Source: a virus
Lineage: Duplodnaviria > Caudoviricetes
IMG/VR virus record: IMGVR_UViG_2623620512_000004
Coordinates: 8,375-72,374 of that record
DNA length: 64,000 nt
Direction: 5' to 3' (one strand)
How positions within the stretch are numbered: position 1 is the stretch's first letter; each line of letters opens with the position of its first letter. Below are positions 1 to 64,000 of this stretch, piece by piece. Position numbers and translations under genes: made by a program. The notes beneath the pieces were generated by a model. It saw only the letters and a list, made by a program, of their open reading frames with translations, was not told where the DNA came from and ran no database searches.

Positions 1-796
1 TAGGATAGGCCTGCGAGTTACTGTTAGGACTGCCATACGCACTGATGGCATAGGCCTCAACGATACTGGCAATACCCTTGGCGAAGTTACCTATACAGAT
101 AGGACGTGTGACATACTTGTTGCCTCGGCTGTCGTAACTTATCTCGAAGTTCCAGATATACGGTGCGGAGTTGTCCGCTGATGGTCTGTCCGTGCTCCAT
201 GAGCCGCTGACAGAACAGGTCTCTCCGTTGGCATAGGTGGCCACACCGTCCACAAACGACTTCGTGTTAGGATAGCCGCTTGGAGGTGTGGTGTCGCTGT
301 TTGACGTGGCCCAGTACTCTTGACAGCCTGCATAGTACGCACCGACACCTATCTGAGAGACAGAATAGGAATCGGTAGTGTCACCATCGGAATAGACTAC
401 ATGGGTCTTTGTGTACAGCCAGTAGCCGTCCGTCAATGAAGATGGGAACGCACCCCAGTTGGTGATGGTCGCAGGGTCAACAGGGCTTGCCTGCTGACTG
501 TACGTTACTACGGAACTCTGAATACCTCTTCCGTCAATACCCATTCTCGATACGGAATAGGCATCGGTATAACTGCCATCGGAATATGCAACGTGTACCC
601 ACGTCCAGAGGTAACTACCATCTGCTACAGTGGGAACAGTCTGCTTCCAGTCACTTGACGAATCGGCAGGATGAGTAGTGCCAGACGTACTGGCAGCATA
701 CTTCGTGAATGAGTTCATCCTGTCAACGGTAACGCCAGTGCCAGGCTGTCCGTCCTGTGCCTGCCATCTGACAGGGAACGCTCCTTTTATCTTCAT
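1..796 (-). CDS. Tail fibre-like protein, truncated at the window edge
   Basis: Manual translation from ATG at 796: MKIKGAFPVRWQAQDGQPGTG..., with repeated (W/Y)LWT/YLYT..V.YSDG..TDAYSVS units typical of phage tail fibres; the frame stays open to position 1. Confidence 0.7.
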   Translation of the reverse strand, partial: MKIKGAFPVRWQAQDGQPGTGVTVDRMNSFTKYAASTSGTTHPADSSSDWKQTVPTVADGSYLWTWVHVAYSDGSYTDAYSVSRMGIDGRGIQSSVVTYSQQASPVDPATITNWGAFPSSLTDGYWLYTKTHVVYSDGDTTDSYSVSQIGVGAYYAGCQEYWATSNSDTTPPSGYPNTKSFVDGVATYANGETCSVSGSWSTDRPSADNSAPYIWNFEISYDSRGNKYVTRPICIGNFAKGIASIVEAYAISAYGSPNSNSQAYP

Positions 797-808
797 AGAC
801 TAAACGGT

Positions 809-1207
809 TTAATAGTGTGTCATTACTTCGTGAGCGGCCTGTGCGCACATATTTCTGAATGCACAGAACTCACCGAACTTCTTGATAACCTCGTTGTCGA
901 GGGCTTCCTTGAACTTGGCCCAACTGCTTGCTCCTGCAGCAGCCTCAACGATGCTGTCAACGGCATTCATCAGCAGTCCGAACTCATCCTTCTGTGCGAA
1001 GCCTGCCTCAATCAGCTGCGACTTGATGTGGCCGTAGTCGATTTGGTGGTCAATCTCCACAGGGATGAAGGAATAACCTTGAACCTCATTGCCCTGCTCA
1101 TCGGTCTGGGCTTCTTGTTTGATGTCAAGGCTAACGATACGGTTGGCCTTGTCATAGACTGGAGGGCAAATCTCACTCCAACGTCTCTGCAAATTTCCTG
1201 TAATCAT
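809..1207 (-). CDS. Hypothetical phage protein directly downstream of the RT (possible tail-fibre chaperone; not recognisably Avd)
   Basis: 132-aa ORF, tightly packed between the RT and the tail fibre gene. Confidence 0.55.
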   Translation of the reverse strand: MITGNLQRRWSEICPPVYDKANRIVSLDIKQEAQTDEQGNEVQGYSFIPVEIDHQIDYGHIKSQLIEAGFAQKDEFGLLMNAVDSIVEAAAGASSWAKFKEALDNEVIKKFGEFCAFRNMCAQAAHEVMTHY

Positions 1208-1219
1208 ATCAATCAGTTT

Positions 1220-2653
1220 TTAGTGAAACAATACTTCCTGTTTGGTGTCCTCAAAGACAATCTTATCGCCATATTCAATGACCTTGCGGCCATCGACCTC
1301 GAGAATTTCCACTTGGTCAAGGTCAACAACGTAATGCTTGTTACCGTCATCCTTGAAGGCTACCATGAGCCTTGTGACATTGTTACGAAGCATATCATCG
1401 AAGAAGTTCTTGACCTCCACGGAGTTTACTATCAGCTTATACCAGTTATCCATGAAGAGCACCCTAAGAGCATAACGGCCTTCACCATGAGAGGTCTTGA
1501 TGCCTCTGAGGCAGCGGTCACACTCAACGGCCTTGCCGAACTTCGTAAGCATTTCCATGCCTATCTTCGGTTCGTCAATGAACGGCACTCCGTTGGAATC
1601 CTTGCGCTCTGTGCGCTTGATGCCAGTGTTCTTGTATCTTACTCCCATATACTTTTTCGGTAGTTCCCTGCCTGTTTTCATGCACCAGAGACGCTTGCAG
1701 TGGGTGTTTCCCCATTTCAGCATACCCCAAGCAGCGTCATCCAGTTCCCTCAGACGCTTCTTGTTTGTAACTTTGCTACGATGTCTCAGCCAACGCTTCT
1801 TGTCTGACTTGCGCCACCACATATCGTTCTTCACACCATAGTACACGAAGCCCAGCATATCCATACCTTCGCTGATACGGTGGATTTTAGGCTCATGGGT
1901 GTTGAAGCCCAGATCGTGGAGGTACTTTATTGCCCTCTTCATCTTGCGCTTGACCTCGCCCTTGGTGGCTCCAGTGAACATGAAGTCATCAAGGTAACGC
2001 TTGTAGTCTGCGCACTTGTTCTCTTCTGTCATGAAGTGGTCGAAATCCTTCAGCGTGAGGTTGCCGATGCTCTGGCTTGGACGTATGCCGAGTGGAATAC
2101 CCTTGCCCTCTGGAGCGAACCGCTCAAACGGCTCCATGAAAGTGTCAACAAACTTCTTATCCTTAAACAGGCGTTCCAAATCCTCTCTGATAAGGCTGTG
2201 AGGGATATTGTCGTAATACTTGCAGACGTCACCCTGTCCGTACCACCGTTCTGTCCTGCGGTACTTACTCAGTGACTTCTTCATTTCAGTAGCGCACAAT
2301 ATCTGGCCATATCCTTTACGACTTGCGTATGTATGACGTATGAGGCTCCTGTCTATTCTCCTGTTTCCGGCCATGGTAATCAACTGGTGCTGAATGTGGG
2401 AGGGATGGAAGTGCAACTTCGCTATGTCCCTAAGTTTGTCCTGTCCGCTGACACGCTGCTCGTGCTGATATTCATCAGTGCGCATGGTGCCGTTCAAGAC
2501 AAACTGCTGAATCTCGATGAGGTTGCGCCAACGGTTCCCGATATGTCTGATGACACCGGGGTTCCGCATCTTCCTGTTCGTGGATATGCGCTCTGCCTCA
2601 ACGATGTTTTCCCACACCGCCATCTGTTCATATATATGGCCTTCTCTCTTCAT
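1220..2653 (-). CDS. DGR-type reverse transcriptase with a ~140-aa C-terminal extension
   Basis: RT motifs GDVCKYYDNI, GIPLGIRPSQ (the SQ typical of DGR RTs) and RYLDDF; adjacent to a TR/VR pair. Confidence 0.95.
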   Translation of the reverse strand: MKREGHIYEQMAVWENIVEAERISTNRKMRNPGVIRHIGNRWRNLIEIQQFVLNGTMRTDEYQHEQRVSGQDKLRDIAKLHFHPSHIQHQLITMAGNRRIDRSLIRHTYASRKGYGQILCATEMKKSLSKYRRTERWYGQGDVCKYYDNIPHSLIREDLERLFKDKKFVDTFMEPFERFAPEGKGIPLGIRPSQSIGNLTLKDFDHFMTEENKCADYKRYLDDFMFTGATKGEVKRKMKRAIKYLHDLGFNTHEPKIHRISEGMDMLGFVYYGVKNDMWWRKSDKKRWLRHRSKVTNKKRLRELDDAAWGMLKWGNTHCKRLWCMKTGRELPKKYMGVRYKNTGIKRTERKDSNGVPFIDEPKIGMEMLTKFGKAVECDRCLRGIKTSHGEGRYALRVLFMDNWYKLIVNSVEVKNFFDDMLRNNVTRLMVAFKDDGNKHYVVDLDQVEILEVDGRKVIEYGDKIVFEDTKQEVLFH

Positions 2654-2871
2654 TCTGTTCGCTTGCTATCGTTTCTATGTGAAGCGTTCAAATCCATTAC
2701 TGGCTTACTAACGTCACGGGCGGGACGGCTGACCGTACACCGCGCAAGGTGAATGTTGTTCCGACCCAACACGTGCTATACATACGCACACGCTGCCGAG
2801 GCTCCAGGTACTCGGGTGTTTTCCCATGACGCAGTACTGACACCCTTATTGTTTTCTTGACTAACGTAGTT

Positions 2872-2980
2872 AGGCGAGCCGAGATGTTCGAGTTCGAGTT
2901 CGACCAAGCGTTGTTCGAGTTCGCATAAGCGAGACCGCAATTCGCACCGTTGTTCGAGTTACCGCCAATGAGCCACAGCT
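2872..2980 (-). ncRNA. DGR template repeat (TR)
   Basis: AAC-rich 109-nt repeat; differs from 3159-3267 at 16 positions, all of them adenines of the - strand TR. Confidence 0.95.
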
Positions 2981-3068
2981 TCACTACCTTTATGCCTACC
3001 ATCGGAGTTATGGTTTTTTCTGTTGTTGACTTACAGGGATTGTTTAACTTTCTGTTAGTGGAGTGATG

Positions 3069-3088
3069 GCAGGGGGGAAACCCCCTGC
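3069..3088. promoter_or_regulatory. DGR target-recognition hairpin/cruciform downstream of VR1
   Basis: GCAGGGGG-GAAA-CCCCCTGC: an 8-bp GC-rich stem with a 4-nt loop just after the target stop codon, the same geometry as the Bordetella BPP-1 hairpin. Confidence 0.85.
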
Positions 3089-3097
3089 ACCCCCTCC

Positions 3098-4432
3098 TTA
3101 CGAATTGAGTTCAATTAGTCTCTGGATAGACACCTTCTGCACGTTGCCATAGTATGCAAGGCGAGCCGAGAGGCGCGAGGCCGAGGCCGACCAAGCGTTG
3201 CTCGAGAGCGCATAAGCGAGACCGCAAGCCGCACCGTAGCTCGAGTCACCGCCAACGAGCCACAGCTGACCATTAGCATCATACCAGAAGTTATCGCCAT
3301 AGGAGATACCAGAGATAGATTGCTTCGGAATCATATAGACACCTTGGCCTTCCTCTGAGGCGATAATGTTCATGGCCCATACGGCACTTGTAGGACGTGT
3401 CAGCTTAACATGGTCGATGTTAGCGAAGGTGTCCGCTGTAGGAGTGCCAGAAGGCATAGTGTTACCTCTCCAGAAGTAAACATCAGTACCTACAGAACAC
3501 AAGCCCTGCAGCATTTCCCATTTCTGACCCCAAGGGTTCTCGAAGCCTGCTACGCTGACGCAGTGACAGGTGTTGCTGTTGGCATCCGTTGTCGCTACGT
3601 TGCCGTCATAGTCACCAAGGCTGAGAGTGATACCAGTCTTGATGTTCTTCTGGCCATCGAAGCCACCGCTGTTCTCTGTACCGTCCAGACCGACACCCCA
3701 GACAAGGGTATTGTCAGAGCCCTTACAGTTCTGGCTATCACGCCAAGCGTACTTAGCCATCATGTGGAACAGGAGGTGGTTACGGAAGTCCAGACCTGCG
3801 AGACCGTGGTTCTTCGAGCGTAACTGTGCCTTATCCCAGAAGCCTTTGACGGTCTGGCTGTCAGCAGTGACAACACCGGGCAACGAGCGAAGTTTGCCGT
3901 CCACGATGGAGCACTTGAACTTGCCGACCACCAACTGAGGAATCTCATAGCCGCCAGGCAGTGGTACGAGTGACAGCCAGAGACGCTGCACGGTGGTAGC
4001 ACCGATAGTCTTTGTCTGCACACGGCCATAGGTCTTAGGAACAATCTTCATGAAGTCGCAGTTGGCGAGAGAGGAAATGACAGTGCCATCGTTGTTCAAG
4101 AGAGACATACCCTCTTCCGAAAAGCGGCCGTCATTGCGGTTCAGCACAGCACAGTTGCCGTTGGCATCCATGATGACAGAGACAGCGGAATCCTCCAATA
4201 ACTGCCTCATGTGCATATTACCGCCTACGTCTACCCTTGTGCTGCCAAGGCTCGAAGCCTTGTTGACATCAATGTAGAACGCAAGGTCATTCAAAACTTC
4301 CTCATCGTTGTCGTTGAGGTGTTGACGGAACTCTTCGATGGTCATCTGTCCGACTTTACCACCGAAGTTTCCGAAGATACTGTTTCCGTCACTCATGGAG
4401 TGAACGAAATCCGCATTGATTAACTTTTTCAT
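3098..4432 (-). CDS. DGR target 1: putative receptor-binding/tail protein with a C-type-lectin-like C-terminal domain
   Basis: GFENPWGQKWEML and GG...G..CGL......SARL motifs; contains VR1; lies in the tail module. Confidence 0.85.
   Translation of the reverse strand: MKKLINADFVHSMSDGNSIFGNFGGKVGQMTIEEFRQHLNDNDEEVLNDLAFYIDVNKASSLGSTRVDVGGNMHMRQLLEDSAVSVIMDANGNCAVLNRNDGRFSEEGMSLLNNDGTVISSLANCDFMKIVPKTYGRVQTKTIGATTVQRLWLSLVPLPGGYEIPQLVVGKFKCSIVDGKLRSLPGVVTADSQTVKGFWDKAQLRSKNHGLAGLDFRNHLLFHMMAKYAWRDSQNCKGSDNTLVWGVGLDGTENSGGFDGQKNIKTGITLSLGDYDGNVATTDANSNTCHCVSVAGFENPWGQKWEMLQGLCSVGTDVYFWRGNTMPSGTPTADTFANIDHVKLTRPTSAVWAMNIIASEEGQGVYMIPKQSISGISYGDNFWYDANGQLWLVGGDSSYGAACGLAYALSSNAWSASASRLSARLAYYGNVQKVSIQRLIELNS
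3159..3267 (-). repeat. DGR variable repeat 1 (VR1)
   Basis: 109-nt copy of TR with 16 adenine-specific substitutions, at the 3' end of 3098..4432. Confidence 0.95.
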
Positions 4433-4443
4433 ATATCAAGGAT

Positions 4444-5481
4444 TTAGAGTGTTGCTGTTACCTGTACGTCAGCATCGGCATGGTACGCACCTTCGCCAGA
4501 GCCTACCAGACAGTGGTCTGGAGTGATGGTGACGGTGGCTCCTGTGCCACTGGTCTTTTGCTCTCCGACAGCGTTGAACACCTGCCAAGCATACGAGACG
4601 GCTCCTGCATACGCACTGCCGTTCTTGGTCACTGAGAGGGTGTACACAGCGTTATGGCCGATACCTACGTAGTTGCTTCCTGCGTTGGTTGGCGTGTAAG
4701 CAATCTGGTACTCATCGGCAATATCGTTGATTCTCTGGCTGTCCTGTGCAACGGCATTGTTGTTCAAGAACAACTTAGCGATGAAGATACTACCGCCCTC
4801 GACCATGGCCCTTGTGACAGTGAGGGTGTTACTGGTCTGACCGGAAATCTCAGTGCCGTCTTGATACCACTTTATCGTATAGCCGTTGCTGCCGATGGTC
4901 ACAGGGTCTGTACCATAGTAGCCTACGGCTGTGAGGGTGGCCGTGGTATTGGTATCATCAATCTCTACCCTGTTGGTAGTAATCTGAAGGATATGGCTGT
5001 CAGAGCCTGCCGTCTGGATAAGCACGTCAACATTACCCTGTACCTTGTCGGTCATGGCGTTGCAGACGTAGTTCACCTCATACGTAATCTGTTGGTTGGC
5101 CACCACACTTGCGGATGCGAGGTTGGCGACAACCTTCAACTCGTAGTAGTTACCATTGATACGTGCTTGGAAGCGAGCATCATTACTTGCCGTCACCCAT
5201 GTAGAGCCGTCCAGCGTGAAGTTCAAGGTCACACCTGCATAGGCCCATGTGACACTCGTAATCTCTGCCGTATAGCCTGCCGAGGAACGGACGCCTAACT
5301 GTACGATAGGCTGATTGGCCGCAACACTCCAGTCTGGCGATACCGCTCCACTCGTTGGGTCTACGACTTGGAACAAAGCGGCACCATTACCGTTCTGGTC
5401 AATGACATTGCGGACAACAAACACTTGGTCTCCGTTACGAAGGAAGCGGACGGAGAAAGCCGCACCTGCTGTCTTACTCAT
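4444..5481 (-). CDS. Tail/baseplate protein with Ig-like repeats
   Basis: Beta-rich 345 aa with YTIKWYQDG...LTV and YAWQV...TVTIT Ig-like signatures. Confidence 0.6.
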   Translation of the reverse strand: MSKTAGAAFSVRFLRNGDQVFVVRNVIDQNGNGAALFQVVDPTSGAVSPDWSVAANQPIVQLGVRSSAGYTAEITSVTWAYAGVTLNFTLDGSTWVTASNDARFQARINGNYYELKVVANLASASVVANQQITYEVNYVCNAMTDKVQGNVDVLIQTAGSDSHILQITTNRVEIDDTNTTATLTAVGYYGTDPVTIGSNGYTIKWYQDGTEISGQTSNTLTVTRAMVEGGSIFIAKLFLNNNAVAQDSQRINDIADEYQIAYTPTNAGSNYVGIGHNAVYTLSVTKNGSAYAGAVSYAWQVFNAVGEQKTSGTGATVTITPDHCLVGSGEGAYHADADVQVTATL

Positions 5482-5684
5482 TTCTTATGCTTTTTCATAT
5501 AGTTAATAACCTCTGATTCCTCCATGAGTTCTCCACCAAGCAACTGTGCAGCATCTTCAATGTCTGCATCCACAAGGCGCAATTCGTTCTCATTGACAAT
5601 CATCTTATTGTCGATGGTGATGTGCAGGGCAGGAACCAAGCCGTACTGCTCACCTTTCTTCGTGACTATGATAGCGTACTTCAT
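5478..5684 (-). CDS. Hypothetical protein (tail module)
   Basis: 68-aa ORF, closely coupled to both neighbours. Confidence 0.55.
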   Translation of the reverse strand: MKYAIIVTKKGEQYGLVPALHITIDNKMIVNENELRLVDADIEDAAQLLGGELMEESEVINYMKKHKK

Positions 5685-5687
5685 AAC

Positions 5688-6947
5688 TTATCCTATTAGC
5701 GGTTCGTCATTCTCATCAGTAAATACCACATCGTTCTCATCAGTCAGCAGTTCGTCCTTGCCGTGAGCATCAACGTTGAACCAGAGGTCGAAGAAACTGT
5801 CATTGACGGTAAGGCCGATGTCAAGGCCCTCGATGGCTGCAAGGAGGTGTTCGCCTCTCTGCCAAGACTTCTCGGCTGCATACTTCCATGTGCCGTTATC
5901 GTTGTACTTGGCCTGCGTCATCCACTGGATGAGATAGAAGCACTCTGGGTACTCAATCATCCTGTCTGCGAGATTCAGCAGGACGTTGTTCTCATAGACC
6001 TGCTGTGATGGCGAAATATCGGCATTTCTCAGAGGCTTGCCAAAGGACGGCATGGTAGTGGACGTATGCAGGCCGATGGTAGCCTGTGCCACTACGGCAC
6101 TGTTCTTGATGAACTGCACATCGTATTCTGCCTTGTCAATCTGGCGCATATCGAACTTGATGGTGGGATAGGTTGCCAACATCAGTTCTGGGCTTGCCTC
6201 GCTGTTTGGCGTGAGGGCTGTTGACTGGCCATGACGCACAACACGCATGGTAACGCCTGCAGACAACGAGTTCTGGAGTGATGTTCCAGAGACCAGAATG
6301 ACATTCACGGACTGCTCATAGCACTTGCCAGAGACATAATCAGCCCTTGTGCCTTGCACGGTGATTCCTCTGGCCACCTTGTATTCGTACAGCAGGAGGT
6401 CATCAAACAAGGGATCGTATTCCACCAGAGGCTTGTCAACGGAGCATGACAGGGAATCGTCACCCTTGTCAGTGCAGGTGAGCGACATTTCATCACTCTC
6501 CACGTTATACACGATGCCTGTACGCCAGTCAAGAAACGAGCCCTTGAAACGGAGCACGGCCTTTGACGATGCAGGGAGGTTCTTGTTGATGGTCAACGCA
6601 CCTCGGAGGTCTGTAGCAGTAGTGTTGATGGTGTAGTCAGTAGTGACAGTCCACACATCTTCGATAGGCTCACCGTCCACATACCACTGAATGGTGTCAA
6701 GAGAGAGATACGAGTTCGCAGGGCCATGATGGAAAACGTTGTCTGGGTCTGCTGCCCTCACATCTGGGAATATCACCGTAGGGGTCAGCGCCCTGTTCGG
6801 CTCATACTGAGGTGTGCCAGACAGAACGTTGATGCTCTGGGTGGCAGGAGAGAGAGGCGTGAGACATACCAACGAACAGCTGACGGTCAGCGGCTCAAAC
6901 TTCACTCTGGTATGTGACCTCTGTGATGCAAATTGATTCTCGTTCAT
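5688..6947 (-). CDS. Structural tail protein (hypothetical)
   Basis: 419-aa beta-rich ORF inside the tail operon. Confidence 0.6.
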   Translation of the reverse strand: MNENQFASQRSHTRVKFEPLTVSCSLVCLTPLSPATQSINVLSGTPQYEPNRALTPTVIFPDVRAADPDNVFHHGPANSYLSLDTIQWYVDGEPIEDVWTVTTDYTINTTATDLRGALTINKNLPASSKAVLRFKGSFLDWRTGIVYNVESDEMSLTCTDKGDDSLSCSVDKPLVEYDPLFDDLLLYEYKVARGITVQGTRADYVSGKCYEQSVNVILVSGTSLQNSLSAGVTMRVVRHGQSTALTPNSEASPELMLATYPTIKFDMRQIDKAEYDVQFIKNSAVVAQATIGLHTSTTMPSFGKPLRNADISPSQQVYENNVLLNLADRMIEYPECFYLIQWMTQAKYNDNGTWKYAAEKSWQRGEHLLAAIEGLDIGLTVNDSFFDLWFNVDAHGKDELLTDENDVVFTDENDEPLIG

Positions 6948-6950
6948 ATC

Positions 6951-9755
6951 TTAACTGTTATAGTTTGCCTGTGCCTGTGCTACATTGTTCGCTGCATCCG
7001 TAGCAACAACACTGAAAACAGCGGCTATCTTGTGGATGCCGTCTATTCCCAAGTCATTGAAACTTATCTGGAAGGGGTTCTGCACACTCGTATGCTGTGC
7101 GTTCCATACCGCATCGGAGGCGGCATCACCTGTGTTCCTCGTTACCGAGAAGTGAGTAAACTCATCCGTGACATTGACACCATAGCCGTTGAGGATGGTA
7201 CATGACACATCTTCCGTCTCGCCAGGAGCCAACGTACCGCCAAGAGACTGCTCGATGAACATTCTGTAGTCGATACGCTCAAAGGTGTCTAACTGTCCGA
7301 AGATATACGCATTGCCGAATACCTGTCCGTAGCCGTGGAAAGTTTTGGTATAGGGCTGTCCGCTTGAATCTATGGCAGGCATCGAGAAACCTTCTATATG
7401 GCCTCGAATCTCATAGTAGTTGGCAGGCTGAAATTCCCAAGTGGAAACGCCTGTGAGAGCCAAGGAATACTCCGTTGTCGTATAGATGAACGCCTGACGC
7501 TGAGTGTTGCTGACATTGCCACGCCCTGCGAACGTCATGCCTACGAACGGATGGAAACCGTTACCACCGTCCAACTGGCTTCTGAGAATGTAGGTGAAGT
7601 TCTGGTTGTTCTGGCCGCTGACAGACGTTATCTGGAAATACACGGTCTTGAAGCCTGCGAACGTGAAGTTACCGACATTATCATCAGTGTTCGCATTCGC
7701 ATTGCCAGAGAGGTCATGCCAGATACCCATGCACAAGTCACCGACAGCGATAGCACCTACCTCACCATCCTCCAGTTTCAGTGTGCCGGAGCCTATCTCC
7801 GCTCCCTGTGCGTCTGGTGTGACAGATTCGATGATACCACCTCCGAAGGTGTCCCATCTGATACCTGTGTAGATGGATATGCGGTTATACCTCAGTTCTG
7901 GCACCTCCAACCACTCCCACAGCTTCAGAGAGCGCATTTCTCCGTTACCGTTGCCGTCAATGTTACCACCACGGCCAACAAGGCCAGGAACGAACTGAGC
8001 ACCGAACTGAGCACCCTTCTTGTGGATGGACTTCTCTTCAAAGGTTATCTGGCCAATGGCGGTGTCTGCCCTGTCCCTGCGAAGGAACTGCTTGTCAGAG
8101 CGTTTTGCCGAATATACGTTGTAGTCACTGGCAGGGGTCTGAGAGGTGGTTGTGATGACATACACGCCAGAGCCTCCAGAACCCTCGCTCTGGTAGGTCA
8201 CACCGTTGTACGTAAGGCTGTCAACCTTTCCCTGCAGGTCCTTGAAGTGAGAATACACCTGCGCCTCACCGACAGTATATTTCGGAGTGTCGTAAGGTAT
8301 ATCCAGTTTCATTTCAAAGCCAATGATTCTGGAACTGCGTCCGTTCGGGAAATACGTTGGGTTGAGCAACTGCACCTTCTGACCGAGGCTGTAGCAGACG
8401 AAAACTTCCGTGTCCATCTTGTTCGAGTACCAGTCAGAGCGCATCGTACACTCATACGTGTTGGGGTCAACCTTCATATCTTCCAACTTGTTACAGACGG
8501 CATTGTACAGTTCCATTTCTGCGTCATCAATGATGCCTGTCTCTGCTATCTGGGTAGCGTCCCAGTTGTACAGTACGAAATGGTCGTTCACGGATGGATG
8601 CAGGTCTGGGTCTGGCAGGAAACGGCCATAGTCCTCGTTGGCTACCACCTCATAGTAGTGGTCAGTATTGTCGTACTGGCACTCGAAGTCCATGCCGTTC
8701 ATACTACCGCTTGTGAACTGGATATGCAGGGTCTCGCCTTCAAGAATCATGTTGGTATTGAAGTTGAAGCCGCTGCCATCGTACAGACGATAGAACGTTC
8801 TTGTGATGGTCTCGCCAGTCTCTTCGTCCTCAACAGTTTTCTGGTAGGTCTCTATCCTGCTGATATAACAGTCCACTTTCGGATAGATGTTCTCATCAAT
8901 GACTACAGCCTCGACAGCTTCCGTCTCGTTCTGGATCGTAGCGTCCTGCACATAACCATAGGGGCAAAGGGAGAGAGGAAGCATCAATCGCTTCTGGACT
9001 ACGCCATTGTGAATGATGTCCGCTCCTTGGTCCTCTCTGTAATTCGATGGCAGGTTGCGAGTAGAGCCAAAGGCAATGATACGTGTAGCAAACTCCTTAC
9101 TGCTCTTTGAACTACTCATTTCCTCGACATTCTCATCCAGTTCGAAGTCTATCTCTTCACCGCTGAGTTCGCACTTGCCGAAATAGATGACGTTGGCCTC
9201 TACCCACCATTCACACTCATAGGCCGTTGCCAGTTCGTTCAGTGCCGAGATAAAGTCAATATCTTGGTACTGTACCAACTTAGCGGCATCAATCTTGTCA
9301 GCAGGGAAATTCACCAACTGGAACGTAAAACTCTGGGTCAGATTGTACCTGTAGTTCGTATCAAGATTACCGAGGGCATTGATGCCTGCGACAATGAGCG
9401 TCAGATGGGTAGAAATGGTGGCCGTGAGGTTGAACGATGTCTCACTGGCACTGGATGCAGGGTTGTACCTGCACTTCTTGTTCTTCCACTTGATGTAGTA
9501 CGCATCCAACTGGAGTTCGTACTTGTATGCTCCGCTGTCAACATCGAACTTGGGGGCATAAGGGTAGGTGAGTTCGAAGTGGCCGAAGTCTGGCAGTTCA
9601 ATGTAGTCACCGACTTTCAGATAGATAGGCTCATCCAGTGAGAATGGCAACTTCACATAGTGGTCTGCCATCAGTTCCCTGTGAACCAATGAACCCTCTG
9701 GCACTGCGTCAAAGGTGTGGATGGTGTTTCCGTTGAGCCTCTTTATCTGTATCAT
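6951..9755 (-). CDS. Baseplate hub/Tal-like tail protein
   Basis: 934 aa; ELMADHYVKLPF and ATRIIAFGSTRNLP motifs of Bacteroidetes phage tail proteins; follows the distal tail gene. Confidence 0.7.
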   Translation of the reverse strand: MIQIKRLNGNTIHTFDAVPEGSLVHRELMADHYVKLPFSLDEPIYLKVGDYIELPDFGHFELTYPYAPKFDVDSGAYKYELQLDAYYIKWKNKKCRYNPASSASETSFNLTATISTHLTLIVAGINALGNLDTNYRYNLTQSFTFQLVNFPADKIDAAKLVQYQDIDFISALNELATAYECEWWVEANVIYFGKCELSGEEIDFELDENVEEMSSSKSSKEFATRIIAFGSTRNLPSNYREDQGADIIHNGVVQKRLMLPLSLCPYGYVQDATIQNETEAVEAVVIDENIYPKVDCYISRIETYQKTVEDEETGETITRTFYRLYDGSGFNFNTNMILEGETLHIQFTSGSMNGMDFECQYDNTDHYYEVVANEDYGRFLPDPDLHPSVNDHFVLYNWDATQIAETGIIDDAEMELYNAVCNKLEDMKVDPNTYECTMRSDWYSNKMDTEVFVCYSLGQKVQLLNPTYFPNGRSSRIIGFEMKLDIPYDTPKYTVGEAQVYSHFKDLQGKVDSLTYNGVTYQSEGSGGSGVYVITTTSQTPASDYNVYSAKRSDKQFLRRDRADTAIGQITFEEKSIHKKGAQFGAQFVPGLVGRGGNIDGNGNGEMRSLKLWEWLEVPELRYNRISIYTGIRWDTFGGGIIESVTPDAQGAEIGSGTLKLEDGEVGAIAVGDLCMGIWHDLSGNANANTDDNVGNFTFAGFKTVYFQITSVSGQNNQNFTYILRSQLDGGNGFHPFVGMTFAGRGNVSNTQRQAFIYTTTEYSLALTGVSTWEFQPANYYEIRGHIEGFSMPAIDSSGQPYTKTFHGYGQVFGNAYIFGQLDTFERIDYRMFIEQSLGGTLAPGETEDVSCTILNGYGVNVTDEFTHFSVTRNTGDAASDAVWNAQHTSVQNPFQISFNDLGIDGIHKIAAVFSVVATDAANNVAQAQANYNS

Positions 9756-9775
9756 GCGACAAAATTACGAAATTC

Positions 9776-9792
9776 TATTTGAATAACAAATA
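9776..9792. promoter_or_regulatory. Palindromic operator TATTTG-N5-CAAATA over the -33 box of a - strand promoter
   Basis: Near-identical sites at 22023, 30592, 43078, 52794 and 60976, each followed about 8 nt later by TAnnTTTG. Confidence 0.65.
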
Positions 9793-9805
9793 CATTTAAC
9801 TGTTT

Positions 9806-10255
9806 TTATTCATTCTGGCTGTTATTAGTCTCGACTGGCAGTGCCCTGTTCGTGGGGTCTGGCTCGTTCAGCTTCAGCGAGAACGTGGCGCACTCAGTGA
9901 TAAATTCATCAAACTGGGTGCATGAAAGATAGTTGCAACGGTACATGACTGTCGGCTGATACCTTGTCTTGATTTCCAGATAGCCAGTAGCGAGAATCTG
10001 GGTACAGAAGTTAGCATACTTCGTGAAGAAATCATTCGTATTCCGAGCATACAGTTGGATGGGAAGGGTCAAGTCCCTCTCATCGTACTTGGGGTCTTTA
10101 TTGACCACCTTCTTACCATGTTGCTGACGACTCTTACTGCTGATGACCGCTTTCATGGGCGGTGGAGCCATAAGGGCTGACAAGCCTTTCTGCGTCATAC
10201 TGATTCCGTAGTCAGTAAAGACATCGTGGTTATTGATTATCAAATCTCCTTGCAT
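9806..10255 (-). CDS. Distal tail (Dit-like) protein
   Basis: 149 aa ending FSLKLNEPDPTNR; position after the tape measure gene. Confidence 0.65.
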   Translation of the reverse strand: MQGDLIINNHDVFTDYGISMTQKGLSALMAPPPMKAVISSKSRQQHGKKVVNKDPKYDERDLTLPIQLYARNTNDFFTKYANFCTQILATGYLEIKTRYQPTVMYRCNYLSCTQFDEFITECATFSLKLNEPDPTNRALPVETNNSQNE

Positions 10256-10365
10256 TGCGAGTGATATTTGGTTACTTATTTTCTTCGTAGAACATCATTG
10301 CGTCCGCTGTGTGCTCGTTTTATCCTCTGGATGGATAGTTATAAGGGTGCAACAGGAAAAGACGC

Positions 10366-10893
10366 TTATTTCCGCTCTGTGTGCAGGTGGTATCCCTTGC
10401 CGTGGAACTTGGCTTTGCCGAAGGTCTCACAGCCGCATTTGTCTGATTTGCCGATGAAGGTGCTTTCATCATCCATGATGGCATCTGCAGCACCCTTGCC
10501 GACAACCCATGCCTTGCCGTAGCCCCAGACGTGGTTATCGCCAACAGTGACCACCATATCCTTCACGACAACCTTACACTTGGTGCCTGTGAAGTCGAGG
10601 CCGCTGACCTCATCTACCAGGACAATATCTGTTGGCAGGCTGTCAGAGGGTACTTCATTGAAGAACAGCCTTACACCGCTCTCCGCTACCAGTTCCCTGT
10701 ACTTCTTGAACATGAAGGTAGGCATACTGCCCTTGCCCCATACCCATAGCATGAGATTGGTACCAAGGCCGACAAACTTTAGGAAGTCTATCGTGGAAAC
10801 ATTATCGTCAAGGACCATAGCCCTAACCTTTCCGCAGTACGTCTCTGGATGCTTATCCAGAATCTCGTGTATCTCTTCTCTGAACTTATCCAT
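10366..10893 (-). CDS. Hypothetical protein
   Basis: 175-aa ORF starting 4 nt after the tape measure stop. Confidence 0.55.
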   Translation of the reverse strand: MDKFREEIHEILDKHPETYCGKVRAMVLDDNVSTIDFLKFVGLGTNLMLWVWGKGSMPTFMFKKYRELVAESGVRLFFNEVPSDSLPTDIVLVDEVSGLDFTGTKCKVVVKDMVVTVGDNHVWGYGKAWVVGKGAADAIMDDESTFIGKSDKCGCETFGKAKFHGKGYHLHTERK

Positions 10894-10896
10894 ATC

Positions 10897-13800
10897 TTAT
10901 AGATTTTTGGTGTTGTTGACAATATCATCAAGTTTCTCTCCGAACTCGTTATACAACAGCTTCGCATACTTCACGACATCCTCCAGATAGGAGTTGGTCA
11001 TGATCATCAAATTGCGAATCTCTATAACGGCTCCGTTGGTGCTTCCAGAGAAGGCTGCGAGGCTGTTCATGGTAGCCACAACAACGAGCATCTGAGCACT
11101 GATGTTCTCACCTGCTATCTGGACGGCAGTGAAGCGTCCGCTCAGTTCCTCGCCCAAGTCCTGCGACATAGCATTGAAGCCCTTAGAACTGGCTTCCTGC
11201 TCATAGGTGTCCGCATAGCCTGTAATCTGGGCGGCTTGGTCACGGACTTCCATAGCCTGCTTGACAAGGGCCTCATACTCTCTCTGGAGGTCTGCCAGTT
11301 CTGTTTCGCTGAGAGTGTTGTCATTCTCCAGATACTTACCCCACTTAATCTGCCACTTCTTGATAGCATCGTTCAGTCCAGAGGTGGCCATGAAGGAATC
11401 CATCAAGGAATCAGTCATCATCTTGGCAAAGTCATTGGTGAAGTCCTTGGCATCACTCTTCATATCCATCATCTTGCTCTTGAAGTCGCTACGCAAGTCA
11501 TCGAAGGACATATTCGTCAGAGTGGCATAGAACTCTGAAATGATTTCGGTGTCTCTCTCAGCAAGGTCACCGATGGCCTCCAGATAGTTCTTGACCTCGG
11601 TAGGATTCCTCTCTGAATCCACGTCACCGAAGTAGTCAGCCCAAGCGTTACCTGCATAGGTACGGAGTATCTGAATATCCTTGGCAGAGAGACCTACTAC
11701 ATCACCTGCGCTGCCTACCATTGTGGTTGAGCCGTGCTGTGCCAGGACACTGTTGAAACGGTTATAGTCGAAGCCGGAATCATTTCGCTTGTAGTACCAA
11801 GAGTGATAGCCCTTATCAGAATCTCCTGCTATCAAGTCTGCAGAACCTCTGTTGGACGCTATCTGTCCTTGCAGAGCGGAGAGGGCGGCATCACGTTCTC
11901 TGGCCGCATCGGATGGAGATTTGGTCTTATCCTTCATCTTCTCGGTCAACTGCTGAACAGCATACGTGTTGGCCTCGATTTTGGTTTTCCAATCCTCCAG
12001 TTCCTTCTTATACTCTTCCTCATGGCTCTTACCTCCGAAGATGCTTCCTGCAAGTCCGAAAGTAACGAGGTTGGCCACACCGTCTATGACTGAGCCGATG
12101 ATGTTGGCAACACCCTCCAGGACGGCAGGGACTATATCAGTAAGGAGTTGACTGAGTATCTTATCAATGACGTCAGCTATCTTGTCAAGAATGTTGGTGA
12201 TGAATCCTGCGGGGTCATCACCAAGGGCATCAACAATCTGTAGGATGGCACCGATAAGACCACCTGTCTTTCCTCCTATGGCTCCTACAAGGCCATCTGC
12301 TGCCTTGCCTGTCTTACTGGTGAGCGAGTTTATCACTCCTGCAACACCGTTGGCGAATCCAGAGAGCGTTCCAGAGGTGAGGTTTCCAAGGGTGGTCTGG
12401 AAGTCCTGCAGGCCCTTCGTGGCTGCATCAGTAGCCGTGTGGAGGTTCTGGTTAGCCTCATCCTTGGCTGCACCAGTGCTCTCGACTGTTCCTGCACTCT
12501 CTTCAACTGCTTGCTTGGCCAGATCTACCTTCATCTGCGCTACAGCCTGTGCAGTAGGAGTGGTAGCCTCTGCCAGTTCCTTCTCGGCACTGATGAGTAT
12601 ATCAACGGCATTCTTATGGGTCTCTTGGGCTGCAAGGAAATCCTTGACCCTCTGTTTGTACTGCTCCGTGAGTTTGCCGATGTCATTCCATGTGGATGCA
12701 GCGAGAGGTGACTTACCTTCAATGCCTCCTGCCTGCTGCAACTGAGAGACAAGGTCTTGGTATGACTTCTTATCAGCAGCACCCAAACCTTTGTACTCAT
12801 CGGTTTTCATGTACTCCTTGACCTTGGAGAGTCTTTCCTTGGCGATACCTTCCAGTACGTTGCCGATGCCGGAGAAAGTCTGGTTCCAGTCTATGCTCAT
12901 TGCGAGGGACTGAGCGTTGACAGACGAAAGAGCACTCTTCTTTTCTGCTTCGAGGGCCTTCTTGCGTATATCGCTCTTTTCCTTGGCAATCTTCTCATCG
13001 TATTCCTTGGTGATGGCGTAACGCTGTTGCTCTATCGTGCCGTATTCCTTAAGGTAGTTGTACAAGTCCTGCAACTCCGATGCGGCCAGTTCTGCCTTGG
13101 AGCGTTTGTACTGCTCCAGATTGGCGTTCAACTGTGCTTCGTAGTTCTGGGTCTCTGCGTCAGAGTATGAGGTGTCAACAGTGGATTCATCGAATACCTT
13201 GTTATTGTTGGCAGGATTGGCTTCCCAGAGTTTTCGGGCTTCGTCAATCTTCTTCTGCTTCAAGTCCTCATAGGCACGTTCTATCTCAGTCTTACGCTTC
13301 TCGAAGTCGAGTTGGATTTGGCGCATGGTCTTATCATTGCCATCCTCCATAGCGTCAATCTCGGCCTGTGTGGTCGAGTGCTGAATATCAACAGCAGCCC
13401 TCGCATTATCCTGCTTCTGCTTTTCAAGGAGGTCATTGAACTTCTGGAGGGCTTTCATTCTACGGATGCGCTCGTTCTCTTCCTTGTTCTCCCTCTTAGT
13501 GGGGTCTGAACCAAGGGCTTTCTTTGCAGCACTGACAGCGGCATCAAGTCTCTTGCGCTCATTGTCACGCTCTTCCTTGGTGTACTTCTTGTCTTTGTAC
13601 TTACCCTTGCCCTGCTCGAAGTCAGAGAGTTCCTTCTTGGCGGCTGTGAGGTTTTTCCTTAGTTCCTTCTGCCACTCCGCAGAAGTCTTGACGATGGTAG
13701 GTGTATCGGCTTCCCAATGGCCACCTGCCAGAGATACCATATCCTCTACCCAGTGCATACCATCCTTGCCTTCCTTGGCGGCATCTGCCCCATTCTTGGC

Positions 13801-15684
13801 CTTTTCATAGTTCATGCGGATGGTGAAGGGTATTTGAGTAACACCCATACTGATGAAGCCGTTACGCATCTGGATAAGTTCATCCAACATCTTCTGCTTC
13901 TCTTCAGCAGCGAGTTTCAGCTTCATGTCGATAGGATTCTGCTCAGACTTTTCCTTTAAGTCCTTGACCTCCTTCTCGATGGTTGCTACATAGTCATCGA
14001 AGTTCTGGACGGCTTTCGAGTAGTCCTGCTCATTGATGGCAGTCTCTACTTCATGGGCCAGAGAGATAGCCCTGTCATAGAAATTCAAGATGGCTTGCTT
14101 GGATTCAGTATTTTCGTTGGCCTCCTTGACACGGATTTCTATAGGCTTGTTCTTCTCGGCAATCTCCTTGCGTCTGTTCTCTATCTCTTCAAGGGCTTTC
14201 CTTGCCTCCCTAAGTCCTGCGATGGCTGCGTTAAGGTCTTTCTCTTGGAATACCTTCGTCAGCTTCTCGATGAGGCCACCACCGCCAAAGGCGTTGAGGG
14301 TATCGTTAGCCTTCTTGACCTCTGCCTCCCATTGCTTAACCTGCTGAATGGTTTGACTATATTCAGCCTCATCCATGATGTCATTGATGTGCTTCTGAGC
14401 GTCACCAAAGTCCATAACGGCTACCTCTGCCTGTGTGTAGGCATTTGTCAGCGTAGGTGCTTCCTTGCTCAGATTCTCCCAAGCAAGGGCTTTCTCATAG
14501 TCCGTAGCGTTGGCATCCTGTACAGTCTGGATATATGAGGTGATACGGCTTTTCTGCTCTTCCAACTTGCCCTTGAACTCATCCATCTGTTCATTGGCTC
14601 TGCGTCTGGCCGCTGTCTCTGCATCCTCGGCTGTTGCCAACTTATAGATACCAAATGCCAGTCCAGCTACTGCCATCGTTGCAAGAACGTATGGGTTGGC
14701 CATGATGGTTTTATTCAAGAGGGCCTGTGCCTTTTCCTCTAATACGAGTGCTCCGTAATGAACTTTCTCGGCAGTTGTGAGGGCAAACAGGCCGACAGTC
14801 CTTGCCTTGTCAAGTGCGTTGGCTGTCATGAGGGCTGTTTTGTACAGGCCATAGGCTACAACGGCATCCTGTATGTACTTGGCCAACGTCTGGTAGTTAT
14901 CAATAATCTCTGAGCCAATCTTGATACCGCTGATAATCGTATCTTGGTACTTCTCGCCAATCTCATTCAGCATGGCATTGAAGTTATCCTCGAACTGGCC
15001 AATCTCAGCAGAAATATTCTCCATCATCTCCAACTGGAGGTCATGGAACATACCACCTTCACCTGTAACATGGTCAAGTACCTTGTTCAGTTGCTCGAAG
15101 GTGACGGCAGTACCGCTTGCCTCTTCGCCCATCTGTTTCAGCACGTCCTTGATGACAACACCCTTGACGGCCCAACTCTGGATTCCCTGTGCGTCAACAA
15201 CACCTGTACTCTTGGCTTTATTGTAGATGGCCACCAAGTCCATGAGGTTTCCATGGGTGCCGACTGCGATATTCGATAACTGGTCAAGTTTGGGAATGAT
15301 GGTGTCTATATCATGTCCGTAGGCTATCATCTGCTGACTGGCATCAGCAAGGTCTTTAAACTCGAACATATTATAGTACGCATAGTCTTTCAACTGCTGT
15401 GTGAACTCAGCGGCTTTCTTCTCGTTGCCAAGGAACACCTTCATGCTCGATTCTATGTCTTGGAAGAAGGAGCGCATTTCTACGACCTTGCCAACAAATG
15501 CCTTAGCCTCTTGGAATGAGAAAGCGATACCTGCAGCCGCTCCGATACGCTTGAACATATCTTCAATGCTCGCTCCGCTGTCCTCAACTTGACGCTGCAT
15601 CTGCTTCACACCGCTCTGTACCTCGCCAAAGGATTGCAGAACGTTCCTGTTGTCACCTGTGATGTCAAACTTGATACCTGCCAT
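10897..15684 (-). CDS. Tape measure protein
   Basis: 1595 aa, helical and Ala-rich; N-terminal tape-measure domain (SMKVFLG..KAAEF..LKDYA). Confidence 0.9.
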   Translation of the reverse strand: MAGIKFDITGDNRNVLQSFGEVQSGVKQMQRQVEDSGASIEDMFKRIGAAAGIAFSFQEAKAFVGKVVEMRSFFQDIESSMKVFLGNEKKAAEFTQQLKDYAYYNMFEFKDLADASQQMIAYGHDIDTIIPKLDQLSNIAVGTHGNLMDLVAIYNKAKSTGVVDAQGIQSWAVKGVVIKDVLKQMGEEASGTAVTFEQLNKVLDHVTGEGGMFHDLQLEMMENISAEIGQFEDNFNAMLNEIGEKYQDTIISGIKIGSEIIDNYQTLAKYIQDAVVAYGLYKTALMTANALDKARTVGLFALTTAEKVHYGALVLEEKAQALLNKTIMANPYVLATMAVAGLAFGIYKLATAEDAETAARRRANEQMDEFKGKLEEQKSRITSYIQTVQDANATDYEKALAWENLSKEAPTLTNAYTQAEVAVMDFGDAQKHINDIMDEAEYSQTIQQVKQWEAEVKKANDTLNAFGGGGLIEKLTKVFQEKDLNAAIAGLREARKALEEIENRRKEIAEKNKPIEIRVKEANENTESKQAILNFYDRAISLAHEVETAINEQDYSKAVQNFDDYVATIEKEVKDLKEKSEQNPIDMKLKLAAEEKQKMLDELIQMRNGFISMGVTQIPFTIRMNYEKAKNGADAAKEGKDGMHWVEDMVSLAGGHWEADTPTIVKTSAEWQKELRKNLTAAKKELSDFEQGKGKYKDKKYTKEERDNERKRLDAAVSAAKKALGSDPTKRENKEENERIRRMKALQKFNDLLEKQKQDNARAAVDIQHSTTQAEIDAMEDGNDKTMRQIQLDFEKRKTEIERAYEDLKQKKIDEARKLWEANPANNNKVFDESTVDTSYSDAETQNYEAQLNANLEQYKRSKAELAASELQDLYNYLKEYGTIEQQRYAITKEYDEKIAKEKSDIRKKALEAEKKSALSSVNAQSLAMSIDWNQTFSGIGNVLEGIAKERLSKVKEYMKTDEYKGLGAADKKSYQDLVSQLQQAGGIEGKSPLAASTWNDIGKLTEQYKQRVKDFLAAQETHKNAVDILISAEKELAEATTPTAQAVAQMKVDLAKQAVEESAGTVESTGAAKDEANQNLHTATDAATKGLQDFQTTLGNLTSGTLSGFANGVAGVINSLTSKTGKAADGLVGAIGGKTGGLIGAILQIVDALGDDPAGFITNILDKIADVIDKILSQLLTDIVPAVLEGVANIIGSVIDGVANLVTFGLAGSIFGGKSHEEEYKKELEDWKTKIEANTYAVQQLTEKMKDKTKSPSDAARERDAALSALQGQIASNRGSADLIAGDSDKGYHSWYYKRNDSGFDYNRFNSVLAQHGSTTMVGSAGDVVGLSAKDIQILRTYAGNAWADYFGDVDSERNPTEVKNYLEAIGDLAERDTEIISEFYATLTNMSFDDLRSDFKSKMMDMKSDAKDFTNDFAKMMTDSLMDSFMATSGLNDAIKKWQIKWGKYLENDNTLSETELADLQREYEALVKQAMEVRDQAAQITGYADTYEQEASSKGFNAMSQDLGEELSGRFTAVQIAGENISAQMLVVVATMNSLAAFSGSTNGAVIEIRNLMIMTNSYLEDVVKYAKLLYNEFGEKLDDIVNNTKNL

Positions 15685-15988
15685 GATCTATTTTTACTTC
15701 AATTTTCTATTCAGTGCCAAAAATTGGCTTCGTGTAGTTCGCTGTGTTCGCCGTTTAACATTTGCTTGGATAAGTTATATGTTTGGACGTGCGAAAATCG
15801 CGTAGCGGACTTTAAAATTCGTTTTGAACCTTGGAGCAACGTGCGAAGTGTTAAAATGGTGCTTTGACCACCTTTTTGACTGCCATTTTCACGGCCATCC
15901 TTTTTTAGTGTCACTTTTGTCACACGCTGCCACCCCCACCTGCATCAGTTTTTATCGTATTATTATGGCAAAGTGGTGGGGGCGGCTG

Positions 15989-16702
15989 TTAACTCCAATT
16001 GCCCTCTCTGATGATGTCATCCATCTGCTGTGCATCATTGCCGTCAATGGACTTACCATCAATGGGTACGTGGCATCTTTTTGCCTCTTCATCCGTGAGG
16101 TATATGGACTTGACGCTATCTCTCAGCATCATCTGGAGGTTGGTGTAGGATATTTCCCAAACCACATAGTCAAACGTCCATCCGTAGCGTTCACACGCCT
16201 GGTCAATGATGGAGCCATACACGCTCACGCCTCCGAACTGATAAGTATTCTTATTCTTCTTGCACCTGTTGACCTCCTTCATGCGTTCCAGTTCCTTGTC
16301 AATCTTGGTATGCTTCATGAAGTCGGCCAGTTTCTCCCATGTGAGACAGAGAATGAGCAGGGTGGCCATGTCCTCTTTTCCAAGTTCCTTTTCGAGAAGG
16401 TTCTTTCTGGTGGTCACTACTCTAGAATCATTGACTTCCTTCTTTGTCTTTAGGGTGTGATAGGTAAGGAGCAACAGGCAGTCATCCTTGTGTATCTCTA
16501 CCAGACGCAGGGCTTCCGCAAAGGGGTTTATTTGGAGGTTTCTTGCGTTTATCTCCAACTGCTCTACGATTCTCTGGGTTAGGAACATCTTACCCAAGGT
16601 GACAGGCCATAAATAGAAATGTCGGTGCCCTGCTGTAAATCCTTTCGGACGGTCTAACACGGCATCGACAATATCATATACTATGTTGTCTTTCTCGTTC
16701 AT
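15989..16702 (-). CDS. Tail assembly chaperone
   Basis: Between the tail tube and tape measure genes; ACERYGWTFDYVVWEISYTNLQMM motif. Confidence 0.65.
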   Translation of the reverse strand: MNEKDNIVYDIVDAVLDRPKGFTAGHRHFYLWPVTLGKMFLTQRIVEQLEINARNLQINPFAEALRLVEIHKDDCLLLLTYHTLKTKKEVNDSRVVTTRKNLLEKELGKEDMATLLILCLTWEKLADFMKHTKIDKELERMKEVNRCKKNKNTYQFGGVSVYGSIIDQACERYGWTFDYVVWEISYTNLQMMLRDSVKSIYLTDEEAKRCHVPIDGKSIDGNDAQQMDDIIREGNWS

Positions 16703-16725
16703 ATTGTCAGCATCTTTGGTTTTTG

Positions 16726-16798
16726 TTGCGGTGAGTGGACTCGAACCACTGACCTGTAGTGTATGAGGCTACCGCGCTACCATCTGCGCCACACCGCG
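16726..16798 (-). tRNA. tRNA-Met(CAT), initiator-like, with an atypical anticodon stem
   Basis: Cloverleaf CGCGGTG/CACCGCA, D stem GCGC/GCGC, anticodon loop CTCATAC, T arm AGTGG-TTCGAGT-CCACT; C1:A72 mismatch; no encoded CCA. Confidence 0.9.
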
Positions 16799-16844
16799 AT
16801 ATTTGCCGCCTGTTGACCCAAGGCGGCAGGAGGGATAGGAGAGA

Positions 16845-17519
16845 CTACGAACGAGCGTAGTAGGTGGTTCCTTCGACAACAGCGGTGTCCTCGGCCAACA
16901 GGTAGCGAGTACCGTTCTTGATATACCAGCCTTCCGCAGAAGGATTCTTACTGGAATATCCAGTGCTTTCGGGGTCAACTGCTGTGAATGTTGCAGAGGT
17001 TGATTCAGTGTCAACGTCCGTAAAGACGATGGCATTGTCAGCAATCTCGGCACCTTCCTCATACGTAGAGAGGTCGATGTTAATCTTGGCCCACTTAACA
17101 GTGTTGCCGCTTGCGGGCTTCAGTGCATCGTGGGTGTAGGTCAACTGACCACCGTCCGTAGTATCGAAGGGGTCCTCCAGAGTGACAACGGTGAGGTCGA
17201 GTTTCGGACCAGGAACATTGACGTTCTCGGGCTGCACAAAGACAGCATAACGGTGAGCGACAACACCATCAACATCAGTGAAGGGCTTCTTACGCTCAGT
17301 GTTTCTGCGGATAGTGTAGGCGAGTTCGTACTTGTTCTTGCCGTACTTCACGTCCTCGTTCTCACCACCTTCGATGGTGGCTTCCTTCTTGTCACCCTTG
17401 GTAGGTGTCAACTGCGTGGAATCTTCTTTCGGGGTGGGGAGCAGAATCCACTTTGCTCCAACAGTATCAAGGTCCTTGACGATGATAAAACATTTACCCC
17501 AACCAATCGGCTTATTCAT
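16845..17519 (-). CDS. Major tail (tube) protein
   Basis: IGWGK...TPKEDSTQL...KEATIEGGENED motif; position in the tail module. Confidence 0.7.
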   Translation of the reverse strand: MNKPIGWGKCFIIVKDLDTVGAKWILLPTPKEDSTQLTPTKGDKKEATIEGGENEDVKYGKNKYELAYTIRRNTERKKPFTDVDGVVAHRYAVFVQPENVNVPGPKLDLTVVTLEDPFDTTDGGQLTYTHDALKPASGNTVKWAKINIDLSTYEEGAEIADNAIVFTDVDTESTSATFTAVDPESTGYSSKNPSAEGWYIKNGTRYLLAEDTAVVEGTTYYARS

Positions 17520-17523
17520 TGTA

Positions 17524-17937
17524 CTATTCGTTTATGATTTGATACAACAGCTTGTTATTGATGATGTGGCACTGAGAGCCGGAATCCTCAATGACCCTCT
17601 GGCCACACTCATACTTAGAATCTGATATGGAAAGGCGAAAGTCATTGCCCCTAACGTTCTCGAAGAGACTGAAGGACTTCTCGCAGAGCGTTCGCAGTCT
17701 GGGAGAATCTTCCTCCAGTTGCCCATTGATATTCTTATCGGGAACATAGACGTTGACGTTTACATAAGCCATCTGGGCCTGCTTGGTCTCGTTGGCGAGG
17801 ATGGAAATGACAATATCCTCCTTCTTCGAGTTGTGCGGTCTCTTACGCTTGCTCAACTCCCCATTAACAGCCAAATGCAAGGGGGTGTCGAGAATGACAT
17901 TGTAAATATCGTCTTTGATGTCGATGTCTGATTTCAT
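17524..17937 (-). CDS. Tail terminator-like protein
   Basis: 137 aa with EDIVIS...VNVNVYVPD; position. Confidence 0.6.
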   Translation of the reverse strand: MKSDIDIKDDIYNVILDTPLHLAVNGELSKRKRPHNSKKEDIVISILANETKQAQMAYVNVNVYVPDKNINGQLEEDSPRLRTLCEKSFSLFENVRGNDFRLSISDSKYECGQRVIEDSGSQCHIINNKLLYQIINE

Positions 17938-18416
17938 AACTTTAGGGCATTTATCTTCTTGATGGCTGATTCCTTGGCTCTCTGGAGGCGTTTTTCAACC
18001 TCGGCCTTAGCCCAGAGTTCAGTAGAGGCGAGAACGTCCTTGCCTTCTATCGCTTCAACATACTCCGCATAGTTCATGGCTGCGATAACGACCAGAGCAA
18101 ACACATTGGAATACTCCTTGGCCAGTTCCTTCACCATCCGCTTACCTTCCTGTGAACCAGTGCTGCCGCCCTTGATCGTCTCGAAAGCAGAGGAAATCTG
18201 CTCAAAGCCGTAGTCGTAGATGGCATAGCCGATAGATGAGCGCAGGTTGGACGTGTGGTCATACCAACTTTCGTCCTGTGAGCGGTCTCGGATTTTTACC
18301 ACACATTCCTCACCAAGTTTGGCGAAGGCCATGAAAATCTCCCTCTGGATAATCTCGAAAGACTTCTTGAAAAAGGCTTCGATGGCGGCTTGTGGAGTGG
18401 TCATCCTTACACCCAT
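17934..18416 (-). CDS. HK97 gp10-like tail completion protein
   Basis: DHTSNLRSSIGY and AAMNYAEYVE motifs. Confidence 0.75.
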   Translation of the reverse strand: MGVRMTTPQAAIEAFFKKSFEIIQREIFMAFAKLGEECVVKIRDRSQDESWYDHTSNLRSSIGYAIYDYGFEQISSAFETIKGGSTGSQEGKRMVKELAKEYSNVFALVVIAAMNYAEYVEAIEGKDVLASTELWAKAEVEKRLQRAKESAIKKINALKL

Positions 18417-18751
18417 ATCTTACACTGCATCTGGTAGCGGTGAAATCCCTTTACGGTAAACTCTCTCACATCGTCATTGCTGCCGAACATCTTGACACGG
18501 ATTCTATCTCCGTACTTGAAGTCCCTGCATGACCTTGGCAGTCCATAGATGGTGTATGAATATGTCTCTACCTGTCCGTCTGGAATGGGAATGGTGTTGG
18601 CCTGTCCTGCAGGTACGATGTCGCACTTACAGTAGTCCGTTACCCATTGTTCCGTTCCTGCCACCCAGTCACCAGTAGTACGGTCATTGTGACCTTCCGA
18701 AACGGCTTCAAGGTATTCAAGGACGTGTGCAGATAAATCCAGTACTGCCAT
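18407..18751 (-). CDS. Head closure/head-tail adaptor
   Basis: 114 aa; position; ends VKGFHRYQ. Confidence 0.6.
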   Translation of the reverse strand: MAVLDLSAHVLEYLEAVSEGHNDRTTGDWVAGTEQWVTDYCKCDIVPAGQANTIPIPDGQVETYSYTIYGLPRSCRDFKYGDRIRVKMFGSNDDVREFTVKGFHRYQMQCKIWV

Positions 18752-18755
18752 CTTA

Positions 18756-19082
18756 TCAGCCTCCTATATAGACCATCGGTGCGCCTTGAACAGGCTCTTC
18801 ACCGATGGCTTCATAAAGGTTATTGATGCGGAAGAGCAGCCGTTCCTTATCCTTGTCAGTCAGTGTGCCTACGCTCTTATCTGATTCGTGAACGGAGACG
18901 GCTTGCAGAAGCGAGTAGAGACAGTCAGCCAGAGCACCCTTGAACTCCTTTGACTGAGAGACCTCATAGGTGTATTCATCCGTCTCAGTCAGCTGTCGCT
19001 CAATGATGGTGTTCTCTACGAACCCAATGGGTATCGGGTAGTGGATGGCATCTATCAGTGCCTGTTTGACTGTCTTTGCCAT
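18756..19082 (-). CDS. Head-tail connector
   Basis: 108-aa helical protein directly after the capsid gene. Confidence 0.6.
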   Translation of the reverse strand: MAKTVKQALIDAIHYPIPIGFVENTIIERQLTETDEYTYEVSQSKEFKGALADCLYSLLQAVSVHESDKSVGTLTDKDKERLLFRINNLYEAIGEEPVQGAPMVYIGG

Positions 19083-19087
19083 ATCAA

Positions 19088-20665
19088 TTACGCATTAGCG
19101 GCCTGCTCAACTGCGATGGTAGCAGTCTTGGTGCCGACAGTTACGGTTACTACGCCAGTACGCTTAGGAGCACTGTCTGCGCTGTTAGCAGCGACCTTGA
19201 CGGTCACCTTACCACTTGCATAGGATGGAGTAATCCAAGCCTCATCAGCGGCTACAGTGGGCGTGTTGGTCTTATCGTTGGTGTCAACGACTACCTGCTG
19301 ACCTGTGCTGTCAGCCTCCTTGGCGAAGGTCAGACTTGCAGGGGTGCAAACAGGGAAGTAGACAACCTTCTTCAACAGCTTCTTCTCATCAGCATCACTC
19401 AGAGAGTTAATGGCTGCGACAACCTTGTTATCGGAATCGGTAGCCTTCAACTTCTTGCCGAATGTGTTCAGAGCGGTAACCATTTCAGACTTGTTGTACT
19501 TCTTACCCTCGTAGTTTACGGTAACGTCCTGTGTATCGGCTTCCTCTGCGTCCTCATCGACCTCACCAGACTTGGTTTCGGTGCAGTCCAGAACGTAAAT
19601 CTGGTCAACGTCCTCGATAACAGGAGCGACAAGAGCCTGACCGTTGGTGAACTCCTGCAGCGGGTCTGTCTTAGAGTACTTGCTAATCAGCTTGTAATCG
19701 TCAACAGTCGCATACTTGACACCGGGGACAGGACGTGAAGCCTCTGCCAGAGTACCCCAGACAAGAGAGCCAACTTCCTCGTTGCAGAGGAAAATGATAC
19801 GCTCTGCGTTCCAAGGCTTGATGGACTTCTGCTTACCATTCTTCTCGATGGTAACGGAACGGTCGACCTCTTCGAGTTTCATATCAAACTCATCCTCGAA
19901 GGCGGCAATGAACTTCTTCTTGCCAGGAACTTTGAGGGTAGTTGAATCGGTATAGACCTTATCCTCGGCATCAGCAACCAGTTCGCGAGCCCAACGCTCC
20001 TTGCGGATTTCGTTCAGCTTCGAGGTGGCCATCATGACCTTAACGATGGTGTTACCATCATCATCGGCCTTCTTCTTGATGTTCTCGAAGTCCTCGTAAC
20101 TGACGTGACCCTTGACGATAGTACCGAAGGTGTTCTCTTCGAAGTAACCATAGTCAAGACGCAGACCAGTACCAGTGTTCTCTTCATCCTCGACAACTAC
20201 GACACCTTCTGAAAGGGCGGTAAGGAAGTTAGCCTCGTTCTTCTCATCAATACCTACAGAGCAAGCGACAGCATCCTCAGTGAGGTTCTTGATGATACGA
20301 GCCTTCTCAGCCTTGCGGGCCTCATCAGTGGTTGCGGAGAGGTAGTGAGCCTTCATGATGTCGATGGTGTTCATTTCGGTCTCACGCATCTGCTTCTTCA
20401 TACCTACCTTCGGCAGTTTGCCGTTCGAGGTAGCCAGACTACCACGCTTCTTGATGGGCAGTGGAGAATCCATAGCCACCATGTCAGCGGCTACATACGT
20501 AGTCTTAGCACTTGTGCCCTCCCACTTCTGGTCTGGAGAGTACACCTTGCGAAGCATCGTCTTGTGGAGATAGGTGCGCTTCTTAGGCTCAACTTTCTCC
20601 TTCACATACAGAGACAGCTTATTCCAAAGCCCTCTGATAAACTCAATGTAAAGTGATTCGTTCAT
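19088..20665 (-). CDS. Major capsid protein with a C-terminal BACON/Ig-like domain
   Basis: AADMVAMDSPLPIKKR and KLISKYSKTDPLQEFT capsid motifs; C-terminal W(I)T....VTVKVAAN....RTGVVTV..TIAVEQ. Confidence 0.85.
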   Translation of the reverse strand: MNESLYIEFIRGLWNKLSLYVKEKVEPKKRTYLHKTMLRKVYSPDQKWEGTSAKTTYVAADMVAMDSPLPIKKRGSLATSNGKLPKVGMKKQMRETEMNTIDIMKAHYLSATTDEARKAEKARIIKNLTEDAVACSVGIDEKNEANFLTALSEGVVVVEDEENTGTGLRLDYGYFEENTFGTIVKGHVSYEDFENIKKKADDDGNTIVKVMMATSKLNEIRKERWARELVADAEDKVYTDSTTLKVPGKKKFIAAFEDEFDMKLEEVDRSVTIEKNGKQKSIKPWNAERIIFLCNEEVGSLVWGTLAEASRPVPGVKYATVDDYKLISKYSKTDPLQEFTNGQALVAPVIEDVDQIYVLDCTETKSGEVDEDAEEADTQDVTVNYEGKKYNKSEMVTALNTFGKKLKATDSDNKVVAAINSLSDADEKKLLKKVVYFPVCTPASLTFAKEADSTGQQVVVDTNDKTNTPTVAADEAWITPSYASGKVTVKVAANSADSAPKRTGVVTVTVGTKTATIAVEQAANA

Positions 20666-20677
20666 GATCTAAAACTT

Positions 20678-21100
20678 TTAATCGTGTTCGAAAATGAGGT
20701 TAGGCAGAGCGGCCAGAACGGCTGCACGCTGAGTGGCATCGGCAAACTGGTAAGGCATAGCCTCATCATTTACACGACCATCATCCATAATGCCGACCAT
20801 TGCTTCATCGGCAGGCTTAGAGGCAACTACGACACCTGCATACGAGTGGCTTGCAGGCAGCGAAGCGTAGTGAATACCGTCATCGGCAACAGGCATGGGC
20901 TTGAACGTGTAGTTCTTGCCGTCCTCATCAAGGACTTTGATGACCAGATGGCCAGCCTTGATGGCGGTTCCTGTGAAGCCAGTCATATCGAGTGAGCGGC
21001 CACCAGTGATACCAGAACCATAATGACGGATAACAACAGAATCAAGTTCAGCGACAACATTCATGCCGTTGAACTTTCCGAGATTGGTTTTTGCTCCCAT
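20678..21100 (-). CDS. Head decoration protein
   Basis: 140 aa with ITGGRSLD..G...IKAGH; lies between scaffold and capsid genes. Confidence 0.65.
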   Translation of the reverse strand: MGAKTNLGKFNGMNVVAELDSVVIRHYGSGITGGRSLDMTGFTGTAIKAGHLVIKVLDEDGKNYTFKPMPVADDGIHYASLPASHSYAGVVVASKPADEAMVGIMDDGRVNDEAMPYQFADATQRAAVLAALPNLIFEHD

Positions 21101-21135
21101 TGTTTCTTTTGGTTTTAATGTTTAACTTAGGATGG

Positions 21136-21879
21136 TTAGCCTTTAGCCAGAGCCTTGACTTCCTCATCCGACATTTCTTCTTCGTCATCATGGACGGTGT
21201 CTGCTCCCTTGCTTCTTACGGCAGGAGGTGTGCCGAGTTTCTCGAGACCCTTTTCCTGTCTCTCCTTGTTCTCAGCGTCAAGGTCGTTCTGAATCTCGTC
21301 CAGATAGTCCTCGAACTCTTCATCATCCTTGAATGACATACGGGCGAAAGATTTGAGAGTACGTTCACCGAACTTGCCTGTGTTCTTGACAAGTGCCTCC
21401 ACCTTGGCCTTGCGGCTGTTGGCAGTGTTGCCTTGCTTCAGTTCCGTAATTTCGGATTTGAGACCCTTGATGGTTTCGGTCATCTCGCCAAGAAGTTTCT
21501 CAATACCAGACTGGTTCTTGTTGCCCTTACCCTTCTTGTCTTTCTTGGACGGACTCTTACGTGTCGTGGTGGTGTCTGGCTCGTCATCATCATCGTCATC
21601 GTCATCATCGTCATCGTCTGAATCGGCAGGATGGGTGTTAATGTACTCTTGGAGGCGGCGGTCTGCCATTGTCTGAGCAAACTGCAACATAGACGTGGCG
21701 GCATCAATCTCATCGTCAATCGCCTTTGTTACATCTTCGTCAGTGGCATCATCTTCGAGGTCAAGTTTATCGGCAACTTTGGCAGCGATACCCTTTAACT
21801 CCTTACGGCTGAACCCGAGTGCCTTAATCTCCTTTCTCGTTTTCAGCACTTCCAGAACTTTTTTAAAATACTTGTTCAT
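21136..21879 (-). CDS. Capsid scaffolding protein
   Basis: Charged coiled-coil with a poly-Asp tract; start re-assigned to MNKYFKK at 21879. Confidence 0.7.
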   Translation of the reverse strand: MNKYFKKVLEVLKTRKEIKALGFSRKELKGIAAKVADKLDLEDDATDEDVTKAIDDEIDAATSMLQFAQTMADRRLQEYINTHPADSDDDDDDDDDDDDEPDTTTTRKSPSKKDKKGKGNKNQSGIEKLLGEMTETIKGLKSEITELKQGNTANSRKAKVEALVKNTGKFGERTLKSFARMSFKDDEEFEDYLDEIQNDLDAENKERQEKGLEKLGTPPAVRSKGADTVHDDEEEMSDEEVKALAKG

Positions 21880-22130
21880 TGTGTATAAAATTTTGTTGTT
21901 TAAATGGTCTGCGAGTGGGGAACACAGGCAGACCATCAACAAAAGCACTTCGAGCAAAGTATCATTTGTTCAGTTCTGTCACGTGCACAACACACGCTTT
22001 CAGCCGCAAAGATAGTTAAACTTATTTGAAAAACAAATACTTTTCACATTTTTTTTGAGAAAAACATAAAAAAAGGGGCAAAAGTGCCTAAAACACCCTG
22101 CTCCTTTGTGCGCTGTGAGGGAAAATGTAC

Positions 22131-22454
22131 TTAGCGTTTCGTTTGAGGCCGTTTGCGTTCGCTGTGAGACGTTTTTGGCTCTGAGGTGGCAAATAGGTTG
22201 CGGATGGCTTTTTGATTCGCTCTGTGCTTCGTTAAAAGGACACGGAGAAAAACACGATCGTTGCAGGATGATAGCAATTCATTAAGACTGTCATCATCCA
22301 GATTGTCAAACAGGCTGTGGTCGGTAAAGAAGGCAACGTCCTCTTTCTGGGTTCTGAGGTTCTTCCTTACAACCTTGAAAGTCTGAGGCTCCGATGCGAA
22401 GTCATATACGCTGTACTCTGAGCCGTAGGTGGTGGTCTGTGCTAACAGTGTCAT
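22131..22454 (-). CDS. Hypothetical protein (early island)
   Basis: 107-aa ORF overlapping the upstream stop. Confidence 0.45.
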   Translation of the reverse strand: MTLLAQTTTYGSEYSVYDFASEPQTFKVVRKNLRTQKEDVAFFTDHSLFDNLDDDSLNELLSSCNDRVFLRVLLTKHRANQKAIRNLFATSEPKTSHSERKRPQTKR

Positions 22455-22987
22455 CGTATTTCCTCCACATCGTTTAGGGTTGCCTCACCAACGAGGAAAA
22501 GGACATCACCATCGTGGGTCTGCCAGTCGCTCATGAGCACCTTGACCTCATGCTCAATGAAATCGGCCTCTGCCTCTTCCTCAGTACATTCACTCTCTCG
22601 CCATTCCCAGTGCTTGAAATTATCCTTCAGACGGTTCTTGACAAGTTCCTCGGCACCTTTCTCCAAAGCCTGTAGGCTGTTGAAAATACCCATCAGCACC
22701 AGACTGTCATTGGAGAGGTGGCTGTCACCCTCCCAGATAAGGTACACCTTGTCTTTCTTGGCCATGTCTGCGAACTCCGATGCCAGGACATTGAAGAACA
22801 TACTCTTGACTTCTTCCTCATTGGCATCTGGGTAGTCCGTTCCGATAATCAGCTGACAGTTGCCTGCATTGTTCGACCAGTCAATCATGAAACTGTAGAA
22901 ACTCCTACCTTCCAGTTTGTCCTTGATGGCCTTGCAGTCACTCTCACACAGGTAGCCTAAATCGTTTCCTAAAAATACTTCTATCAT
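22451..22987 (-). CDS. Hypothetical acidic protein (early island)
   Basis: AAGAGCA-ATG start. Confidence 0.65.
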   Translation of the reverse strand: MIEVFLGNDLGYLCESDCKAIKDKLEGRSFYSFMIDWSNNAGNCQLIIGTDYPDANEEEVKSMFFNVLASEFADMAKKDKVYLIWEGDSHLSNDSLVLMGIFNSLQALEKGAEELVKNRLKDNFKHWEWRESECTEEEAEADFIEHEVKVLMSDWQTHDGDVLFLVGEATLNDVEEIR

Positions 22988-22999
22988 TGCTCTTACAGT

Positions 23000-23194
23000 T
23001 TAAAGTTCATCATCATCATAGTCATCTGATTCTTCCTCTATTTCCTCATCGGCTACCAGACCATCGTATATCTCATCTATTGAATCTGATGGCAGATAGT
23101 TACACACTGCGATAGCAACCTTCTCGCTACCATTCTCTGTGAGCCAGTTATATACTGCCTCTTCCTTCTCACTGTTGAAACCGTTTCTTGTCAT
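23000..23194 (-). CDS. Small acidic hypothetical protein
   Basis: AGAGCA-ATG start. Confidence 0.6.
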   Translation of the reverse strand: MTRNGFNSEKEEAVYNWLTENGSEKVAIAVCNYLPSDSIDEIYDGLVADEEIEEESDDYDDDEL

Positions 23195-23213
23195 TGCTCT
23201 ATTCTTTTAAGGG

Positions 23214-23465
23214 TTAATCTTTCAATTCTACTGCGGTCATTCCTCCATCCTTGATGTCAAATGCTCTGTTCAGTGCATTCACAAGAGACTTGATCGTTTT
23301 CGGGTGCTCTGGGATGGAGGCTTTGTAGGAGTGGCCAACCTTCAGCGTGTAACTGAAATACTCGGTCAGTTCCTCTACTGTTCCTGTAACTTCCTTAGTC
23401 TCTGTGGGGCGGCTACCGAAGAACATTCTTGTTCTGGTAAGGGTATAGACTTTCTTCTCTTTCAT
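23214..23465 (-). CDS. Hypothetical protein
   Basis: 83-aa ORF in the island operon. Confidence 0.6.
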   Translation of the reverse strand: MKEKKVYTLTRTRMFFGSRPTETKEVTGTVEELTEYFSYTLKVGHSYKASIPEHPKTIKSLVNALNRAFDIKDGGMTAVELKD

Positions 23466-23467
23466 AA

Positions 23468-23773
23468 TCAGATTCGCTTTACTGAGTTAGACATTACGTA
23501 GGTCTTAACGGCCAGAGGCAAACAGGTGTCGTAACTGATGCGAGTGTTGTTCTTTATCTCCCAGACATCTGCTGCATTGCTGCCTTCCAAATCCAGAACG
23601 AGCACAAGGAATCCTGCCTGTGCCTTGTTCATCATCTCCTGCAGGGCATCCAGACAGTTCAATCCTGTGTAGGCTGATTCACGTACCTTTGTGTCTCTGT
23701 TGAACGCATAGACGCAAAACTCTCCCTTGGTCTGCTTGTAATAGTCAAGCACTTTCTTCTGACTGTAATTCAT
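23468..23773 (-). CDS. Hypothetical protein
   Basis: AAGAGCA-ATG start. Confidence 0.6.
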   Translation of the reverse strand: MNYSQKKVLDYYKQTKGEFCVYAFNRDTKVRESAYTGLNCLDALQEMMNKAQAGFLVLVLDLEGSNAADVWEIKNNTRISYDTCLPLAVKTYVMSNSVKRI

Positions 23774-23790
23774 TGCTCTTATTCTTTTGG

Positions 23791-24129
23791 TTAAAAATCA
23801 ATCTTCTCAAATCCGTAGTCATCTACGTAGTAGGCTGTTCCGTCCAGAACCACTACGTCTGATACTGAAAGACTGTGGCCAGTGTAACCTTCTGGCTTCT
23901 CTCCTTGGAACTTCATGTACAGGTATTCGAGAGTGACGATGGCTTCCTCATTCTCACCTACCTCTGTCTGTCCCTCATAGACTTTCTCATACAGGTCGCT
24001 GTCGAGTTTGCAGAGGTCACCGCTCATGGTGCAAAGGTCATTCTCCTTTACGAAGTCCAAACTTGAAAACATGATGTAACGTCCATTGGGGGCGTCATCC
24101 TTAATCTGATAAATGCTGTACGATTTCAT
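23791..24129 (-). CDS. YodL-like domain protein
   Basis: YSIYQIK...YEKVYEG...GHSLSVSDVVVL...YYVDDYGF. Confidence 0.8.
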   Translation of the reverse strand: MKSYSIYQIKDDAPNGRYIMFSSLDFVKENDLCTMSGDLCKLDSDLYEKVYEGQTEVGENEEAIVTLEYLYMKFQGEKPEGYTGHSLSVSDVVVLDGTAYYVDDYGFEKIDF

Positions 24130-24160
24130 TGCTCTTATACTTTTATATTATTATATGCGG

Positions 24161-24445
24161 TTTGCACTGGCAAAGTTAGCCAATAATTTCTGAATATCAA
24201 AACGATAAAACATTTAATTTCAGTACATTACAGAAGTTTAACGATTGACTTCAAAAGGCCAAATTCATAATTTCTTACAGGATTTTGACAAGAAAATCGA
24301 AATTCGCAAGGTGGCCGAAATTTCTTGCTTGTGGATAAGTATAAAGGGGGTTCGTTTGCGAACTGGCAGGGAACTTTATATTAAGAATTTAACAGGAGGT
24401 TAACTTAACTGAGCCTTAACAAAGTTAATGGGTGTCAAAATGGCC
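24161..24445 (-). repeat. ~300-bp early promoter/upstream repeat block, copy 1
   Basis: Promoter CGTTTTGATATTCAGAA..TAACTTTGCCAG; core GGATAAGTATAAAGGGGGT at 24333-24351 is shared with 35325 and 48988. Confidence 0.8.
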
Positions 24446-24497
24446 TTTCAGCAGCATCTTGGCACCCATTTATGGTACAGTAAAAATTTTCAACTTG

Positions 24498-24686
24498 CTA
24501 TTTCTTATTCGAGAATCCGTATGTACTATTGATGACAGTTCCTTCCTTGTCATATTCATTGATGGTGAATCTGTAAGCGTCCTTCTCTTCACACGGCTTA
24601 CCTTCCCTGTCAGTGAAGGAAATCTCGGCATACTCACCACCATTTGGCGTAGGGCCATCTATTCGTTTTATTAACTTCTTCTCCAT
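24498..24686 (-). CDS. Small protein downstream of the MuF toxin (candidate immunity or partner protein)
   Basis: 62 aa with its own TAACTTTGC promoter box at about 24705-24713. Confidence 0.55.
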   Translation of the reverse strand: MEKKLIKRIDGPTPNGGEYAEISFTDREGKPCEEKDAYRFTINEYDKEGTVINSTYGFSNKK

Positions 24687-24753
24687 GAGATATAGTATTT
24701 CGTTGCAAAGTTACGATGAATTTTCTTAAGTTCCAAACGTTTAACGAAGTTTA

Positions 24754-26943
24754 TCAATTATCCAGAATTTCCTTCAAAATCTTGTATCTGTTGGGGAACA
24801 TCTTCTTGAACCATCCTCTGTCTAAGTGATACCATTCCATTGATTCAGCAAAGTCCTCGGATGCAGAGTTTTCTCCATAGACAGTAGGAGAAGCGAGGTT
24901 ACTTTTCTTCTGGTCGAGAGACATAGCTTCACTCCACCTTTTTCTTCCGCTTACAGAGTGCATCATCCTGTCAATATTGTGGCCTGTCTCATGGTAGAGA
25001 GTATTCCTTGCTGTCGTAACCTCTCCAACGCTGCCTGCCGCTTCTGATGCAGTGTTGCGATAGAAGGTAACAACACCATCACCTCCAGTTGCAAATGAAT
25101 TGGTGAAATCCTTATAAACTTTCTTCCAATACACATCGTCTGGATTCTCGAAGTCTGCCAGATGCACCTCCTTGATGGATGCCTGCAACTTATTTGGCAA
25201 CTGTTCGATTGCTTCTGCTATCTGATATGGTGTGAAGTGTTGGCCATCAGTATTCAAGTCCTCTGGAACGTATATCTTAATACCTCCCCTTGTCTCATAT
25301 ATTGTGCAGTTTCTCTTTGTTCCTTTTATAGAGAAACCATCAACACGACCAACATTTCTGGCAGTATCTTCGTTGGCATTCTTGGAAACCTTCTTGGTAT
25401 AAGACTTAGTAGTGCTGTTGATAGTCTTGACGTCAGAAGTAAAGATGTAACTCTCCCATTTGTCTTTGAGGCCGCTTACAGTTTTCTTCATCTGGGTAAT
25501 AGCGGTTTTCTTTATTGCCATTACGTCTATAGGCTTGGCTTTGTACCATTCGTCTAACACTGAGATTGTTTCCTTGCCAACTTCACTATACAGCTTCGCC
25601 TGTGACCTCAACTGGCCAATCGTTCTGATTTTAGAGTTATACGCTTCTGCCTTTTCTATTACCTTTGCTTTGGCGGCTTCGTATTTCTCTTCCCATCCAA
25701 CAATATCATAGACTTTGTTTATCTTCAAATCAGATGTGGCAATCCATGTTTCAAAGTCGGATATGTTGACACCGTACTCCTTGGCATTTCGTCTGAGACT
25801 TGACAGGGACCAGTTTTCTCCTGTTTCGTATATTATCCTTCTGTTATTCGCTGCTCTGGTGATTCTTTCAATATCCTCCTTTGTCCTTGCAGCATGGCGT
25901 ATGGCCGCTGCATCCTTTGGCGTATATTTCAAATACTGAGGGTTGTCCTTGATGAAGTAGGGAAGCGTACCTCTATCCTCTGCATCCTCAATTCGTTTCC
26001 TATTACTTACTATCCATTCCTTGTAGTTCTTGGGAACATCAGTAATCATGTCCGGCTTCTCTCCTTCATCCTCCATGTTCCAGTACTCATCCTCGCTCAT
26101 GATGATGGGGATGGCATAGCACATATCGTTAGGGTGCCAACCAGTCCAGACAAAATCCTTCGGGTACTTGCCTGCCAATGAATCACAGATGTCATGTGCA
26201 GGATGGCTACCACTCAACTTTATCTCATAGCCTGTGATGAAGTCAAACTGCTTCCAACGCTCCTGCTCGGCAGTGCGATAGGCCATGTTGATTTCAGATC
26301 GTGCCAGACGGATGCTTCGATACTCGCAGTCATGGATATTCGCTGCCTTGCCGTAGGTTTCCCAATAGTCATGCTGTAGTGAAGGGTAGTCCTGCAGGTA
26401 CTTTGAGAGACGTTTTGACAACGTTATAGCCGACATTCCCTTCTCGATGGCATTGCTGATGGTGCAGGAAATTGCGGCCTCTGTTTCCCTCGTATATTCG
26501 TCAGCCTGTCCCCAGAGTTTGGCAGACAGATTCATTCCTCTGTCTCTGCGGTTCTGGAAGGCTTTGAGGGCATCACTGTTCGTCTGGTAGTACTTCTTGA
26601 AACGCTTGCCGTGTACCTGCGCCCGATAGTGCTTCAATACCTTGTTGGCCAACATATCCTGTATGAGGTTGGACTGCCGCCATTCCTCACCAGTGCCACG
26701 CATGATGACAGTCTGCAACTCACCAACGAACTGCGCCTGTATGTCCTTGACAGTCTCTCCTAACTCTGGATAGTTGCGGAAGAAAAATTCCGATGAGCCA
26801 TCATAACCAGAATCAATGGCCAACTCTGCTACTCGCCTGTTGGCAATATCATATATGCTCTGAACCTGCATGACATATTGTGTCAATCTGGAGTTCAGAG
26901 CATTATACGCTTTCTTCTGGTTCGGTGTCCTTACTCTTGCCAT
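24754..26943 (-). CDS. MuF-like minor head protein with a C-terminal zincin metallopeptidase domain
   Basis: RLARSEINMAYR, ICDSLAG and WHPNDMC MuF motifs; C-terminal HETGH...EDFAES. Confidence 0.85.
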   Translation of the reverse strand: MARVRTPNQKKAYNALNSRLTQYVMQVQSIYDIANRRVAELAIDSGYDGSSEFFFRNYPELGETVKDIQAQFVGELQTVIMRGTGEEWRQSNLIQDMLANKVLKHYRAQVHGKRFKKYYQTNSDALKAFQNRRDRGMNLSAKLWGQADEYTRETEAAISCTISNAIEKGMSAITLSKRLSKYLQDYPSLQHDYWETYGKAANIHDCEYRSIRLARSEINMAYRTAEQERWKQFDFITGYEIKLSGSHPAHDICDSLAGKYPKDFVWTGWHPNDMCYAIPIIMSEDEYWNMEDEGEKPDMITDVPKNYKEWIVSNRKRIEDAEDRGTLPYFIKDNPQYLKYTPKDAAAIRHAARTKEDIERITRAANNRRIIYETGENWSLSSLRRNAKEYGVNISDFETWIATSDLKINKVYDIVGWEEKYEAAKAKVIEKAEAYNSKIRTIGQLRSQAKLYSEVGKETISVLDEWYKAKPIDVMAIKKTAITQMKKTVSGLKDKWESYIFTSDVKTINSTTKSYTKKVSKNANEDTARNVGRVDGFSIKGTKRNCTIYETRGGIKIYVPEDLNTDGQHFTPYQIAEAIEQLPNKLQASIKEVHLADFENPDDVYWKKVYKDFTNSFATGGDGVVTFYRNTASEAAGSVGEVTTARNTLYHETGHNIDRMMHSVSGRKRWSEAMSLDQKKSNLASPTVYGENSASEDFAESMEWYHLDRGWFKKMFPNRYKILKEILDN

Positions 26944-27329
26944 TAACTTTCTTCCTTTATAAAGTCTGGTTCCGGCATCGTCTGGAGCCTGTAGGCGAGA
27001 ACGCTTGTCTTACCATCCAGAATGGCATGGCAGATGCGATGGTTGCCATCAGCAACATTGCCGTAGTTATCCAGAATGATAGGATATTTCTCATAGTCAG
27101 TTTCCAGAACTCTCTTCATCTGCCAGACGAAATCATCCATATTATCCAGAGGGAAATACTTGCTTGCCATATCATAGCAGGCAACAGGGTACTCGAACGG
27201 TTCCAGTTCTGCTTCATGGCAGGCACGTAGAAGGGTGGAGGCATACCACCACTTGTCACCTCTCTGGTAGCGGCTCTCTTCAAACGTCAGTTTGCCATAG
27301 GCGATGGCAGGGTATTTACTTGACTTCAT
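26943..27329 (-). CDS. ParB/Srx-like domain protein
   Basis: YPIILD..GNVADGNHRICHA motif. Confidence 0.7.
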   Translation of the reverse strand: MKSSKYPAIAYGKLTFEESRYQRGDKWWYASTLLRACHEAELEPFEYPVACYDMASKYFPLDNMDDFVWQMKRVLETDYEKYPIILDNYGNVADGNHRICHAILDGKTSVLAYRLQTMPEPDFIKEES

Positions 27330-27540
27330 TCCTTGGTTTGAAATTGATGCAACTTCTATCACTTAACAGGACGCAGAACTTTCCTTCCTTATAGTGGGGA
27401 CATCTGCCCATTGTCGGCTCTCCTTTAAGGTTGAGAGTGTGGAACTTGGTTTCTTCAACCACGTTCGCACACTCCCTACACCTGTGGTTTCCTACATCTT
27501 GGCCTTTAGGCTTCCTCGGTATCGGCTTTCGTGGGGACAT
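27316..27540 (-). CDS. Small Cys-rich (zinc-binding?) protein
   Basis: CREC...CP...C..F pattern. Confidence 0.55.
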   Translation of the reverse strand: MSPRKPIPRKPKGQDVGNHRCRECANVVEETKFHTLNLKGEPTMGRCPHYKEGKFCVLLSDRSCINFKPRNEVK

Positions 27541-27877
27541 AGACGTTCAGCCTTGATTCTACAATGGTCTGGCCGTGCTTGTTGTACGTCCGATACTCTA
27601 TCAGCTTGGAGGCCGTTTCAAAGATGGCCTTCTTCTGCTCTTCAAGGATAAGTTCAATGGTTCCAATCCTTGCAGCTTCATGGTTCTTCTCGTTGAACTC
27701 TTCCTTATAGCGGTTGATGTCTTTCTTAGTGATACCCCAAGCAGTACCAATCTGCTGTGCCTTGTAGTGCTTCAACTGCTGAACAAGACGCTTCTGAGCC
27801 TCTGGAGTGAGTTTGACGGCAAGCCAAATCAGCATATTGGCCATTGCCACTCTGATACGTTTGATGAACTTCTTCAT
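27506..27877 (-). CDS. Hypothetical protein
   Basis: 123-aa ORF in the operon. Confidence 0.5.
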   Translation of the reverse strand: MKKFIKRIRVAMANMLIWLAVKLTPEAQKRLVQQLKHYKAQQIGTAWGITKKDINRYKEEFNEKNHEAARIGTIELILEEQKKAIFETASKLIEYRTYNKHGQTIVESRLNVYVPTKADTEEA

Positions 27878-27882
27878 AATGC

Positions 27883-29061
27883 TTACTCTTTATCGTACAA
27901 CTTAACAATCTCTTTGAGGGTGATGTTATGGTCAAACACCTCAGTAATCATGCTCATGGCATCCTCTCCGAAGATAGGACCATTACACAACTGATGGAAA
28001 TCCAACTCTCCAAACGAGATATTCATTTCAATCAACGTGGGCTCACCATTCTCATTGATAGCGAAGTCCCAAGAGATAAGACGTGAGGCACCATAGAAGC
28101 GATAGGCCAGTTTCTCGGCCAGAGCAACACACTCCTTGAAGCCAGGAACCTCCATGCCTGCGAACTCGAAGCCCTGCGGATGGCGGTAGTACTTGTTAGC
28201 CGCTCCGTCATAGGCAACATCTTTCAAGTGGCCGTCATCAGTGATACCACAGACGATACCACCACTACTGCAGTTGTCAACACGGCTTCCGTCAACACCC
28301 ATTCTGAGCACCGATGACAGGGCTTTCACCTTGCAGTCTCGGAACATGGTCATCACACGGACGGTATTCACACTGGAGCCGTTAATCTTATAGAGTGCAG
28401 GGTGCTGTTTGAACACCTCCTGTACAATATACTGCTTATAGACGTTCGAGCCTTTGTAGTTCTCTGCGTTCTGGGTGTAGATGTAGTCAAGGAGCGATTC
28501 AACGCTGTCCGTCTCTGCATTCCAGAACTTGACACCATGGCCACCCCAAGAGCCGATAGCAGATTTGACGATGACTTCCTTCGCATCCTTGCAAATCTTG
28601 ATGAACTCTTCCAGAGAGATAGGCGAATAGTCAGCACCGAGATATACACCGTCCATCTTACGAGCGAGGGTCTTAGGACGGTTCACGTCTGGGAAATACA
28701 TATCGTACAGGTTCTTGTCATCAAGGGCTGTACTGCGCTGTGGATTGGTGAGGTATTCGTCAATGAACGCATAGAAGAAACTGTCTGGAATGTAGTACTT
28801 CAACTTCGACTTGTCTTTCTCGACAGCGTTATACACATCGTAATACTTCATGTTCAGAAGGCCATCGTGCCACATCAGCTTCTTTTCCCAGAAGGCCTTG
28901 ATTTCCTTGGCCTGCTCTGCACTGATGGGTGCGAGGTTGTTACGCTTCTGCTCTACTAAGGTGTCATAGGTTGCCAATCTCTGGATGGCGATTTTCTCAG
29001 AAAAGTCCTGCCGTGACACATAAGACAGTTCCTCTGAGTTGATGATGTCTTTTACATTCAT
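27883..29061 (-). CDS. Sugar-transfer-associated ATP-grasp protein
   Basis: LDDKN, SSVNTVRVMT, LRMG..GSRVDN.SSGG and ISWDFAI...LIEMN motifs. Confidence 0.8.
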   Translation of the reverse strand: MNVKDIINSEELSYVSRQDFSEKIAIQRLATYDTLVEQKRNNLAPISAEQAKEIKAFWEKKLMWHDGLLNMKYYDVYNAVEKDKSKLKYYIPDSFFYAFIDEYLTNPQRSTALDDKNLYDMYFPDVNRPKTLARKMDGVYLGADYSPISLEEFIKICKDAKEVIVKSAIGSWGGHGVKFWNAETDSVESLLDYIYTQNAENYKGSNVYKQYIVQEVFKQHPALYKINGSSVNTVRVMTMFRDCKVKALSSVLRMGVDGSRVDNCSSGGIVCGITDDGHLKDVAYDGAANKYYRHPQGFEFAGMEVPGFKECVALAEKLAYRFYGASRLISWDFAINENGEPTLIEMNISFGELDFHQLCNGPIFGEDAMSMITEVFDHNITLKEIVKLYDKE

Positions 29062-29097
29062 ACTTAACTTCGTTTAATTTAACAATATCATTGCTCT

Positions 29098-30549
29098 TTA
29101 CATTACTTGCTCTCCAATGGAGAAAGCGGTGGCCCTGTTTTCAGAGGCGGTCTTTTCCTCCTTCTGAATCTGTTCAAGGGTGGCCTGTGCATCGTCACTC
29201 TCACCGAAACGCTGAATAGATTCAAGTTGGCTCTCGATAGCCTTACCACCGTTGGCCTTCATGCGTCTGTTAATCTCGGCCATCTCATCATTCTGGATAA
29301 ATGGAGTGATGACGTGCTCAACGTCAATATTATCAATATCGTTCTTCCACTCCTTGGGACCGAATACTTTGAGGAAAGCCTTGATGACGTTGCACTCACG
29401 CTCCAAAAACTCGATCCATGCGCCAGCCTCATCACCTATCTTCAAGTGGGCATCGGTCAACATGGTCTGACGTGCATCAAAGCCGATATTACCAAGGCCC
29501 TTCATGTTCTCAAACGAAATGTCCGGCATCTGAGCCTGCATCCAGTAGAGTTTGAGCATGGTATCAACATGATACTTCAAAGCCTCGATAGCCTGCGACC
29601 AAGAGACGTAGGACACATCACCGCCATTCTCTGTACGGAATATCCTTCGGCTCTCACCCTTATCCTCACTGCCCTTGATGCCACCAGAGATTTTCAGTAC
29701 TGGTGCGCTGTTGTAGGCAATAACATTCGAGTTACGAGAGAGGGTGTATTCTATCTCTTCTCTGAGGCCAGTCAGTCCGTCATAGGCAGGAACATTACGA
29801 TAGGCATAAACGCCAGGAATCTTCATCAGAACGATTTCCTCACCAGAAACCTCACCTTCCTCTGATTCCTCATGAAGCACCTCTACCCATCCACCGTCTG
29901 AAAGTTCCTGCTTCCAGATGTAGTGGCGGTTATCGGTATAAGTCTCAAAGAAGGTTACTTCCTCTCCGTTGGCATCTTTCTTCTTATACTCTAACGACAT
30001 GGCCAACATATCGTCAAGTTCGTCAATGAGAGGGTACAGTTTCACACCGTCCATCGGTGAGTACGTCTTGCACTTCAACTTGAAGTTGCTTTCAAAGCCA
30101 TAGAGCGTGTTCTTCTGCTTGACGGCATACCAGACAGTGAATATCTCACAGGATGCGTAGTAGGACAGCGCACGTTTCAAGTTCACACTGTCTATACGAA
30201 CATTCTTGTAGATGGCTTCAATGGCCTTGACAATGGCCTGCTTCTTATCGTCTGGCTTGCCATCCTCCTTGGTGACGTTCGAATAGACACGCTTAACAGG
30301 GATGGCGAAGGTAAACTCAGCCATGCGTCTCGACAACAGCTTTTCAAGTCCGATGTAGATTCTGGAGGACTTTTCAAGACCCTTATCCTTCAACGCGATC
30401 GTATCACTACAAACCTTGTGCATGGTAGGCTCATAGTCCTTGATACAATCCTTCCAATCCTTGACAGGAACGGTTTTCTGCTTCAACGCAGTTACTATGG
30501 CTCCGTTATCGCCACTCGTAAAGTCTATGTACTTCGATATATCGCCCAT
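29098..30549 (-). CDS. Portal protein (SPP1-like)
   Basis: FTFAIPVKRVY and IEFLERECNVIKAF; start re-assigned to MGDISKY at 30549. Confidence 0.85.
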   Translation of the reverse strand: MGDISKYIDFTSGDNGAIVTALKQKTVPVKDWKDCIKDYEPTMHKVCSDTIALKDKGLEKSSRIYIGLEKLLSRRMAEFTFAIPVKRVYSNVTKEDGKPDDKKQAIVKAIEAIYKNVRIDSVNLKRALSYYASCEIFTVWYAVKQKNTLYGFESNFKLKCKTYSPMDGVKLYPLIDELDDMLAMSLEYKKKDANGEEVTFFETYTDNRHYIWKQELSDGGWVEVLHEESEEGEVSGEEIVLMKIPGVYAYRNVPAYDGLTGLREEIEYTLSRNSNVIAYNSAPVLKISGGIKGSEDKGESRRIFRTENGGDVSYVSWSQAIEALKYHVDTMLKLYWMQAQMPDISFENMKGLGNIGFDARQTMLTDAHLKIGDEAGAWIEFLERECNVIKAFLKVFGPKEWKNDIDNIDVEHVITPFIQNDEMAEINRRMKANGGKAIESQLESIQRFGESDDAQATLEQIQKEEKTASENRATAFSIGEQVM

Positions 30550-30996
30550 CTTTGTGACTTTTGTAATTACGGTCGCAAAGTTAGTTAAAATCATTTGAAA
30601 AACAAATACTTTTCACACTTTTTTTGAAAAAGCCGTTTAAATTCGCTGTGAGACGTTTGTTTTTCTGGGGTGGGTAGTTATAAGGATGAAGGGGTAAAAA
30701 CTCGCTGTGGACTTCGGAATCCTTTTTATTTCCTGCGTTTTCTGTAAGGTAATAAGAGTGCGCTTTGGATATTCGAGGTTTTCGCCCTCCTGCTTTGCAG
30801 TTTCGCTCTGCCACACTGTGTCGCTTGTGGATGCGGATAGTCTCTGGCTAACCATCAATGCCTGCGCTTTCAAGTGCCTTTTGTTTATGGAGAGAGCCAC
30901 TTCAAAGGCTACCGAAAATACGGATAACTCTCCTTGCTGATTTCTCAGCCGAACGTTCGTTGTGGATGGCCAGAACGTTGAATCTGGCCGTACCGC

Positions 30997-31326
30997 CTAT
31001 ACGGATTCACCCTTCTTCAAATTCTTTGGGCTTTCTAACTGGTCGCAGATGGCAACCCTCTTACCTACACGTATCAGTTTAGGCAGGTAAACGTCTAACG
31101 CATGATGAGGAAACGCTGTCTCTTTCCTGCCATTGTGCATGGAGAGCGTTATTCCGAGAATCTTTTCACAGGCCTCTGCATCCTGCTCATACGCCTCATA
31201 GTAGTCACCGCAACGGAACAGTAAAACTGCGTCTGGATATTTCTCCTTGAACTCATAGAACTGCTTCAATGCAGGTGTCAGTTCTATCTTGATGTTCGAC
31301 TTGCTGATATTGATTTTCTCTGCCAT
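30997..31326 (-). CDS. Stand-alone MutS domain I (mismatch-binding) protein
   Basis: [34 protein letters not shown]...[24 protein letters not shown]. Confidence 0.85.
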
Positions 31327-31329
31327 AAC

Positions 31330-31524
31330 TTAACCTACCAGATGTTCTTCAACCTTCACTCCTTTGTAATCAAATCTCCTGTACTCTTTCGCTTCCCTGT
31401 TTGCGTCTGCTCTGTTAGCATAGACACCGAGTACTCCTGCATTGTACGATAGTACATAAACGTGTTCACCTTTCATAATCAATAACCCTTTACTTCCATT
31501 CTGAACTTTTTGAATAGCGGCCAA
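31330..31524 (-). CDS. Small hypothetical protein (start uncertain)
   Basis: VYVL...GVYANR..A pattern of small phage proteins. Confidence 0.45.
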   Translation of the reverse strand: MAAIQKVQNGSKGLLIMKGEHVYVLSYNAGVLGVYANRADANREAKEYRRFDYKGVKVEEHLVG

Positions 31525-31635
31525 GCGATTTCGTTAGCCTCCTTCTCTCCAACCTCGCAGTAGTGCGTTCTGTCAGTCAGATTGTCTAAGACATCTAACA
31601 GGAACTCCTTTTCTTTCTTCGTCAGTTTCATACCT

Positions 31636-31920
31636 CTACTTGTTTACGACTAACGGCTGACCTACCCAGAACAGCAGGTACTCGCCTAACTTGTGATTGT
31701 TTCTGACACTATCAAGCACCTTCTCTGACAAGGAGGCACGTTCTGTTACCTCCTTGCCGAAGAGTGGGCTGTGAGAGACAGCCTTTGCAATACGCTTACT
31801 GTTGGCCATTGCATAGGCTATCTCCTTGGCACCACCGATGGTCATTCCGATTTCGTTGTCTGATGCGTCAAACAGCTTAACGACCACCCTTGCACTGAAC
31901 AATCTACCTTCGTTTGCCAT
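31636..31920 (-). CDS. Hypothetical protein
   Basis: 94-aa ORF coupled to the upstream stop. Confidence 0.55.
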   Translation of the reverse strand: MANEGRLFSARVVVKLFDASDNEIGMTIGGAKEIAYAMANSKRIAKAVSHSPLFGKEVTERASLSEKVLDSVRNNHKLGEYLLFWVGQPLVVNK

Positions 31921-32273
31921 TACTCTTCCTCCGAATACAGGTTATTCAAGAAGTTCTTCAAGTAGGTGTCATCTATCTCCGAGAGTTTCACAGGGTCAAA
32001 GTGAATGTCTCTCTCCACTCCAAGACCCCATGAGTTCTTGACAGTCTGGAGTTCTGCAAGGCTGACGTAGCCGTACTCACCTTCACCTGCAGGATTGATG
32101 GTGATACCGTAGCCTATCTTGTTTTCAAGATCCGCCTCCAGAATGTACCACGTCCAGTTGACACCGCACATGAAGAACTTCACAACACAGATTGCATCCT
32201 TCTTCTTACCATCTTGGCTGTAGAGGGGATATTCCTGCAACCGTTTCTCTACTTCTTTCGTAATCAATTTCAT
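31920..32273 (-). CDS. DUF2958-like protein
   Basis: PLYSQDG...VVKFF...WTWY..E...EYGYVSL.EL...VERD.HF. Confidence 0.75.
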   Translation of the reverse strand: MKLITKEVEKRLQEYPLYSQDGKKKDAICVVKFFMCGVNWTWYILEADLENKIGYGITINPAGEGEYGYVSLAELQTVKNSWGLGVERDIHFDPVKLSEIDDTYLKNFLNNLYSEEE

Positions 32274-32291
32274 TGCTCTTCTGTTTTAGGG

Positions 32292-32495
32292 TTACTTCTT
32301 CAATTCATATCTGCTCTTAGGATTCAATCTCTGGAGGCGAGCCAGAACATCTTCTTGTGTGTTCTCGCCATACAGAGCCTCGTACCATACTGGATGAGCG
32401 TATAACTCACCATTCTTCTTCACCGAGTAGATGTAAGCACCACGCTTCACATACTCCTTACCATTCTTTCTGTGTTTGATTTCGACTAATTTCAT
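32292..32495 (-). CDS. Hypothetical protein
   Basis: AAGAGCA-ATG start. Confidence 0.6.
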   Translation of the reverse strand: MKLVEIKHRKNGKEYVKRGAYIYSVKKNGELYAHPVWYEALYGENTQEDVLARLQRLNPKSRYELKK

Positions 32496-32514
32496 TGCTC
32501 TTATACTTTAGGGG

Positions 32515-32898
32515 TTAATTCATTCTGTTTACAACTTCCTCGACAAAATCTAACTGAGCATCGAAGTTCTTCCAGACTTTGCGATTAACATCTATCAGTT
32601 CTCTGTGACCATGCTCCAACTGAAGCATCATGTCATCAAACCAGTCACCTGTGTACTTGTAGCCATCATCCAGAACTATGACTTCCTTCTTCTTGGGCTG
32701 ATGGAGGCGCAATGTTCTCATCATCCAGTTAGCCATCTCGATATTCTGCTTCGTACCTGTAAAGATGGCGAAGATGGTAGTTCTGATACCATTGGTCGTG
32801 ATGTCATCACCTTCCTCCCAATCGAAGTGGTGCTCACGAATACCAATCAGATTCTTACTCTCATTGTAATAAACTAAAAATTTCTTTGACGTTTCCAT
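32515..32898 (-). CDS. Hypothetical protein
   Basis: First gene after the promoter at 32919-32962; AAGAGCA-ATG start. Confidence 0.6.
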   Translation of the reverse strand: METSKKFLVYYNESKNLIGIREHHFDWEEGDDITTNGIRTTIFAIFTGTKQNIEMANWMMRTLRLHQPKKKEVIVLDDGYKYTGDWFDDMMLQLEHGHRELIDVNRKVWKNFDAQLDFVEEVVNRMN

Positions 32899-32918
32899 TG
32901 CTCTTTACGTTTAATTGA

Positions 32919-32962
32919 TTTGCACTGGCAAAGTTAGCCAAATAATTCTGAATATCAAAACG
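32919..32962 (-). promoter_or_regulatory. Early-type promoter
   Basis: CGTTTTGATATTCAGAA-N7-TAACTTTGCCAGTGCAAA, as at 24161, 35174, 45671 and 48837. Confidence 0.75.
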
Positions 32963-33000
32963 AATGTTCCAGAGATTTTCGCTACATAAACTAAGATTAA

Positions 33001-33240
33001 CTATAGGACTTTCATGTACTTCTGCTTGATAACAGTTATTGACTTTTGCACCTCCAGAGTGGTATCAATGCCTAACATCTGGTAGAAACGTCCGCTTCCG
33101 TTCAATGTCTCACTGGCTATCTGGAGCGTCCTGCGCTCTTCCTTCGAGAATCCAATCTTGAAGGTTTTGAAGATGGCAAGCGCATCCCGCAGCCTGCCAT
33201 CCTTGAACAATCCTATAGCCTTATCGGTTTTCGTCATCAT
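33001..33240 (-). CDS. Hypothetical protein
   Basis: MMTKTDKAI...FYQMLGID. Confidence 0.55.
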   Translation of the reverse strand: MMTKTDKAIGLFKDGRLRDALAIFKTFKIGFSKEERRTLQIASETLNGSGRFYQMLGIDTTLEVQKSITVIKQKYMKVL

Positions 33241-33412
33241 CCTTGACCTCTCCTTGAACATATATTTCGTGTCCGTCAAAATCTCCGTCATCTAAGACTA
33301 TCTCTGATTCCTCCCACTGTGCTTGCACCTTGTTCCAAGCATCATCCTTGTCCTCTGCCTCCACCTCGACAATGCGAGAGAGGGTTTCTATTATCTTAAC
33401 TTTGTACTTCAT
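33221..33412 (-). CDS. DpnD/PcfM-like protein
   Basis: MKYKVKIIETLSRIVEVEA...EIVLD..DF. Confidence 0.75.
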   Translation of the reverse strand: MKYKVKIIETLSRIVEVEAEDKDDAWNKVQAQWEESEIVLDDGDFDGHEIYVQGEVKDDDENR

Positions 33413-33413
33413 A

Positions 33414-34415
33414 TCATGCCATCTTTACGAGTTCAACCTTTTCCTTACTTACCACTTCGAGAATCATCTGCACGGCCTTGTTGACATCTGCCAGGACAGA
33501 GACGATAAACTTTGGCTCCTTGTGGAGCGCACTTATCCATGAATCCAGATAACAGGCATTGTTATCCATCAGCTTCGGGTCGAAGCCTAACACCTGACCG
33601 ATGATGGCCGCTGACAGTTCGGCAACCAGTTCTTCCTTCGCATACTCCTTGGAGGCGAAAGCGTTTCCCTTACCTCTGGCCAGTCGGCTTTCATGGCCAG
33701 TGGAGTGAGCCATTTCGTGTAGCAGGACATCATAGAATCGCATTCCGCTGAGATACTTAGCCTCATCACTGGAACTGTCATAGAACTGTGTTTTCATGGG
33801 AACGTGTATCTCATCCTTTGACGGACGGTAGAACGCTTCGTTGGACGGCTTCTGGTAGTGGATAGGGCAAAGCCACTTCTGACCAGAGAGCATATCATCT
33901 ATATCTGCATTCTCATACATTCCGAACGTGTCCGTTGGCGGTTCTGCGACTTGGAACTTCTTTTTCAGTTTCTCGATAACCTTGGGTGCTGCCTCTTCAA
34001 GGTTGGTCTGGCTGATGTTAAACACGTTGTACGACTTCAACACAGGGTAGTACGTACACTGCTTTCTCTCTTCCATTGACATGTCATCAATGTTCTCTAC
34101 CTTGGTACCATCGGCCTTCTTATAGATAAGCCTCCAGTACAGTACTGGGAATGATTCTGCACCCTTGTTGATATTGCCTCCGAGTTCCTTAATCTGGTGG
34201 AACGTGGCGAACACTGGGTACTTCCAGTCATTCATGCTTGACAGCAGGAGCAGAAGGAACGAGTTCGTGCCGTTGTACTCACTGCCTCTGAGGTTGATAG
34301 GCATATCACCGAAGGTCGTACCTATCCAACCTTTCTTCCAGTCAGATGCTTTCATCTGCTTCATTCGCTCGATAATCATATCTGCGAACTTCTCTACTAC
34401 TAATTCCGATTTCAT
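33414..34415 (-). CDS. ardC: ArdC-like antirestriction protein (ssDNA-binding domain plus zincin)
   Basis: YNGTN..LL, TFHQIKELGG.I.KG, YNVFNISQ, HEMAHSTGH..RL, YAKEELVAEL and YLDSW motifs. Confidence 0.85.
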   Translation of the reverse strand: MKSELVVEKFADMIIERMKQMKASDWKKGWIGTTFGDMPINLRGSEYNGTNSFLLLLLSSMNDWKYPVFATFHQIKELGGNINKGAESFPVLYWRLIYKKADGTKVENIDDMSMEERKQCTYYPVLKSYNVFNISQTNLEEAAPKVIEKLKKKFQVAEPPTDTFGMYENADIDDMLSGQKWLCPIHYQKPSNEAFYRPSKDEIHVPMKTQFYDSSSDEAKYLSGMRFYDVLLHEMAHSTGHESRLARGKGNAFASKEYAKEELVAELSAAIIGQVLGFDPKLMDNNACYLDSWISALHKEPKFIVSVLADVNKAVQMILEVVSKEKVELVKMA

Positions 34416-34427
34416 TGCTCTATACTT

Positions 34428-34670
34428 TTATGGTTTGTAAAAATCTGCATCTACTACGTTGGTCGGCAAGCCAAATTCTGGCACTGGCGAGAAGTACGGC
34501 TCATGCTCTGGTTCGTTAGTATGCCAATCAACTACATATCCATTGGGAAACTCTCTGATGAGGAAATTCTTAATCTCCTGCTCATCCTCATCAGAGATAC
34601 CGCTATAGTCACCATACTCGATGGCACAGATAGCGTATTCTGGTATCTTATACGTTCCTATCAGTTCCAT
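34428..34670 (-). CDS. Small acidic hypothetical protein
   Basis: IPEYAICAIEYGDYSG.SDEDE. Confidence 0.6.
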   Translation of the reverse strand: MELIGTYKIPEYAICAIEYGDYSGISDEDEQEIKNFLIREFPNGYVVDWHTNEPEHEPYFSPVPEFGLPTNVVDADFYKP

Positions 34671-34681
34671 AGACTTTCCTC

Positions 34682-34915
34682 CTACGATAAGACATACACC
34701 ATTGTCACGCCTCGCTTCTGAGCCTCTTTCTTAGCTTCCTTGACTGCATCCGAGTACATGGTGTATGGCTTGGACCAGAACACCTTGTCTGGGTCATTCT
34801 CTGCCTCCTGTCTGTTGCCGATGGCGAAAGCCCATGTGCCTTTGCCTTTGGGAGCGTGACCATGCGCCCAACGATAACCTGCAGTACTCACTTCAATCTG
34901 ATTCATTGCTACCAT
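34682..34915 (-). CDS. Hypothetical protein
   Basis: HGHAPKGKGTWAF motif. Confidence 0.6.
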   Translation of the reverse strand: MVAMNQIEVSTAGYRWAHGHAPKGKGTWAFAIGNRQEAENDPDKVFWSKPYTMYSDAVKEAKKEAQKRGVTMVYVLS

Positions 34916-34928
34916 AATCGTTTCCTCC

Positions 34929-35144
34929 TTACTTTACGCTAAAAACTAACATTCTGTAGTCATCACCACATCTGAACTGCTTCTTGCCGTTGGTAAGAAC
35001 GCAGAACTGTTTCTGACTGGCTCTTCTGTGAAGGTATGCCAGATACTCCATTGCAGCCTCGATCGTGCTGAAGGTCTTTAACACGCACTTTTCGGTTCTG
35101 ATGCCGAGGTGCTGAATCTCTTTCATTACTTTGTACGATTTCAT
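34929..35144 (-). CDS. Hypothetical protein
   Basis: First gene after the promoter; AAGAGCA-ATG-AAA-TCG start. Confidence 0.6.
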   Translation of the reverse strand: MKSYKVMKEIQHLGIRTEKCVLKTFSTIEAAMEYLAYLHRRASQKQFCVLTNGKKQFRCGDDYRMLVFSVK

Positions 35145-35173
35145 TGCTCTTATACTTTATATTGTTAATGCTG

Positions 35174-35496
35174 TTTGCTCTGGCAAAGTTACACATAAAA
35201 TTCTGAATATCAAAACGATGCAACTTTTTATTTTCTATACATTGACTAAGTTTAACTGTTGACTTTTTGCACAGAAAACACGTTTTGAGCAAAATCCTCA
35301 TGGTGGCCATAATTTCATGCGGATGGATAAGTATAAAGGGGGTTCAATTTGAAACTGGCAGGGAACTTTAGAATCAGTATTTAACATTGGGTTAACTTAA
35401 CTGGACTTTATCAATGTCAAAGGAATCTAAATTTAACGGTTGCTTAACGGAGATTTGCCCTGTGGTGGCCGTCAGTGGCCATTAACGGTTTATAAC
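35174..35496 (-). repeat. ~300-bp early promoter/upstream repeat block, copy 2
   Basis: 35-nt exact match 35239-35273 = 48902-48936; shared core at 35325-35343. Confidence 0.8.
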
Positions 35497-35498
35497 AG

Positions 35499-35570
35499 AA
35501 AAAAGTGCTCCTATTCGTCACGAACCGAAGCACTAAGAGCAATGAAATCGTCAAAAGAAACGATTTCGCT
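35499..35570 (-). ncRNA. Predicted trans-acting antisense sRNA (~70 nt)
   Basis: TAACTTTG -7 box at 35572-35579; 5' hairpin GAAAUCGU/ACGAUUUC; unpaired AUUGCUCUU; terminator stem AGUGCU...AGCACU followed by a U tract. The seed is complementary to 19 gene starts. Confidence 0.75.
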
Positions 35571-35617
35571 GCAAAGTTACAAAACTTTTTCTAATTACAA
35601 TTATTACAGCAATATAT

Positions 35618-36145
35618 TTAGCAACTTTTATGTCTCCACTTGTAGCCTCCTGCAGTTTTGTATCGTCCATTACAGCAGGCAGCAATGTTACCATGATGCA
35701 CTCCTGTCTTTCTTTCTGCATCGTTCGCAGATTCAAACTCATCAATGTATTCTCCTGTCAACGTGTAACGCACAACAGGCTTTGAATAAGCATTTGGGCG
35801 TGTACCGTAATTCATATTGTAATCTCTTGTGCACCATTCAAGATTGTCAACATGGTTATTTGTCTTGTTCTCATCTTTATGGTTCACTTCGTTTTCGTTT
35901 CCACACTTTACCAAGAATGCTTCGGCTACAAGACGATGAACAAGACAGAACTTTGCTTTTCCAGATTTTGCCAGATAAACATATTCATAGCCTATTTTGT
36001 CTATTCGCTTTTTCAAAAGACACCCTTTCTTTAATACTTCTGAATAACGGTTCTTTCTATATCTCGGCAAAGAACGTACATTGCCAAAATTACTCACTTG
36101 GTATTCATTTTCATACCCTTCTATATCTTTCCAAATCTCAATCAT
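35618..36145 (-). CDS. NUMOD4-HNH-NUMOD1 homing endonuclease
   Basis: EIWKDIEGYE..YQVSNFGNVRS, VHRLVAEAF, VNHKDENK.NN.V.NLEWC. Confidence 0.9.
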   Translation of the reverse strand: MIEIWKDIEGYENEYQVSNFGNVRSLPRYRKNRYSEVLKKGCLLKKRIDKIGYEYVYLAKSGKAKFCLVHRLVAEAFLVKCGNENEVNHKDENKTNNHVDNLEWCTRDYNMNYGTRPNAYSKPVVRYTLTGEYIDEFESANDAERKTGVHHGNIAACCNGRYKTAGGYKWRHKSC

Positions 36146-37656
36146 AACATTTCATTTAAAAGTTTTTCGTCATTACTGTAATCCCAATCGTAAGGATAGA
36201 ATGTCATCGCCAGAGCATCGAAACGGTCTGGTGAGCGTTTGAGACGTTTCTTGATTTCTTCCTTCTTTTCTATGATGATGCTGCCGTTACTGAGGAACGA
36301 CCAGTGTATGTCACAGGCCTCTTCTACCAAGAAGTCATCTGGAGGCAGGGCAGGGTTGAAGCCGTTCTTGGGGTCAAGCCACTCCCTAACAGCCCAGAAC
36401 AGGTAGGCTCGCATATTGGCAAACGAATACTGCCCTGTGAGGTCATGCAGGCCCTTTGTGCCTTCCGAGTTCTTGCATGAGTATGCGTTGTAGTAGTCCT
36501 GCTCCTGTAGCCTTGAATAGACACCTGCGCCCTCACCGATGGTATCAATGAAAGCCTTGGCCTTCTCATCCTTCAGATATTGGAGGGTCTTTCCTGCTAT
36601 CTTCATGTGGTCAGCAGAGCCGCCAGACTGGTGAACCTCTATCTTCGGCACCCATGAGCCATAACGAGGGATGAGCACAGAACAGTCACGACCCATACCT
36701 GCAACGTCCACACCAACCCTTGCGTGTTTCTTGGTGGTGTAGCCATCATCGTTGAGTTCCTTCCAACGGTTGACTGCGAGTTCCAACCATTCGTAAGGGA
36801 TAAGGATGTCCTCAGACACTTTCGGGAACATTCCGAGCACCTTGACACGGAACAGATCGTTAGGACGGTAGTAGTTACCTTCCCAATAGAAGTCACCCAT
36901 TCCTTCGTTGACCTCATCCTTGCGGATGGGTGTGCACCAGTTCTCGACCTTATCCTTGACCCATTCATAGTCAACCTGTCCGGGAATGACATTCTTTTTC
37001 TTCTTGACGTTCTCTGCGTTGAGGCTGTTTAGTCTGAACTTCTTGAAACGTGCAGACTTCATGGCCTTGGCGGCATAGCCAGTGGTGACGTTCGGGTTGA
37101 ACACCAACAACAAACGAGAGTTACCCTGCAAGTTACCTTCGATGGCGTTGTAGGTAGCCTCTGGAATACCAGATGCCTCAGTGACTATGAACATGGTGTT
37201 GACTGCATGGAAACCAGACCAAGCCTCGGTATTGTCTGCCGATGACTTAAAGCCTGTCAGATACCATTCCTCATAGTTGGTACGGATGCCGTTTGACAAC
37301 AGACGGCCAGGAAGGAACTGCGCATTACGGTAAAGACGTGACACCTCTGGAATCATAATATCCTTGACCTGTCGGCCTGTAGGTGCAGTCATGGCAATCT
37401 TCGTATTCTTGACCAGTTTACCTTCCTTGTTGAATCGTGGAGTAAGATACATGAAACAGATGGCAGCGACAGCAGCGATATAGTCTTTACCTCTGGCAGT
37501 ACCAGAGGCAACAGCAACCATCCTTTCGTTCTGGACGGCTCTGAGAATCGCTTTCTGTTCGTTGTCAAGTCGGGCATGGAGCACTTCTTTGGCAAAGAGG
37601 CACCAGTCAGCCCGCCATGCTTTCATCTTGTTCTTTCTCTTACTGTCACTATTCAT
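36142..37656 (-). CDS. terL: Terminase large subunit
   Basis: VAVASGTARGKDY (Walker A), FIVTEASG (Walker B), GVDVAGMGRD and SPDRFDAL nuclease motifs. Confidence 0.9.
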   Translation of the reverse strand: MNSDSKRKNKMKAWRADWCLFAKEVLHARLDNEQKAILRAVQNERMVAVASGTARGKDYIAAVAAICFMYLTPRFNKEGKLVKNTKIAMTAPTGRQVKDIMIPEVSRLYRNAQFLPGRLLSNGIRTNYEEWYLTGFKSSADNTEAWSGFHAVNTMFIVTEASGIPEATYNAIEGNLQGNSRLLLVFNPNVTTGYAAKAMKSARFKKFRLNSLNAENVKKKKNVIPGQVDYEWVKDKVENWCTPIRKDEVNEGMGDFYWEGNYYRPNDLFRVKVLGMFPKVSEDILIPYEWLELAVNRWKELNDDGYTTKKHARVGVDVAGMGRDCSVLIPRYGSWVPKIEVHQSGGSADHMKIAGKTLQYLKDEKAKAFIDTIGEGAGVYSRLQEQDYYNAYSCKNSEGTKGLHDLTGQYSFANMRAYLFWAVREWLDPKNGFNPALPPDDFLVEEACDIHWSFLSNGSIIIEKKEEIKKRLKRSPDRFDALAMTFYPYDWDYSNDEKLLNEML

Positions 37657-38045
37657 TAGTCATCGTCATCCTCATCATCTTCCGCATCGACTTCCTGCAT
37701 CAACTTCTCGAAAGAGTTGGTGACATTGGTATCTATCTGCTCTACATAGCCACGCTTCCTACCCTTGGTCTTTAGATAGAAAATGATGGCTGTGATGTTG
37801 TCATCATTGATGGCCTCCAACAGCTTACCTTCAACCCTGTCAAGGGTAGCCTCCGTGATGTCATCAACCTTTTCGGCAAAATCTGGATCGTCTTTCTTCC
37901 ATTCATAGAAGGTCTTTCTTGTGATTCCTGCAGCCTCGCAGGCATACGCAACGATGCCCTTGCTTTCAACAAGGGCTTTCAGAACTTTACTCTTCTTACG
38001 TTCCGTTTTCGCTGCAAGTTTGGCTAACGTATCTTCCTTACTCAT
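37656..38045 (-). CDS. terS: Terminase small subunit
   Basis: HTH ACEAAGITRKTFYEWKKDD..F; AIIFYLKTKGRKRGY; coupled to terL. Confidence 0.8.
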   Translation of the reverse strand: MSKEDTLAKLAAKTERKKSKVLKALVESKGIVAYACEAAGITRKTFYEWKKDDPDFAEKVDDITEATLDRVEGKLLEAINDDNITAIIFYLKTKGRKRGYVEQIDTNVTNSFEKLMQEVDAEDDEDDDD

Positions 38046-39043
38046 TCACCAAATAGATTTAGTTGTACGGTTCCTGTTTCGAGTTCCTTCATCCGCTCCT
38101 TGTCTGGATGCGGTGTGTAGTCCTCTCTGTAGAATCCGTTATCGCACAACCAGAAGAAATGCTCCCAACTGGCATCATCGTACTCCCCTTGAATGTGGGG
38201 CGTGAGTGCTGCCTGTTCGTCACGTATAAACTCCTGCTTTGTGCGCTTGCGAATTTTCCCTAAGTAGGTATGACAGTCATATACATACTCTGGTATCTGA
38301 TACTGAACATTGTCGAGCAGTCTGAGGTCTATCTTATCATTGTAGATGAAGTGAGGCAAGAAGAATCGCGTGTGACCCCATTTGCGGACTTTTAGCAACG
38401 TTGTTATCGCCTTGGAGTAGTAGAGTATAGTTGACTGCTTCGTTATTTCGTCTGCGGCCTTTAAATTACGTATTTCCTTGACCACTGGCTCAAAGCCCAT
38501 TTCCTGCGCTTTCATGATGAGCGTTTTCCAAGCGAACTTCCTGTAGTACACCAACAACTCATTGCAGGCGTACCCTGCATAGACATCATCACCTGCGTCT
38601 ATCGCATTGCGTAGGCAGATGGCGAGGTCAAACATACAGTGTCCGTTCTTGGTTGCACAGGACTTGTCATCGACTGGCTCTGGGCAATACTTACTGATGT
38701 CTAACGTATCTCTGGAGTTCAAGAGGTTGCAGGCGAAGTAGTCTGCATCCCTGTTCTTTCTCGCATTCAGCAACGTAGAGACAGCAACAGCGATATTCTT
38801 GTCATCCTGCCTTACTGCATCCTGCTCATGGAGTTCAACTATCCTTCCAGTAATCATATCGAAACAGTCCTCTGCCGATACGGTGAGCAACCTCTTCCAG
38901 AGATAGTTCCTGTACTTCGGTATCAACTCGTTAGCGGCATAGTAGGCGAGATTTGCATCCCTCCTTCTCAACGCTTTCTGAATGAGTGAAGATACCTCAA
39001 ACATATTATGTCCGTGTCTTGTGTAACCACCTTTTTGTGCCAT
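38042..39043 (-). CDS. RarA/MgsA C-terminal-like protein with no AAA domain and an internal duplication
   Basis: SSLIQKALRR.D...A.Y...YLWKRL..SAED; second copy begins ATKNGHCMFDL; YVYDCHT..G. Confidence 0.6.
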   Translation of the reverse strand: MAQKGGYTRHGHNMFEVSSLIQKALRRRDANLAYYAANELIPKYRNYLWKRLLTVSAEDCFDMITGRIVELHEQDAVRQDDKNIAVAVSTLLNARKNRDADYFACNLLNSRDTLDISKYCPEPVDDKSCATKNGHCMFDLAICLRNAIDAGDDVYAGYACNELLVYYRKFAWKTLIMKAQEMGFEPVVKEIRNLKAADEITKQSTILYYSKAITTLLKVRKWGHTRFFLPHFIYNDKIDLRLLDNVQYQIPEYVYDCHTYLGKIRKRTKQEFIRDEQAALTPHIQGEYDDASWEHFFWLCDNGFYREDYTPHPDKERMKELETGTVQLNLFGE

Positions 39044-39128
39044 ATTCCTTGTATATTGGTTTATAGTGCAAAGGTAACTATTATTTATGAGAATAACGAA
39101 CGTTTATCAGAGTTTAACGCTTTGACTA

Positions 39129-39863
39129 TCAGCGTTTTATGTTTATCTTCGCTTGGTTCTTGCGAACGTCATACGAGTAGTACTTACCCCATTTGTTTTC
39201 CATAGCCAGACGGCCTTGATAGGTCTCTTCTCTGGTGTTGGTCTCTCCACCGCTGTTGACCTCCATCTGACCTGCATCAGACAGGAAATACTTTGGCTGT
39301 AGAGTGATGCGGTTGAGCAACATTTCCTGCATGGCCATATCAATATCCGATGAGGCCATATCCTTGCAGTCGTACTTGGCTTTGAGGCAATTCTTGTTGA
39401 CCCATCGACAATGACCGGGCATTCCTTTGAAGTTCCACTCCTTGTCATAGGCGAAGAGCGTTTTCTGGGGGCCGTCATACGCAAGACCGAGATCCAAATC
39501 AACTAACATCTGGGCTATTCGCTCCACCTCCGCTGTGACGGTCTCTACAGGATTGATGAAGTTTGCGCTGTCTATCGGCAACCAGTTATTCATCCTGTAG
39601 ATGAAGCGAGTGATGTCATCATCCGCAATGAATATAACATCTTCTGGGGTGTTCCAGATAGTCCACCATAGCGTATCCATGAAGTTCCAGACAGGACAAT
39701 CCTTGGGAATGATGAGCAGGTTATCCACTCCTGCCTCCCTGTACTTGTCTGCCTCTTCCTCTCTGACCACATACGTACAGTACTCGAACAAGTCCTTGGT
39801 AACGATGCGGTCATACCTCTGGTAGGACATGACGTAGATGTTAAAGGAAATACCTGCTGTCAT
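39129..39863 (-). CDS. GT-A fold glycosyltransferase (TET-associated/phage DNA glycosyltransferase-like)
   Basis: IYVMSYQR, YVVREEE..KY, FIADDDI (DxD), SDIDM..Q and GG motifs. Confidence 0.7.
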   Translation of the reverse strand: MTAGISFNIYVMSYQRYDRIVTKDLFEYCTYVVREEEADKYREAGVDNLLIIPKDCPVWNFMDTLWWTIWNTPEDVIFIADDDITRFIYRMNNWLPIDSANFINPVETVTAEVERIAQMLVDLDLGLAYDGPQKTLFAYDKEWNFKGMPGHCRWVNKNCLKAKYDCKDMASSDIDMAMQEMLLNRITLQPKYFLSDAGQMEVNSGGETNTREETYQGRLAMENKWGKYYSYDVRKNQAKINIKR

Positions 39864-40875
39864 AGAACTTCTTCATCTTAAGTCCAAACTCGATTTTCTG
39901 GAACTGGCCAATATCAGAATAGTCACCCAACAGGTTCTTGCAGCGAAGGTAGAGCATATTCACTCCTGCCTTCCAGACGAACGGCAGCGAGGCGTTCACT
40001 CTGGGGTTCACCTCCAACAGTACAACCCATCCTTCTGGAGTGATGCGGAAGTCGAAACAGGCGTTTCCGTCAAGGTCGAGTTCCTTAACCAGTTTCTCCA
40101 CTATCTCGTAGGCTTGCTGATTGTAGGCTATCTCTCCGTCAATGATGGCACCATAGGACATCTGATGACCGATGTAGCCAACGATATGAGTAACCTTTCC
40201 CTTGACTGCCAGGACGCTTACTGAATAGTCCTTACCATCAACGTACTCCTGCAGGATAACAGTTGTCTTTCTCTGACAAAGGACTTCACAGAGGTCATCC
40301 ATGCTGATATATCGGTTCTCTCCTAACTTGTTGAAGAGCGTGATGTCTCTGGCCTTCTCATCATCAACGATGGCGAAGCCGTTACCTCCTGCATGGTCTG
40401 ACAGCTTACAGCACATCTTATTACCAATGCGGATGGTTCGCAGGAAATCTACTGCGTCCGCATAACAGGTAGGTATCATCTGCTTCGGCATGAGCGAGGA
40501 ATAATGCTTCTGGAGTTCAATCTTATTATTCGCAACGGCAATACACTCTGGAGAGGCTACAGACACCATGATTCCTTGGTTCTCGAAGAAAGGCTTGTAT
40601 TTAGCCATCAGTTCAAGTTCTACGGTGGCCGTAGGGATAATGATGTCAATCTTCCACAATTCGCAGTAGTGCCGCAACAATTCCAGATACTTGCTGTCTG
40701 TAATCGGAGGAACTACAGCGCACCCTTCAACCATACCGACTGGCGGCAGGTTGTGAGGGTTGCAGTTGACGGCATACACATTGACGTTTACACCATCCTC
40801 ATTCTGTTTGAGGCTATCTATACGCTCCTTGACGTGGTTAGCACAACAAGTCAGCAGAACATTGAAATCTCTCAT
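39841..40875 (-). CDS. ATP-grasp enzyme (carbamoyl-phosphate-synthase-like)
   Basis: IDIIIPT..EL, ILQEYVDG.DYSV, LLEVNPR. Confidence 0.8.
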   Translation of the reverse strand: MRDFNVLLTCCANHVKERIDSLKQNEDGVNVNVYAVNCNPHNLPPVGMVEGCAVVPPITDSKYLELLRHYCELWKIDIIIPTATVELELMAKYKPFFENQGIMVSVASPECIAVANNKIELQKHYSSLMPKQMIPTCYADAVDFLRTIRIGNKMCCKLSDHAGGNGFAIVDDEKARDITLFNKLGENRYISMDDLCEVLCQRKTTVILQEYVDGKDYSVSVLAVKGKVTHIVGYIGHQMSYGAIIDGEIAYNQQAYEIVEKLVKELDLDGNACFDFRITPEGWVVLLEVNPRVNASLPFVWKAGVNMLYLRCKNLLGDYSDIGQFQKIEFGLKMKKFYDSRYFL

Positions 40876-40876
40876 A

Positions 40877-41491
40877 TCACTTCTTCTTTTTGGGTACTAT
40901 CTTGGCTTTCATGTCATCATACCAGATGGCACGTGCCTTAATCTTTCTATCCTTATCTCTGGTATGCGCTATCAGCACCTTCTTATCTTCAATGCCGAGA
41001 GCACGAATGAGGTTGTTATAGTCCACCTCATTACGGCAGACAATCATCACATAGTCATACTTCTCATAGCGTATCAACTCCATGTCCTTAATCTTTGGCT
41101 CCTTGGTGGTCAATACGGTCAAATCAGTAGAGAGGTCAATATGGAGGCTTCCAGTCCATTCAGCCAGTTTCTTCATGTCCCATTCTCCTGCATGGGTGTT
41201 GGCTTTGATGTTAACGGCTTTCTTCTCTCCATCAGAGTAGCCTATCAGACGTTTGCAGAGCACTGTCCTGTTGGGGTCTATGGCATACAGTATCTTCACT
41301 CTCTGGTTACCAGACAGAATACTGTTCTTCTCATCAATGACGATGACGCCAAAATCACCCAACTTTTCCAAGGATTCCTCCAAGGCCTGCTTACGCTTTG
41401 GAGTGAGAGGCTTACGAGGGTTCTCAAACTCGAAGTTCAAATCCTTCACTTTGAGTTCTACTACTTCAATTCGTTTTTCTTGCTGTTCCAT
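40877..41491 (-). CDS. ParB-like N-terminal domain protein
   Basis: ENPRK...L.ESLEKLG....IVIDE...ILSGNQR; N...GEWD..KL. Confidence 0.8.
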   Translation of the reverse strand: MEQQEKRIEVVELKVKDLNFEFENPRKPLTPKRKQALEESLEKLGDFGVIVIDEKNSILSGNQRVKILYAIDPNRTVLCKRLIGYSDGEKKAVNIKANTHAGEWDMKKLAEWTGSLHIDLSTDLTVLTTKEPKIKDMELIRYEKYDYVMIVCRNEVDYNNLIRALGIEDKKVLIAHTRDKDRKIKARAIWYDDMKAKIVPKKKK

Positions 41492-41964
41492 ACGGTCTTT
41501 GTCATTTCAAATCTATGCACATTGGTATTCGTAAAGGACAGCCCTACACTGTAGAATCCAAGCGAACGTGCCACTCTGAATGATGGCAGGTTGTCCGAGT
41601 TTACCCAGATATACAGCAGGTCAAGGCCGAGCACGTCAAAGCCTATTTCCATAGCCTGTATGACGGCACGTTTGCAGATGCCCTTTCCCCACATATCCTT
41701 CCTCAGAATGTAGTAGCCGATGGCGGCTGTTCCGAAGCCAATCTGCTTCAAACTGACAACTCCAACAGCTACATTGTCTGCCATAATGGCAAACATTCGG
41801 TTCCTTGCGTCCTGCCCTCTGAATATGTAGCACTGCTCTTCTGTCTGGAGCGTTGCAGGTAAGGGAGTGTCGCAACTGGTGAACTTCCAGATTTCTGGAT
41901 CGTTCCTGTACTGCCATGTATCGGCAGCGTGTCGTTTCTCTAACGGTTCAATTCTGACTTCCAT
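41461..41964 (-). CDS. GNAT (RimJ/RimL-like) acetyltransferase
   Basis: YRNDPEIW, IGYYIL.K.MWGKGI, V.SDN.PS..V...LGF. Confidence 0.85.
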   Translation of the reverse strand: MEVRIEPLEKRHAADTWQYRNDPEIWKFTSCDTPLPATLQTEEQCYIFRGQDARNRMFAIMADNVAVGVVSLKQIGFGTAAIGYYILRKDMWGKGICKRAVIQAMEIGFDVLGLDLLYIWVNSDNLPSFRVARSLGFYSVGLSFTNTNVHRFEMTKTVWNSKKNELK

Positions 41965-43043
41965 AATTCCATTGCTCTTAAGATTATATCGTCCATATCG
42001 TAATACTTGTATTCTGCCAGCCTACCCCCAAAGATGACCTTCTCTTCTTTGTCGGCCAGTGCCTTGTATTGCTGATAGATGGCATTGTTCTTCTCATCAT
42101 TGACAGGGTAGTACGGCTCTCCTGTTTCCTTGATGGATGCAGGGTACTCTTCCGTGATGACTGTTTTCTTGACTGGCTCCTTGGGCTGTTGGAAATGGCG
42201 GTGCTCAACACGTCTGGTATAAGGTATTCCTCCCCAAGTCTCATTGACTACTGCCACTCCTTGATAGTTCTCTTCATCCAAGGTAAACTGATTGAAGCGA
42301 AGGGAACGGTATTCGAGTTCTCCAAACCTGTAGTCATAGAACTGGTCAATACGTCCTGTGAAAAGCACTCTGTCACACATATCAAAGACCTTTCCTTTTG
42401 CATCGAATAGGTCCAGTCCAGGAATGGCCTCTGAGCCTTCAAGAAGTTTGTTGATGAGGGAATTATATCCCCCATCGGGAATAAACTCGTAGCGGTCGTT
42501 AAAATAACGGTTATTGAACGTGAATCTGACTGGCAGGCGAGTAATGATGTTGGCAGGGAGTTTCGTACATGGCCGTCCCCATTGTTTCTCCGTGTAGCCC
42601 TTTATCAGCTTACGGTAGATGTCCTTGCCTACGAGCGAGATTGCCTTATCCTCCAAGTTCCGAATTTCCTTGATGCACTTGCTCTGTTCGGCTATCTTCT
42701 GCATTGCTTCCTGTGGAGTGACCACACCCCACATCTGGCAGAACGTGTTCATGTTGAACGGCATATTGTACATCTTACCCTTGTAGTGGGCCATCGGAGT
42801 ATTCACATAAGGATTGACCTTTACCAGAGAGGTGACAAACTTGAACACTTCCTCGCTGTCTGTGTGGAAAATGTGTGGGCCGTACTTATGCACAATGATA
42901 CCATCAACATTCTCACAATAGACATTGCCTCCGAGGTGCTGCCGCTTGTCAATGACAAGGCACGTCCTACCAGAATCCGTGGCCAGACGTGCGAAGGTGC
43001 TTCCGAAGAGACCTGCCCCTACTATCAGATAATCATATTTCAT
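41940..43043 (-). CDS. glf: UDP-galactopyranose mutase
   Basis: DYLIVGAGLFG, HKYGPHIFHT, YTEKQWG, EPYYPVND, GRLAEYKYYDMD. Confidence 0.95.
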   Translation of the reverse strand: MKYDYLIVGAGLFGSTFARLATDSGRTCLVIDKRQHLGGNVYCENVDGIIVHKYGPHIFHTDSEEVFKFVTSLVKVNPYVNTPMAHYKGKMYNMPFNMNTFCQMWGVVTPQEAMQKIAEQSKCIKEIRNLEDKAISLVGKDIYRKLIKGYTEKQWGRPCTKLPANIITRLPVRFTFNNRYFNDRYEFIPDGGYNSLINKLLEGSEAIPGLDLFDAKGKVFDMCDRVLFTGRIDQFYDYRFGELEYRSLRFNQFTLDEENYQGVAVVNETWGGIPYTRRVEHRHFQQPKEPVKKTVITEEYPASIKETGEPYYPVNDEKNNAIYQQYKALADKEEKVIFGGRLAEYKYYDMDDIILRAMELWKSELNR

Positions 43044-43548
43044 AGTTCTGTAACTTTGCTGCAAAGATAGGCATTTTTATTTGAATAACAAATACTTTTC
43101 ACACTTTTTGAGTTATTCAGAGGTCAAACAGCCATCCTTCGACTGCTTTTGGCTTGGGTGGATGGGTGCAAGAGACTCAACCATCATGCTCATTACACCA
43201 TTCGTAACGGATGAAGTAAGGACACTTATTCTGTCCGCTTCCAGAGTAACATTCATCATGTTCCAAGTCTCTTTCTCCAAAAGGACACACCATCACTTTC
43301 GGATGGCTTTTGTGATGTATTGTCGGCACATACGTAATCATATTTCAAAAATTTAGCGTCAACTGTATTGGTCTGGCAGGATGGGCGGCTTTCGTCCTCG
43401 CATAGATGGGACACTCATTCCTGTATGCACAGTTCCCTGCCTTTGCCTCAGAGAAACGCAACACCCGAACAACATTCCTATTGTCTTGTATGTTATTCCT
43501 GCGCCTTTCAATACGAAGAATGACACAAAATCATCTTGCTCTAATTTC

Positions 43549-44016
43549 CTATACATAGTCTTTGATTTTGTTGATGTATTCTGGAAACTCGCTTATCGGG
43601 TATGTATCTTTGACAAGCGCATCTATCTCAGCACTGACTTTTGCTTTCTTTGCCTCGTTATCTTGGCTTTTGAATCCGAAGAGGTCATCATCCACAACAG
43701 GCATATTGAGTTGTTTCAGTTTCCTTTGTCGAGACTTTAATAGTACCTCCCTACGATAATCATGCCACTCCTTACCTAACAAGATGTCCTGTCGGCCTCC
43801 ACTCAGAAAGACTGCCCTTTTGGGGTTGCGGACTTTTACAAGAGCGGCCAGATACTCAAAATACCACGACCACCTTACTGCGAAGTCTGGTGACATTCCA
43901 GAACGGTAATAAACAACATCGTCAACATGATAGCGGTCAGTCTCAGATGTAACACTTATCTTCACGACACAGACATACTTACCAGGACCATCAATCGTTG
44001 TTTCTTTTTGTTTCAT
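43549..44016 (-). CDS. Hypothetical protein
   Basis: AAGAGCA-ATG start. Confidence 0.6.
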   Translation of the reverse strand: MKQKETTIDGPGKYVCVVKISVTSETDRYHVDDVVYYRSGMSPDFAVRWSWYFEYLAALVKVRNPKRAVFLSGGRQDILLGKEWHDYRREVLLKSRQRKLKQLNMPVVDDDLFGFKSQDNEAKKAKVSAEIDALVKDTYPISEFPEYINKIKDYV

Positions 44017-44022
44017 TGCTCT

Positions 44023-44235
44023 TTACTTCTTTGAATAAGGGTTGTGTTCTTTGTACCGATTCCAGTCTGCTACTGTCCTATAACGGATGATGTGCTTATC
44101 AACACCATAACGCTCACCAACGATAGCCGTTCTCTCATGCTTCTGGATGAAACGGATAATGTCTTTGGCGGTGAGGCCCTTAAACTGTTCTGGGTCAAAG
44201 ATGACCTCGATTCCATTGCTCTTCTTGCTACTCAT
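44023..44235 (-). CDS. Hypothetical protein
   Basis: 70-aa ORF in the island. Confidence 0.5.
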   Translation of the reverse strand: MSSKKSNGIEVIFDPEQFKGLTAKDIIRFIQKHERTAIVGERYGVDKHIIRYRTVADWNRYKEHNPYSKK

Positions 44236-44509
44236 TTTGTTTCAGCTTTTCGGTTATCATATTCAATTTCTCTTGATATGCCTGCAACTGGCCGCTCAGT
44301 CGAGCAACAGCCAGTTCAGCCCTTGTTACATCTTCTTGGCTTCTGGCGAAGAAAGATGTTCCAGATTCAACCAACTTCATGCGCTTCTTCAGTGATGCGA
44401 TAACTTTCTTGAAGCCCTTGACGTTTGGCATGGCACCAGAGGCGAAAGCCTTTTCAAGTTCATCCTTGATGCTCTGGTATGAGGATTGCTTCATTTCTTC
44501 TGTAGTCAT
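44228..44509 (-). CDS. Hypothetical coiled-coil protein
   Basis: AAGAGCA-ATG start. Confidence 0.55.
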   Translation of the reverse strand: MTTEEMKQSSYQSIKDELEKAFASGAMPNVKGFKKVIASLKKRMKLVESGTSFFARSQEDVTRAELAVARLSGQLQAYQEKLNMITEKLKQNE

Positions 44510-44521
44510 TGCTCTTTTCGT

Positions 44522-44821
44522 TTAGTCATACATACGTGCGAGTGCTTCACTCTCAAATCTATCATAGATGCGCCAGAGTACATTTCCTGTGTTTTCAGAA
44601 TCCGTTGCCTCTGGATGCGAACAGAGGGTAAAGAACGTATCTTCAAGGTCTCGTGCCTGCCAGTCAAATTCTGTACCCTTATTGTAAGGACACTTTTTAC
44701 AGCGGTCACCACCTACCTTTGCAGGCAAACCACTCAAACGACACTTTTCATCGTGCCGTCTGATGTGCCAGTCACGTGTTATCTTACGTGTGGAGTAGTC
44801 ATAGGTCATTGCCATAGTCAA
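44522..44821 (-). CDS. Cys-rich hypothetical protein
   Basis: C...VGG..C..CPY...C.H pattern. Confidence 0.55.
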   Translation of the reverse strand: MTMAMTYDYSTRKITRDWHIRRHDEKCRLSGLPAKVGGDRCKKCPYNKGTEFDWQARDLEDTFFTLCSHPEATDSENTGNVLWRIYDRFESEALARMYD

Positions 44822-44967
44822 TCATCCTTTTCCTTATAACCATCCTCACACTCTTCACTTCCTGCATTTCTGGGAGCACCTTTCCAGTAGCACCAACCAC
44901 GATTGCGAGAGAAGTCTGGTTCGAAATAGCCACAGGTACGACATTTCCGATTTACTACTGCCATAAT

Positions 44968-45222
44968 TCAGTCATCAAGAGAGTAACCAAGTTCATTCAG
45001 TGCAGCGACAACTTCCTCTGGCAGTTCAAAACAGCCATCGTAGTCCTCAATCTGCTTGCCGTCAAACCAGATTCCACCTTCCATGTAGGTTTCCTCATCA
45101 TCCTCATCTTCTTGGTACTCCCAAGAACCATACTCGCCATCAATATCGAGTTTTACCCATGCACCGTTATCAAACTTGTATTCACGTGCACCATCCTTAA
45201 CGTTCTTTTCTACGATTTCCAT
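44968..45222 (-). CDS. Small, highly acidic protein
   Basis: AGAGCA-ATG start; GGIWF...DYDGCFELP.EV..AL..LG. Confidence 0.65.
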   Translation of the reverse strand: MEIVEKNVKDGAREYKFDNGAWVKLDIDGEYGSWEYQEDEDDEETYMEGGIWFDGKQIEDYDGCFELPEEVVAALNELGYSLDD

Positions 45223-45267
45223 TGCTCTATCTTTTAGATGGCAGGGTGGTTAGCCCTGCCGTTACCT

Positions 45268-45651
45268 TTACTTCTTGTTCGCTACAGTGACCAGCCAGTC
45301 TATCTCTGCTTCTGTGAGCGGATATTCCTGCTGACGCTTCCAGTTGATGATGAACAGCTTTCCAACTGCATCTTCCAGTCTGTCGTAAATCTCGGATGGG
45401 ATATGACCGTCAAAGTCATCTATCAAACCACGGACGAAGTTCTCCTTCTGCTCCTTGGCCTTCTTCTCGGTGTCCTTGACCTGCTTCTGGTAGATTTCAG
45501 CCTTCTGGTAGAAGTTACAACCTAACTCCAGACCGAAGTCATTCTTGATGTTCTCACACATCTGGTCGATGTCGTGCTCTCCGAAGAAGTCCGCAAAATA
45601 GGTATCACCTTTGAGGGACTGTAAATTCTGAATTTCTTCTGCTCGTTTCAT
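45268..45651 (-). CDS. Hypothetical protein
   Basis: First gene after the promoter at 45671-45714; AAGAGCA-ATG start. Confidence 0.65.
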   Translation of the reverse strand: MKRAEEIQNLQSLKGDTYFADFFGEHDIDQMCENIKNDFGLELGCNFYQKAEIYQKQVKDTEKKAKEQKENFVRGLIDDFDGHIPSEIYDRLEDAVGKLFIINWKRQQEYPLTEAEIDWLVTVANKK

Positions 45652-45670
45652 TGCTCTTTACTTTTAGGGG

Positions 45671-45714
45671 TTTGCTCTGGCAAAGTTAGTCAAAGGTTTC
45701 TGAAAATCAAAACG
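45671..45714 (-). promoter_or_regulatory. Early-type promoter
   Basis: CGTTTTGATTTTCAGAA..TAACTTTGCCAGAGCAAA. Confidence 0.75.
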
Positions 45715-45747
45715 AATAATCATTGAATTTCAGCACATTACAGTTGT

Positions 45748-46008
45748 TTAACTGTTGACTTCTGGAGGCTTAACAGAGGATAACTTTTTATTCTTATAGT
45801 TCTCCCTACGCTTCTGCAAACGTGCCTGACGTTCCTCTGGTGTCTCACGTTCCTTCTTGCGCCTGTAGTAATTCCGTGAGGCTTCACGATGAGCCTCTTG
45901 GCTTGCAGGTGTAAGAGTAGAGGGAGAAAGACGCTGTGCGGCCTTGATTTGGCCCTTGTGCGTCTCGTAATACTTGCGGTTATAGATGCGCTTTGCTTCC
46001 TTATCCAT
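45748..46008 (-). CDS. Basic hypothetical protein
   Basis: YNRKYYE..K and RETPEER.ARL repeats. Confidence 0.5.
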   Translation of the reverse strand: MDKEAKRIYNRKYYETHKGQIKAAQRLSPSTLTPASQEAHREASRNYYRRKKERETPEERQARLQKRRENYKNKKLSSVKPPEVNS

Positions 46009-46405
46009 TACTCTTCAATGCTTTTTGTAAGACTTCATCAATACATTCAGCAGCCCATCCAACGAGGTATGAGTGCATTTCATCATCACCAGTATCTAAA
46101 CCTTGGCCACAGGCCTTAAAGATGGCGTTCGCTACATGATCGGCTTCGTGGGCTATCGTCCCTACGGTCATTACCTCTGGCTTGTGCAACCAGACCAGAA
46201 TACCTCTCCAAGCATCCTTCTTCTCGATGACATACGGCAGCGTGATACAGTTGGAATCTTCCAGTTCGCTTTCGCTTATCTGGTAGTTGTCACAGTCTGG
46301 GTCTAAGAAGGTGTTTTCAATATCATCCTTGCAACCACCAAAGGCAACAAACAGCTTCCTTGGGAATGGCGTTGGCTTGAACTCAAACAATCTGAACTTT
46401 CCCAT
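46001..46405 (-). CDS. HExxH-motif hypothetical protein
   Basis: IAHEADH...DE.HSYLVGW. Confidence 0.65.
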   Translation of the reverse strand: MGKFRLFEFKPTPFPRKLFVAFGGCKDDIENTFLDPDCDNYQISESELEDSNCITLPYVIEKKDAWRGILVWLHKPEVMTVGTIAHEADHVANAIFKACGQGLDTGDDEMHSYLVGWAAECIDEVLQKALKSNG

Positions 46406-47013
46406 CAGTCAACCCTTTCTATACCGTAAACGTAAACATAGCCGTTCCTGTCCCATGTACCTTTGCCACACGTCTTATCAATGAGAGAGGCGAAAGCGTC
46501 TCTGGGTGTGGCAAACATTTCCGGAGTTCCGTAGTACTGGTATCGGACAACAGGATTCATATTGCAATCTATTACATCGTCTCTCCTGTAGATACCTTCT
46601 TCCAGGCACTCTTCATCAGAGATACATTTCAGCTGCTCAAACCTCACCTCCGTTATGCGGACATGATGAGGCATCAACTCAGCCTTGACATACATCTTGT
46701 TCGTGCAGCCGATGTGGTTCTGCTCGACCATTATGATGACCTCGTTCTCGATGCTCGTTGGCATATACTCTTCCTCCAACAGTTCCTTGTAACTCTGTTG
46801 GATGGCAACAATATCACCAACATTATAAGGACTTTTGCTGATGGCAAACTCTTCAAGGGAAAGGTAATCTTCCTTACCCTTCATTTCGTTGGCCACAACG
46901 TAGATGGCATACTGTTTCTCAACCTTCTTACCATCACGTCTGGTTTTCGTTTTGGTGCGAGAGAGTACGGCCCTTTGCAGACCGTACTTCTCATTGAACA
47001 TCATCTTCTTCAT
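46405..47013 (-). CDS. ASCH/PUA-like domain protein
   Basis: MMFN....AVL..TKTKTRR; ITEVRFEQL..IS.EECL.EGI; W..N.YVYVY. Confidence 0.7.
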   Translation of the reverse strand: MKKMMFNEKYGLQRAVLSRTKTKTRRDGKKVEKQYAIYVVANEMKGKEDYLSLEEFAISKSPYNVGDIVAIQQSYKELLEEEYMPTSIENEVIIMVEQNHIGCTNKMYVKAELMPHHVRITEVRFEQLKCISDEECLEEGIYRRDDVIDCNMNPVVRYQYYGTPEMFATPRDAFASLIDKTCGKGTWDRNGYVYVYGIERVD

Positions 47014-47261
47014 TTCAGCTTACTTATTGCATCGTCAAACACACCTCTCAGTCCGTTGCTGTAGCGATGGTTAAAGACGTGCTTTCTGAAATACTCAGAT
47101 ACGTCCTTATCCCAATAGCCGCTGTTGATAACAACCTTGACCCTTTTCTCCAGTTCTCGAATGACATTGGCATTATGCTTGTTCCTTCTGCTGACGTGTT
47201 CGTTCCAAAGTCTCTTCACGTCTTTCCATGAGCAGGGGATTTTGATTACAACCTCTTTCAT
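47010..47261 (-). CDS. Hypothetical protein
   Basis: ATGA-coupled 83-aa ORF. Confidence 0.5.
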   Translation of the reverse strand: MKEVVIKIPCSWKDVKRLWNEHVSRRNKHNANVIRELEKRVKVVINSGYWDKDVSEYFRKHVFNHRYSNGLRGVFDDAISKLK

Positions 47262-47866
47262 TTCTCTGCCTCCTTACGGTTGAATGGTCCTACATAGTCA
47301 GCCCAGATGGAAATGAACTGCTTGCCGAAGTAAACGGCCAGTTCCTCTGACTTGACAGCAAGGCGAGCCGAGACGCTCGAGTACGAGAACGACCAAGCGT
47401 CGTTCGAGTTCGCACAAGCGAGACCGCCATTCGCACCGTAGTACGAGCTACCGCCACCGAGCCACAGCGCACGGTCTTTCTTCCATTGCTCTGACTTGCC
47501 TTTCAGTTCCTCTTCCGTCCAGAGAGTAAACCAAGGGTACCAACGGTATTCATCAGTAGTAAACTGAGGCTCCCATCCTTCGTTGAGGGCGGCAGCGATA
47601 GTCTTTAACTTGATGTAGGCTACCTCATCTTTTTCCAAGAAGCATCGACTACCATCAATGGGTGACGAATAACGTAACTTGTAGAAATCTACAGGCTCGA
47701 AGCCGAGTACATGACAGGCATCCTCATAGGTCTTTACTCTCTCTGTGATGGGTAGCAAGGTGTCAATACCTTTAACCTTAACATCATACTTCTCTGCGAG
47801 TGCAATCATTTCTTTTGCGAACTCCTGTGCCTTTTCCTGTGGCACATCTAACTTTAACTCTTTCAT
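47258..47866 (-). CDS. DGR target 2 (remote): non-structural protein carrying VR2
   Basis: Start re-assigned to AGAGCA-ATG at 47866 (202 aa); ITERVKTYEDAC...ALNEGW.P...RWYPWF; its C-terminal region matches TR. Confidence 0.85.
   Translation of the reverse strand: MKELKLDVPQEKAQEFAKEMIALAEKYDVKVKGIDTLLPITERVKTYEDACHVLGFEPVDFYKLRYSSPIDGSRCFLEKDEVAYIKLKTIAAALNEGWEPQFTTDEYRWYPWFTLWTEEELKGKSEQWKKDRALWLGGGSSYYGANGGLACANSNDAWSFSYSSVSARLAVKSEELAVYFGKQFISIWADYVGPFNRKEAEK
47361..47468 (-). repeat. DGR variable repeat 2 (VR2)
   Basis: 108-nt ungapped match to TR with 13 mismatches, 11 of them at TR adenines. Confidence 0.9.
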
Positions 47867-47918
47867 TGCTCTATATTGGTTTAAACGTGCAGGGCGGTTA
47901 CTCCTGCGAATCCTATAA

Positions 47919-48287
47919 CTATCCAAACTGCTTTCTGGCTTCGACATATTCCTTATGCCATTGCTTACGTATCTTCTCACCGTCAACCTCTTTCAAGGCT
48001 CTGGTGAACAATCCAGTCAGTACGGCACCAAAGAGGATCGTGTTCTTATTCAGCTTCACGCCTCCTTGGCAGAGAGCGAGTTGGCCATAACGTCCATAGT
48101 GGTAGCCCTTGATGTCTGATACTCGCTGATGGTCTTTCAGCATTTCAACGCTCCAACAGGCACCAGAGTAGATTTTCTTCGTGCCGTAGTAGTCATTCGA
48201 ATAGCCGTTCTGCTGTGATACCAGACGTGCCTTTATCTCATAGTGGCCACAGTCGCTCAACAGGTAGATGTATCTGGGCTTAATCAT
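47919..48287 (-). CDS. Hypothetical protein
   Basis: 122-aa ORF in the island. Confidence 0.55.
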   Translation of the reverse strand: MIKPRYIYLLSDCGHYEIKARLVSQQNGYSNDYYGTKKIYSGACWSVEMLKDHQRVSDIKGYHYGRYGQLALCQGGVKLNKNTILFGAVLTGLFTRALKEVDGEKIRKQWHKEYVEARKQFG

Positions 48288-48567
48288 TTCTTCTGGCCTT
48301 TAGGTAAGCATCTATTGTATCAAATCCAAGCGACTGCACGTAGGCTTTACGCTTCTCAACAGTAGAGGCACACCGAGCACACACCATACAATCTGGCGTG
48401 AGTTTCTTCGGACTGCAAGGCTCATACATCTGGCTTTCGTCAATGACGATGACGCTGTGCCGTCTGCACTTGAAGGCGGCTTCATATTCAGCATCATCCT
48501 TGTTCTCGAAGGTGGGGCAGTGACATACACCGCCTAACTCATCGTTTCTTAATACATACAATTCCAT
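48280..48567 (-). CDS. Cys-rich hypothetical protein
   Basis: AGAGCA-ATG start. Confidence 0.55.
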   Translation of the reverse strand: MELYVLRNDELGGVCHCPTFENKDDAEYEAAFKCRRHSVIVIDESQMYEPCSPKKLTPDCMVCARCASTVEKRKAYVQSLGFDTIDAYLKARRND

Positions 48568-48579
48568 TGCTCTGATACT

Positions 48580-48816
48580 TTATAGTAAACTTTCTATTGT
48601 CAACGCATCAAGTTCCTTCTGGTCGAGAGTGTAGCCAACCTGTGCCATCTGGCGAACAGCTTGCTTCTTGGCATTCTTCAGCGTCTTATACATTCCGATT
48701 TGGAACCAGTACTCACCATCTTGGATGGCAGTAACAATAATCTGGTCTGTCTCATGTCCGTTGAGGCAGAACCGCACAGTCTTTCTTTCCGAGTTCGTAC
48801 ATTTAACCGATTTCAT
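48580..48816 (-). CDS. Hypothetical protein
   Basis: First gene after the promoter; AAGAGCA-ATG-AAA-TCG start. Confidence 0.6.
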   Translation of the reverse strand: MKSVKCTNSERKTVRFCLNGHETDQIIVTAIQDGEYWFQIGMYKTLKNAKKQAVRQMAQVGYTLDQKELDALTIESLL

Positions 48817-48836
48817 TGCTCTTTACGTTTAATTGA

Positions 48837-49159
48837 TTTGCACTGGCAAAGTTACTGCTTTATTTCTGAATATCAAAACGATAAAACGAAAAGTTTCATG
48901 CACATTGACTAAGTTTAACTGTTGACTTTTTGCACATTTTGGACGTTTTGTGAAAAATCCGCAAGGTGCTCGAAATTTCAAGTGAGCGGATAAGTATAAA
49001 GGGGGTGGAATTTGAAACGCATGGTGAACTTTATATTAAGAATTTAACTTTTCATTTACTTAACTGAACCTTAACAATGTTAACTGCTGTCAAAATGCTC
49101 CATTTTTGAACTTGTTTGCTTACTATCTGGTACTGATGAGGCCATTAACAGAGTATAAC
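48837..49159 (-). repeat. ~300-bp early promoter/upstream repeat block, copy 3
   Basis: Core at 48988-49006; 23-nt exact match 49026-49048 = 24371-24393. Confidence 0.8.
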
Positions 49160-49160
49160 G

Positions 49161-49727
49161 TTAGTACTTCTTGTTTCCATGACGGTATTCCCTCATGGCG
49201 TTGTAGTGCATCTTCGCATCAATGTGCCAGTCCAGATCTATTTCGAGCGATTCAGACCAAGCATACATGAACTGTACGAACAAGGTTATCTCACTCATAC
49301 CCATGTTGCCACAGGTAATCCATCTTAGCAGTGAGAAGGCTTTCTCAGTGAAGGTAGTCTTATCGGAAACCTTTCTGATACTCCATCCGTTCCACTCCAT
49401 GCTATCACCGTACTTCTCATAGGCGAAGTCCAGTATTCTTGTTACGATGTCGGCAAACTCTTCTTCCAGACTACCTTTGATGAAGTCACCATAGCACACC
49501 TTCCAGTATGCGTCCGGCACATCACCGATTCTAACGAGCCGATGGAAATCCTTCATGTTCGCTCTCTTGCCCTTACGGTCAGCCTCAACAGCTTCGGCTA
49601 TCTCGGTCATCACCATGCAGAGCCAATGGGCATCCGATTTCTTCTCTTCATGCCATCCGTGAGTAGTGGCTATCTCATGGATGCTTCTGGCTAATTCATT
49701 CAATCTCTCCTTGTTCATCGTATTCAA
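49161..49727 (-). CDS. MazG-like nucleotide pyrophosphohydrolase
   Basis: HGW...L.MVMTEIAEAVEADR, EEFADI..R.LD, KMHYN..R.Y.HG.KY. Confidence 0.75.
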   Translation of the reverse strand: MNTMNKERLNELARSIHEIATTHGWHEEKKSDAHWLCMVMTEIAEAVEADRKGKRANMKDFHRLVRIGDVPDAYWKVCYGDFIKGSLEEEFADIVTRILDFAYEKYGDSMEWNGWSIRKVSDKTTFTEKAFSLLRWITCGNMGMSEITLFVQFMYAWSESLEIDLDWHIDAKMHYNAMREYRHGNKKY

Positions 49728-49868
49728 GTTTAATATCCATTGTGCGGATATGGTTTAACTCATCATGGCAGTTACCGATGTTCAACCTATCCAATTCTTC
49801 TTTTGCGTTCTCTACGTGTGTCATAATCTCATTGATTAGACGCACAACCTGTTTACTCGCCCTGTACT

Positions 49869-50159
49869 TCATTTCTTCGATTGTTTTCTTGTCTCAGCCC
49901 TGTGCTTCGCATCATACCTGTTATGGCAGGCTTGGCACAGTGCTCTTAGGTTCTCTGGGTCACAATTCTCTGGTGTGTGGTCAAGATGGGCGATAGTGAG
50001 CACCACCTGTACCAACTTACCTGTTTTCTCATTCCAGAAGTGGGAATGATTCTTCCTGCCACAGAACTCACAGCAGTTGTGAGCACGTTCAAGGATAGCA
50101 GCACGTATCTCTTTCCAGTTCTTGGGGTATCTGGCTCTGTTCTCTGGCTTAATAGGCAT
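49869..50159 (-). CDS. HNH-family protein
   Basis: YPKNW..IR...CEFC...LTIAHLDH.PENC...NLRALCQACH; start MPIKPEN at 50159. Confidence 0.8.
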   Translation of the reverse strand: MPIKPENRARYPKNWKEIRAAILERAHNCCEFCGRKNHSHFWNEKTGKLVQVVLTIAHLDHTPENCDPENLRALCQACHNRYDAKHRAETRKQSKK

Positions 50160-50303
50160 AACGCTCCTTCTTTTTCTTCTTGTATTGTCTTTGGAACTTT
50201 TTCTTCTTGTTGTTCTTCTCGATGTCACATGGCCTAACGCCAGGACAGTTGCATCCTTGGCCATAGGCCTTGCTGTTGAACCAGTATTTGCAGTCTGAAC
50301 ATT

Positions 50304-51133
50304 TCATAGGTCGAATAGTGATTTTTCTGTTTCAAAATTATATACCAAAACCTCTAACTTTCTTCTTTTACCCCCCCCCCATTTCTATCGAAATTCGCTA
50401 CATTCATGTTCATATCGACAGACTTGTAGTTCCAATGATTTTTCTCAATGTACTTTTCAAGTGTAGCCGTCATGAATTGCGAGAGGATAAACTTTCCCTT
50501 TATACTTTCCAATCTATGGAGGAGTTCCTCCAGATTTTCTTCAGTGAATCCATGATAGTGCTTCTGTTCACTTCCGGGGTACGGAGGGTCGAGATAGAAG
50601 AACGTCTCTGGCGTGTCTCTCTGCTCTATGCACAACAGGGCATCACGGCAACTTATCTGAACGTCTTTCAATCTTTCATACAGAGCATCGGTAAAACTAT
50701 CTCTCTTATTTCTCATAACTCTGCCGGAATGTGAGCCTCCAGAACCGTTGCACCATTTCCAACCTCCATCTGGAGAACCAGAGAATGATACGTTTGTAAG
50801 CATCCATACAGCCCAAGCCTTATCAATATCTTGGCAGTCCGCTCCAAGCCATATCTTCCTTGCCTTCTTCCATTCTGTTTCACTATGAAGGGTATTCTTG
50901 ATACGTTCCTCCAGAGCATCATAGTTTGTCTGTACTTGCTTGTAGAACGTGATGAGGTTGTCATTTATATCATTGATGGCTTCCAGATACGATGGACCTT
51001 TGGCAAAGAAAACTGCACCGCCACCAAAGAACGGCTCACAATAAATCCTGTGAGGTGGTATCATAGGCAGTATCGTTTTAATCATCTGCTGTTTTCCACC
51101 ATAGTATGTGATAGGCGTCTTTACTGGTCTCAT
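50304..51133 (-). CDS. Dam-family (D12 class) DNA adenine methyltransferase, frameshifted at a G10 tract (50371-50380)
   Basis: YYGGKQ, EPFFGGGAV and FYLDPPY motifs; the reading frame stops at 50354, but the C-terminal RKLEVLVYNF...LFDL* continues in another frame to 50304. Confidence 0.85.
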
Positions 51134-51960
51134 TTCTTTTCTTGCTTTACGTACTCTTCTGGTGTGCAGCCCATCTTTTCCTTGAACAGGTCTTTGAGCA
51201 TTTTCAAGTCATCTGGCTTATAGCGTTGGGTGTTATTGATGAGGGAATACGCCATAGACTTCATGTGGTCCTCTTGGTAACGTTTGTAGCCCTTGGGCTT
51301 GGTAGTTGCAGGGGTGGCAACATTTGAGCCGCTTAGAGGACTTGATTTTACTGGCAGTCCGTTCAGTCTGCAATACTCTTCATAGGTGACGGCCGTTTTC
51401 GCATATTCAGCATCAGCCTTTTCCTTTAACTTTCTGTCGTGCTCTTCATATTCATTGGCACGTTCCCTCAGAAACGTCCTCAACGATGTCGTGATAACGA
51501 TGGGGTCAACAGAGCCATAGAACCTGCCATACCTTCCAGACTTGAAGCGGTGCAGGAAAAGCATTATCTCCGTGACCTTCAGAAAGCCAAACTCGGTGCT
51601 TATCACACTGGCGCATTGCTGTAGTGCATGGCCAGATAACTTATCCCTGCAGCCGCAGTATTCTGACAGATCGTGCAGATGAGCCATGAGCCACGCAACA
51701 GGGAACTTGCCGTCAAAGTCAGTCTTTAACTGAATAAGGGTGGGGTACTCTCCGAACATACAGGCATCATCATCCAACTGCTTCTTGAACAGGTAGTCTG
51801 CATGATAGGTGTCAAGGACTTCCACGCCCTTGCTACCATATTTCTGCATCACTCCGTTTCTTAACTGAGACAGTTCAATCGTCAGAGAGGAAAGCGGAGA
51901 TTGTTCTGGCCGCATCAGCTGTTCGCTGTTCCGTTGTATTATTTCCGTTACTGATTCCAT
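51130..51960 (-). CDS. Replication-associated hypothetical protein
   Basis: LKVTEIMLFLHRFKSGRYGRFYGSVDP motif; start re-assigned to AAGAGCA-ATG at 51960. Confidence 0.65.
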   Translation of the reverse strand: MESVTEIIQRNSEQLMRPEQSPLSSLTIELSQLRNGVMQKYGSKGVEVLDTYHADYLFKKQLDDDACMFGEYPTLIQLKTDFDGKFPVAWLMAHLHDLSEYCGCRDKLSGHALQQCASVISTEFGFLKVTEIMLFLHRFKSGRYGRFYGSVDPIVITTSLRTFLRERANEYEEHDRKLKEKADAEYAKTAVTYEEYCRLNGLPVKSSPLSGSNVATPATTKPKGYKRYQEDHMKSMAYSLINNTQRYKPDDLKMLKDLFKEKMGCTPEEYVKQEKK

Positions 51961-52639
51961 TGCTCTTAGTGCTATATGATTTTTCGTTTCTGCTCCAATA
52001 CCGTATCCTCTTTTCAAGAACCCACGTCTTTTCCATTTCCCAACGCATCCTGCTACCAGACTTATTCGTCTGGCTCCACCAATCATAGAAATTACGCACC
52101 ATTTCCTTTCCATATATCTGTACGTAAGGAATGAGGGAGTTATAGAACGCTGCCATACGCTTCTTGGTGTCAGCTGCCACATCTTCCTTGGTTTTCTTTG
52201 GGCGTGTTATATTTGTTTTGTTTGATTCTTCGCCAGAAGAATCTATAATATTACCTTCTTTAGATGTGGACGTTTGTTGGTCGTTAGTTGGACTTTGGTT
52301 GGACGTTTGCTGGACGCTTTCTGGATTTACATCTTGATAACTTTCATAATTACAGATAGTTATAAGCGAAAATCGGTTGGACGCTTGGACTATAATTTCA
52401 CCTGTTTCCTGTAGTTTCTGGATGCAGGTGCGGATAACTCTTTCCGATATACCTGTCTCTGCCATAAGCCTGTTCCTTCCAGTGATAAGTTGGCCTCGCT
52501 TGATTTCCACGCCCTGCCACCGTCCATCCTTTACATTGGCATTGAGAAGCAAATGCAGAAACAGATGAACCATTTCAGATTTGCCGTACCATTCCCAATC
52601 TTGGAACCTGCGGTATATCTTTACCCAACTTTCAGACAT
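51875..52639 (-). CDS. Replication initiator protein
   Basis: WVKIYR...WEWY...HLF.HLLL.AN...IKRGQ; ITICNY..YQ; contains internal iterons. Confidence 0.8.
   Translation of the reverse strand: MSESWVKIYRRFQDWEWYGKSEMVHLFLHLLLNANVKDGRWQGVEIKRGQLITGRNRLMAETGISERVIRTCIQKLQETGEIIVQASNRFSLITICNYESYQDVNPESVQQTSNQSPTNDQQTSTSKEGNIIDSSGEESNKTNITRPKKTKEDVAADTKKRMAAFYNSLIPYVQIYGKEMVRNFYDWWSQTNKSGSRMRWEMEKTWVLEKRIRYWSRNEKSYSTKSNGISNGNNTTEQRTADAARTISAFLSDD
52267..52320. repeat. Iteron array (putative origin)
   Basis: Five TGGACGTTTG(T/C)-like units with 11-nt period inside the initiator gene. Confidence 0.7.
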
Positions 52640-52835
52640 AATCTCACATACTGATAATAAAAACTGCCCCGTCTTTCGTGTTCCTCTCCAAGTGTGGAGG
52701 TGGCATAGGAATACTACTCGACAGAGCATTTATATTTCGTTCCAACTGATGCCACTCAGTTGATTGTGTTACGTTTGCAAAGGTAACGAATATTATTTGA
52801 ATAACAAATACTATTAACATCATTTTTAACGAAGT

Positions 52836-53327
52836 TTACAGATTTACCTTGATGCCTTTCAGTGTGCTCAGACGCTTCACCTCCAGAGTGTACCGCTTAA
52901 TCATCTGCTCCAGTTCGCTATCCAGATAATGCTTCGTGCCATGTGCCTTGACGTTGAGCCATTCGACCTTCTGAGGTCCTATCTTCTTGATAAGGTTCTC
53001 CCTGTACTTGATGAGGTGGTCGGCACTGATGCGGTTGCAGTAGTGGCACTCCCCATGACAGTTATCCTCATCAAACCTTGTGGCCATGTGGATTCTGGAA
53101 TGGAAGTGTCCGCAATCGACCTCTTCAAAGGGCTTGATTCGTCCGCAACTGATACATCTGATATAGCCGTTAGGCATTGCGTCTCTCAGTCGGATATACA
53201 GGGCAAAGACCCTATCCAGTTTCGCTACCAAATTGGGCTTGCTGCGAGGCTTCTTGGTTTTCTCCGTATTTGCCTCTTTGCTTCCTTTTTTAGCCTTCTT
53301 TGGCCAGTGGCGCATATAGTAGGGCAT
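52836..53327 (-). CDS. ninG: NinG/Rap-like recombination endonuclease
   Basis: LDRVF..YIRLRD...CISCG...DCGHF.SR.H.ATRFDE.NCH..C..CN. Confidence 0.85.
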   Translation of the reverse strand: MPYYMRHWPKKAKKGSKEANTEKTKKPRSKPNLVAKLDRVFALYIRLRDAMPNGYIRCISCGRIKPFEEVDCGHFHSRIHMATRFDEDNCHGECHYCNRISADHLIKYRENLIKKIGPQKVEWLNVKAHGTKHYLDSELEQMIKRYTLEVKRLSTLKGIKVNL

Positions 53328-53329
53328 GG

Positions 53330-53701
53330 CTACACGAATTTAACTTTGTGAACCATTTTTCCGTTCTCACTCTCTACCTTGCCGAAGAACGTTGATGGCG
53401 TGGTGTCACACACCTCAAAGATGAACTCCAGACCTATTGCCGTTGCAACCAGAAATTCTGTCTGGCATCCGGCACTGTGGTTCCACTTCTTCATCATGTA
53501 GATGCAGTCGCATTCCAACAGGGCCTTGATGTCAACCTTCATGTGCTCTGCTGTGGTGCTCTCTGGCGGCAGTCCGTTGGCCATGGGGTTGAACACTTCG
53601 TAACCTAACTTTTCCAGATATTCCTGTATTCTGGCAAAGTCCGCTTTTCTCTCTTCGTAGTTATGGCCACTGATGGGGCCGCTGATATATACTTTCTTCA
53701 T
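53330..53701 (-). CDS. DUF4406 (nucleoside deoxyribosyltransferase-like) protein
   Basis: KVYISGPISG...F......G..VFNP...HM..DI..LL.CD.IYM...W..SAGC..E. Confidence 0.8.
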   Translation of the reverse strand: MKKVYISGPISGHNYEERKADFARIQEYLEKLGYEVFNPMANGLPPESTTAEHMKVDIKALLECDCIYMMKKWNHSAGCQTEFLVATAIGLEFIFEVCDTTPSTFFGKVESENGKMVHKVKFV

Positions 53702-54876
53702 TGGAACATTACATTTGTGAGTTGTTTTCCGTGTGACATAATGCACCATCTACTGGAGTTAGGTGCTTCCAGATCTATTTTCAAGTCGGCCACATTGCCG
53801 AAGCGTCTGTAGGTTCCGCACAAGTCCACTACCCAACCGTCCTTGCCTTTGAACGGACGGATGGCACGGCCTACCATCTGATAGTAGAGAGCGAGGGATT
53901 TTGTCGGACGGCCAAGGATAATCGTATCTAACTCTGGGTAGTCGAATCCAGTAGTCAGCGTACCTACGTTGGCCACGACCTTGATACTTCCTGCCTTGAA
54001 CTCTTCAAGGATTTCCTCTCGGTCTCTCTTAGGGGTCTCTCCTGTGACGATACCTGCATTGATACCTACAGACTGTAACTTGTTGACAAGGCTCTCTGCT
54101 TCCTCGATGTATCTGGTGAATACCAGGACACCGTTTCTGGGTATGCCACTCTTTGGCTTCAATACTCGGATGGTAGTCTGGGACAGCTTATCATAAAAGC
54201 CGCTTCTCTTATACTCTTCCTTCAGCGACTTGTCATCATAATCTGCACCTGTGGAGTTGGAACGTACCCTGCTCATGTCAACAGCCGTACAGTCATAGTA
54301 GTGGAGGTTTGCGAGATAGCCCTTGGCCAGAAGGTCTGAAATCTGACAGTAGTACAGGACGGATGAGAATATTCTTGGGTTCGTCCTTGTGAGGAACTTC
54401 AAGGTGCTGCCACCTCTGAATGAGCACAGTCTGTACGGTGTGGCCGTAAGACCTACCACCCTTCGCTCTGTAGCCTCGATGAACTGCTTATACTGTCCTG
54501 CCTTGGAGTTGACGTAATGGCACTCATCAATCATGACGTTCTTGAAGTGCTCGAAGTCCTCCATGTGATTCATGACGCTTCCGATGGTGGCGAAGGTGAT
54601 GCGGTTTATATCCTTCCTGCCTACCGATGCCGAATAGACTGAGGCATCCCAACAGCCGTAACTCTGCAACTTGGCGAAGTTCTGTTCCAGAATCTCCTTC
54701 TGGGGCTGTAGAATCAGAAGCGGACCATCTAACTTAGAGGCTATGTCGGCAATAACGAGGCTCTTACCTGCTCCTGTCGGCAGGATAAGCAAGCCGTTAC
54801 GTGCTCCCTTGGACTGGAAGCATCTTACAGCTGCCGTGCTTGCATCCCTCTGATAGTCTCTTAAAACGTATTTCAT
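53698..54876 (-). CDS. SF2 DEAD/DEAH-box helicase
   Basis: LRDYQ, PTGAGKS, DECH, GLTATP, LTTGFD, QMVGR..R. Confidence 0.9.
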   Translation of the reverse strand: MKYVLRDYQRDASTAAVRCFQSKGARNGLLILPTGAGKSLVIADIASKLDGPLLILQPQKEILEQNFAKLQSYGCWDASVYSASVGRKDINRITFATIGSVMNHMEDFEHFKNVMIDECHYVNSKAGQYKQFIEATERRVVGLTATPYRLCSFRGGSTLKFLTRTNPRIFSSVLYYCQISDLLAKGYLANLHYYDCTAVDMSRVRSNSTGADYDDKSLKEEYKRSGFYDKLSQTTIRVLKPKSGIPRNGVLVFTRYIEEAESLVNKLQSVGINAGIVTGETPKRDREEILEEFKAGSIKVVANVGTLTTGFDYPELDTIILGRPTKSLALYYQMVGRAIRPFKGKDGWVVDLCGTYRRFGNVADLKIDLEAPNSSRWCIMSHGKQLTNVMFQ

Positions 54877-54933
54877 TGCTCTTAGTGCTTAAAGGGTAGA
54901 GAGGTCGAAGCCTCCCTACCTGTTGTCATTGTC

Positions 54934-55599
54934 TTAATCGTCTGGATTGTCATCGTCACCATCACCGCCAAATGGCAGGTCATCATCACCTTCGTCATCG
55001 TCTGCATCAGCAGGCTTCTTGACTTCTGGGAACTCGATGCCGAACACTTCCTTCATGGCCCTGCGGTTCCAGTCCTCTTGGCTCCAGAGAGAGTTTCTGT
55101 CCCAATCGGGAATCTCAGTGACCTTGACCAGTTGCATCTGGCCATCCACCCATGCGAAGAAACAGAAGTTGCCGTTCAGAGCGACACGGATGGTCTCTGT
55201 TGCAGGCAGGGCAAAGTCGGTAGTGCCTTTCTTCACTCTGGCCGCAAGGTCTGCAATCTCCAGAAGGGCAGAGTTGTAGGCTTCCTCGGCCTTCTTCTTC
55301 ATGGCCTTAATACGCTCCAGAGTGGTTTCCAACTCTTCCTTGCGCTTGGGAACTTCGTTCTCCTGCTTCAGACAGTACTCTTCGCGAATCTCTTGGATTT
55401 CGTGCTCATCGTACTTACGAGTGGCCAACTCACCCTCTGGGAACAGGCAGTTGAACTTCTCTTCAAATACCTTGATGGCTTCCTTACTGGTCTTGGCACC
55501 ATTGCATACTACCAAGATTTCCTTGAACATTTCCTTCTGTGCCTCAGTCAAGACGAAATCAATCTTCTCTGGGCGATAATCTAACAGATTTGCTAACAT
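54934..55599 (-). CDS. Hypothetical protein
   Basis: 221 aa with a DDLPF acidic tail. Confidence 0.6.
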   Translation of the reverse strand: MLANLLDYRPEKIDFVLTEAQKEMFKEILVVCNGAKTSKEAIKVFEEKFNCLFPEGELATRKYDEHEIQEIREEYCLKQENEVPKRKEELETTLERIKAMKKKAEEAYNSALLEIADLAARVKKGTTDFALPATETIRVALNGNFCFFAWVDGQMQLVKVTEIPDWDRNSLWSQEDWNRRAMKEVFGIEFPEVKKPADADDDEGDDDLPFGGDGDDDNPDD

Positions 55600-55618
55600 A
55601 AAACTTAACTTTGATGGT

Positions 55619-56032
55619 TTAAAAAATGTTTCTTATTCTCTGCCATATATTGCGCTCCTTAAGCCACTCAATATAGGCCTTGTTGTCTGATAACTTGGAC
55701 TTGCACTCTGCCAGTTCCTTGATGACTTTGGCGTTGACCTTTGCAGCCTCATCGTCAATGATTTTCTGCTCAATCTCGGAACGCACCTCATCCATATTGA
55801 CAATCTCAATGAGGGTAGGCTTCAGTCCGAACATTCTGCGGATTTCTGACTGCACCATGACGGCAACCTTGCCTTCCTTTACGAGTTGTTCAATCTCGTT
55901 CTGGTGTTTCTCTTTCAGCTGCTCAATCTCCTTCTGGAGTTTTTCAGCTTCCTTGGCCTTGTCTCGAAGGTCATTGTAGTGTGATAGTTCGATAGTTACT
56001 TCTCTCATCATAATTTCAATTTCGTTATACAT
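55619..56032 (-). CDS. Hypothetical coiled-coil protein
   Basis: 137 aa ending RNIWQRI. Confidence 0.55.
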   Translation of the reverse strand: MYNEIEIMMREVTIELSHYNDLRDKAKEAEKLQKEIEQLKEKHQNEIEQLVKEGKVAVMVQSEIRRMFGLKPTLIEIVNMDEVRSEIEQKIIDDEAAKVNAKVIKELAECKSKLSDNKAYIEWLKERNIWQRIRNIF

Positions 56033-56465
56033 AATTCTGATATTGCTCTACTTGTTGTTGAGCGAAGAAGATGGCCTCATGCTCGTTCGGCTCTGGCAGG
56101 TACAATCCACACTGGGATGCACTGTAGTTCCGAAACCTCTCTATGGCCGTTGTCATTTCTGCCTTATCCAGTTCCGTACTGCTGCGGACATACTTGATTT
56201 CATAGCCACGCTTGTTCTTGCGCTGTCTGATGAAGATGTCCGGGTTACAGTGCTTCTTGAACAGGTCGAACTTGACTTCTTCCAGAGTGTAACCGAACTC
56301 CGATGCGAAGTAGCCTAACAAGAGGTGCAGGTAACTGTTCTGAGCCATGCTTCGCTGAGTGTGCTTCTTCTTTAGTTCCACATACTCCTGCGCCAACACC
56401 ATCTTGTTAGCCATTTCCTTGAACTTCTGGCGGTCGTAAGGGTTACTGAGGTTGTACAGTGCCAT
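56025..56465 (-). CDS. NinB-like protein
   Basis: RSMAQNSYLH...RSSTELD..EM...IERFR....G.YLP.P. Confidence 0.65.
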   Translation of the reverse strand: MALYNLSNPYDRQKFKEMANKMVLAQEYVELKKKHTQRSMAQNSYLHLLLGYFASEFGYTLEEVKFDLFKKHCNPDIFIRQRKNKRGYEIKYVRSSTELDKAEMTTAIERFRNYSASQCGLYLPEPNEHEAIFFAQQQVEQYQNYV

Positions 56466-56483
56466 ACTTCTTCGCTTTAGAGG

Positions 56484-56993
56484 TTAGAACGGTAAGTCAT
56501 CGGCATCACCGTTAATCGGGTTTCCGTTCTCATCGACAGCAGGTGGGAAGGGCTGTTGTGCAGGTGCTCCAGATGCAGCCGTTTGAGCCGTGTTTTGGCC
56601 TTGCTGAGACGCTTGCTGTCCTTGGGTGGGCTGTTGTGAGGGTGCAGAGGCTTGGCCTCCTTGTGCGCCTTGATTTCCGTTATTCTGGAACAGTCTGATT
56701 TCATAACCAGTGATGTTCGTGAAGTAGCGGACATTACCATCCTTCTCACTCTTACGGCCAGATAGCACGAAATCTACCTGCACAAGGTCACCAACATTGA
56801 AGTTGTCGAGTTTCTGGGTGTTGTTCTGAACGAACTCCATGTTGACGTAGTTCTCTTTCTTCTGACCAGTATATCTGTCATAGGTTGAGGCATCCAGAAC
56901 AAGTTCACGCTTGATGAACTGGATTCCATTGTTTGTCGGCACTTGGTAGGTCTGACCTATCAATATGACCGTTCCTGTAATCGTATTTGCCAT
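56484..56993 (-). CDS. Single-stranded DNA-binding protein (DUF3127-like)
   Basis: KRELVL...GD.V.V.F.LSGR; Gln/Pro-rich linker; C-terminal DDLPF. Confidence 0.8.
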   Translation of the reverse strand: MANTITGTVILIGQTYQVPTNNGIQFIKRELVLDASTYDRYTGQKKENYVNMEFVQNNTQKLDNFNVGDLVQVDFVLSGRKSEKDGNVRYFTNITGYEIRLFQNNGNQGAQGGQASAPSQQPTQGQQASQQGQNTAQTAASGAPAQQPFPPAVDENGNPINGDADDLPF

Positions 56994-56994
56994 A

Positions 56995-57966
56995 TTATTT
57001 CTGGAGGTTAAAGGTGATACCAAGTGTATTCATGAACTCTTCTATCTTCTGGAACTGCTCATCAGTGGCGTTGATTTCATAGTACCTCGGATAGACAACA
57101 GGCTTCTGCTCCTGCACTGGAGCCTCGACCTCGACACCCATAGCGGCTGCGAAAGCATCCATAGCGTCTGCCTCTGCGTCATCGTTGCTGTTGGATGGTG
57201 CAGGGCTTTCCGTTTGAGCCTCTTGCTGTCCTGCAGGAGCCTCGCTTGTCTGCTCGGATGGAGTGTTGGCAGGGGTTTCCTTCTGAGCCTCCTGTGCTGC
57301 CTTTGCTGTGGCCTCTCTCTGGGCTTTCAGTTGGTTGGCATAGGCAACAGTCGCATTCAGATTCAAACTCTCCTTATAGCGGACTACCAGTACATCGTAG
57401 TCCTCTGCGAACGAACGGAGCGTTTCAAGATCCGTCTTGACGGTCTCGGTCTTTTCTGCTATCTCGGTACTGACGGCCTTCAGTGAGGTGGTCTTGTTCA
57501 GCCACTTGTCATTCCAGATGGTCTGGATGGAGAGGCCAAGAGCCTCGAACTCATGCACCTCTGGCAGTGCGAGGATGGAGTTACGCTTCTCGGTCTTTGA
57601 ACGTTCCTCATCCTCCTTGATGACGGAATCAATCTTCTTGACTGCTTCCTTGATGAGGTTGCACGTCTCAGTGACTACCTCCTTGAACTCTCCGAATGGA
57701 GCCATAAACTCCTTCTCGAAGGCGATACGCTTGTCATTCAAGGTTTTCTGAGCCTTGTTCAGAAGGGCCTTGTCTGCCTTGGCCTTGGCTACGTCATCTG
57801 TCGAATAGTTACTGATGTCGTACTTCGGCAGGGCCGACTTGACCAGTTCACGAATTTCCTTGGCATTGGTAGTGAGGCTACCAATGGTCTTTTCGCTCAC
57901 TACCAATTCTAATTGTTCTGCTTGAAGTTCCGCTACCGGAACGATATTCTTTTCTTCTTTGTTCAT
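56995..57966 (-). CDS. DUF1351-like protein
   Basis: AK.DKA.LNK....L.DKRI..EKEFM.PF.EF; WLNKT. Confidence 0.7.
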   Translation of the reverse strand: MNKEEKNIVPVAELQAEQLELVVSEKTIGSLTTNAKEIRELVKSALPKYDISNYSTDDVAKAKADKALLNKAQKTLNDKRIAFEKEFMAPFGEFKEVVTETCNLIKEAVKKIDSVIKEDEERSKTEKRNSILALPEVHEFEALGLSIQTIWNDKWLNKTTSLKAVSTEIAEKTETVKTDLETLRSFAEDYDVLVVRYKESLNLNATVAYANQLKAQREATAKAAQEAQKETPANTPSEQTSEAPAGQQEAQTESPAPSNSNDDAEADAMDAFAAAMGVEVEAPVQEQKPVVYPRYYEINATDEQFQKIEEFMNTLGITFNLQK

Positions 57967-58727
57967 ACTAATGCGAATACTTTCTTGTCTGTTATCAAAC
58001 TCTTATTATCCTGCAGGAATCTGATGAAGTCCTCACAGTGCTGCGTCAGCCTCGGAATGTCACGCTCTGGGACGTATGAGTAACTTTCCGTATAGGTCTG
58101 GTAGGAGTTGTTCTTTCCTAACTCGACCACGTTGTACTCGAAGTCCGGCACGTTGCATCCGTTCTGGTATAACGCATAGGGGTACACAAGGTGTTGCCAG
58201 TGGTTCTTGTAGTTTCCGACTGAGTAACTGCCTGTGGTTTTCAAGTCATGGGTGCAGAAGGGCAGCACGTAGTCGATGTAGCCGTACAGAAGGACATTGC
58301 CGTAGATGGTAGGCAACACGGCCTCAACAAACTGCTGTGCCAGTGCTCCCTTGTAGTAGTTAGCCACCTCTCGGCAAAGAGTGATGGAAAAGAAGAACGT
58401 CCGTTCGTTGTAGGTAACGTTCAGACCGACAACCTTTCCTTCATCATTCTTGATTTTCTGTACCTTAATCTTGTCTGAGTTCTCGCCCTTGACCATGCAG
58501 TCGATGACTTCATTGAATGCCGTTCCTCGGTCTGCCTTCTCGTTGTCGAAGGGGACACGGTTAATCTTATCAATCAACGCCTGGAACTGCGCCTCCCTAA
58601 ATTCCTCTGGAGAGTGGGGAGGGTTCTCGGAGAACGCCCAATAACGTTCCCAGATAATGTCGCTATCAATGAAATTCTGATATGCGTCAAGTAGTGTTGC
58701 GTAGAATTTAAACTGAATCTCTTTCAT
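57963..58727 (-). CDS. PD-(D/E)XK/Cas4-like exonuclease
   Basis: GTAFNE..D, YGYIDY...DLKTT...WQH.VYPY. Confidence 0.7.
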   Translation of the reverse strand: MKEIQFKFYATLLDAYQNFIDSDIIWERYWAFSENPPHSPEEFREAQFQALIDKINRVPFDNEKADRGTAFNEVIDCMVKGENSDKIKVQKIKNDEGKVVGLNVTYNERTFFFSITLCREVANYYKGALAQQFVEAVLPTIYGNVLLYGYIDYVLPFCTHDLKTTGSYSVGNYKNHWQHLVYPYALYQNGCNVPDFEYNVVELGKNNSYQTYTESYSYVPERDIPRLTQHCEDFIRFLQDNKSLITDKKVFALV

Positions 58728-59239
58728 GCAAATTCCCATTTAAAACCGAATGCTGATTTTCTTTTTCCGTTACAGCACTCGTTAATTCTTGAATTTCTGA
58801 AACCTAAAATTCTTTCTACTTCTGCTGCTGATTTGAACTCTGCCAGAATCTCTCCATCCATAGAAATCTGTAGTACGCCTTTGGAGATTTTTTCGACTTG
58901 CCTCTTTACTTTGGTGCCATAATTACAGTTGTATTTCGTTGAACACCATTCAAGATTTTCGACCTTATTATCACTCTTTATCTCGTTCTTATGATTCACT
59001 TCTGGAAGATTCTCTGGGTTTGGCAGGAACGCTGATGCTACAAGCCTGTGGATGGCAAAATTCTGGCCCTTTCCGTCTTTATTCAGTCGGATGCGAGAAT
59101 AACCATTCCTGTTGATGGGTGACATTATCTTTCCTTTGACAATAACCACCCTGTCAAGGCTGCGGATTCTACCAAGGTTTGACACTTGGTAGAGTCCTTC
59201 GTAGCCTTCTACGTCTTTCCAAATCTCTTTAGGCTGCAT
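58724..59239 (-). CDS. NUMOD4-HNH homing endonuclease
   Basis: EIWKDVEGYEGLYQVSNLGRIRS, IHRLVA.AF, VNHKNE.K.DN.VENLEWC. Confidence 0.9.
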   Translation of the reverse strand: MQPKEIWKDVEGYEGLYQVSNLGRIRSLDRVVIVKGKIMSPINRNGYSRIRLNKDGKGQNFAIHRLVASAFLPNPENLPEVNHKNEIKSDNKVENLEWCSTKYNCNYGTKVKRQVEKISKGVLQISMDGEILAEFKSAAEVERILGFRNSRINECCNGKRKSAFGFKWEFA

Positions 59240-60173
59240 CCTCGTACTTCTTGGTTTCCTTGTTGTACTTGACCTTCAGATTCTTCATCTTGGCAGAGAA
59301 CAGGTCTCTTGCATACAGGATGACGGAGTTTCCAAGATTCTTGTAGTCATTGATATGCTCGATGAAGTGGTTCGCTCCCTGTGCATCGGTAATCAACTCC
59401 ACTGCCTCCTTAATCTCGGCCAGAGCCTTGTTGTACTCGGCCTGCGCATTCTCCTTGACCTGTATCATGTTCTGGTACTTGTCAATGATACGCTTCTGGA
59501 TGAAGTCGTTCGGGGCTGTCGGCTGTCCGTTCTGGTCGAGGATATTGTTTATCCACATGACACCGTCCAACTGGCAGGTGTTCTTGCCATCGTTGCGACT
59601 GGTGGGGTCGAAGGTGATGGAACGCTTCTGCACTCCATTCTCGTTCTTCATTTCCAGATAGCCCAGAAGGTCAAGTTCCGTGACGATGGCGTTGTACGAC
59701 TTCTCACGGAGGGCAGGAACGAATACGGTATCATCACCTTCCTTACGTGTGTCACGGTGGGCAACGAAGATGAGGTGCTTGCCGAGTTCTGACAGGGCGT
59801 TGACAAACCACTTGAAGTCAGAGTTAATCATTCCCCAATCCTGTACTCTGGGGTTACGGCCTCCACATCGGTAGGCGATAATGAAGTCCATCATCTTGCC
59901 GATGGTGTCAACCACGATGGTCTCGAACGGTGCCAGATCTGCTTTCTCCGTAGTCAGAAGGGTTACAACCTCCTGCCAGTTGGTAATCTGGACGATGCCG
60001 ACCTCTCCGAGGTGAGAGTTATTCACACGCTTGACACCGTTATCGAAGTCAAGCAACAGCGGTTTCGGAGCCGACAGTGCGAGGGTGGTCTTACCCATAC
60101 CTGCCTGTCCGTAAACCATCATCTTCACATTACGCTGAATAGCGATTTCGTTACTTTTCTTAATCAATCCCAT
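59229..60173 (-). CDS. Sak4-like AAA recombinase/annealase
   Basis: YGQAGMGKTT, LLLDFDNG, TIVVDT, FVAH. Confidence 0.8.
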   Translation of the reverse strand: MGLIKKSNEIAIQRNVKMMVYGQAGMGKTTLALSAPKPLLLDFDNGVKRVNNSHLGEVGIVQITNWQEVVTLLTTEKADLAPFETIVVDTIGKMMDFIIAYRCGGRNPRVQDWGMINSDFKWFVNALSELGKHLIFVAHRDTRKEGDDTVFVPALREKSYNAIVTELDLLGYLEMKNENGVQKRSITFDPTSRNDGKNTCQLDGVMWINNILDQNGQPTAPNDFIQKRIIDKYQNMIQVKENAQAEYNKALAEIKEAVELITDAQGANHFIEHINDYKNLGNSVILYARDLFSAKMKNLKVKYNKETKKYEDAA

Positions 60174-60206
60174 TGCTCTTAGTGCTTTAAATTGTTGAAC
60201 ATAAAA

Positions 60207-60758
60207 TTAACTGAATAAATGATTCTTATTCGCATACTGGATAAACTCGGACTTCTCATGGATGCCGAGTTTGCAATACACCGACTTGATATGGTTCTTG
60301 ACGGTGTTTGGCGAGAGGTAGAGCCGTTCGGCAATATCTTCCTTACTGGCTCCTTCGTACACAAGCTGCATCACTCGGAGTTCAGCCTGCGACAGCTTCG
60401 TATTAAACTTCGGCATACAGATAAGCCCATCGAACTTGCATTCTCCACGCAGAGGACAGTCAACCTTCTCGAAGTTGAACTCTCCAGAGACTTCCACGTC
60501 AAGTTTCGTTGGGTCCAGTTTGCCAAAGTTGCACTTACAGAACCTACGAACCATTAGGAACTGGTAGCGAGGCACGTAGAAGGCTACATTCTTGTATTCT
60601 TTCTCCAGAGCCTTGTAAGCCTCTGGGTAGTGCTCCCGAATCCGCTCCAACAAATACTGAATCAGTTCAGTGCTCTGCTCGGTCACAACCTCGTTGCGGC
60701 CATCGGCATACTTGCACCATAACTCATTCTCGTAGATGTAGAACTCTAACTTTTCCAT
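60207..60758 (-). CDS. LuxR-type HTH transcriptional regulator
   Basis: LSQAELRV..L...G....IAERLYLSPNTVKNH...Y.KLG; N-terminal RFCKCNFG and CPLRGEC. Confidence 0.85.
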   Translation of the reverse strand: MEKLEFYIYENELWCKYADGRNEVVTEQSTELIQYLLERIREHYPEAYKALEKEYKNVAFYVPRYQFLMVRRFCKCNFGKLDPTKLDVEVSGEFNFEKVDCPLRGECKFDGLICMPKFNTKLSQAELRVMQLVYEGASKEDIAERLYLSPNTVKNHIKSVYCKLGIHEKSEFIQYANKNHLFS

Positions 60759-60985
60759 AGGTCATCTGCATTGATACCTGTCATTTCTGACAACTTGCGG
60801 ACATTCTCTTCCTTGTCCGGCCGTGTTACACCCATCACCCAATTTCTGGCTGTGGTGAACGATACTCCGCACTCGCTCATGATGCGAGTAATGAACTCTG
60901 TCTTAGGATGCGAGGCATCTGGCAGGTTCAGATAATAGCCCTTAAGGGTCATTTTCTGCGGTTTTCTTTCATTTTTGTTTGCCAT
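60746..60985 (-). CDS. Cro-like HTH protein
   Basis: CGVSFTTARNWVMG..P; divergent from the repressor. Confidence 0.7.
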   Translation of the reverse strand: MANKNERKPQKMTLKGYYLNLPDASHPKTEFITRIMSECGVSFTTARNWVMGVTRPDKEENVRKLSEMTGINADDLWKS

Positions 60986-61070
60986 TCAAATAACTTTTTG
61001 TACTTTTGCACTGTTATATTAAATATGATGGTGCAAAGGTAAACAATTATTTCTGAATAACTGTACAGAA
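60976..61070. promoter_or_regulatory. Immunity switch with face-to-face promoters
   Basis: + strand TTTG(60978)-19 nt-TACTTTTG(61001); - strand TACCTTTG at 61034-61041. Confidence 0.6.
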
Positions 61071-61108
61071 AATAAGAAAATTATCGGCACGTTACAGATT
61101 TTTAACGT

Positions 61109-61507
61109 ATGAACGCAAAAGAACGAATCAATGCCATCCTCTCGCATGAGGGAATAACGGCAGCACAACTTGGAGAGCAAATCGGGGACAGGAGGCCGCA
61201 AGCCATTTATGACATCCTCAGTGAGAAAACGAAAAGTATCTCAAAGACGATGGCTGCGAAGATTCAGTCTGCGAAGCCCTACTACCGTCTGGAGTGGCTT
61301 ATCTCTGGAGAGGGGCCAATGCTCGATGACGATGCTCCTGCACCAGTTGTCAATGACAAGAATCTGATACCGCAACTTCTGGATCGTATTGACAAACTCA
61401 TTGCCATCCACGAACAGGATGCCAGGAACTTAGACAGGCTCCTGACGCTCATGACTGAGAGTGGAGTGTTTGAAAGGACACCCAAGAAGCGCACATCTTC
61501 TATGTAA
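61109..61507 (+). CDS. CI-like repressor (HTH, no evident S24 peptidase domain)
   Basis: ERI..IL...GIT..QL...IG...QAIYDI...WLISGEG.ML. Confidence 0.75.
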   Translation: MNAKERINAILSHEGITAAQLGEQIGDRRPQAIYDILSEKTKSISKTMAAKIQSAKPYYRLEWLISGEGPMLDDDAPAPVVNDKNLIPQLLDRIDKLIAIHEQDARNLDRLLTLMTESGVFERTPKKRTSSM

Positions 61508-61526
61508 ACGGTAAATACTATATACT

Positions 61527-61808
61527 ATGATTATCAAGATTTCTCCAGAAGGTGTAGCGATAACCAAGCGTTTCTTCCTTGCCATTGACACGCTCCAGAT
61601 GCAACGGAAAATCCGAGGCATGAAAACCGTAACTGACAGGTACGGCATCAACTACTGGAATTTCAGCACCCTTCGCAACGAGCCAGAGAAACGCTTCCTC
61701 AAACCGGAATGGCTGTCCTTCTTGGTACGTGACTATAACGTATCTGCTGAATGGCTGTTGTGTGGGGTCGGCCAGATGTTCAGTGATTCTGTCATAGATT
61801 CGATATGA
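61527..61808 (+). CDS. HTH DNA-binding protein
   Basis: RFF.AI..L...YGI...L+PEWL..LV.DYNVSAEWLL.GVG.M. Confidence 0.7.
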   Translation: MIIKISPEGVAITKRFFLAIDTLQMQRKIRGMKTVTDRYGINYWNFSTLRNEPEKRFLKPEWLSFLVRDYNVSAEWLLCGVGQMFSDSVIDSI

Positions 61809-61834
61809 GACGTTTTTTATCCTTATAAGTATAG

Positions 61835-62236
61835 ATGTATATGAAGAGAGTTTTTACAATCATGGTGGCCGCTATTTGCCTTGCATCCTGTGGCGGTGAT
61901 GGTGACGATGCGCCAAACCCTGCAGAACAGAAAGCGGCCTACAACAGGCAGGCCATTATCGGGAAGTGGGTCAACAGGTATTCCGCTCCAGAGGGAACAA
62001 ACGACTTCAAGGAGGTTGCAGACCACGACACCTTGCAGTTCTTCACAGATGGCACATACAGATGGGCCTATGAGAAATCCGCTATCTCTGGAACAGGCAA
62101 CTACTCCGTTGACGATACCTATCTGAAAACTGGAACGATGGTGTATGACATTTCATTCGGGGACGGCTTCATGCAACTAAATGAGAATGGCTTCGGCTCT
62201 TACGATAAGGCCTACAGGTACTATCGCAACGAGTAG
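61835..62236 (+). CDS. Lipocalin-like lipoprotein (moron)
   Basis: Lipobox LASC; IIGKW...LQF.TDGTY...GTGNYSV. Confidence 0.75.
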   Translation: MYMKRVFTIMVAAICLASCGGDGDDAPNPAEQKAAYNRQAIIGKWVNRYSAPEGTNDFKEVADHDTLQFFTDGTYRWAYEKSAISGTGNYSVDDTYLKTGTMVYDISFGDGFMQLNENGFGSYDKAYRYYRNE

Positions 62237-62336
62237 TCTTTTTCGCGCACGCGCACGTATATCTTTGTTTTGTTTGGGTGTAGTTATGACTGAAAGGAAT
62301 AACTATACCCTATATAATATATATATTCTTTAGATG

Positions 62337-62442
62337 TGGACAGTTGCTGGACGTTTGCTGGACGCTTTTCGGACGGCAATCTTCTGTAGTGCCTTTATTT
62401 AGTGGGGTTGAGGCTTGGACGTTTGTTGGACGCTTTTCGGGA
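62337..62442. repeat. Second iteron-like array
   Basis: (T/C)GGAC units with 11-nt period at 62337, 62348, 62359, 62370 and at 62416, 62427; next to an AT-only tract. Confidence 0.65.
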
Positions 62443-62445
62443 AAG

Positions 62446-62479
62446 AAAAAACGCTCACTACCTTCACAGGCAATGAGCG
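62446..62479 (-). terminator. Rho-independent terminator
   Basis: CGCTCATTGCCT-GTGA-AGGTAGTGAGCG followed by TTTTTT on the - strand. Confidence 0.75.
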
Positions 62480-62499
62480 AACAAATGGCTTAAAAGATT

Positions 62500-62700
62500 C
62501 TACACCGAAGCCCTCCAGAACTTCATGATGTCAAGTCCTGTATAGAACTTTCGGAGGCTCTGCGGTCTGTACCCGCATTTTATCAGCCCAGACTTGGTGT
62601 ATCTGCCGAGCGTCTTTCTGTCTATGCAGAGGATGGCGCAAGTCTGGCCTATACTGTAGCGACTGGATGCAGTCACCTTGGGTTCGTCAGACGTTATCAT
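62500..62700 (-). CDS. MerR/excisionase-like HTH protein
   Basis: RYSI.QTC.IL.I.RKTL.RY...G.I...KFY.G.DI. Confidence 0.7.
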   Translation of the reverse strand: MITSDEPKVTASSRYSIGQTCAILCIDRKTLGRYTKSGLIKCGYRPQSLRKFYTGLDIMKFWRASV

Positions 62701-62939
62701 ACTTGAACTCCTTTCTCTGTAAGTCTTTTCAGTTCCTCCTTCAGTGCCACAAGTTCCCGATGGTACTTTGATGACATTGAGGCTGCGGCCAGATACATTC
62801 GCTTATACTTCTCGACATTGAGGCGAAGGATTTTGTTATCCTCGATGGCCTTGTCAGTCATGGCCTTCTCTGGCGTGGCATAGCGTCCCTTTCTGTCCCT
62901 ATAGACAAATGCAGGGTCTTTGGCGAACATATCTTCCAT
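62697..62939 (-). CDS. Hypothetical protein
   Basis: RDRKGRYAT motif; ATGA-coupled. Confidence 0.55.
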   Translation of the reverse strand: MEDMFAKDPAFVYRDRKGRYATPEKAMTDKAIEDNKILRLNVEKYKRMYLAAASMSSKYHRELVALKEELKRLTEKGVQV

Positions 62940-62942
62940 AAC

Positions 62943-63218
62943 TCACAGTATTACGTTAGCATCGTTTCTGAACAGCGGTGTGGCATTAGAGTATTCTACA
63001 GAGAAGTTCTTGCCCTTCAGACTGGGGCGTTTCTCAACCACGAAGTCATTGACTTGCTTCTTGGTGACAGGGAACAGCGGACAGTACGGCATCTGTATCT
63101 GGCAAATGAAACTGCCCTTTATCATTACGTCAAGAATCAGCTTCTTGGTTTCTAATACTGGCTTGTTCATAGTCAACGGTCTTTTTCGGTATATTCTGTA
63201 GTCACGACAACTGCACAC
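62943..63218 (-). CDS. Hypothetical protein (start probably MNKPVL)
   Basis: LDVMI.G.FICQ...FV.EKRPSLK. Confidence 0.55.
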   Translation of the reverse strand: MCSCRDYRIYRKRPLTMNKPVLETKKLILDVMIKGSFICQIQMPYCPLFPVTKKQVNDFVVEKRPSLKGKNFSVEYSNATPLFRNDANVIL

Positions 63219-64000
63219 ATGGAATGGTCCTTGTTCCAGATCTTCTCCTTAATCTTGATGTAGTACACCTTCTGGGGGTCGAACTGGATATTGAGATACC
63301 TCGACAGGTACGTTATGACATTCTTGTGCTGAATAGAGTAGAGTTCAGAGGAATACTTTCGTACATTGAAGTCACCATTCTTGCTGAATACGAATACCAT
63401 ATTGTTCGTGTTCTTGTCAACCTGCATATTCATCATCATCAGACCGTCTCGGACAATCTGGTAGGCGATATGGTTGCTCAGAAGAACAACATTGCCAGAA
63501 TGGGTACATACTCGTATTTCAAGAGGCTTGGGTGCTTCCATCGTCCGCTTTCCTGTGGGATTGATGGGAACAAGATTCAAGCCAGACCAGTCATGAGAAA
63601 CGAAGTCCTTTGGAGCCTCAGCCTCTTCATTGATAATCTCTTCATCGGCATCAGCCTCTTCCTTGGGCTTGATGACATTGCCGTTGGCATCCTTGACCGG
63701 AATACGAGGAATGACAATCTCATCCCTGTAGTAGCCAAGGCCTGCCTGCTTCCTCATGTACTTTATCCACATCTTATTGAGGTCTTTCCAGAACTGGCTA
63801 TCGTATGGACCAGTGACCTTGATGTGCTCGAAGTCGAAGGCTTCCGAGATAACGAAGAAGGCATCACACTCTGTTAGGTACTGCTCCAAATCCTCTGGGT
63901 TGGCTTGGAAACGGTGGGTACGGTACAGGCCTGCGAAAATCTTTTCAAGACCACGATACTGAAGGAACTGCTTGAACAGCTTGACATTTTTCTCTTTCAT
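63173..64000 (-). CDS. Hypothetical protein
   Basis: 275-aa ORF starting at the window edge. Confidence 0.6.
   Translation of the reverse strand: MKEKNVKLFKQFLQYRGLEKIFAGLYRTHRFQANPEDLEQYLTECDAFFVISEAFDFEHIKVTGPYDSQFWKDLNKMWIKYMRKQAGLGYYRDEIVIPRIPVKDANGNVIKPKEEADADEEIINEEAEAPKDFVSHDWSGLNLVPINPTGKRTMEAPKPLEIRVCTHSGNVVLLSNHIAYQIVRDGLMMMNMQVDKNTNNMVFVFSKNGDFNVRKYSSELYSIQHKNVITYLSRYLNIQFDPQKVYYIKIKEKIWNKDHSMCAVVVTTEYTEKDR

Follow-up and report, generated by a model that had tools for sequence, protein, structure and literature searches.

A predicted, conserved small RNA of a phage group is complementary to the start-codon motif of 19 genes in its own genome

The window analysed here, a 64,000-nt stretch of a phage record (IMGVR_UViG_2623620512_000004), carries on its minus strand a predicted stand-alone gene for a small RNA of ~69 nt (35499-35579; Table 1). 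An earlier note on this DNA had read the segment as a promoter box, a hairpin, an unpaired linker and a terminator, and this layout was borne out: TAACTTTG at 35579-35572 constitutes a -7 box and is followed by CAGC, the 5' hairpin, a free 9-nt linker (AUUGCUCUU), a 31-nt terminator hairpin and a U run that ends at 35499. Bacteroides promoters conform to a consensus of -33 TTTG and -7 TAnnTTTG. Several relatives of the phage possess TTTG 18-21 nt upstream of the -7 box; the window has ATTG only. Across 34 distinct sequences, the 5' hairpin (or, in the type-B RNAs described below, a 5' seed) starts 4-5 nt 3' of the box. RNAfold returned the 5' hairpin, the open linker and the terminator at -26.9 kcal/mol (z = -4.64), and none of 200 shuffled controls folded as well. 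The linker, hereafter the seed, is internal (positions 25-33 of 69), with a mean unpaired probability of 0.96 vs 0.31 for the remainder of the RNA. Both the window and relatives have the intrinsic terminator, i.e. hairpin plus U run.

The RNA gene has a conserved neighbour on its upstream side, the terminase large subunit (TerL) gene, whose stop codon forms part of the -7 box in several relatives. The HNH gene that separates the two is specific to the window: in L005, whose TerL is 98% identical, there is no HNH gene and the RNA element directly follows the terminase gene. An open reading frame on the plus strand (ATG at 35542) reaches 201 codons in the window only, as it traverses the inserted HNH gene in antisense orientation. 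The earlier note had named translation of this frame as a counter-indication; in relatives it is unconserved and just 3-62 codons long, and is therefore not a gene. In INPHARED, the DNA query matched the HNH gene only, and the best TerL match was 31% identical. Likewise, an Rfam cmscan of 34000-37000 (E <= 1) gave no match at the RNA locus and a sub-threshold Chlorobi-1 match elsewhere.

Table 1. Features of the RNA locus and motif-bearing gene starts in the window.
Feature	Positions	Strand	Remarks
HNH homing endonuclease gene	35618..36145	-	between terminase and RNA genes; PHROG HNH endonuclease, E = 1.3e-43
Terminase large subunit gene	36142..37656	-	conserved upstream neighbour of RNA gene; annotation of tblastn matches
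Weak -33-like element ATTG	35598..35601	-	18 nt upstream of -7 box
-7 promoter box TAACTTTG	35572..35579	-	TA..TTTG invariant in 28 aligned relatives; flanks vary
5' hairpin GAAAUCGUU/UCUUUU/GACGAUUUC	35544..35567	-	RNAfold; 7/9 pairs changed on both sides
Exposed seed AUUGCUCUU (with preceding C: CAUUGCUCUU)	35535..35543	-	complement of AAGAGCAAUG
Intrinsic terminator, 31-nt hairpin with GUGA-containing loop and U run	35499..35534	-	RNAfold; 11/12 pairs changed on both sides
Target motif, Sak4-like gene	60171..60179	-	16-nt match AGCACUAAGAGCAAUG; duplex -34.2 kcal/mol
Target motif, DNA helicase gene	54874..54882	-	16-nt match; duplex -35.4 kcal/mol
Target motif, 276-aa gene, function unknown	51958..51966	-	16-nt match; duplex -34.6 kcal/mol
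Target motif, 78-aa gene	48814..48822	-	class A promoter 48877-48847 in front
Target motif, 95-aa gene	48565..48573	-	
Target motif, 202-aa gene (phrog_11581)	47864..47872	-	
Target motif, 127-aa gene	45649..45657	-	class A promoter 45711-45681 in front
Target motif, 84-aa gene	45220..45228	-	
Target motif, 93-aa gene	44507..44515	-	
Target motif, 155-aa gene	44014..44022	-	
Target motif, 71-aa gene	35142..35150	-	class A promoter 35214-35184; duplex -29.9 kcal/mol
Target motif, ArdC-like anti-restriction gene	34413..34421	-	PHROG anti-restriction protein, E = 1.2e-56
Target motif, 127-aa gene	32896..32904	-	class A promoter 32959-32929 in front
Target motif, 67-aa gene	32493..32501	-	
Target motif, 117-aa gene	32271..32279	-	
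Target motif, 112-aa gene	24127..24135	-	class A promoter 24201-24171 in front
Target motif, 101-aa gene	23771..23779	-	
Target motif, 64-aa gene	23192..23200	-	
Target motif, 178-aa gene	22985..22993	-	

The seed is the exact complement of AAGAGCAAUG, as the earlier note had stated, and this links the locus to gene starts across 37 kb of the phage genome. We counted AGAGCAATG 23 times on the minus strand and once on the plus strand, at 35536, which is indeed the sole inverted copy; by chance, ~0.24 copies per strand would be expected (64000/4^9). Nineteen of the 23 copies open reading frames 64-392 codons long, and their positions coincide exactly with the 19 coordinates claimed beforehand. 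The other four, absent from the list of the earlier note, lie inside a gene (47486), in the first codons of a 70-codon frame (44216), 8 nt upstream of an ATG at 41964 (41972) and between two genes (29091). No frame called structural, packaging or terminase begins with the motif, again in line with the earlier note, the near-start copies at 41972 and 29091 excepted. All 19 starts are complementary to the RNA over 9-10 nt or more, some over 16-18 nt. The proposed extensions on both sides were found as well: ATGAAATCG, matching an arm of the 5' hairpin, at 24129, 34415, 35144 and 48816, and AGCACTAAGAGCAATG, matching the terminator arm, at 51960, 54876 and 60173. By way of the 3' arm of the 5' hairpin, the pairing can reach codons 2-3 in some targets (AUG-AAA-UCG). 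Besides, at each of five look-alike (class A) promoters, the first gene to follow carries the motif, and the 71-aa target gene is the first gene downstream of the RNA.

Of note, the motif-bearing starts include some with the core match only, some with AUGAAAUCG and some with a 16-nt match. A loop-target contact via AAGAAAC was also considered; this string lies within 45 nt of 3/19 motif starts vs 0.35 expected (window type), which is too weak to claim.

To place the RNA in its family, related loci were collected using the TerL gene as anchor. The earlier note would have given up its reading for relatives that keep the start motif and lack the RNA element; instead, the element, bearing an exact copy of the inverted motif 40-90 nt 3' of the terminase gene, was present in 68/80 IMG/VR relatives, and a 69th (L074) carries it with a one-base variant, TATTGCTCT. 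Nine relatives without an element after terminase possess a second, RNA-like one of identical seed, and seven of these nine carry the start motif; in L046 and L057, the motif is not among the commonest start 9-mers. Two further RNA-like families in relatives have the seed alone in common, and in some relatives a same-seed RNA closes a target operon (e.g. L012:13107). Family members also reside in prophages of gut Bacteroidota, the recorded hosts including a Bacteroidaceae MAG, Paraprevotella and Candidatus Gallipaludibacter as well as the cultured lysogens Prevotella vespertina A2879, Prevotella sp. KH2C16 and Parabacteroides faecalis AGMB00274.

We derived a covariance model from two sequences, and it had one match per source, after the terminase gene, in 39/41 sources. 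It also matched 53/80 further contigs from an IMG/VR pattern scan, of which only these model-confirmed loci were counted, the scan itself performing at about chance expectation. L102 and L094 have diverged elements that escaped the model and were recognised by eye. MAFFT alignments (A1-A3) were not structure-consistent (on A1, RNAalifold recovered only 8 terminator pairs), and therefore the alignment of the covariance model (A6) was used for pair counts. In this alignment, which had been fitted to the model's own structure, 97.2% of 724 cells were paired vs 71.3% in shuffles and 37-47% with partners slid, and 18/21 stem pairs had changed on both sides (197 such cells vs 52.9 expected). Many loci are near-identical and related, so these counts and those given below are not independent events. 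While the stems vary, ATTGCTC was invariant in 36 distinct sequences and ATTGCTCTT was present in 37/39 rows; the sole invariant stretch of the RNA is the part complementary to the start motif. Within alignment A1, the GTGA of the terminator loop was invariant, too. Judged by these comparisons, the predicted RNA gene is real and conserved.

The motif and the RNA also occur together. The 86 loci with a seed-bearing RNA-like element had a mean of 4.5 start motifs, the 18 loci without one 0.39, as split by a detector that misses L088, which the covariance model finds. Relatives with a TerL identity <= 66% have neither motif nor RNA, and there is a single motif at each of two loci whose element has decayed. 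In three host genomes, 20/25, 14/26 and 11/26 copies of AAGAGCAATG fell inside the prophage region, leaving 5-15 copies of the 10-mer outside per genome.

Whether seed and targets co-vary, as had been asked, could be answered in part: one diverged phage and a second seed conformed, and the flanks did so only partially. The diverged phage, L102, is the only one whose core seed varies with its targets. Its seed is CATTGCTTT (also given as CAUUGCUUUU), its commonest start 9-mer is AAAGCAATG, and AGAGCAATG is absent from its gene strand. L102 has only 3 clear target starts, and AAAGCAATG is common in its host genome, too (ARAGCAATG: 110 copies vs 22 for the reversed control). With regard to the second seed, type-B RNAs have a 5' single-stranded GUUUCUUAU.. 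that complements the first part of the leaders of their targets, and a compensating difference separates L009 (ATATAAGAAAC / GTTTCTTATAT) from L102 (GTAAATAAGAAAC / GTTTCTTATTTAC). The order of the two type-B seeds differs from that of a simply inverted leader.

As for the flanks, the commonest target codons 2-3 were the exact complement of the type's own stem arm in the two largest stem types (AAATCG, 6/70 targets; AAAACA, 10/48), and the perfect complement was not favoured in the groups AGTTTT (34 targets) and ACGATT (27 targets). Upstream, the flank co-varied in three groups (3/33, 9/48 and 10/31 targets); no extension was found in TAGTGTG (0/35), TGCCAGT (0/16) and TAGTGCA (0/26). All of these co-variation results come from small samples of related loci. 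Taken together, a pairing of the predicted RNA with the start motif is supported.

Metatranscriptome contigs, which give neither strand nor ends, extend with even coverage over the whole of 34000-37000 in runs X1 and X2. In run X4, a single 174-nt contig (depth 2.3) spans the element plus ~60 nt upstream and ~30 nt downstream, and in run X6 the element was not covered by contigs.

The RNA probably acts in trans to repress the translation of a phage regulon; its production, repressive effect and timing we infer. Host-type RNA polymerase would start 4-5 nt past the -7 box, and the two hairpins would keep the invariant CAUUGCUCUU single-stranded between them. The seed could then pair with AAGAGCAAUG and cover the start codon of 19 genes, a putative regulon that would include the Sak4-like annealase, the helicase, the ArdC-like anti-restriction protein and many small proteins, and would be almost wholly phage-internal. 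In a subset of targets, one RNA stem may open, and the duplex would then reach codons 2-3 or lengthen on the upstream side. Coverage of the AUG by the duplex would exclude the 30S subunit, and one RNA would thereby lower the translation of the whole set. The central proposal of the earlier note, one RNA matched to the AUGs of an entire regulon, thus draws support from the relatives and the reading frame test, with repression as its presumed outcome.

Concerning timing, we have a slight preference for the RNA acting in the lysogen as well as late in infection. The RNA promoter does not contain the conserved spacer common to two phage promoter classes and may hence be active when phage promoters are silent; in a lysogen, the RNA might dampen leaky or incoming early genes. 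The late role would be suggested by the position where the terminase gene ends, with the -7 box sharing the terminase stop in some phages. No repressor was identified.

An alternative that leaves the pairing intact holds that its outcome is something other than simple repression, namely mRNA protection, processing (e.g. by a double-strand RNase cutting the longer 16-22-bp duplexes) or activation. We deem this rather unlikely, even if the evidence speaks of complementarity and not of effect, three replication-module genes have far longer matches (-34 to -35 kcal/mol), and the same-seed RNA at the close of a target operon (L012:13107) would suit positive as well as negative feedback. The duplex would span the AUG, from about -9 to +3 or beyond, so that an activation of initiation is hard to picture, and cleavage would still be a kind of shut-off.

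It is unlikely that the main job of the RNA lies elsewhere, in host mRNAs, a protein partner, or the termination or stabilisation of the terminase transcript, with the motif match being secondary. The location immediately 3' of the terminase gene, the conserved GUGA loop that pairing does not explain, and the 10-mer copies outside the prophage would accord with such a job. However, the sole invariant stretch complements the motif, motif copies cluster in the prophage, gain and loss of the motif go along with those of the RNA, and the two further RNA-like families share just the seed. Mimicry of 16S rRNA was likewise considered and rejected: the 16S loci of two host genomes contain no seed or motif 7-mer, and the best duplex reached -11 to -13 kcal/mol.

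The repeated 9-10-mer could also be a DNA site for a phage DNA-binding protein, with the inverted copy as one more site. Stoperators of cluster A mycobacteriophages, which are oriented with transcription, provide a comparison. They are named as a contrast in the excerpts of Pope et al. considered here (PMC3203893). As would suit such a site, the copies are asymmetric, intergenic and nearly all in the same orientation, but a DNA site predicts neither the promoter box, the two covarying RNA hairpins and the U run around the inverted copy, nor stem-complementary target flanks and a second complementary seed, and here the site contains the ATG itself, which makes this explanation highly unlikely. 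Finally, that the inverted copy is a plus-strand gene start (ATG 35542) or a functionless relic of an inverted or recombined start is scarcely credible, since the 201-codon frame in its favour is antisense to the inserted HNH gene and dwindles in relatives, and a relic would not retain an invariant core, compensatory stems and a promoter box across several host families.

Returning to translational repression as the preferred reading, its wider form would be that some temperate phages tag a fifth of their genes at the start codon, and that one RNA, or a few same-seed paralogues, silence all of them. We put this forward tentatively. As the seed is complementary to a motif common to ~20 gene starts, one RNA could silence them all together, and this silencing would cover the phage's own genome and any incoming relative. 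With ~20 targets, the seed would be frozen, much like Shine-Dalgarno pairing, and any change of it would have to go via U, since U pairs with both G and A; L102 appears to be an example of such a seed change.

Bacteroidota mostly do without Shine-Dalgarno-led initiation and Hfq, and to our knowledge small-RNA control has been little explored in this phylum and almost not at all in its phages. The case presented here, one phage RNA matched to ~20 start codons, is sequence-defined, widely conserved and easily testable, and would offer a natural one-RNA, many-genes switch. If a resident RNA also silences incoming relatives, it could confer group-wide immunity in abundant gut and rumen prophages. 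Our literature search, which covered article texts, found no description of the RNA or the motif; in the consulted part of a 2025 review of phage-derived small RNAs, the terms 'Bacteroid' and 'regulon' are absent (PMC12197685).

Among known systems, the FopS/GibS RNAs of Bacteroides come from the same phylum. In the excerpts of the report considered here, FopS RNAs prevent translation through base-pairing adjacent to the start codon, an initiation block that, for FopS/GibS of Bacteroides thetaiotaomicron, is backed by compensatory mutations (PMC11697453). As far as these excerpts go, the predicted phage RNA resembles them in phylum, length (~65-70 nt), a canonical host promoter, here a putative one, and a seed for the start regions of several mRNAs, whereas FopS/GibS are chromosomal and multicopy, with the seed at the 5' end and susC-type host targets (PMC11697453). 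The present RNA is phage-borne, its seed lies between two hairpins, almost all its targets are phage genes, and the target site is a fixed motif containing the AUG. With its internal seed, it falls outside the FopS/GibS group, from which it is set apart by description and by the lack of an Rfam match.

The P4 CI RNA exposes complementary stretches that pair in trans with the phage's own transcripts and so restrain lytic functions; both it and the c4 RNA of P1/P7 address two sites in one operon, and these RNAs differ between heteroimmune phages. By contrast, the RNA described here would address ~20 sites genome-wide, with the same seed across a whole phage group. According to the consulted part of the review, the c4 immunity RNA pairs in trans with own phage transcripts and restrains lytic functions (PMC12197685). 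With no Rfam family match (E <= 1) and targets over 37 kb, the phage RNA does not belong to the C4/P4 type.

If true, our reading would yield an RNA counterpart of T4 RegA/RegB. According to the excerpts considered, the AUG is part of RegA sites, and RegB cleaves GGAG within ribosome-binding sites (PMC3014915). The likeness, on that partial account, is a phage-wide post-transcriptional shut-off of many early mRNAs via their initiation regions; the T4 factors, however, are proteins with loose A+U-rich or 4-nt recognition, whereas here an RNA would act through a 10-nt exact match.

A parallel in logic comes from the Start-Associated Sequences of cluster K mycobacteriophages. In the consulted parts of three papers, these appear as a short asymmetric motif at 13-19 non-structural gene starts, with their function given as unknown (PMC3203893, PMC11373665, PMC12699233); the terms 'antisense' and 'small RNA' are absent from the consulted part of PMC12699233, as is 'noncoding' from that of PMC11373665. 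On the same partial basis, both motifs mark the starts of often unrelated gene families, nearly all in one orientation, and have a single inverted copy off gene starts. Start-Associated Sequences are described in these excerpts as absent from the host. They are, though, a 13-bp GGGATAGGAGCCC with a Shine-Dalgarno core, 3-9 nt before the start; AAGAGCAATG contains the ATG, has no GGAG core and thus falls outside that class, the likeness being one of logic only. In Adephagia, we found that the inverted Start-Associated Sequence copy occupies the apical loop of a conserved hairpin within the gp92-gp93 intergenic gap. This suggests that the loop copy may follow the same logic as the phage RNA, a logic that might thereby solve the 15-year-old puzzle of the cluster K Start-Associated Sequences.

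The window belongs to an IMG/VR provirus record of 72,374 bases, and nearly all of its genes are carried on the - strand. On this strand the earlier note had described a hairpin, a linker and a terminator behind a -7 box, and the predicted fold of the 69-nt stretch agrees with that description (-26.9 kcal/mol, z = -4.64, equalled by 0 of 200 shuffles). The start motif AGAGCAATG, which includes the ATG of the target genes, occurs 23 times on the - strand, against a chance expectation of ∼0.24 copies per strand; within the window its only opposite-orientation copy lies on the + strand at 35536, as had been claimed. Nineteen of the 23 copies open ORFs of 64-392 codons, in agreement with the earlier note's list down to the coordinates, while the other four lie inside or adjoining gene starts. 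The usual context is the stop of the preceding gene, ∼8-12 A-rich bases, AAGAGCAATG and then AAA or GAA. PHROG names three of the 19 targets (a Sak4-like annealase, a DNA helicase and an ArdC-like anti-restriction protein); another three hit families without assigned function or, weakly, a tail protein, and no PHROG family was found for the remaining 13. With the seed region, that is, the RNA's complement of the start motif, motif starts in the window give duplex energies of -15 to -35 kcal/mol versus -5 to -14 kcal/mol for most other starts. Strong GGAGG Shine-Dalgarno-like sequences are unusual for Bacteroidota; they were seen 6-9 nt upstream of the ATG at 34915, 34670, 31920, 22454 and 18751 (-), which suggests that start regions of two or more kinds are in use in the phage.

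Coordinates of the RNA element, promoters and related elements
Feature	Location	Strand	Remarks
-7 box TAACTTTG	35579-35572	-	followed by CAGC, then the 69-nt stretch
69-nt folded stretch	35567-35499	-	9-bp hairpin, free AUUGCUCUU, 31-nt hairpin with U run
HNH homing endonuclease gene	35618-36145	-	between terminase gene and RNA gene; 4-nt overlap with terminase stop
Class A promoters	48877, 45711, 35214, 32959, 24201	-	upstream of motif-bearing genes
Class B promoters (TTTGTTATTCAAAT...)	52808, 43092, 30606, 22037, 9790	-	upstream of packaging and structural blocks
Second-family elements	L021:16890-17010, L014:19820-19945, L060:18720-18845, L046:18645-18790		
Third-type elements	L012:13070-13170, L009:13195-13300		directly after the stop of an operon whose first gene bears the start motif
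Type-B RNAs	L009:11552, L010:11553, L012:11537, L013:4288, L040:9502, L102:11545		
Inverted SAS, Adephagia	L122:33640-33720 (record 58640-58720)		in the 430-nt gp92-gp93 gap

In five cases the first gene behind a class A promoter is a target; these promoters are nearly identical (TTTTGATATTCAGAA...TAACTTTGCCAG). The blocks behind class B promoters are without start motif, which bears out the claim that structural genes are motif-free. Both classes have TTTG..ATTCA.A..TAnnTTTG in common, with class-specific spacers, and the spacer common to both could be a regulator's site; the RNA's own promoter lacks it. Two of the five class A leaders (45711-45681 and 35214-35184, -) begin with CCAGAGCAAAC, a partial second motif copy (AGAGCAA) at the mRNA 5' end, and the other three have CCAGTGCAAA.

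A search of IMG/VR with the terminase large subunit (TerL) gave 318 relatives, and 80 loci were retained. Loss of the hairpin-linker-terminator in relatives would have spoken against the earlier note; in 68 of the 80 loci, CATTGCTCT is kept on the gene strand 40-90 nt past the terminase gene. At this place L074 has the variant TATTGCTCT, two loci have a decayed remnant (L015 and L018), and nine have nothing. Each of the 33 distinct sequences folds into a hairpin and a terminator with an open seed between them, and the columns without variation in a plain alignment are those of the -7 box, TT-ATTGCTCTT and the terminator-loop GTGA. A covariance model built from two sequences, the window and one relative, found exactly one strong match, at the terminase-linked place, in 39 of 41 sources. 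In the alignment fitted to this model, which favours structure, standard pairs fill 97.2% of cells (71.3% in shuffles, 37-47% with slid partners), 18 of 21 pairs show changes on both sides, and both sides are changed in 197 cells versus 52.9 expected, a large margin with visibly different stem types. Across 36 distinct sequences ATTGCTC is unchanged, with a mean unpaired probability of 0.96 versus 0.31 for the rest of the RNA. In the 34 distinct sequences listed, the -7 box is followed after 4-5 nt by the first hairpin or, in one subtype, by a single-stranded 5' tail. A pattern scan of IMG/VR listed 80 further loci, 53 of them confirmed by the covariance model, and GTDB prophages with the element after the terminase gene occur in a Bacteroidaceae MAG, four Prevotella, Paraprevotella, Candidatus Gallipaludibacter and Parabacteroides faecalis; a Prevotella (L102) and a Bacteroidales MAG (L094) have diverged forms.

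The inverted ATG might instead be an ordinary + strand gene start, a reading the earlier note had itself raised. In relatives, the ORF that it opens measures 3-62 codons and is not conserved; only in the window does an antisense passage through the HNH gene extend it to 201 codons. A 235-codon + strand ORF (35440-36147), likewise antisense to the HNH gene, is of unusual composition, is not conserved and was rejected as a gene. The HNH gene itself is an insertion peculiar to the window, since L005 (TerL 98% identical) is without it and its RNA element follows directly on the terminase gene; what formerly lay upstream of the RNA's -7 box was replaced by the insertion. Downstream of the RNA lie ∼200 nt of non-coding sequence with GTTAA / GTTAAAT repeats (35300-35495, -), and similar 'aaaagttaaat' units were seen 3' of the RNA in many relatives.

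The start motif belongs to the phage. In three host genomes, G001, G002 and G003, the prophage region holds 11 of 26, 14 of 26 and 20 of 25 AAGAGCAATG copies, nearly all on the gene strand with 1-2 inverted in each. Start motifs average 4.5 in 86 loci with a seed-bearing, terminator-followed element versus 0.39 in 18 loci counted without one, among which L088 is a detector miss. Relatives with TerL identity ≤66% have neither motif nor RNA. All relatives without the terminase-linked element (nine IMG/VR loci and L091) have, 5-9 kb downstream, a second RNA-like family consisting of a promoter box, a hairpin with GUGAAG- or AUGAAG-type loop, an CATTGCTC seed and a terminator; this family is absent from the window. 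In some relatives a third seed-bearing hairpin-seed-terminator element ends an operon (L012:13107), which could be feedback from a 3' end. The seed is the sole sequence common to these RNA families.

Whether seed and start motif co-vary, as the earlier note would expect, received a mixed answer. The L102 RNA carries CATTGCTTT, and the commonest start 9-mer of this locus is AAAGCAATG (four copies, three at real starts), with no AGAGCAATG on the gene strand; the change is of a kind tolerable to a many-target system, since the seed U pairs with G or A. However, the case is weakened because this 9-mer is common in the host genome: in G004, the 2.9-Mb Prevotella host, ARAGCAATG has 110 copies versus 22 for the reversed control, and part of the motif is a favoured start context there, outside the prophage too. 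Type-B RNAs, the subtype with the 5' tail, have GUUUCUUAU.. unpaired at their start, and it is complementary to the opening bases of their targets' leaders (..ATAAGAAAC), just past a TACCTTTAC promoter box. This second seed pairs as ATATAAGAAAC with GTTTCTTATAT in L009 and, with a compensating difference, as GTAAATAAGAAAC (five copies) with GTTTCTTATTTAC in L102, while L010 matches at only 9 nt. The order of the two seeds is the opposite of a simple inverted leader copy, which favours selection on pairing over descent by inversion. In flank counts drawn from related, partly redundant loci, complementarity to the own-phage stem extends on average 3.99 nt on the coding side (2.84 with other types' stems) and 2.00 nt upstream (1.60); the commonest codons 2-3 are the exact stem-arm complement in the two largest stem types (AAATCG in 6/70 and AAAACA in 10/48 targets) and not in two other groups (34 and 27 targets), and the upstream extension co-varies in three groups (3/33, 9/48 and 10/31 targets) and is absent from three (0/35, 0/16 and 0/26).

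Four metatranscriptome runs, which as contigs carry no information on strand or transcript ends, differ in coverage: the 3 kb from 34000 to 37000 is evenly covered throughout in two, the element with its flanks is spanned by a 174-nt contig of low depth in the third, and the fourth leaves the element uncovered. Pairing of the motif with 16S rRNA, the RNA being a ribosome mimic, was rejected, as comparison with the 16S loci of two hosts turned up no common 7-mer. We infer that the RNA is made and that it represses its targets: with the AUG covered by a duplex of 10-18 bp, the 30S subunit should be kept off, as was shown for the FopS RNAs of Bacteroides (PMC11697453). As to timing, the RNA's promoter may run in the lysogen while the phage promoters are shut, because it is without their conserved spacer, and would then hold down leaky or incoming early genes. 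Equally, the RNA adjoins the 3' end of the terminase gene, and in several relatives the -7 box opens with that gene's stop codon. On these grounds the RNA would also accumulate late in infection and could end early-gene translation; we prefer neither timing. T4 RegA and RegB also end early-gene translation, albeit by protein means (PMC3014915).

The element has no Rfam match, and literature searches, which excluded supplementary files, returned no description of this RNA or start motif. P4 CI is a phage analogue, and both it and P1 c4 act on two sites in one operon. The nearest such analogue is P1 c4, described in a review (PMC12197685). Cluster K mycobacteriophages offer a parallel: their 13-bp Start-Associated Sequences (SAS) stand at 13-19 gene starts, with one inverted copy off gene starts, and the papers on them still give the function as unknown (PMC3203893, PMC11373665, PMC12699233). 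The right genome part of Adephagia has 16 forward copies and one inverted, in a gap region conserved in 137 records; on the gene strand, the 10-nt apical loop of a ∼19-bp hairpin (z = -3.8) consists of CCUCCUAUCC. Validus, Amelie and Ekdilam, though not Keshu, retain this loop together with a compensating stem. Sequence and predicted fold suggest that the inverted SAS follows the same logic as the Bacteroidota phage RNA, and the Adephagia hairpin may be an anti-start RNA. In mechanism and phylum the closest known RNAs are FopS/GibS, which unlike the phage RNA are chromosomal, act on host genes and have their seed at the 5' end. The mechanism itself is ordinary; new are a start-codon tag that runs genome-wide, a frozen seed common to several families of RNA, and the occurrence in prophages of Bacteroidota.

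Follow-up and report, generated by a model that had tools for sequence, protein, structure and literature searches.

A small gene far from the RT as a very probable second target of a phage DGR

Introduction

Can a DGR that diversifies a phage tail protein also rewrite, from the same template (TR), a small gene far away from its RT, and what kind of protein would be varied there? This question is raised by a virus genome (IMGVR_UViG_2623620512_000004), of which a stretch of 64,000 nucleotides (8375-72374 of the record), in the following called the window, was analyzed. All positions are counted from the first letter of this stretch. In the BPP-1 system, the transfer of sequence from TR to the variable region (VR) of the target Mtd is adenine-specific, the codons of the TR are rich in AAY, and the repeats have a G+C-rich end with an IMH/IMH* difference. 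There, a single target lies beside the cassette, a hairpin is located downstream, an Avd gene is present, and the C-type lectin fold of the target has been solved. To our knowledge, a downstream hairpin or cruciform is not universal among DGRs.

For the 'Quimbyviridae', the consulted passages of Benler 2021 (Microbiome 9:78; PMC8008677) describe a DGR with two variable repeats, one adjoining tail fibre genes and the other located distally in a presumed non-structural protein. Genes for methyltransferases, a nuclease and a tRNA ligase are the neighbours of the distal target, for which a role in phage-host conflict was proposed. The passages of a further study (PMC12629997; Nature 2025) report a second VR, far from the RT and near counter-defence genes, for four prophage species. 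For LoVEphage, this study cites both Benler and Van Espen, so that LoVEphage and Quimbyvirus appear to be the same phage; the consulted text of Van Espen 2021 (PMC8525569) itself mentions a DGR for a crAss-like phage only. In cassettes with tentaclins, one TR diversifies two different gut-phage proteins according to the passages of PMC10743442 (Int J Mol Sci 2023;24:17324), and in those of PMC12636319 and PMC12694917 DGR targets are treated as tail proteins. As far as these passages go, the published accounts leave open what is gained by hypervarying a presumed non-virion protein.

Results and discussion

Components of the DGR

All parts of the DGR in the window are located on the minus strand. 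The RT gene (1220-2653) is a single intact ORF of 477 aa with matches to Pfam RVT_1 (E 1.2e-11) and phrog_1423 (E 5.5e-46), and it adjoins the TR (2872-2979). The TR contains 23 adenines and, in the reading frame of the VRs, ten AAY codons as well as the codons ATT, TAT and ATC; translated in this frame, it reads LWLIGGNSNNGANCGLAYANSNNAWSNSNSNISAR. For its 13 adenine codons, about 3.7e13 possible protein variants were calculated. In the 72,374-base virus record, three TR-like copies were found in total, namely the TR itself, a cassette-proximal variable region (VR1, 3159-3266) and a remote variable region (VR2, 47361-47468). VR1 is part of a gene of the tail module (3098-4432; 444 aa; phrog_5302 'tail protein', E 2.7e-17), which adjoins tail genes and the tape measure gene. 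VR2 covers codons 134-168 of a 202-aa gene (47258-47866, stop codon 47258-47260), the product of which matches phrog_11581. The distance from the RT to VR2 is 44.7 kb, close to the value of about 44 kb given in a sequence-only reading that preceded this analysis.

By Pfam and PHROG searches, no Avd-like accessory gene was recognized in the cassette, and the interval between VR1 and TR is too small for such a gene. Directly following the RT gene, an ORF of 132 aa (809-1207, minus strand) had no Pfam or PHROG match. Another ORF of 101 aa (2697-3002, minus strand) begins shortly before the TR and runs through it in the frame of the VRs; it probably represents the TR transcript region rather than a gene.

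Mismatches between TR and VRs

On the coding strand, VR2 aligns with the TR over 108 bases without gaps and with 13 mismatches, of which 11 lie at TR adenines (6 A>G and 5 A>T). With 23 adenines in the 108 bases of the TR, the hypergeometric probability of finding at least 11 of 13 mismatches on adenines is P=2.4e-7. In VR1, all mismatches with the TR (16/16) are at adenines (P=4.8e-14). When the 11 adenine changes of VR2 were compared with VR1, three agreed with the VR1 base, four concerned sites that are changed to a different base in VR1, and four were at sites unchanged in VR1; VR2 is accordingly no copy of VR1. The two remaining mismatches of VR2 are T>G changes at base 2 of codon 137 (ATT to GGT) and base 1 of codon 147 (TGC to GGC). 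Both are private to the window genome, the eight other members of its protein cluster having F137 and C147, and therefore the VR2 copy has drifted after the last rewriting or the changes are rare RT errors. The sequence-only reading had described the ungapped alignment with the same counts of mismatches, two of them off adenines, and had noted that the substitutions mostly differ from those in VR1; all of this was reproduced here, with three of the 11 being identical and eight different.

Natural variation of VR2 and VR1

Clustering at 90% protein identity placed the VR2 protein of the window in a group of nine members, its own sequence included. In this cluster, all TR-adenine codons vary (13/13), their columns containing 5.0 different residues on average; of the 189 other columns, only 15 are variable and contain two or three residues (Fisher P=3.7e-13). 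The nine proteins have eight distinct VR peptides. In a second cluster of the VR2 family, whose nine members are 79% identical to the query, 12 hypervariable columns coincide in position with those of the first cluster, and six more columns vary. At these 12 positions, K, E, Q, M and W are missing among all 216 residues in the 18 proteins of both clusters, a pattern characteristic of AAY codons that have been turned into NNY codons. In 14 near-identical VR1 proteins, serving as control, all 13 adenine codons vary as well and 13 distinct VR peptides occur. Judged from these alignments, the diversification of VR2 in natural relatives is as strong as that of the tail target VR1. Since both VRs vary side by side at adenine codons, the case of an invariant VR2 beside a varying VR1, which had been named as evidence against a second target, does not apply.

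The closest DNA relative of the VR2 gene is the locus L005 on a 33.6-kb IMG/VR fragment, the BLAST-aligned segments of which are 95-99% identical to the window. In an ungapped block of 778 bases, 18 of the 108 bases of VR2 differ between L005 and the window, 16 of them at TR adenines, the remaining two being the private T>G changes of the window; in the flanks of VR2, 17 of 670 bases differ. Compared with the TR of the window, VR2 of L005 has 16 mismatches, all at adenines (16/16).

The runs in which the window phage occurs are animal-gut samples, mostly bovine or sheep. Over positions 46400-48400, the window was compared with contigs of four animal-gut runs (assembled contigs, not raw reads). 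One contig of run X2 covers this stretch completely and has 68 differences in 2,001 bases. Among 40 of the 137 entries of this comparison, the VR2 sites 47374, 47383, 47401, 47410 and 47415 differ, and all five are TR-adenine sites. In run X4, two unlike contigs over VR2 were present (22 of 251 and 13 of 125 bases differing), both at low depth, which hints at heterogeneity of VR2 within the sample, though two strains could explain both contigs. VR1-bearing contigs of relatives were also mapped to 47358-47468 due to 85% likeness, so that the depth in this region is inflated and meaningless.

Targeting signals at the 3′ ends

At their 3′ ends, VR1 and VR2 read ...CGCCTTGC and the TR reads ...CGCCTAAC; given at greater length, the ends are ...CTCGGCTCGCCTTGC in both VRs and ...CTCGGCTCGCCTAAC in the TR. 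The IMH-like 3′ boundary of VR2 (47358-47372, minus strand) comprises the G+C-rich CTCGGCTCGCC and then TTGC, where the TR has TAAC. This G+C-rich end and the contrast of TTGC and TAAC recur for both VR1 and VR2 in two relatives (G005 and G003), and the counterpart in LoVEphage is TTGC in the VR and ATAC in the TR. The adenines of TAAC are invariant and the other TR adenines variable, which fits an IMH/IMH*-like boundary. Accordant with this pattern, the G+C-rich end together with TTGC/TAAC would be a putative IMH/IMH* pair, as had been suspected from CCTTGC in the VRs and CCTAAC in the TR.

A G+C hairpin past the stop codon of the VR1 gene (3069-3088, minus strand; z -3.11) reads GCAGGGGG-GAAA-CCCCCTGC when written on the plus strand, and has no counterpart at VR2. 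Hairpins following the VR1 gene are present in four of five phages, with z values of -3.65 in G005, -3.30 in G003 and -2.14 in G002; LoVEphage, with a value of 0.05, is without one. Besides that of the window, the sites are L032:811-930, L035:13284-13404 and L038:5581-5701. The hairpins have G+C-rich stems and A-rich loops of 3-4 nt, the loop being GAAA in three of the four and AAA in G003, and they may simply be terminators. After VR2, no significant structure was found in any of the five phages (z -0.52 in the window and -0.77, -0.46, +0.21 and -0.81 in the relatives), so that the lack of a GC hairpin after VR2, already noted for the window, extends to four relatives. As VR2 is as diversified as VR1, homing at VR2 apparently needs no downstream hairpin.

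Layout in related phages

In related phages, the VR of each family member was compared with its own TR near the RT; the distances given are start-to-start or estimated. Remote targets were found in G003 (about 30 kb; 12/12 mismatches between VR and TR at adenines), G002 (about 55 kb; 15/16), G005 (about 30 kb; 20/27), LoVEphage (MW660583.1; about 15 kb, VR in QVQ57199.1; 18/18), G006 (34 kb; 13/13), G007 (46 kb; 9/10, the exception being a T near the 3′ end) and G010 (45 kb; 9/9). As read from the alignment, the seven non-adenine mismatches of G005 are at the 5′ end, ahead of the start of the VR2/TR homology. Tandem family paralogues are located beside TR and RT in G008 (7/7) and in G009 (14/18), three of the four non-adenine mismatches of G009 falling past the G+C-rich end. 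Going by this gene order, the VR2 family supplies the local cassette target in G008 and G009. The two tandem paralogues were observed at G008:C1:16702-17497 and G009:C1:7324-8161 (loci L082 and L085). The RT is encoded on each of the five contigs G006-G010. With the window counted, the DGR targets a homologue of the small protein in each of 10 phage genomes (10/10), located far from the RT in eight and next to it in two; G001 and G004, which are fragments without TR, were left out of this count.

Between the window and LoVEphage, 8 of 108 ORFs match at E<=1e-5 (minus-strand ORFs of at least 70 aa). These encode the RT, the VR1 target, three tail proteins, the tape measure protein, a phrog_1365 protein and the VR2 protein, and at the same threshold no match was obtained for terminase, portal and major capsid. 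With the RT and both targets among the eight shared ORFs, the retroelement and its targets thus travel together on unrelated backbones.

The 202-aa protein and its family

The ORF of 202 aa starts with an ATG at 47866, a start shared by most homologues. The match to phrog_11581, a family of unknown function, has an E value of 4.6e-48 and extends over residues 23-192 of the protein and positions 27-191 of the 200 of the profile. The family comprises 2,856 proteins at E<=1e-3 and, in a separate search, 2,630 representatives at 50% clustering. Its members in BFVD are from sipho-, podo- and crAss-like gut viruses, and all are uncharacterized phage proteins. In the viral, metagenome and genome collections, homologues with more than 63% protein identity were not found. 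Pfam gave no match even at E 10, sequence and profile searches of the PDB gave only matches at chance level, and in the ESM Atlas only unnamed clusters of viruses and Bacteroidota were retrieved. The protein has no hydrophobic N-terminus and no membrane segment (maximal 19-residue hydropathy 0.67), in agreement with the earlier remark that a signal peptide is not evident.

A first AF2 model was poor (pLDDT 65.5) and had no Foldseek match. The second model, based on 115 diverse sequences, reached a pLDDT of 80.5 and a pTM of 0.75; it predicts a mostly helical scaffold and two confident helices after the VR, and residues 137-163 of the VR have pLDDT values below 50. For this model, no match at E<=1e-3 was found with Foldseek against the PDB, and the best structural match in a wide VIA-align search had a Z of 3.6. 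A C-type lectin fold was not recovered by Pfam, PDB profiles, Foldseek or VIA-align, with the pLDDT of the VR being <50; in the consulted passages of Benler 2021 (PMC8008677), a C-type lectin domain is assigned to the Quimbyvirus homologue by the authors' own analysis. Profile-profile comparison of the VR2 and VR1 families aligned 40 columns, corresponding to the VR alone, with a probability of 96.9%. Outside the VR, no homology of the scaffold to the tail target was detectable by profile-profile comparison and BLASTP. A common ancestry of the VR2 scaffold and the tail target was considered as well and was rejected, as the 40-column VR alone aligns.

Long forms of the family (about 340 aa) have an additional N-terminal domain, which is without Pfam match. 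L005 has the N-terminal half of the long form and the window has the short form, despite 95-99% identity of the aligned flanks. The N-terminal halves of the VR2 gene were not alignable between window positions 47591-47849 and L005:2580-3252. This points to a module swap within the VR2 gene, in which N-terminal halves would have been exchanged between near-identical phages.

Gene neighbourhood of VR2

In minus-strand order, genes for a helicase (53.7 kb), NinG (52.8 kb), a D12 adenine methylase (50.4 kb), an HNH nuclease (49.9 kb) and a MazG-like pyrophosphatase (49.2 kb) precede the VR2 gene (47.3-47.9 kb). It is followed by genes for a UDP-galactopyranose mutase (41.9 kb), an ATP-grasp enzyme (39.8 kb), the large terminase (36.1 kb), the portal (29.1 kb), the major head protein (19.1 kb) and the tape measure (10.9 kb), and then by tail genes, the VR1 target, TR and RT. 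The VR2 gene is not part of the head-tail block and precedes the terminase gene by 10 kb. The one reason for calling its product non-structural is this position outside the morphogenesis block.

Conservation of neighbours was inspected in 47 loci with a VR2 homologue, one of them being a LoVEphage stretch. An overlapping downstream gene of 83 aa, considered as a conserved partner, was seen in only 1 of the 47 loci and was discarded. A 202-aa phrog_874 neighbour of the VR2 gene recurs in 8 of the 47.

Mode of diversification and alternative explanations

We observed the repeats, their adenine bias, natural hypervariability and a two-target layout conserved among relatives, and VR2 is very probably a genuine second target of the single DGR of the window phage, rewritten in trans in a remote gene. 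In this mechanism, the RT (1220-2653) would copy the TR RNA (2872-2979, minus strand) and err at adenines. The cDNA would replace the homologous 108-base segment in the adjacent tail gene (VR1) and, in trans, also that of the 202-aa gene 44.7 kb away (VR2), and the replaced stretch would stop at the G+C-rich IMH-like boundary, where the VRs have TTGC and the TR has TAAC. The result would be 13 randomized codons in the conserved, helical scaffold of a large family of phage proteins that is a recurrent DGR target.

Chance, or a duplication or gene conversion of VR1 followed by normal divergence, is hardly credible as the source of the likeness between TR and VR2. The homology is indeed short (108 bases) and the two proteins have only the VR in common; however, the mismatches are restricted to adenines with P=2.4e-7, 8 of the 11 adenine substitutions in VR2 are unlike VR1, the same pattern is found in nine other genomes, and in near-identical relatives the variation keeps to adenine codons. 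It is also quite improbable, though of more weight, that VR2 is a relic, i.e., a region once rewritten by the DGR which is no longer homed in the provirus of the window and is now drifting. Such a decay would suit the two private non-adenine changes in VR2 as compared with none in VR1, the lack of a hairpin past VR2 and the classification of the virus record as provirus. Yet the hairpin is missing at VR2 in all five phages, in which VR2 is nevertheless fully adenine-diversified, and the RT ORF is intact. Codon 137 encodes F in the eight other cluster members (8/8), reads TTT in L005, and corresponds to codon 393 of VR1, which encodes F in 13 of 14 cluster members; in the window, this site is ATT in the TR, GTT in VR1 and GGT in VR2. 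Most simply, the TR of the window would have gained an adenine (TTT to ATT), and a later rewriting would have put G at this site in both VRs. The first G of GGT in VR2 is then the outcome of an adenine site in the derived ATT of the TR, and the suggestion of the sequence-only reading that targeting is possibly historical is weakened by this G at a derived TR adenine in both VRs. The RT is presumably active at present.

If VR2 is a genuine target, its product could still be an adhesin of the virion or the cell surface, for example a second receptor-binding or accessory adsorption protein, rather than an intracellular protein. We regard this as rather unlikely. All characterized phage DGR targets are virion binding proteins according to the passages of PMC12629997, PMC8008677 and PMC10743442, the family members of G008 and G009 adjoin TR and RT like ordinary cassette targets, and the VR peptide is common to the VR2 protein and the tail target. 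On the other hand, the neighbours of the VR2 gene in the window serve replication and modification, the LoVEphage homologue is encoded on the strand opposite to the structural genes, and the protein has neither signal peptide nor membrane segment, no homology to the tail target beyond the 40-column VR, and no convincing match to any solved chain, tail and fibre proteins included. The VR2 protein is presumably a non-virion ligand binder, and our leading guess for its role is phage-host conflict. Going by the position of its gene, it may be an early, intracellular protein, and the same position has led to the hypothesis of a counter-defence function as a binder of host defence proteins. From the earlier proposal that one template diversifies a virion adhesin and an intracellular early protein, one template with two targets is retained, namely the VR1 protein of the tail module and the small protein encoded far away (VR2), both hypervariable at adenines; the intracellular part keeps the rank of a hypothesis.

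Comparison with known systems

The DGR of the window resembles that of BPP-1 in its adenine-specific transfer, in its AAY-rich TR, and in the G+C-rich end, where VR and TR differ in the manner of IMH and IMH*. It differs from BPP-1 in that VR2 is remote, a hairpin is absent there, no Avd was recognized and a C-type lectin fold was not recovered. In the tentaclin cassettes, as described in the passages of PMC10743442, both targets lie within the cassette and both are receptor-binding proteins; tentaclins have an N-terminal C-lec domain and Ig domains, whereas the window protein has 202 aa and is predicted to be helical.

The closest parallel is LoVEphage or the 'Quimbyviridae', for which the consulted passages likewise describe one TR and two VRs, one on the tail side and one remote among methyltransferase and repair genes. 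The VR2 protein of the window is 43% identical to the distal target of LoVEphage, QVQ57199.1 (E 2e-33). The LoVEphage backbone is unlike that of the window (8/108 ORFs match), the distance from RT to target is about 15 kb in LoVEphage compared with 44.7 kb in the window, and the RT is one intact ORF in the window but frameshifted according to the passages of Benler 2021 (PMC8008677). The passages of PMC12629997 (Nature 2025) likewise contain a remote second VR near counter-defence genes such as that for a DNA methyltransferase; they do not analyze the second target with respect to protein family, structure or populations. Given the published layout and the 43% identity to the LoVEphage target, the window is a further example of a published arrangement, and the novelty that the sequence-only reading had implied is not upheld, because the passages of PMC8008677 and PMC12629997 already present the same arrangement and the same hypothesis. 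In the consulted passages of the cited papers, it is not stated that the small family is a DGR target in every genome examined, that the small protein and the tail target have the VR alone in common, that N-terminal parts are swapped among near-identical phages, or that a hairpin is absent past VR2 in all five phages. Figures or supplements of the cited papers may already contain an alignment of the LoVEphage VR2 or the family.

Significance of the remote target

The window provides an independent animal-gut example of a DGR by which, besides a tail protein, a non-structural protein encoded far away is diversified, and VR2 loci are natural cases of distant retrohoming without a downstream hairpin. 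As it serves as DGR target in all 10 genomes compared, which have several different backbones, and is diversified like the tail target, the family of the small protein is suited to ask what a phage gains by hypervarying a protein that is probably not in the virion. Its N-terminal part would be exchangeable, as forms of 200 and 340 aa occur in otherwise near-identical phages. Speculatively, the phrog_11581-type family might be a dedicated DGR-diversified intracellular binder resembling an antibody, with a constant helical scaffold, about 1e13 variable surfaces and an exchangeable N-terminal part, rewritten in trans without a hairpin, by which several gut-phage backbones would track and neutralize fast-changing host defence or takeover targets. 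We put this forward tentatively and consider it doubtful as a whole.

Further genes of the window

The UDP-galactopyranose mutase gene following VR2 is located at 41940-43064 (minus strand; GLF, E 2.7e-70) and that for the ATP-grasp enzyme at 39841-40875 (minus strand); both may be cell-envelope or sugar-modifying auxiliary genes. A head-morphogenesis protein of 729 aa (24754-26943, minus strand) also matches the PHROG 'Bxa ADP-ribosyl transferase' with residues 210-414 (E 1.2e-63). Between terminase and portal, a 333-aa protein (33414-34415, minus strand) matches an 'anti-restriction protein' PHROG with an E value of 1.2e-56.
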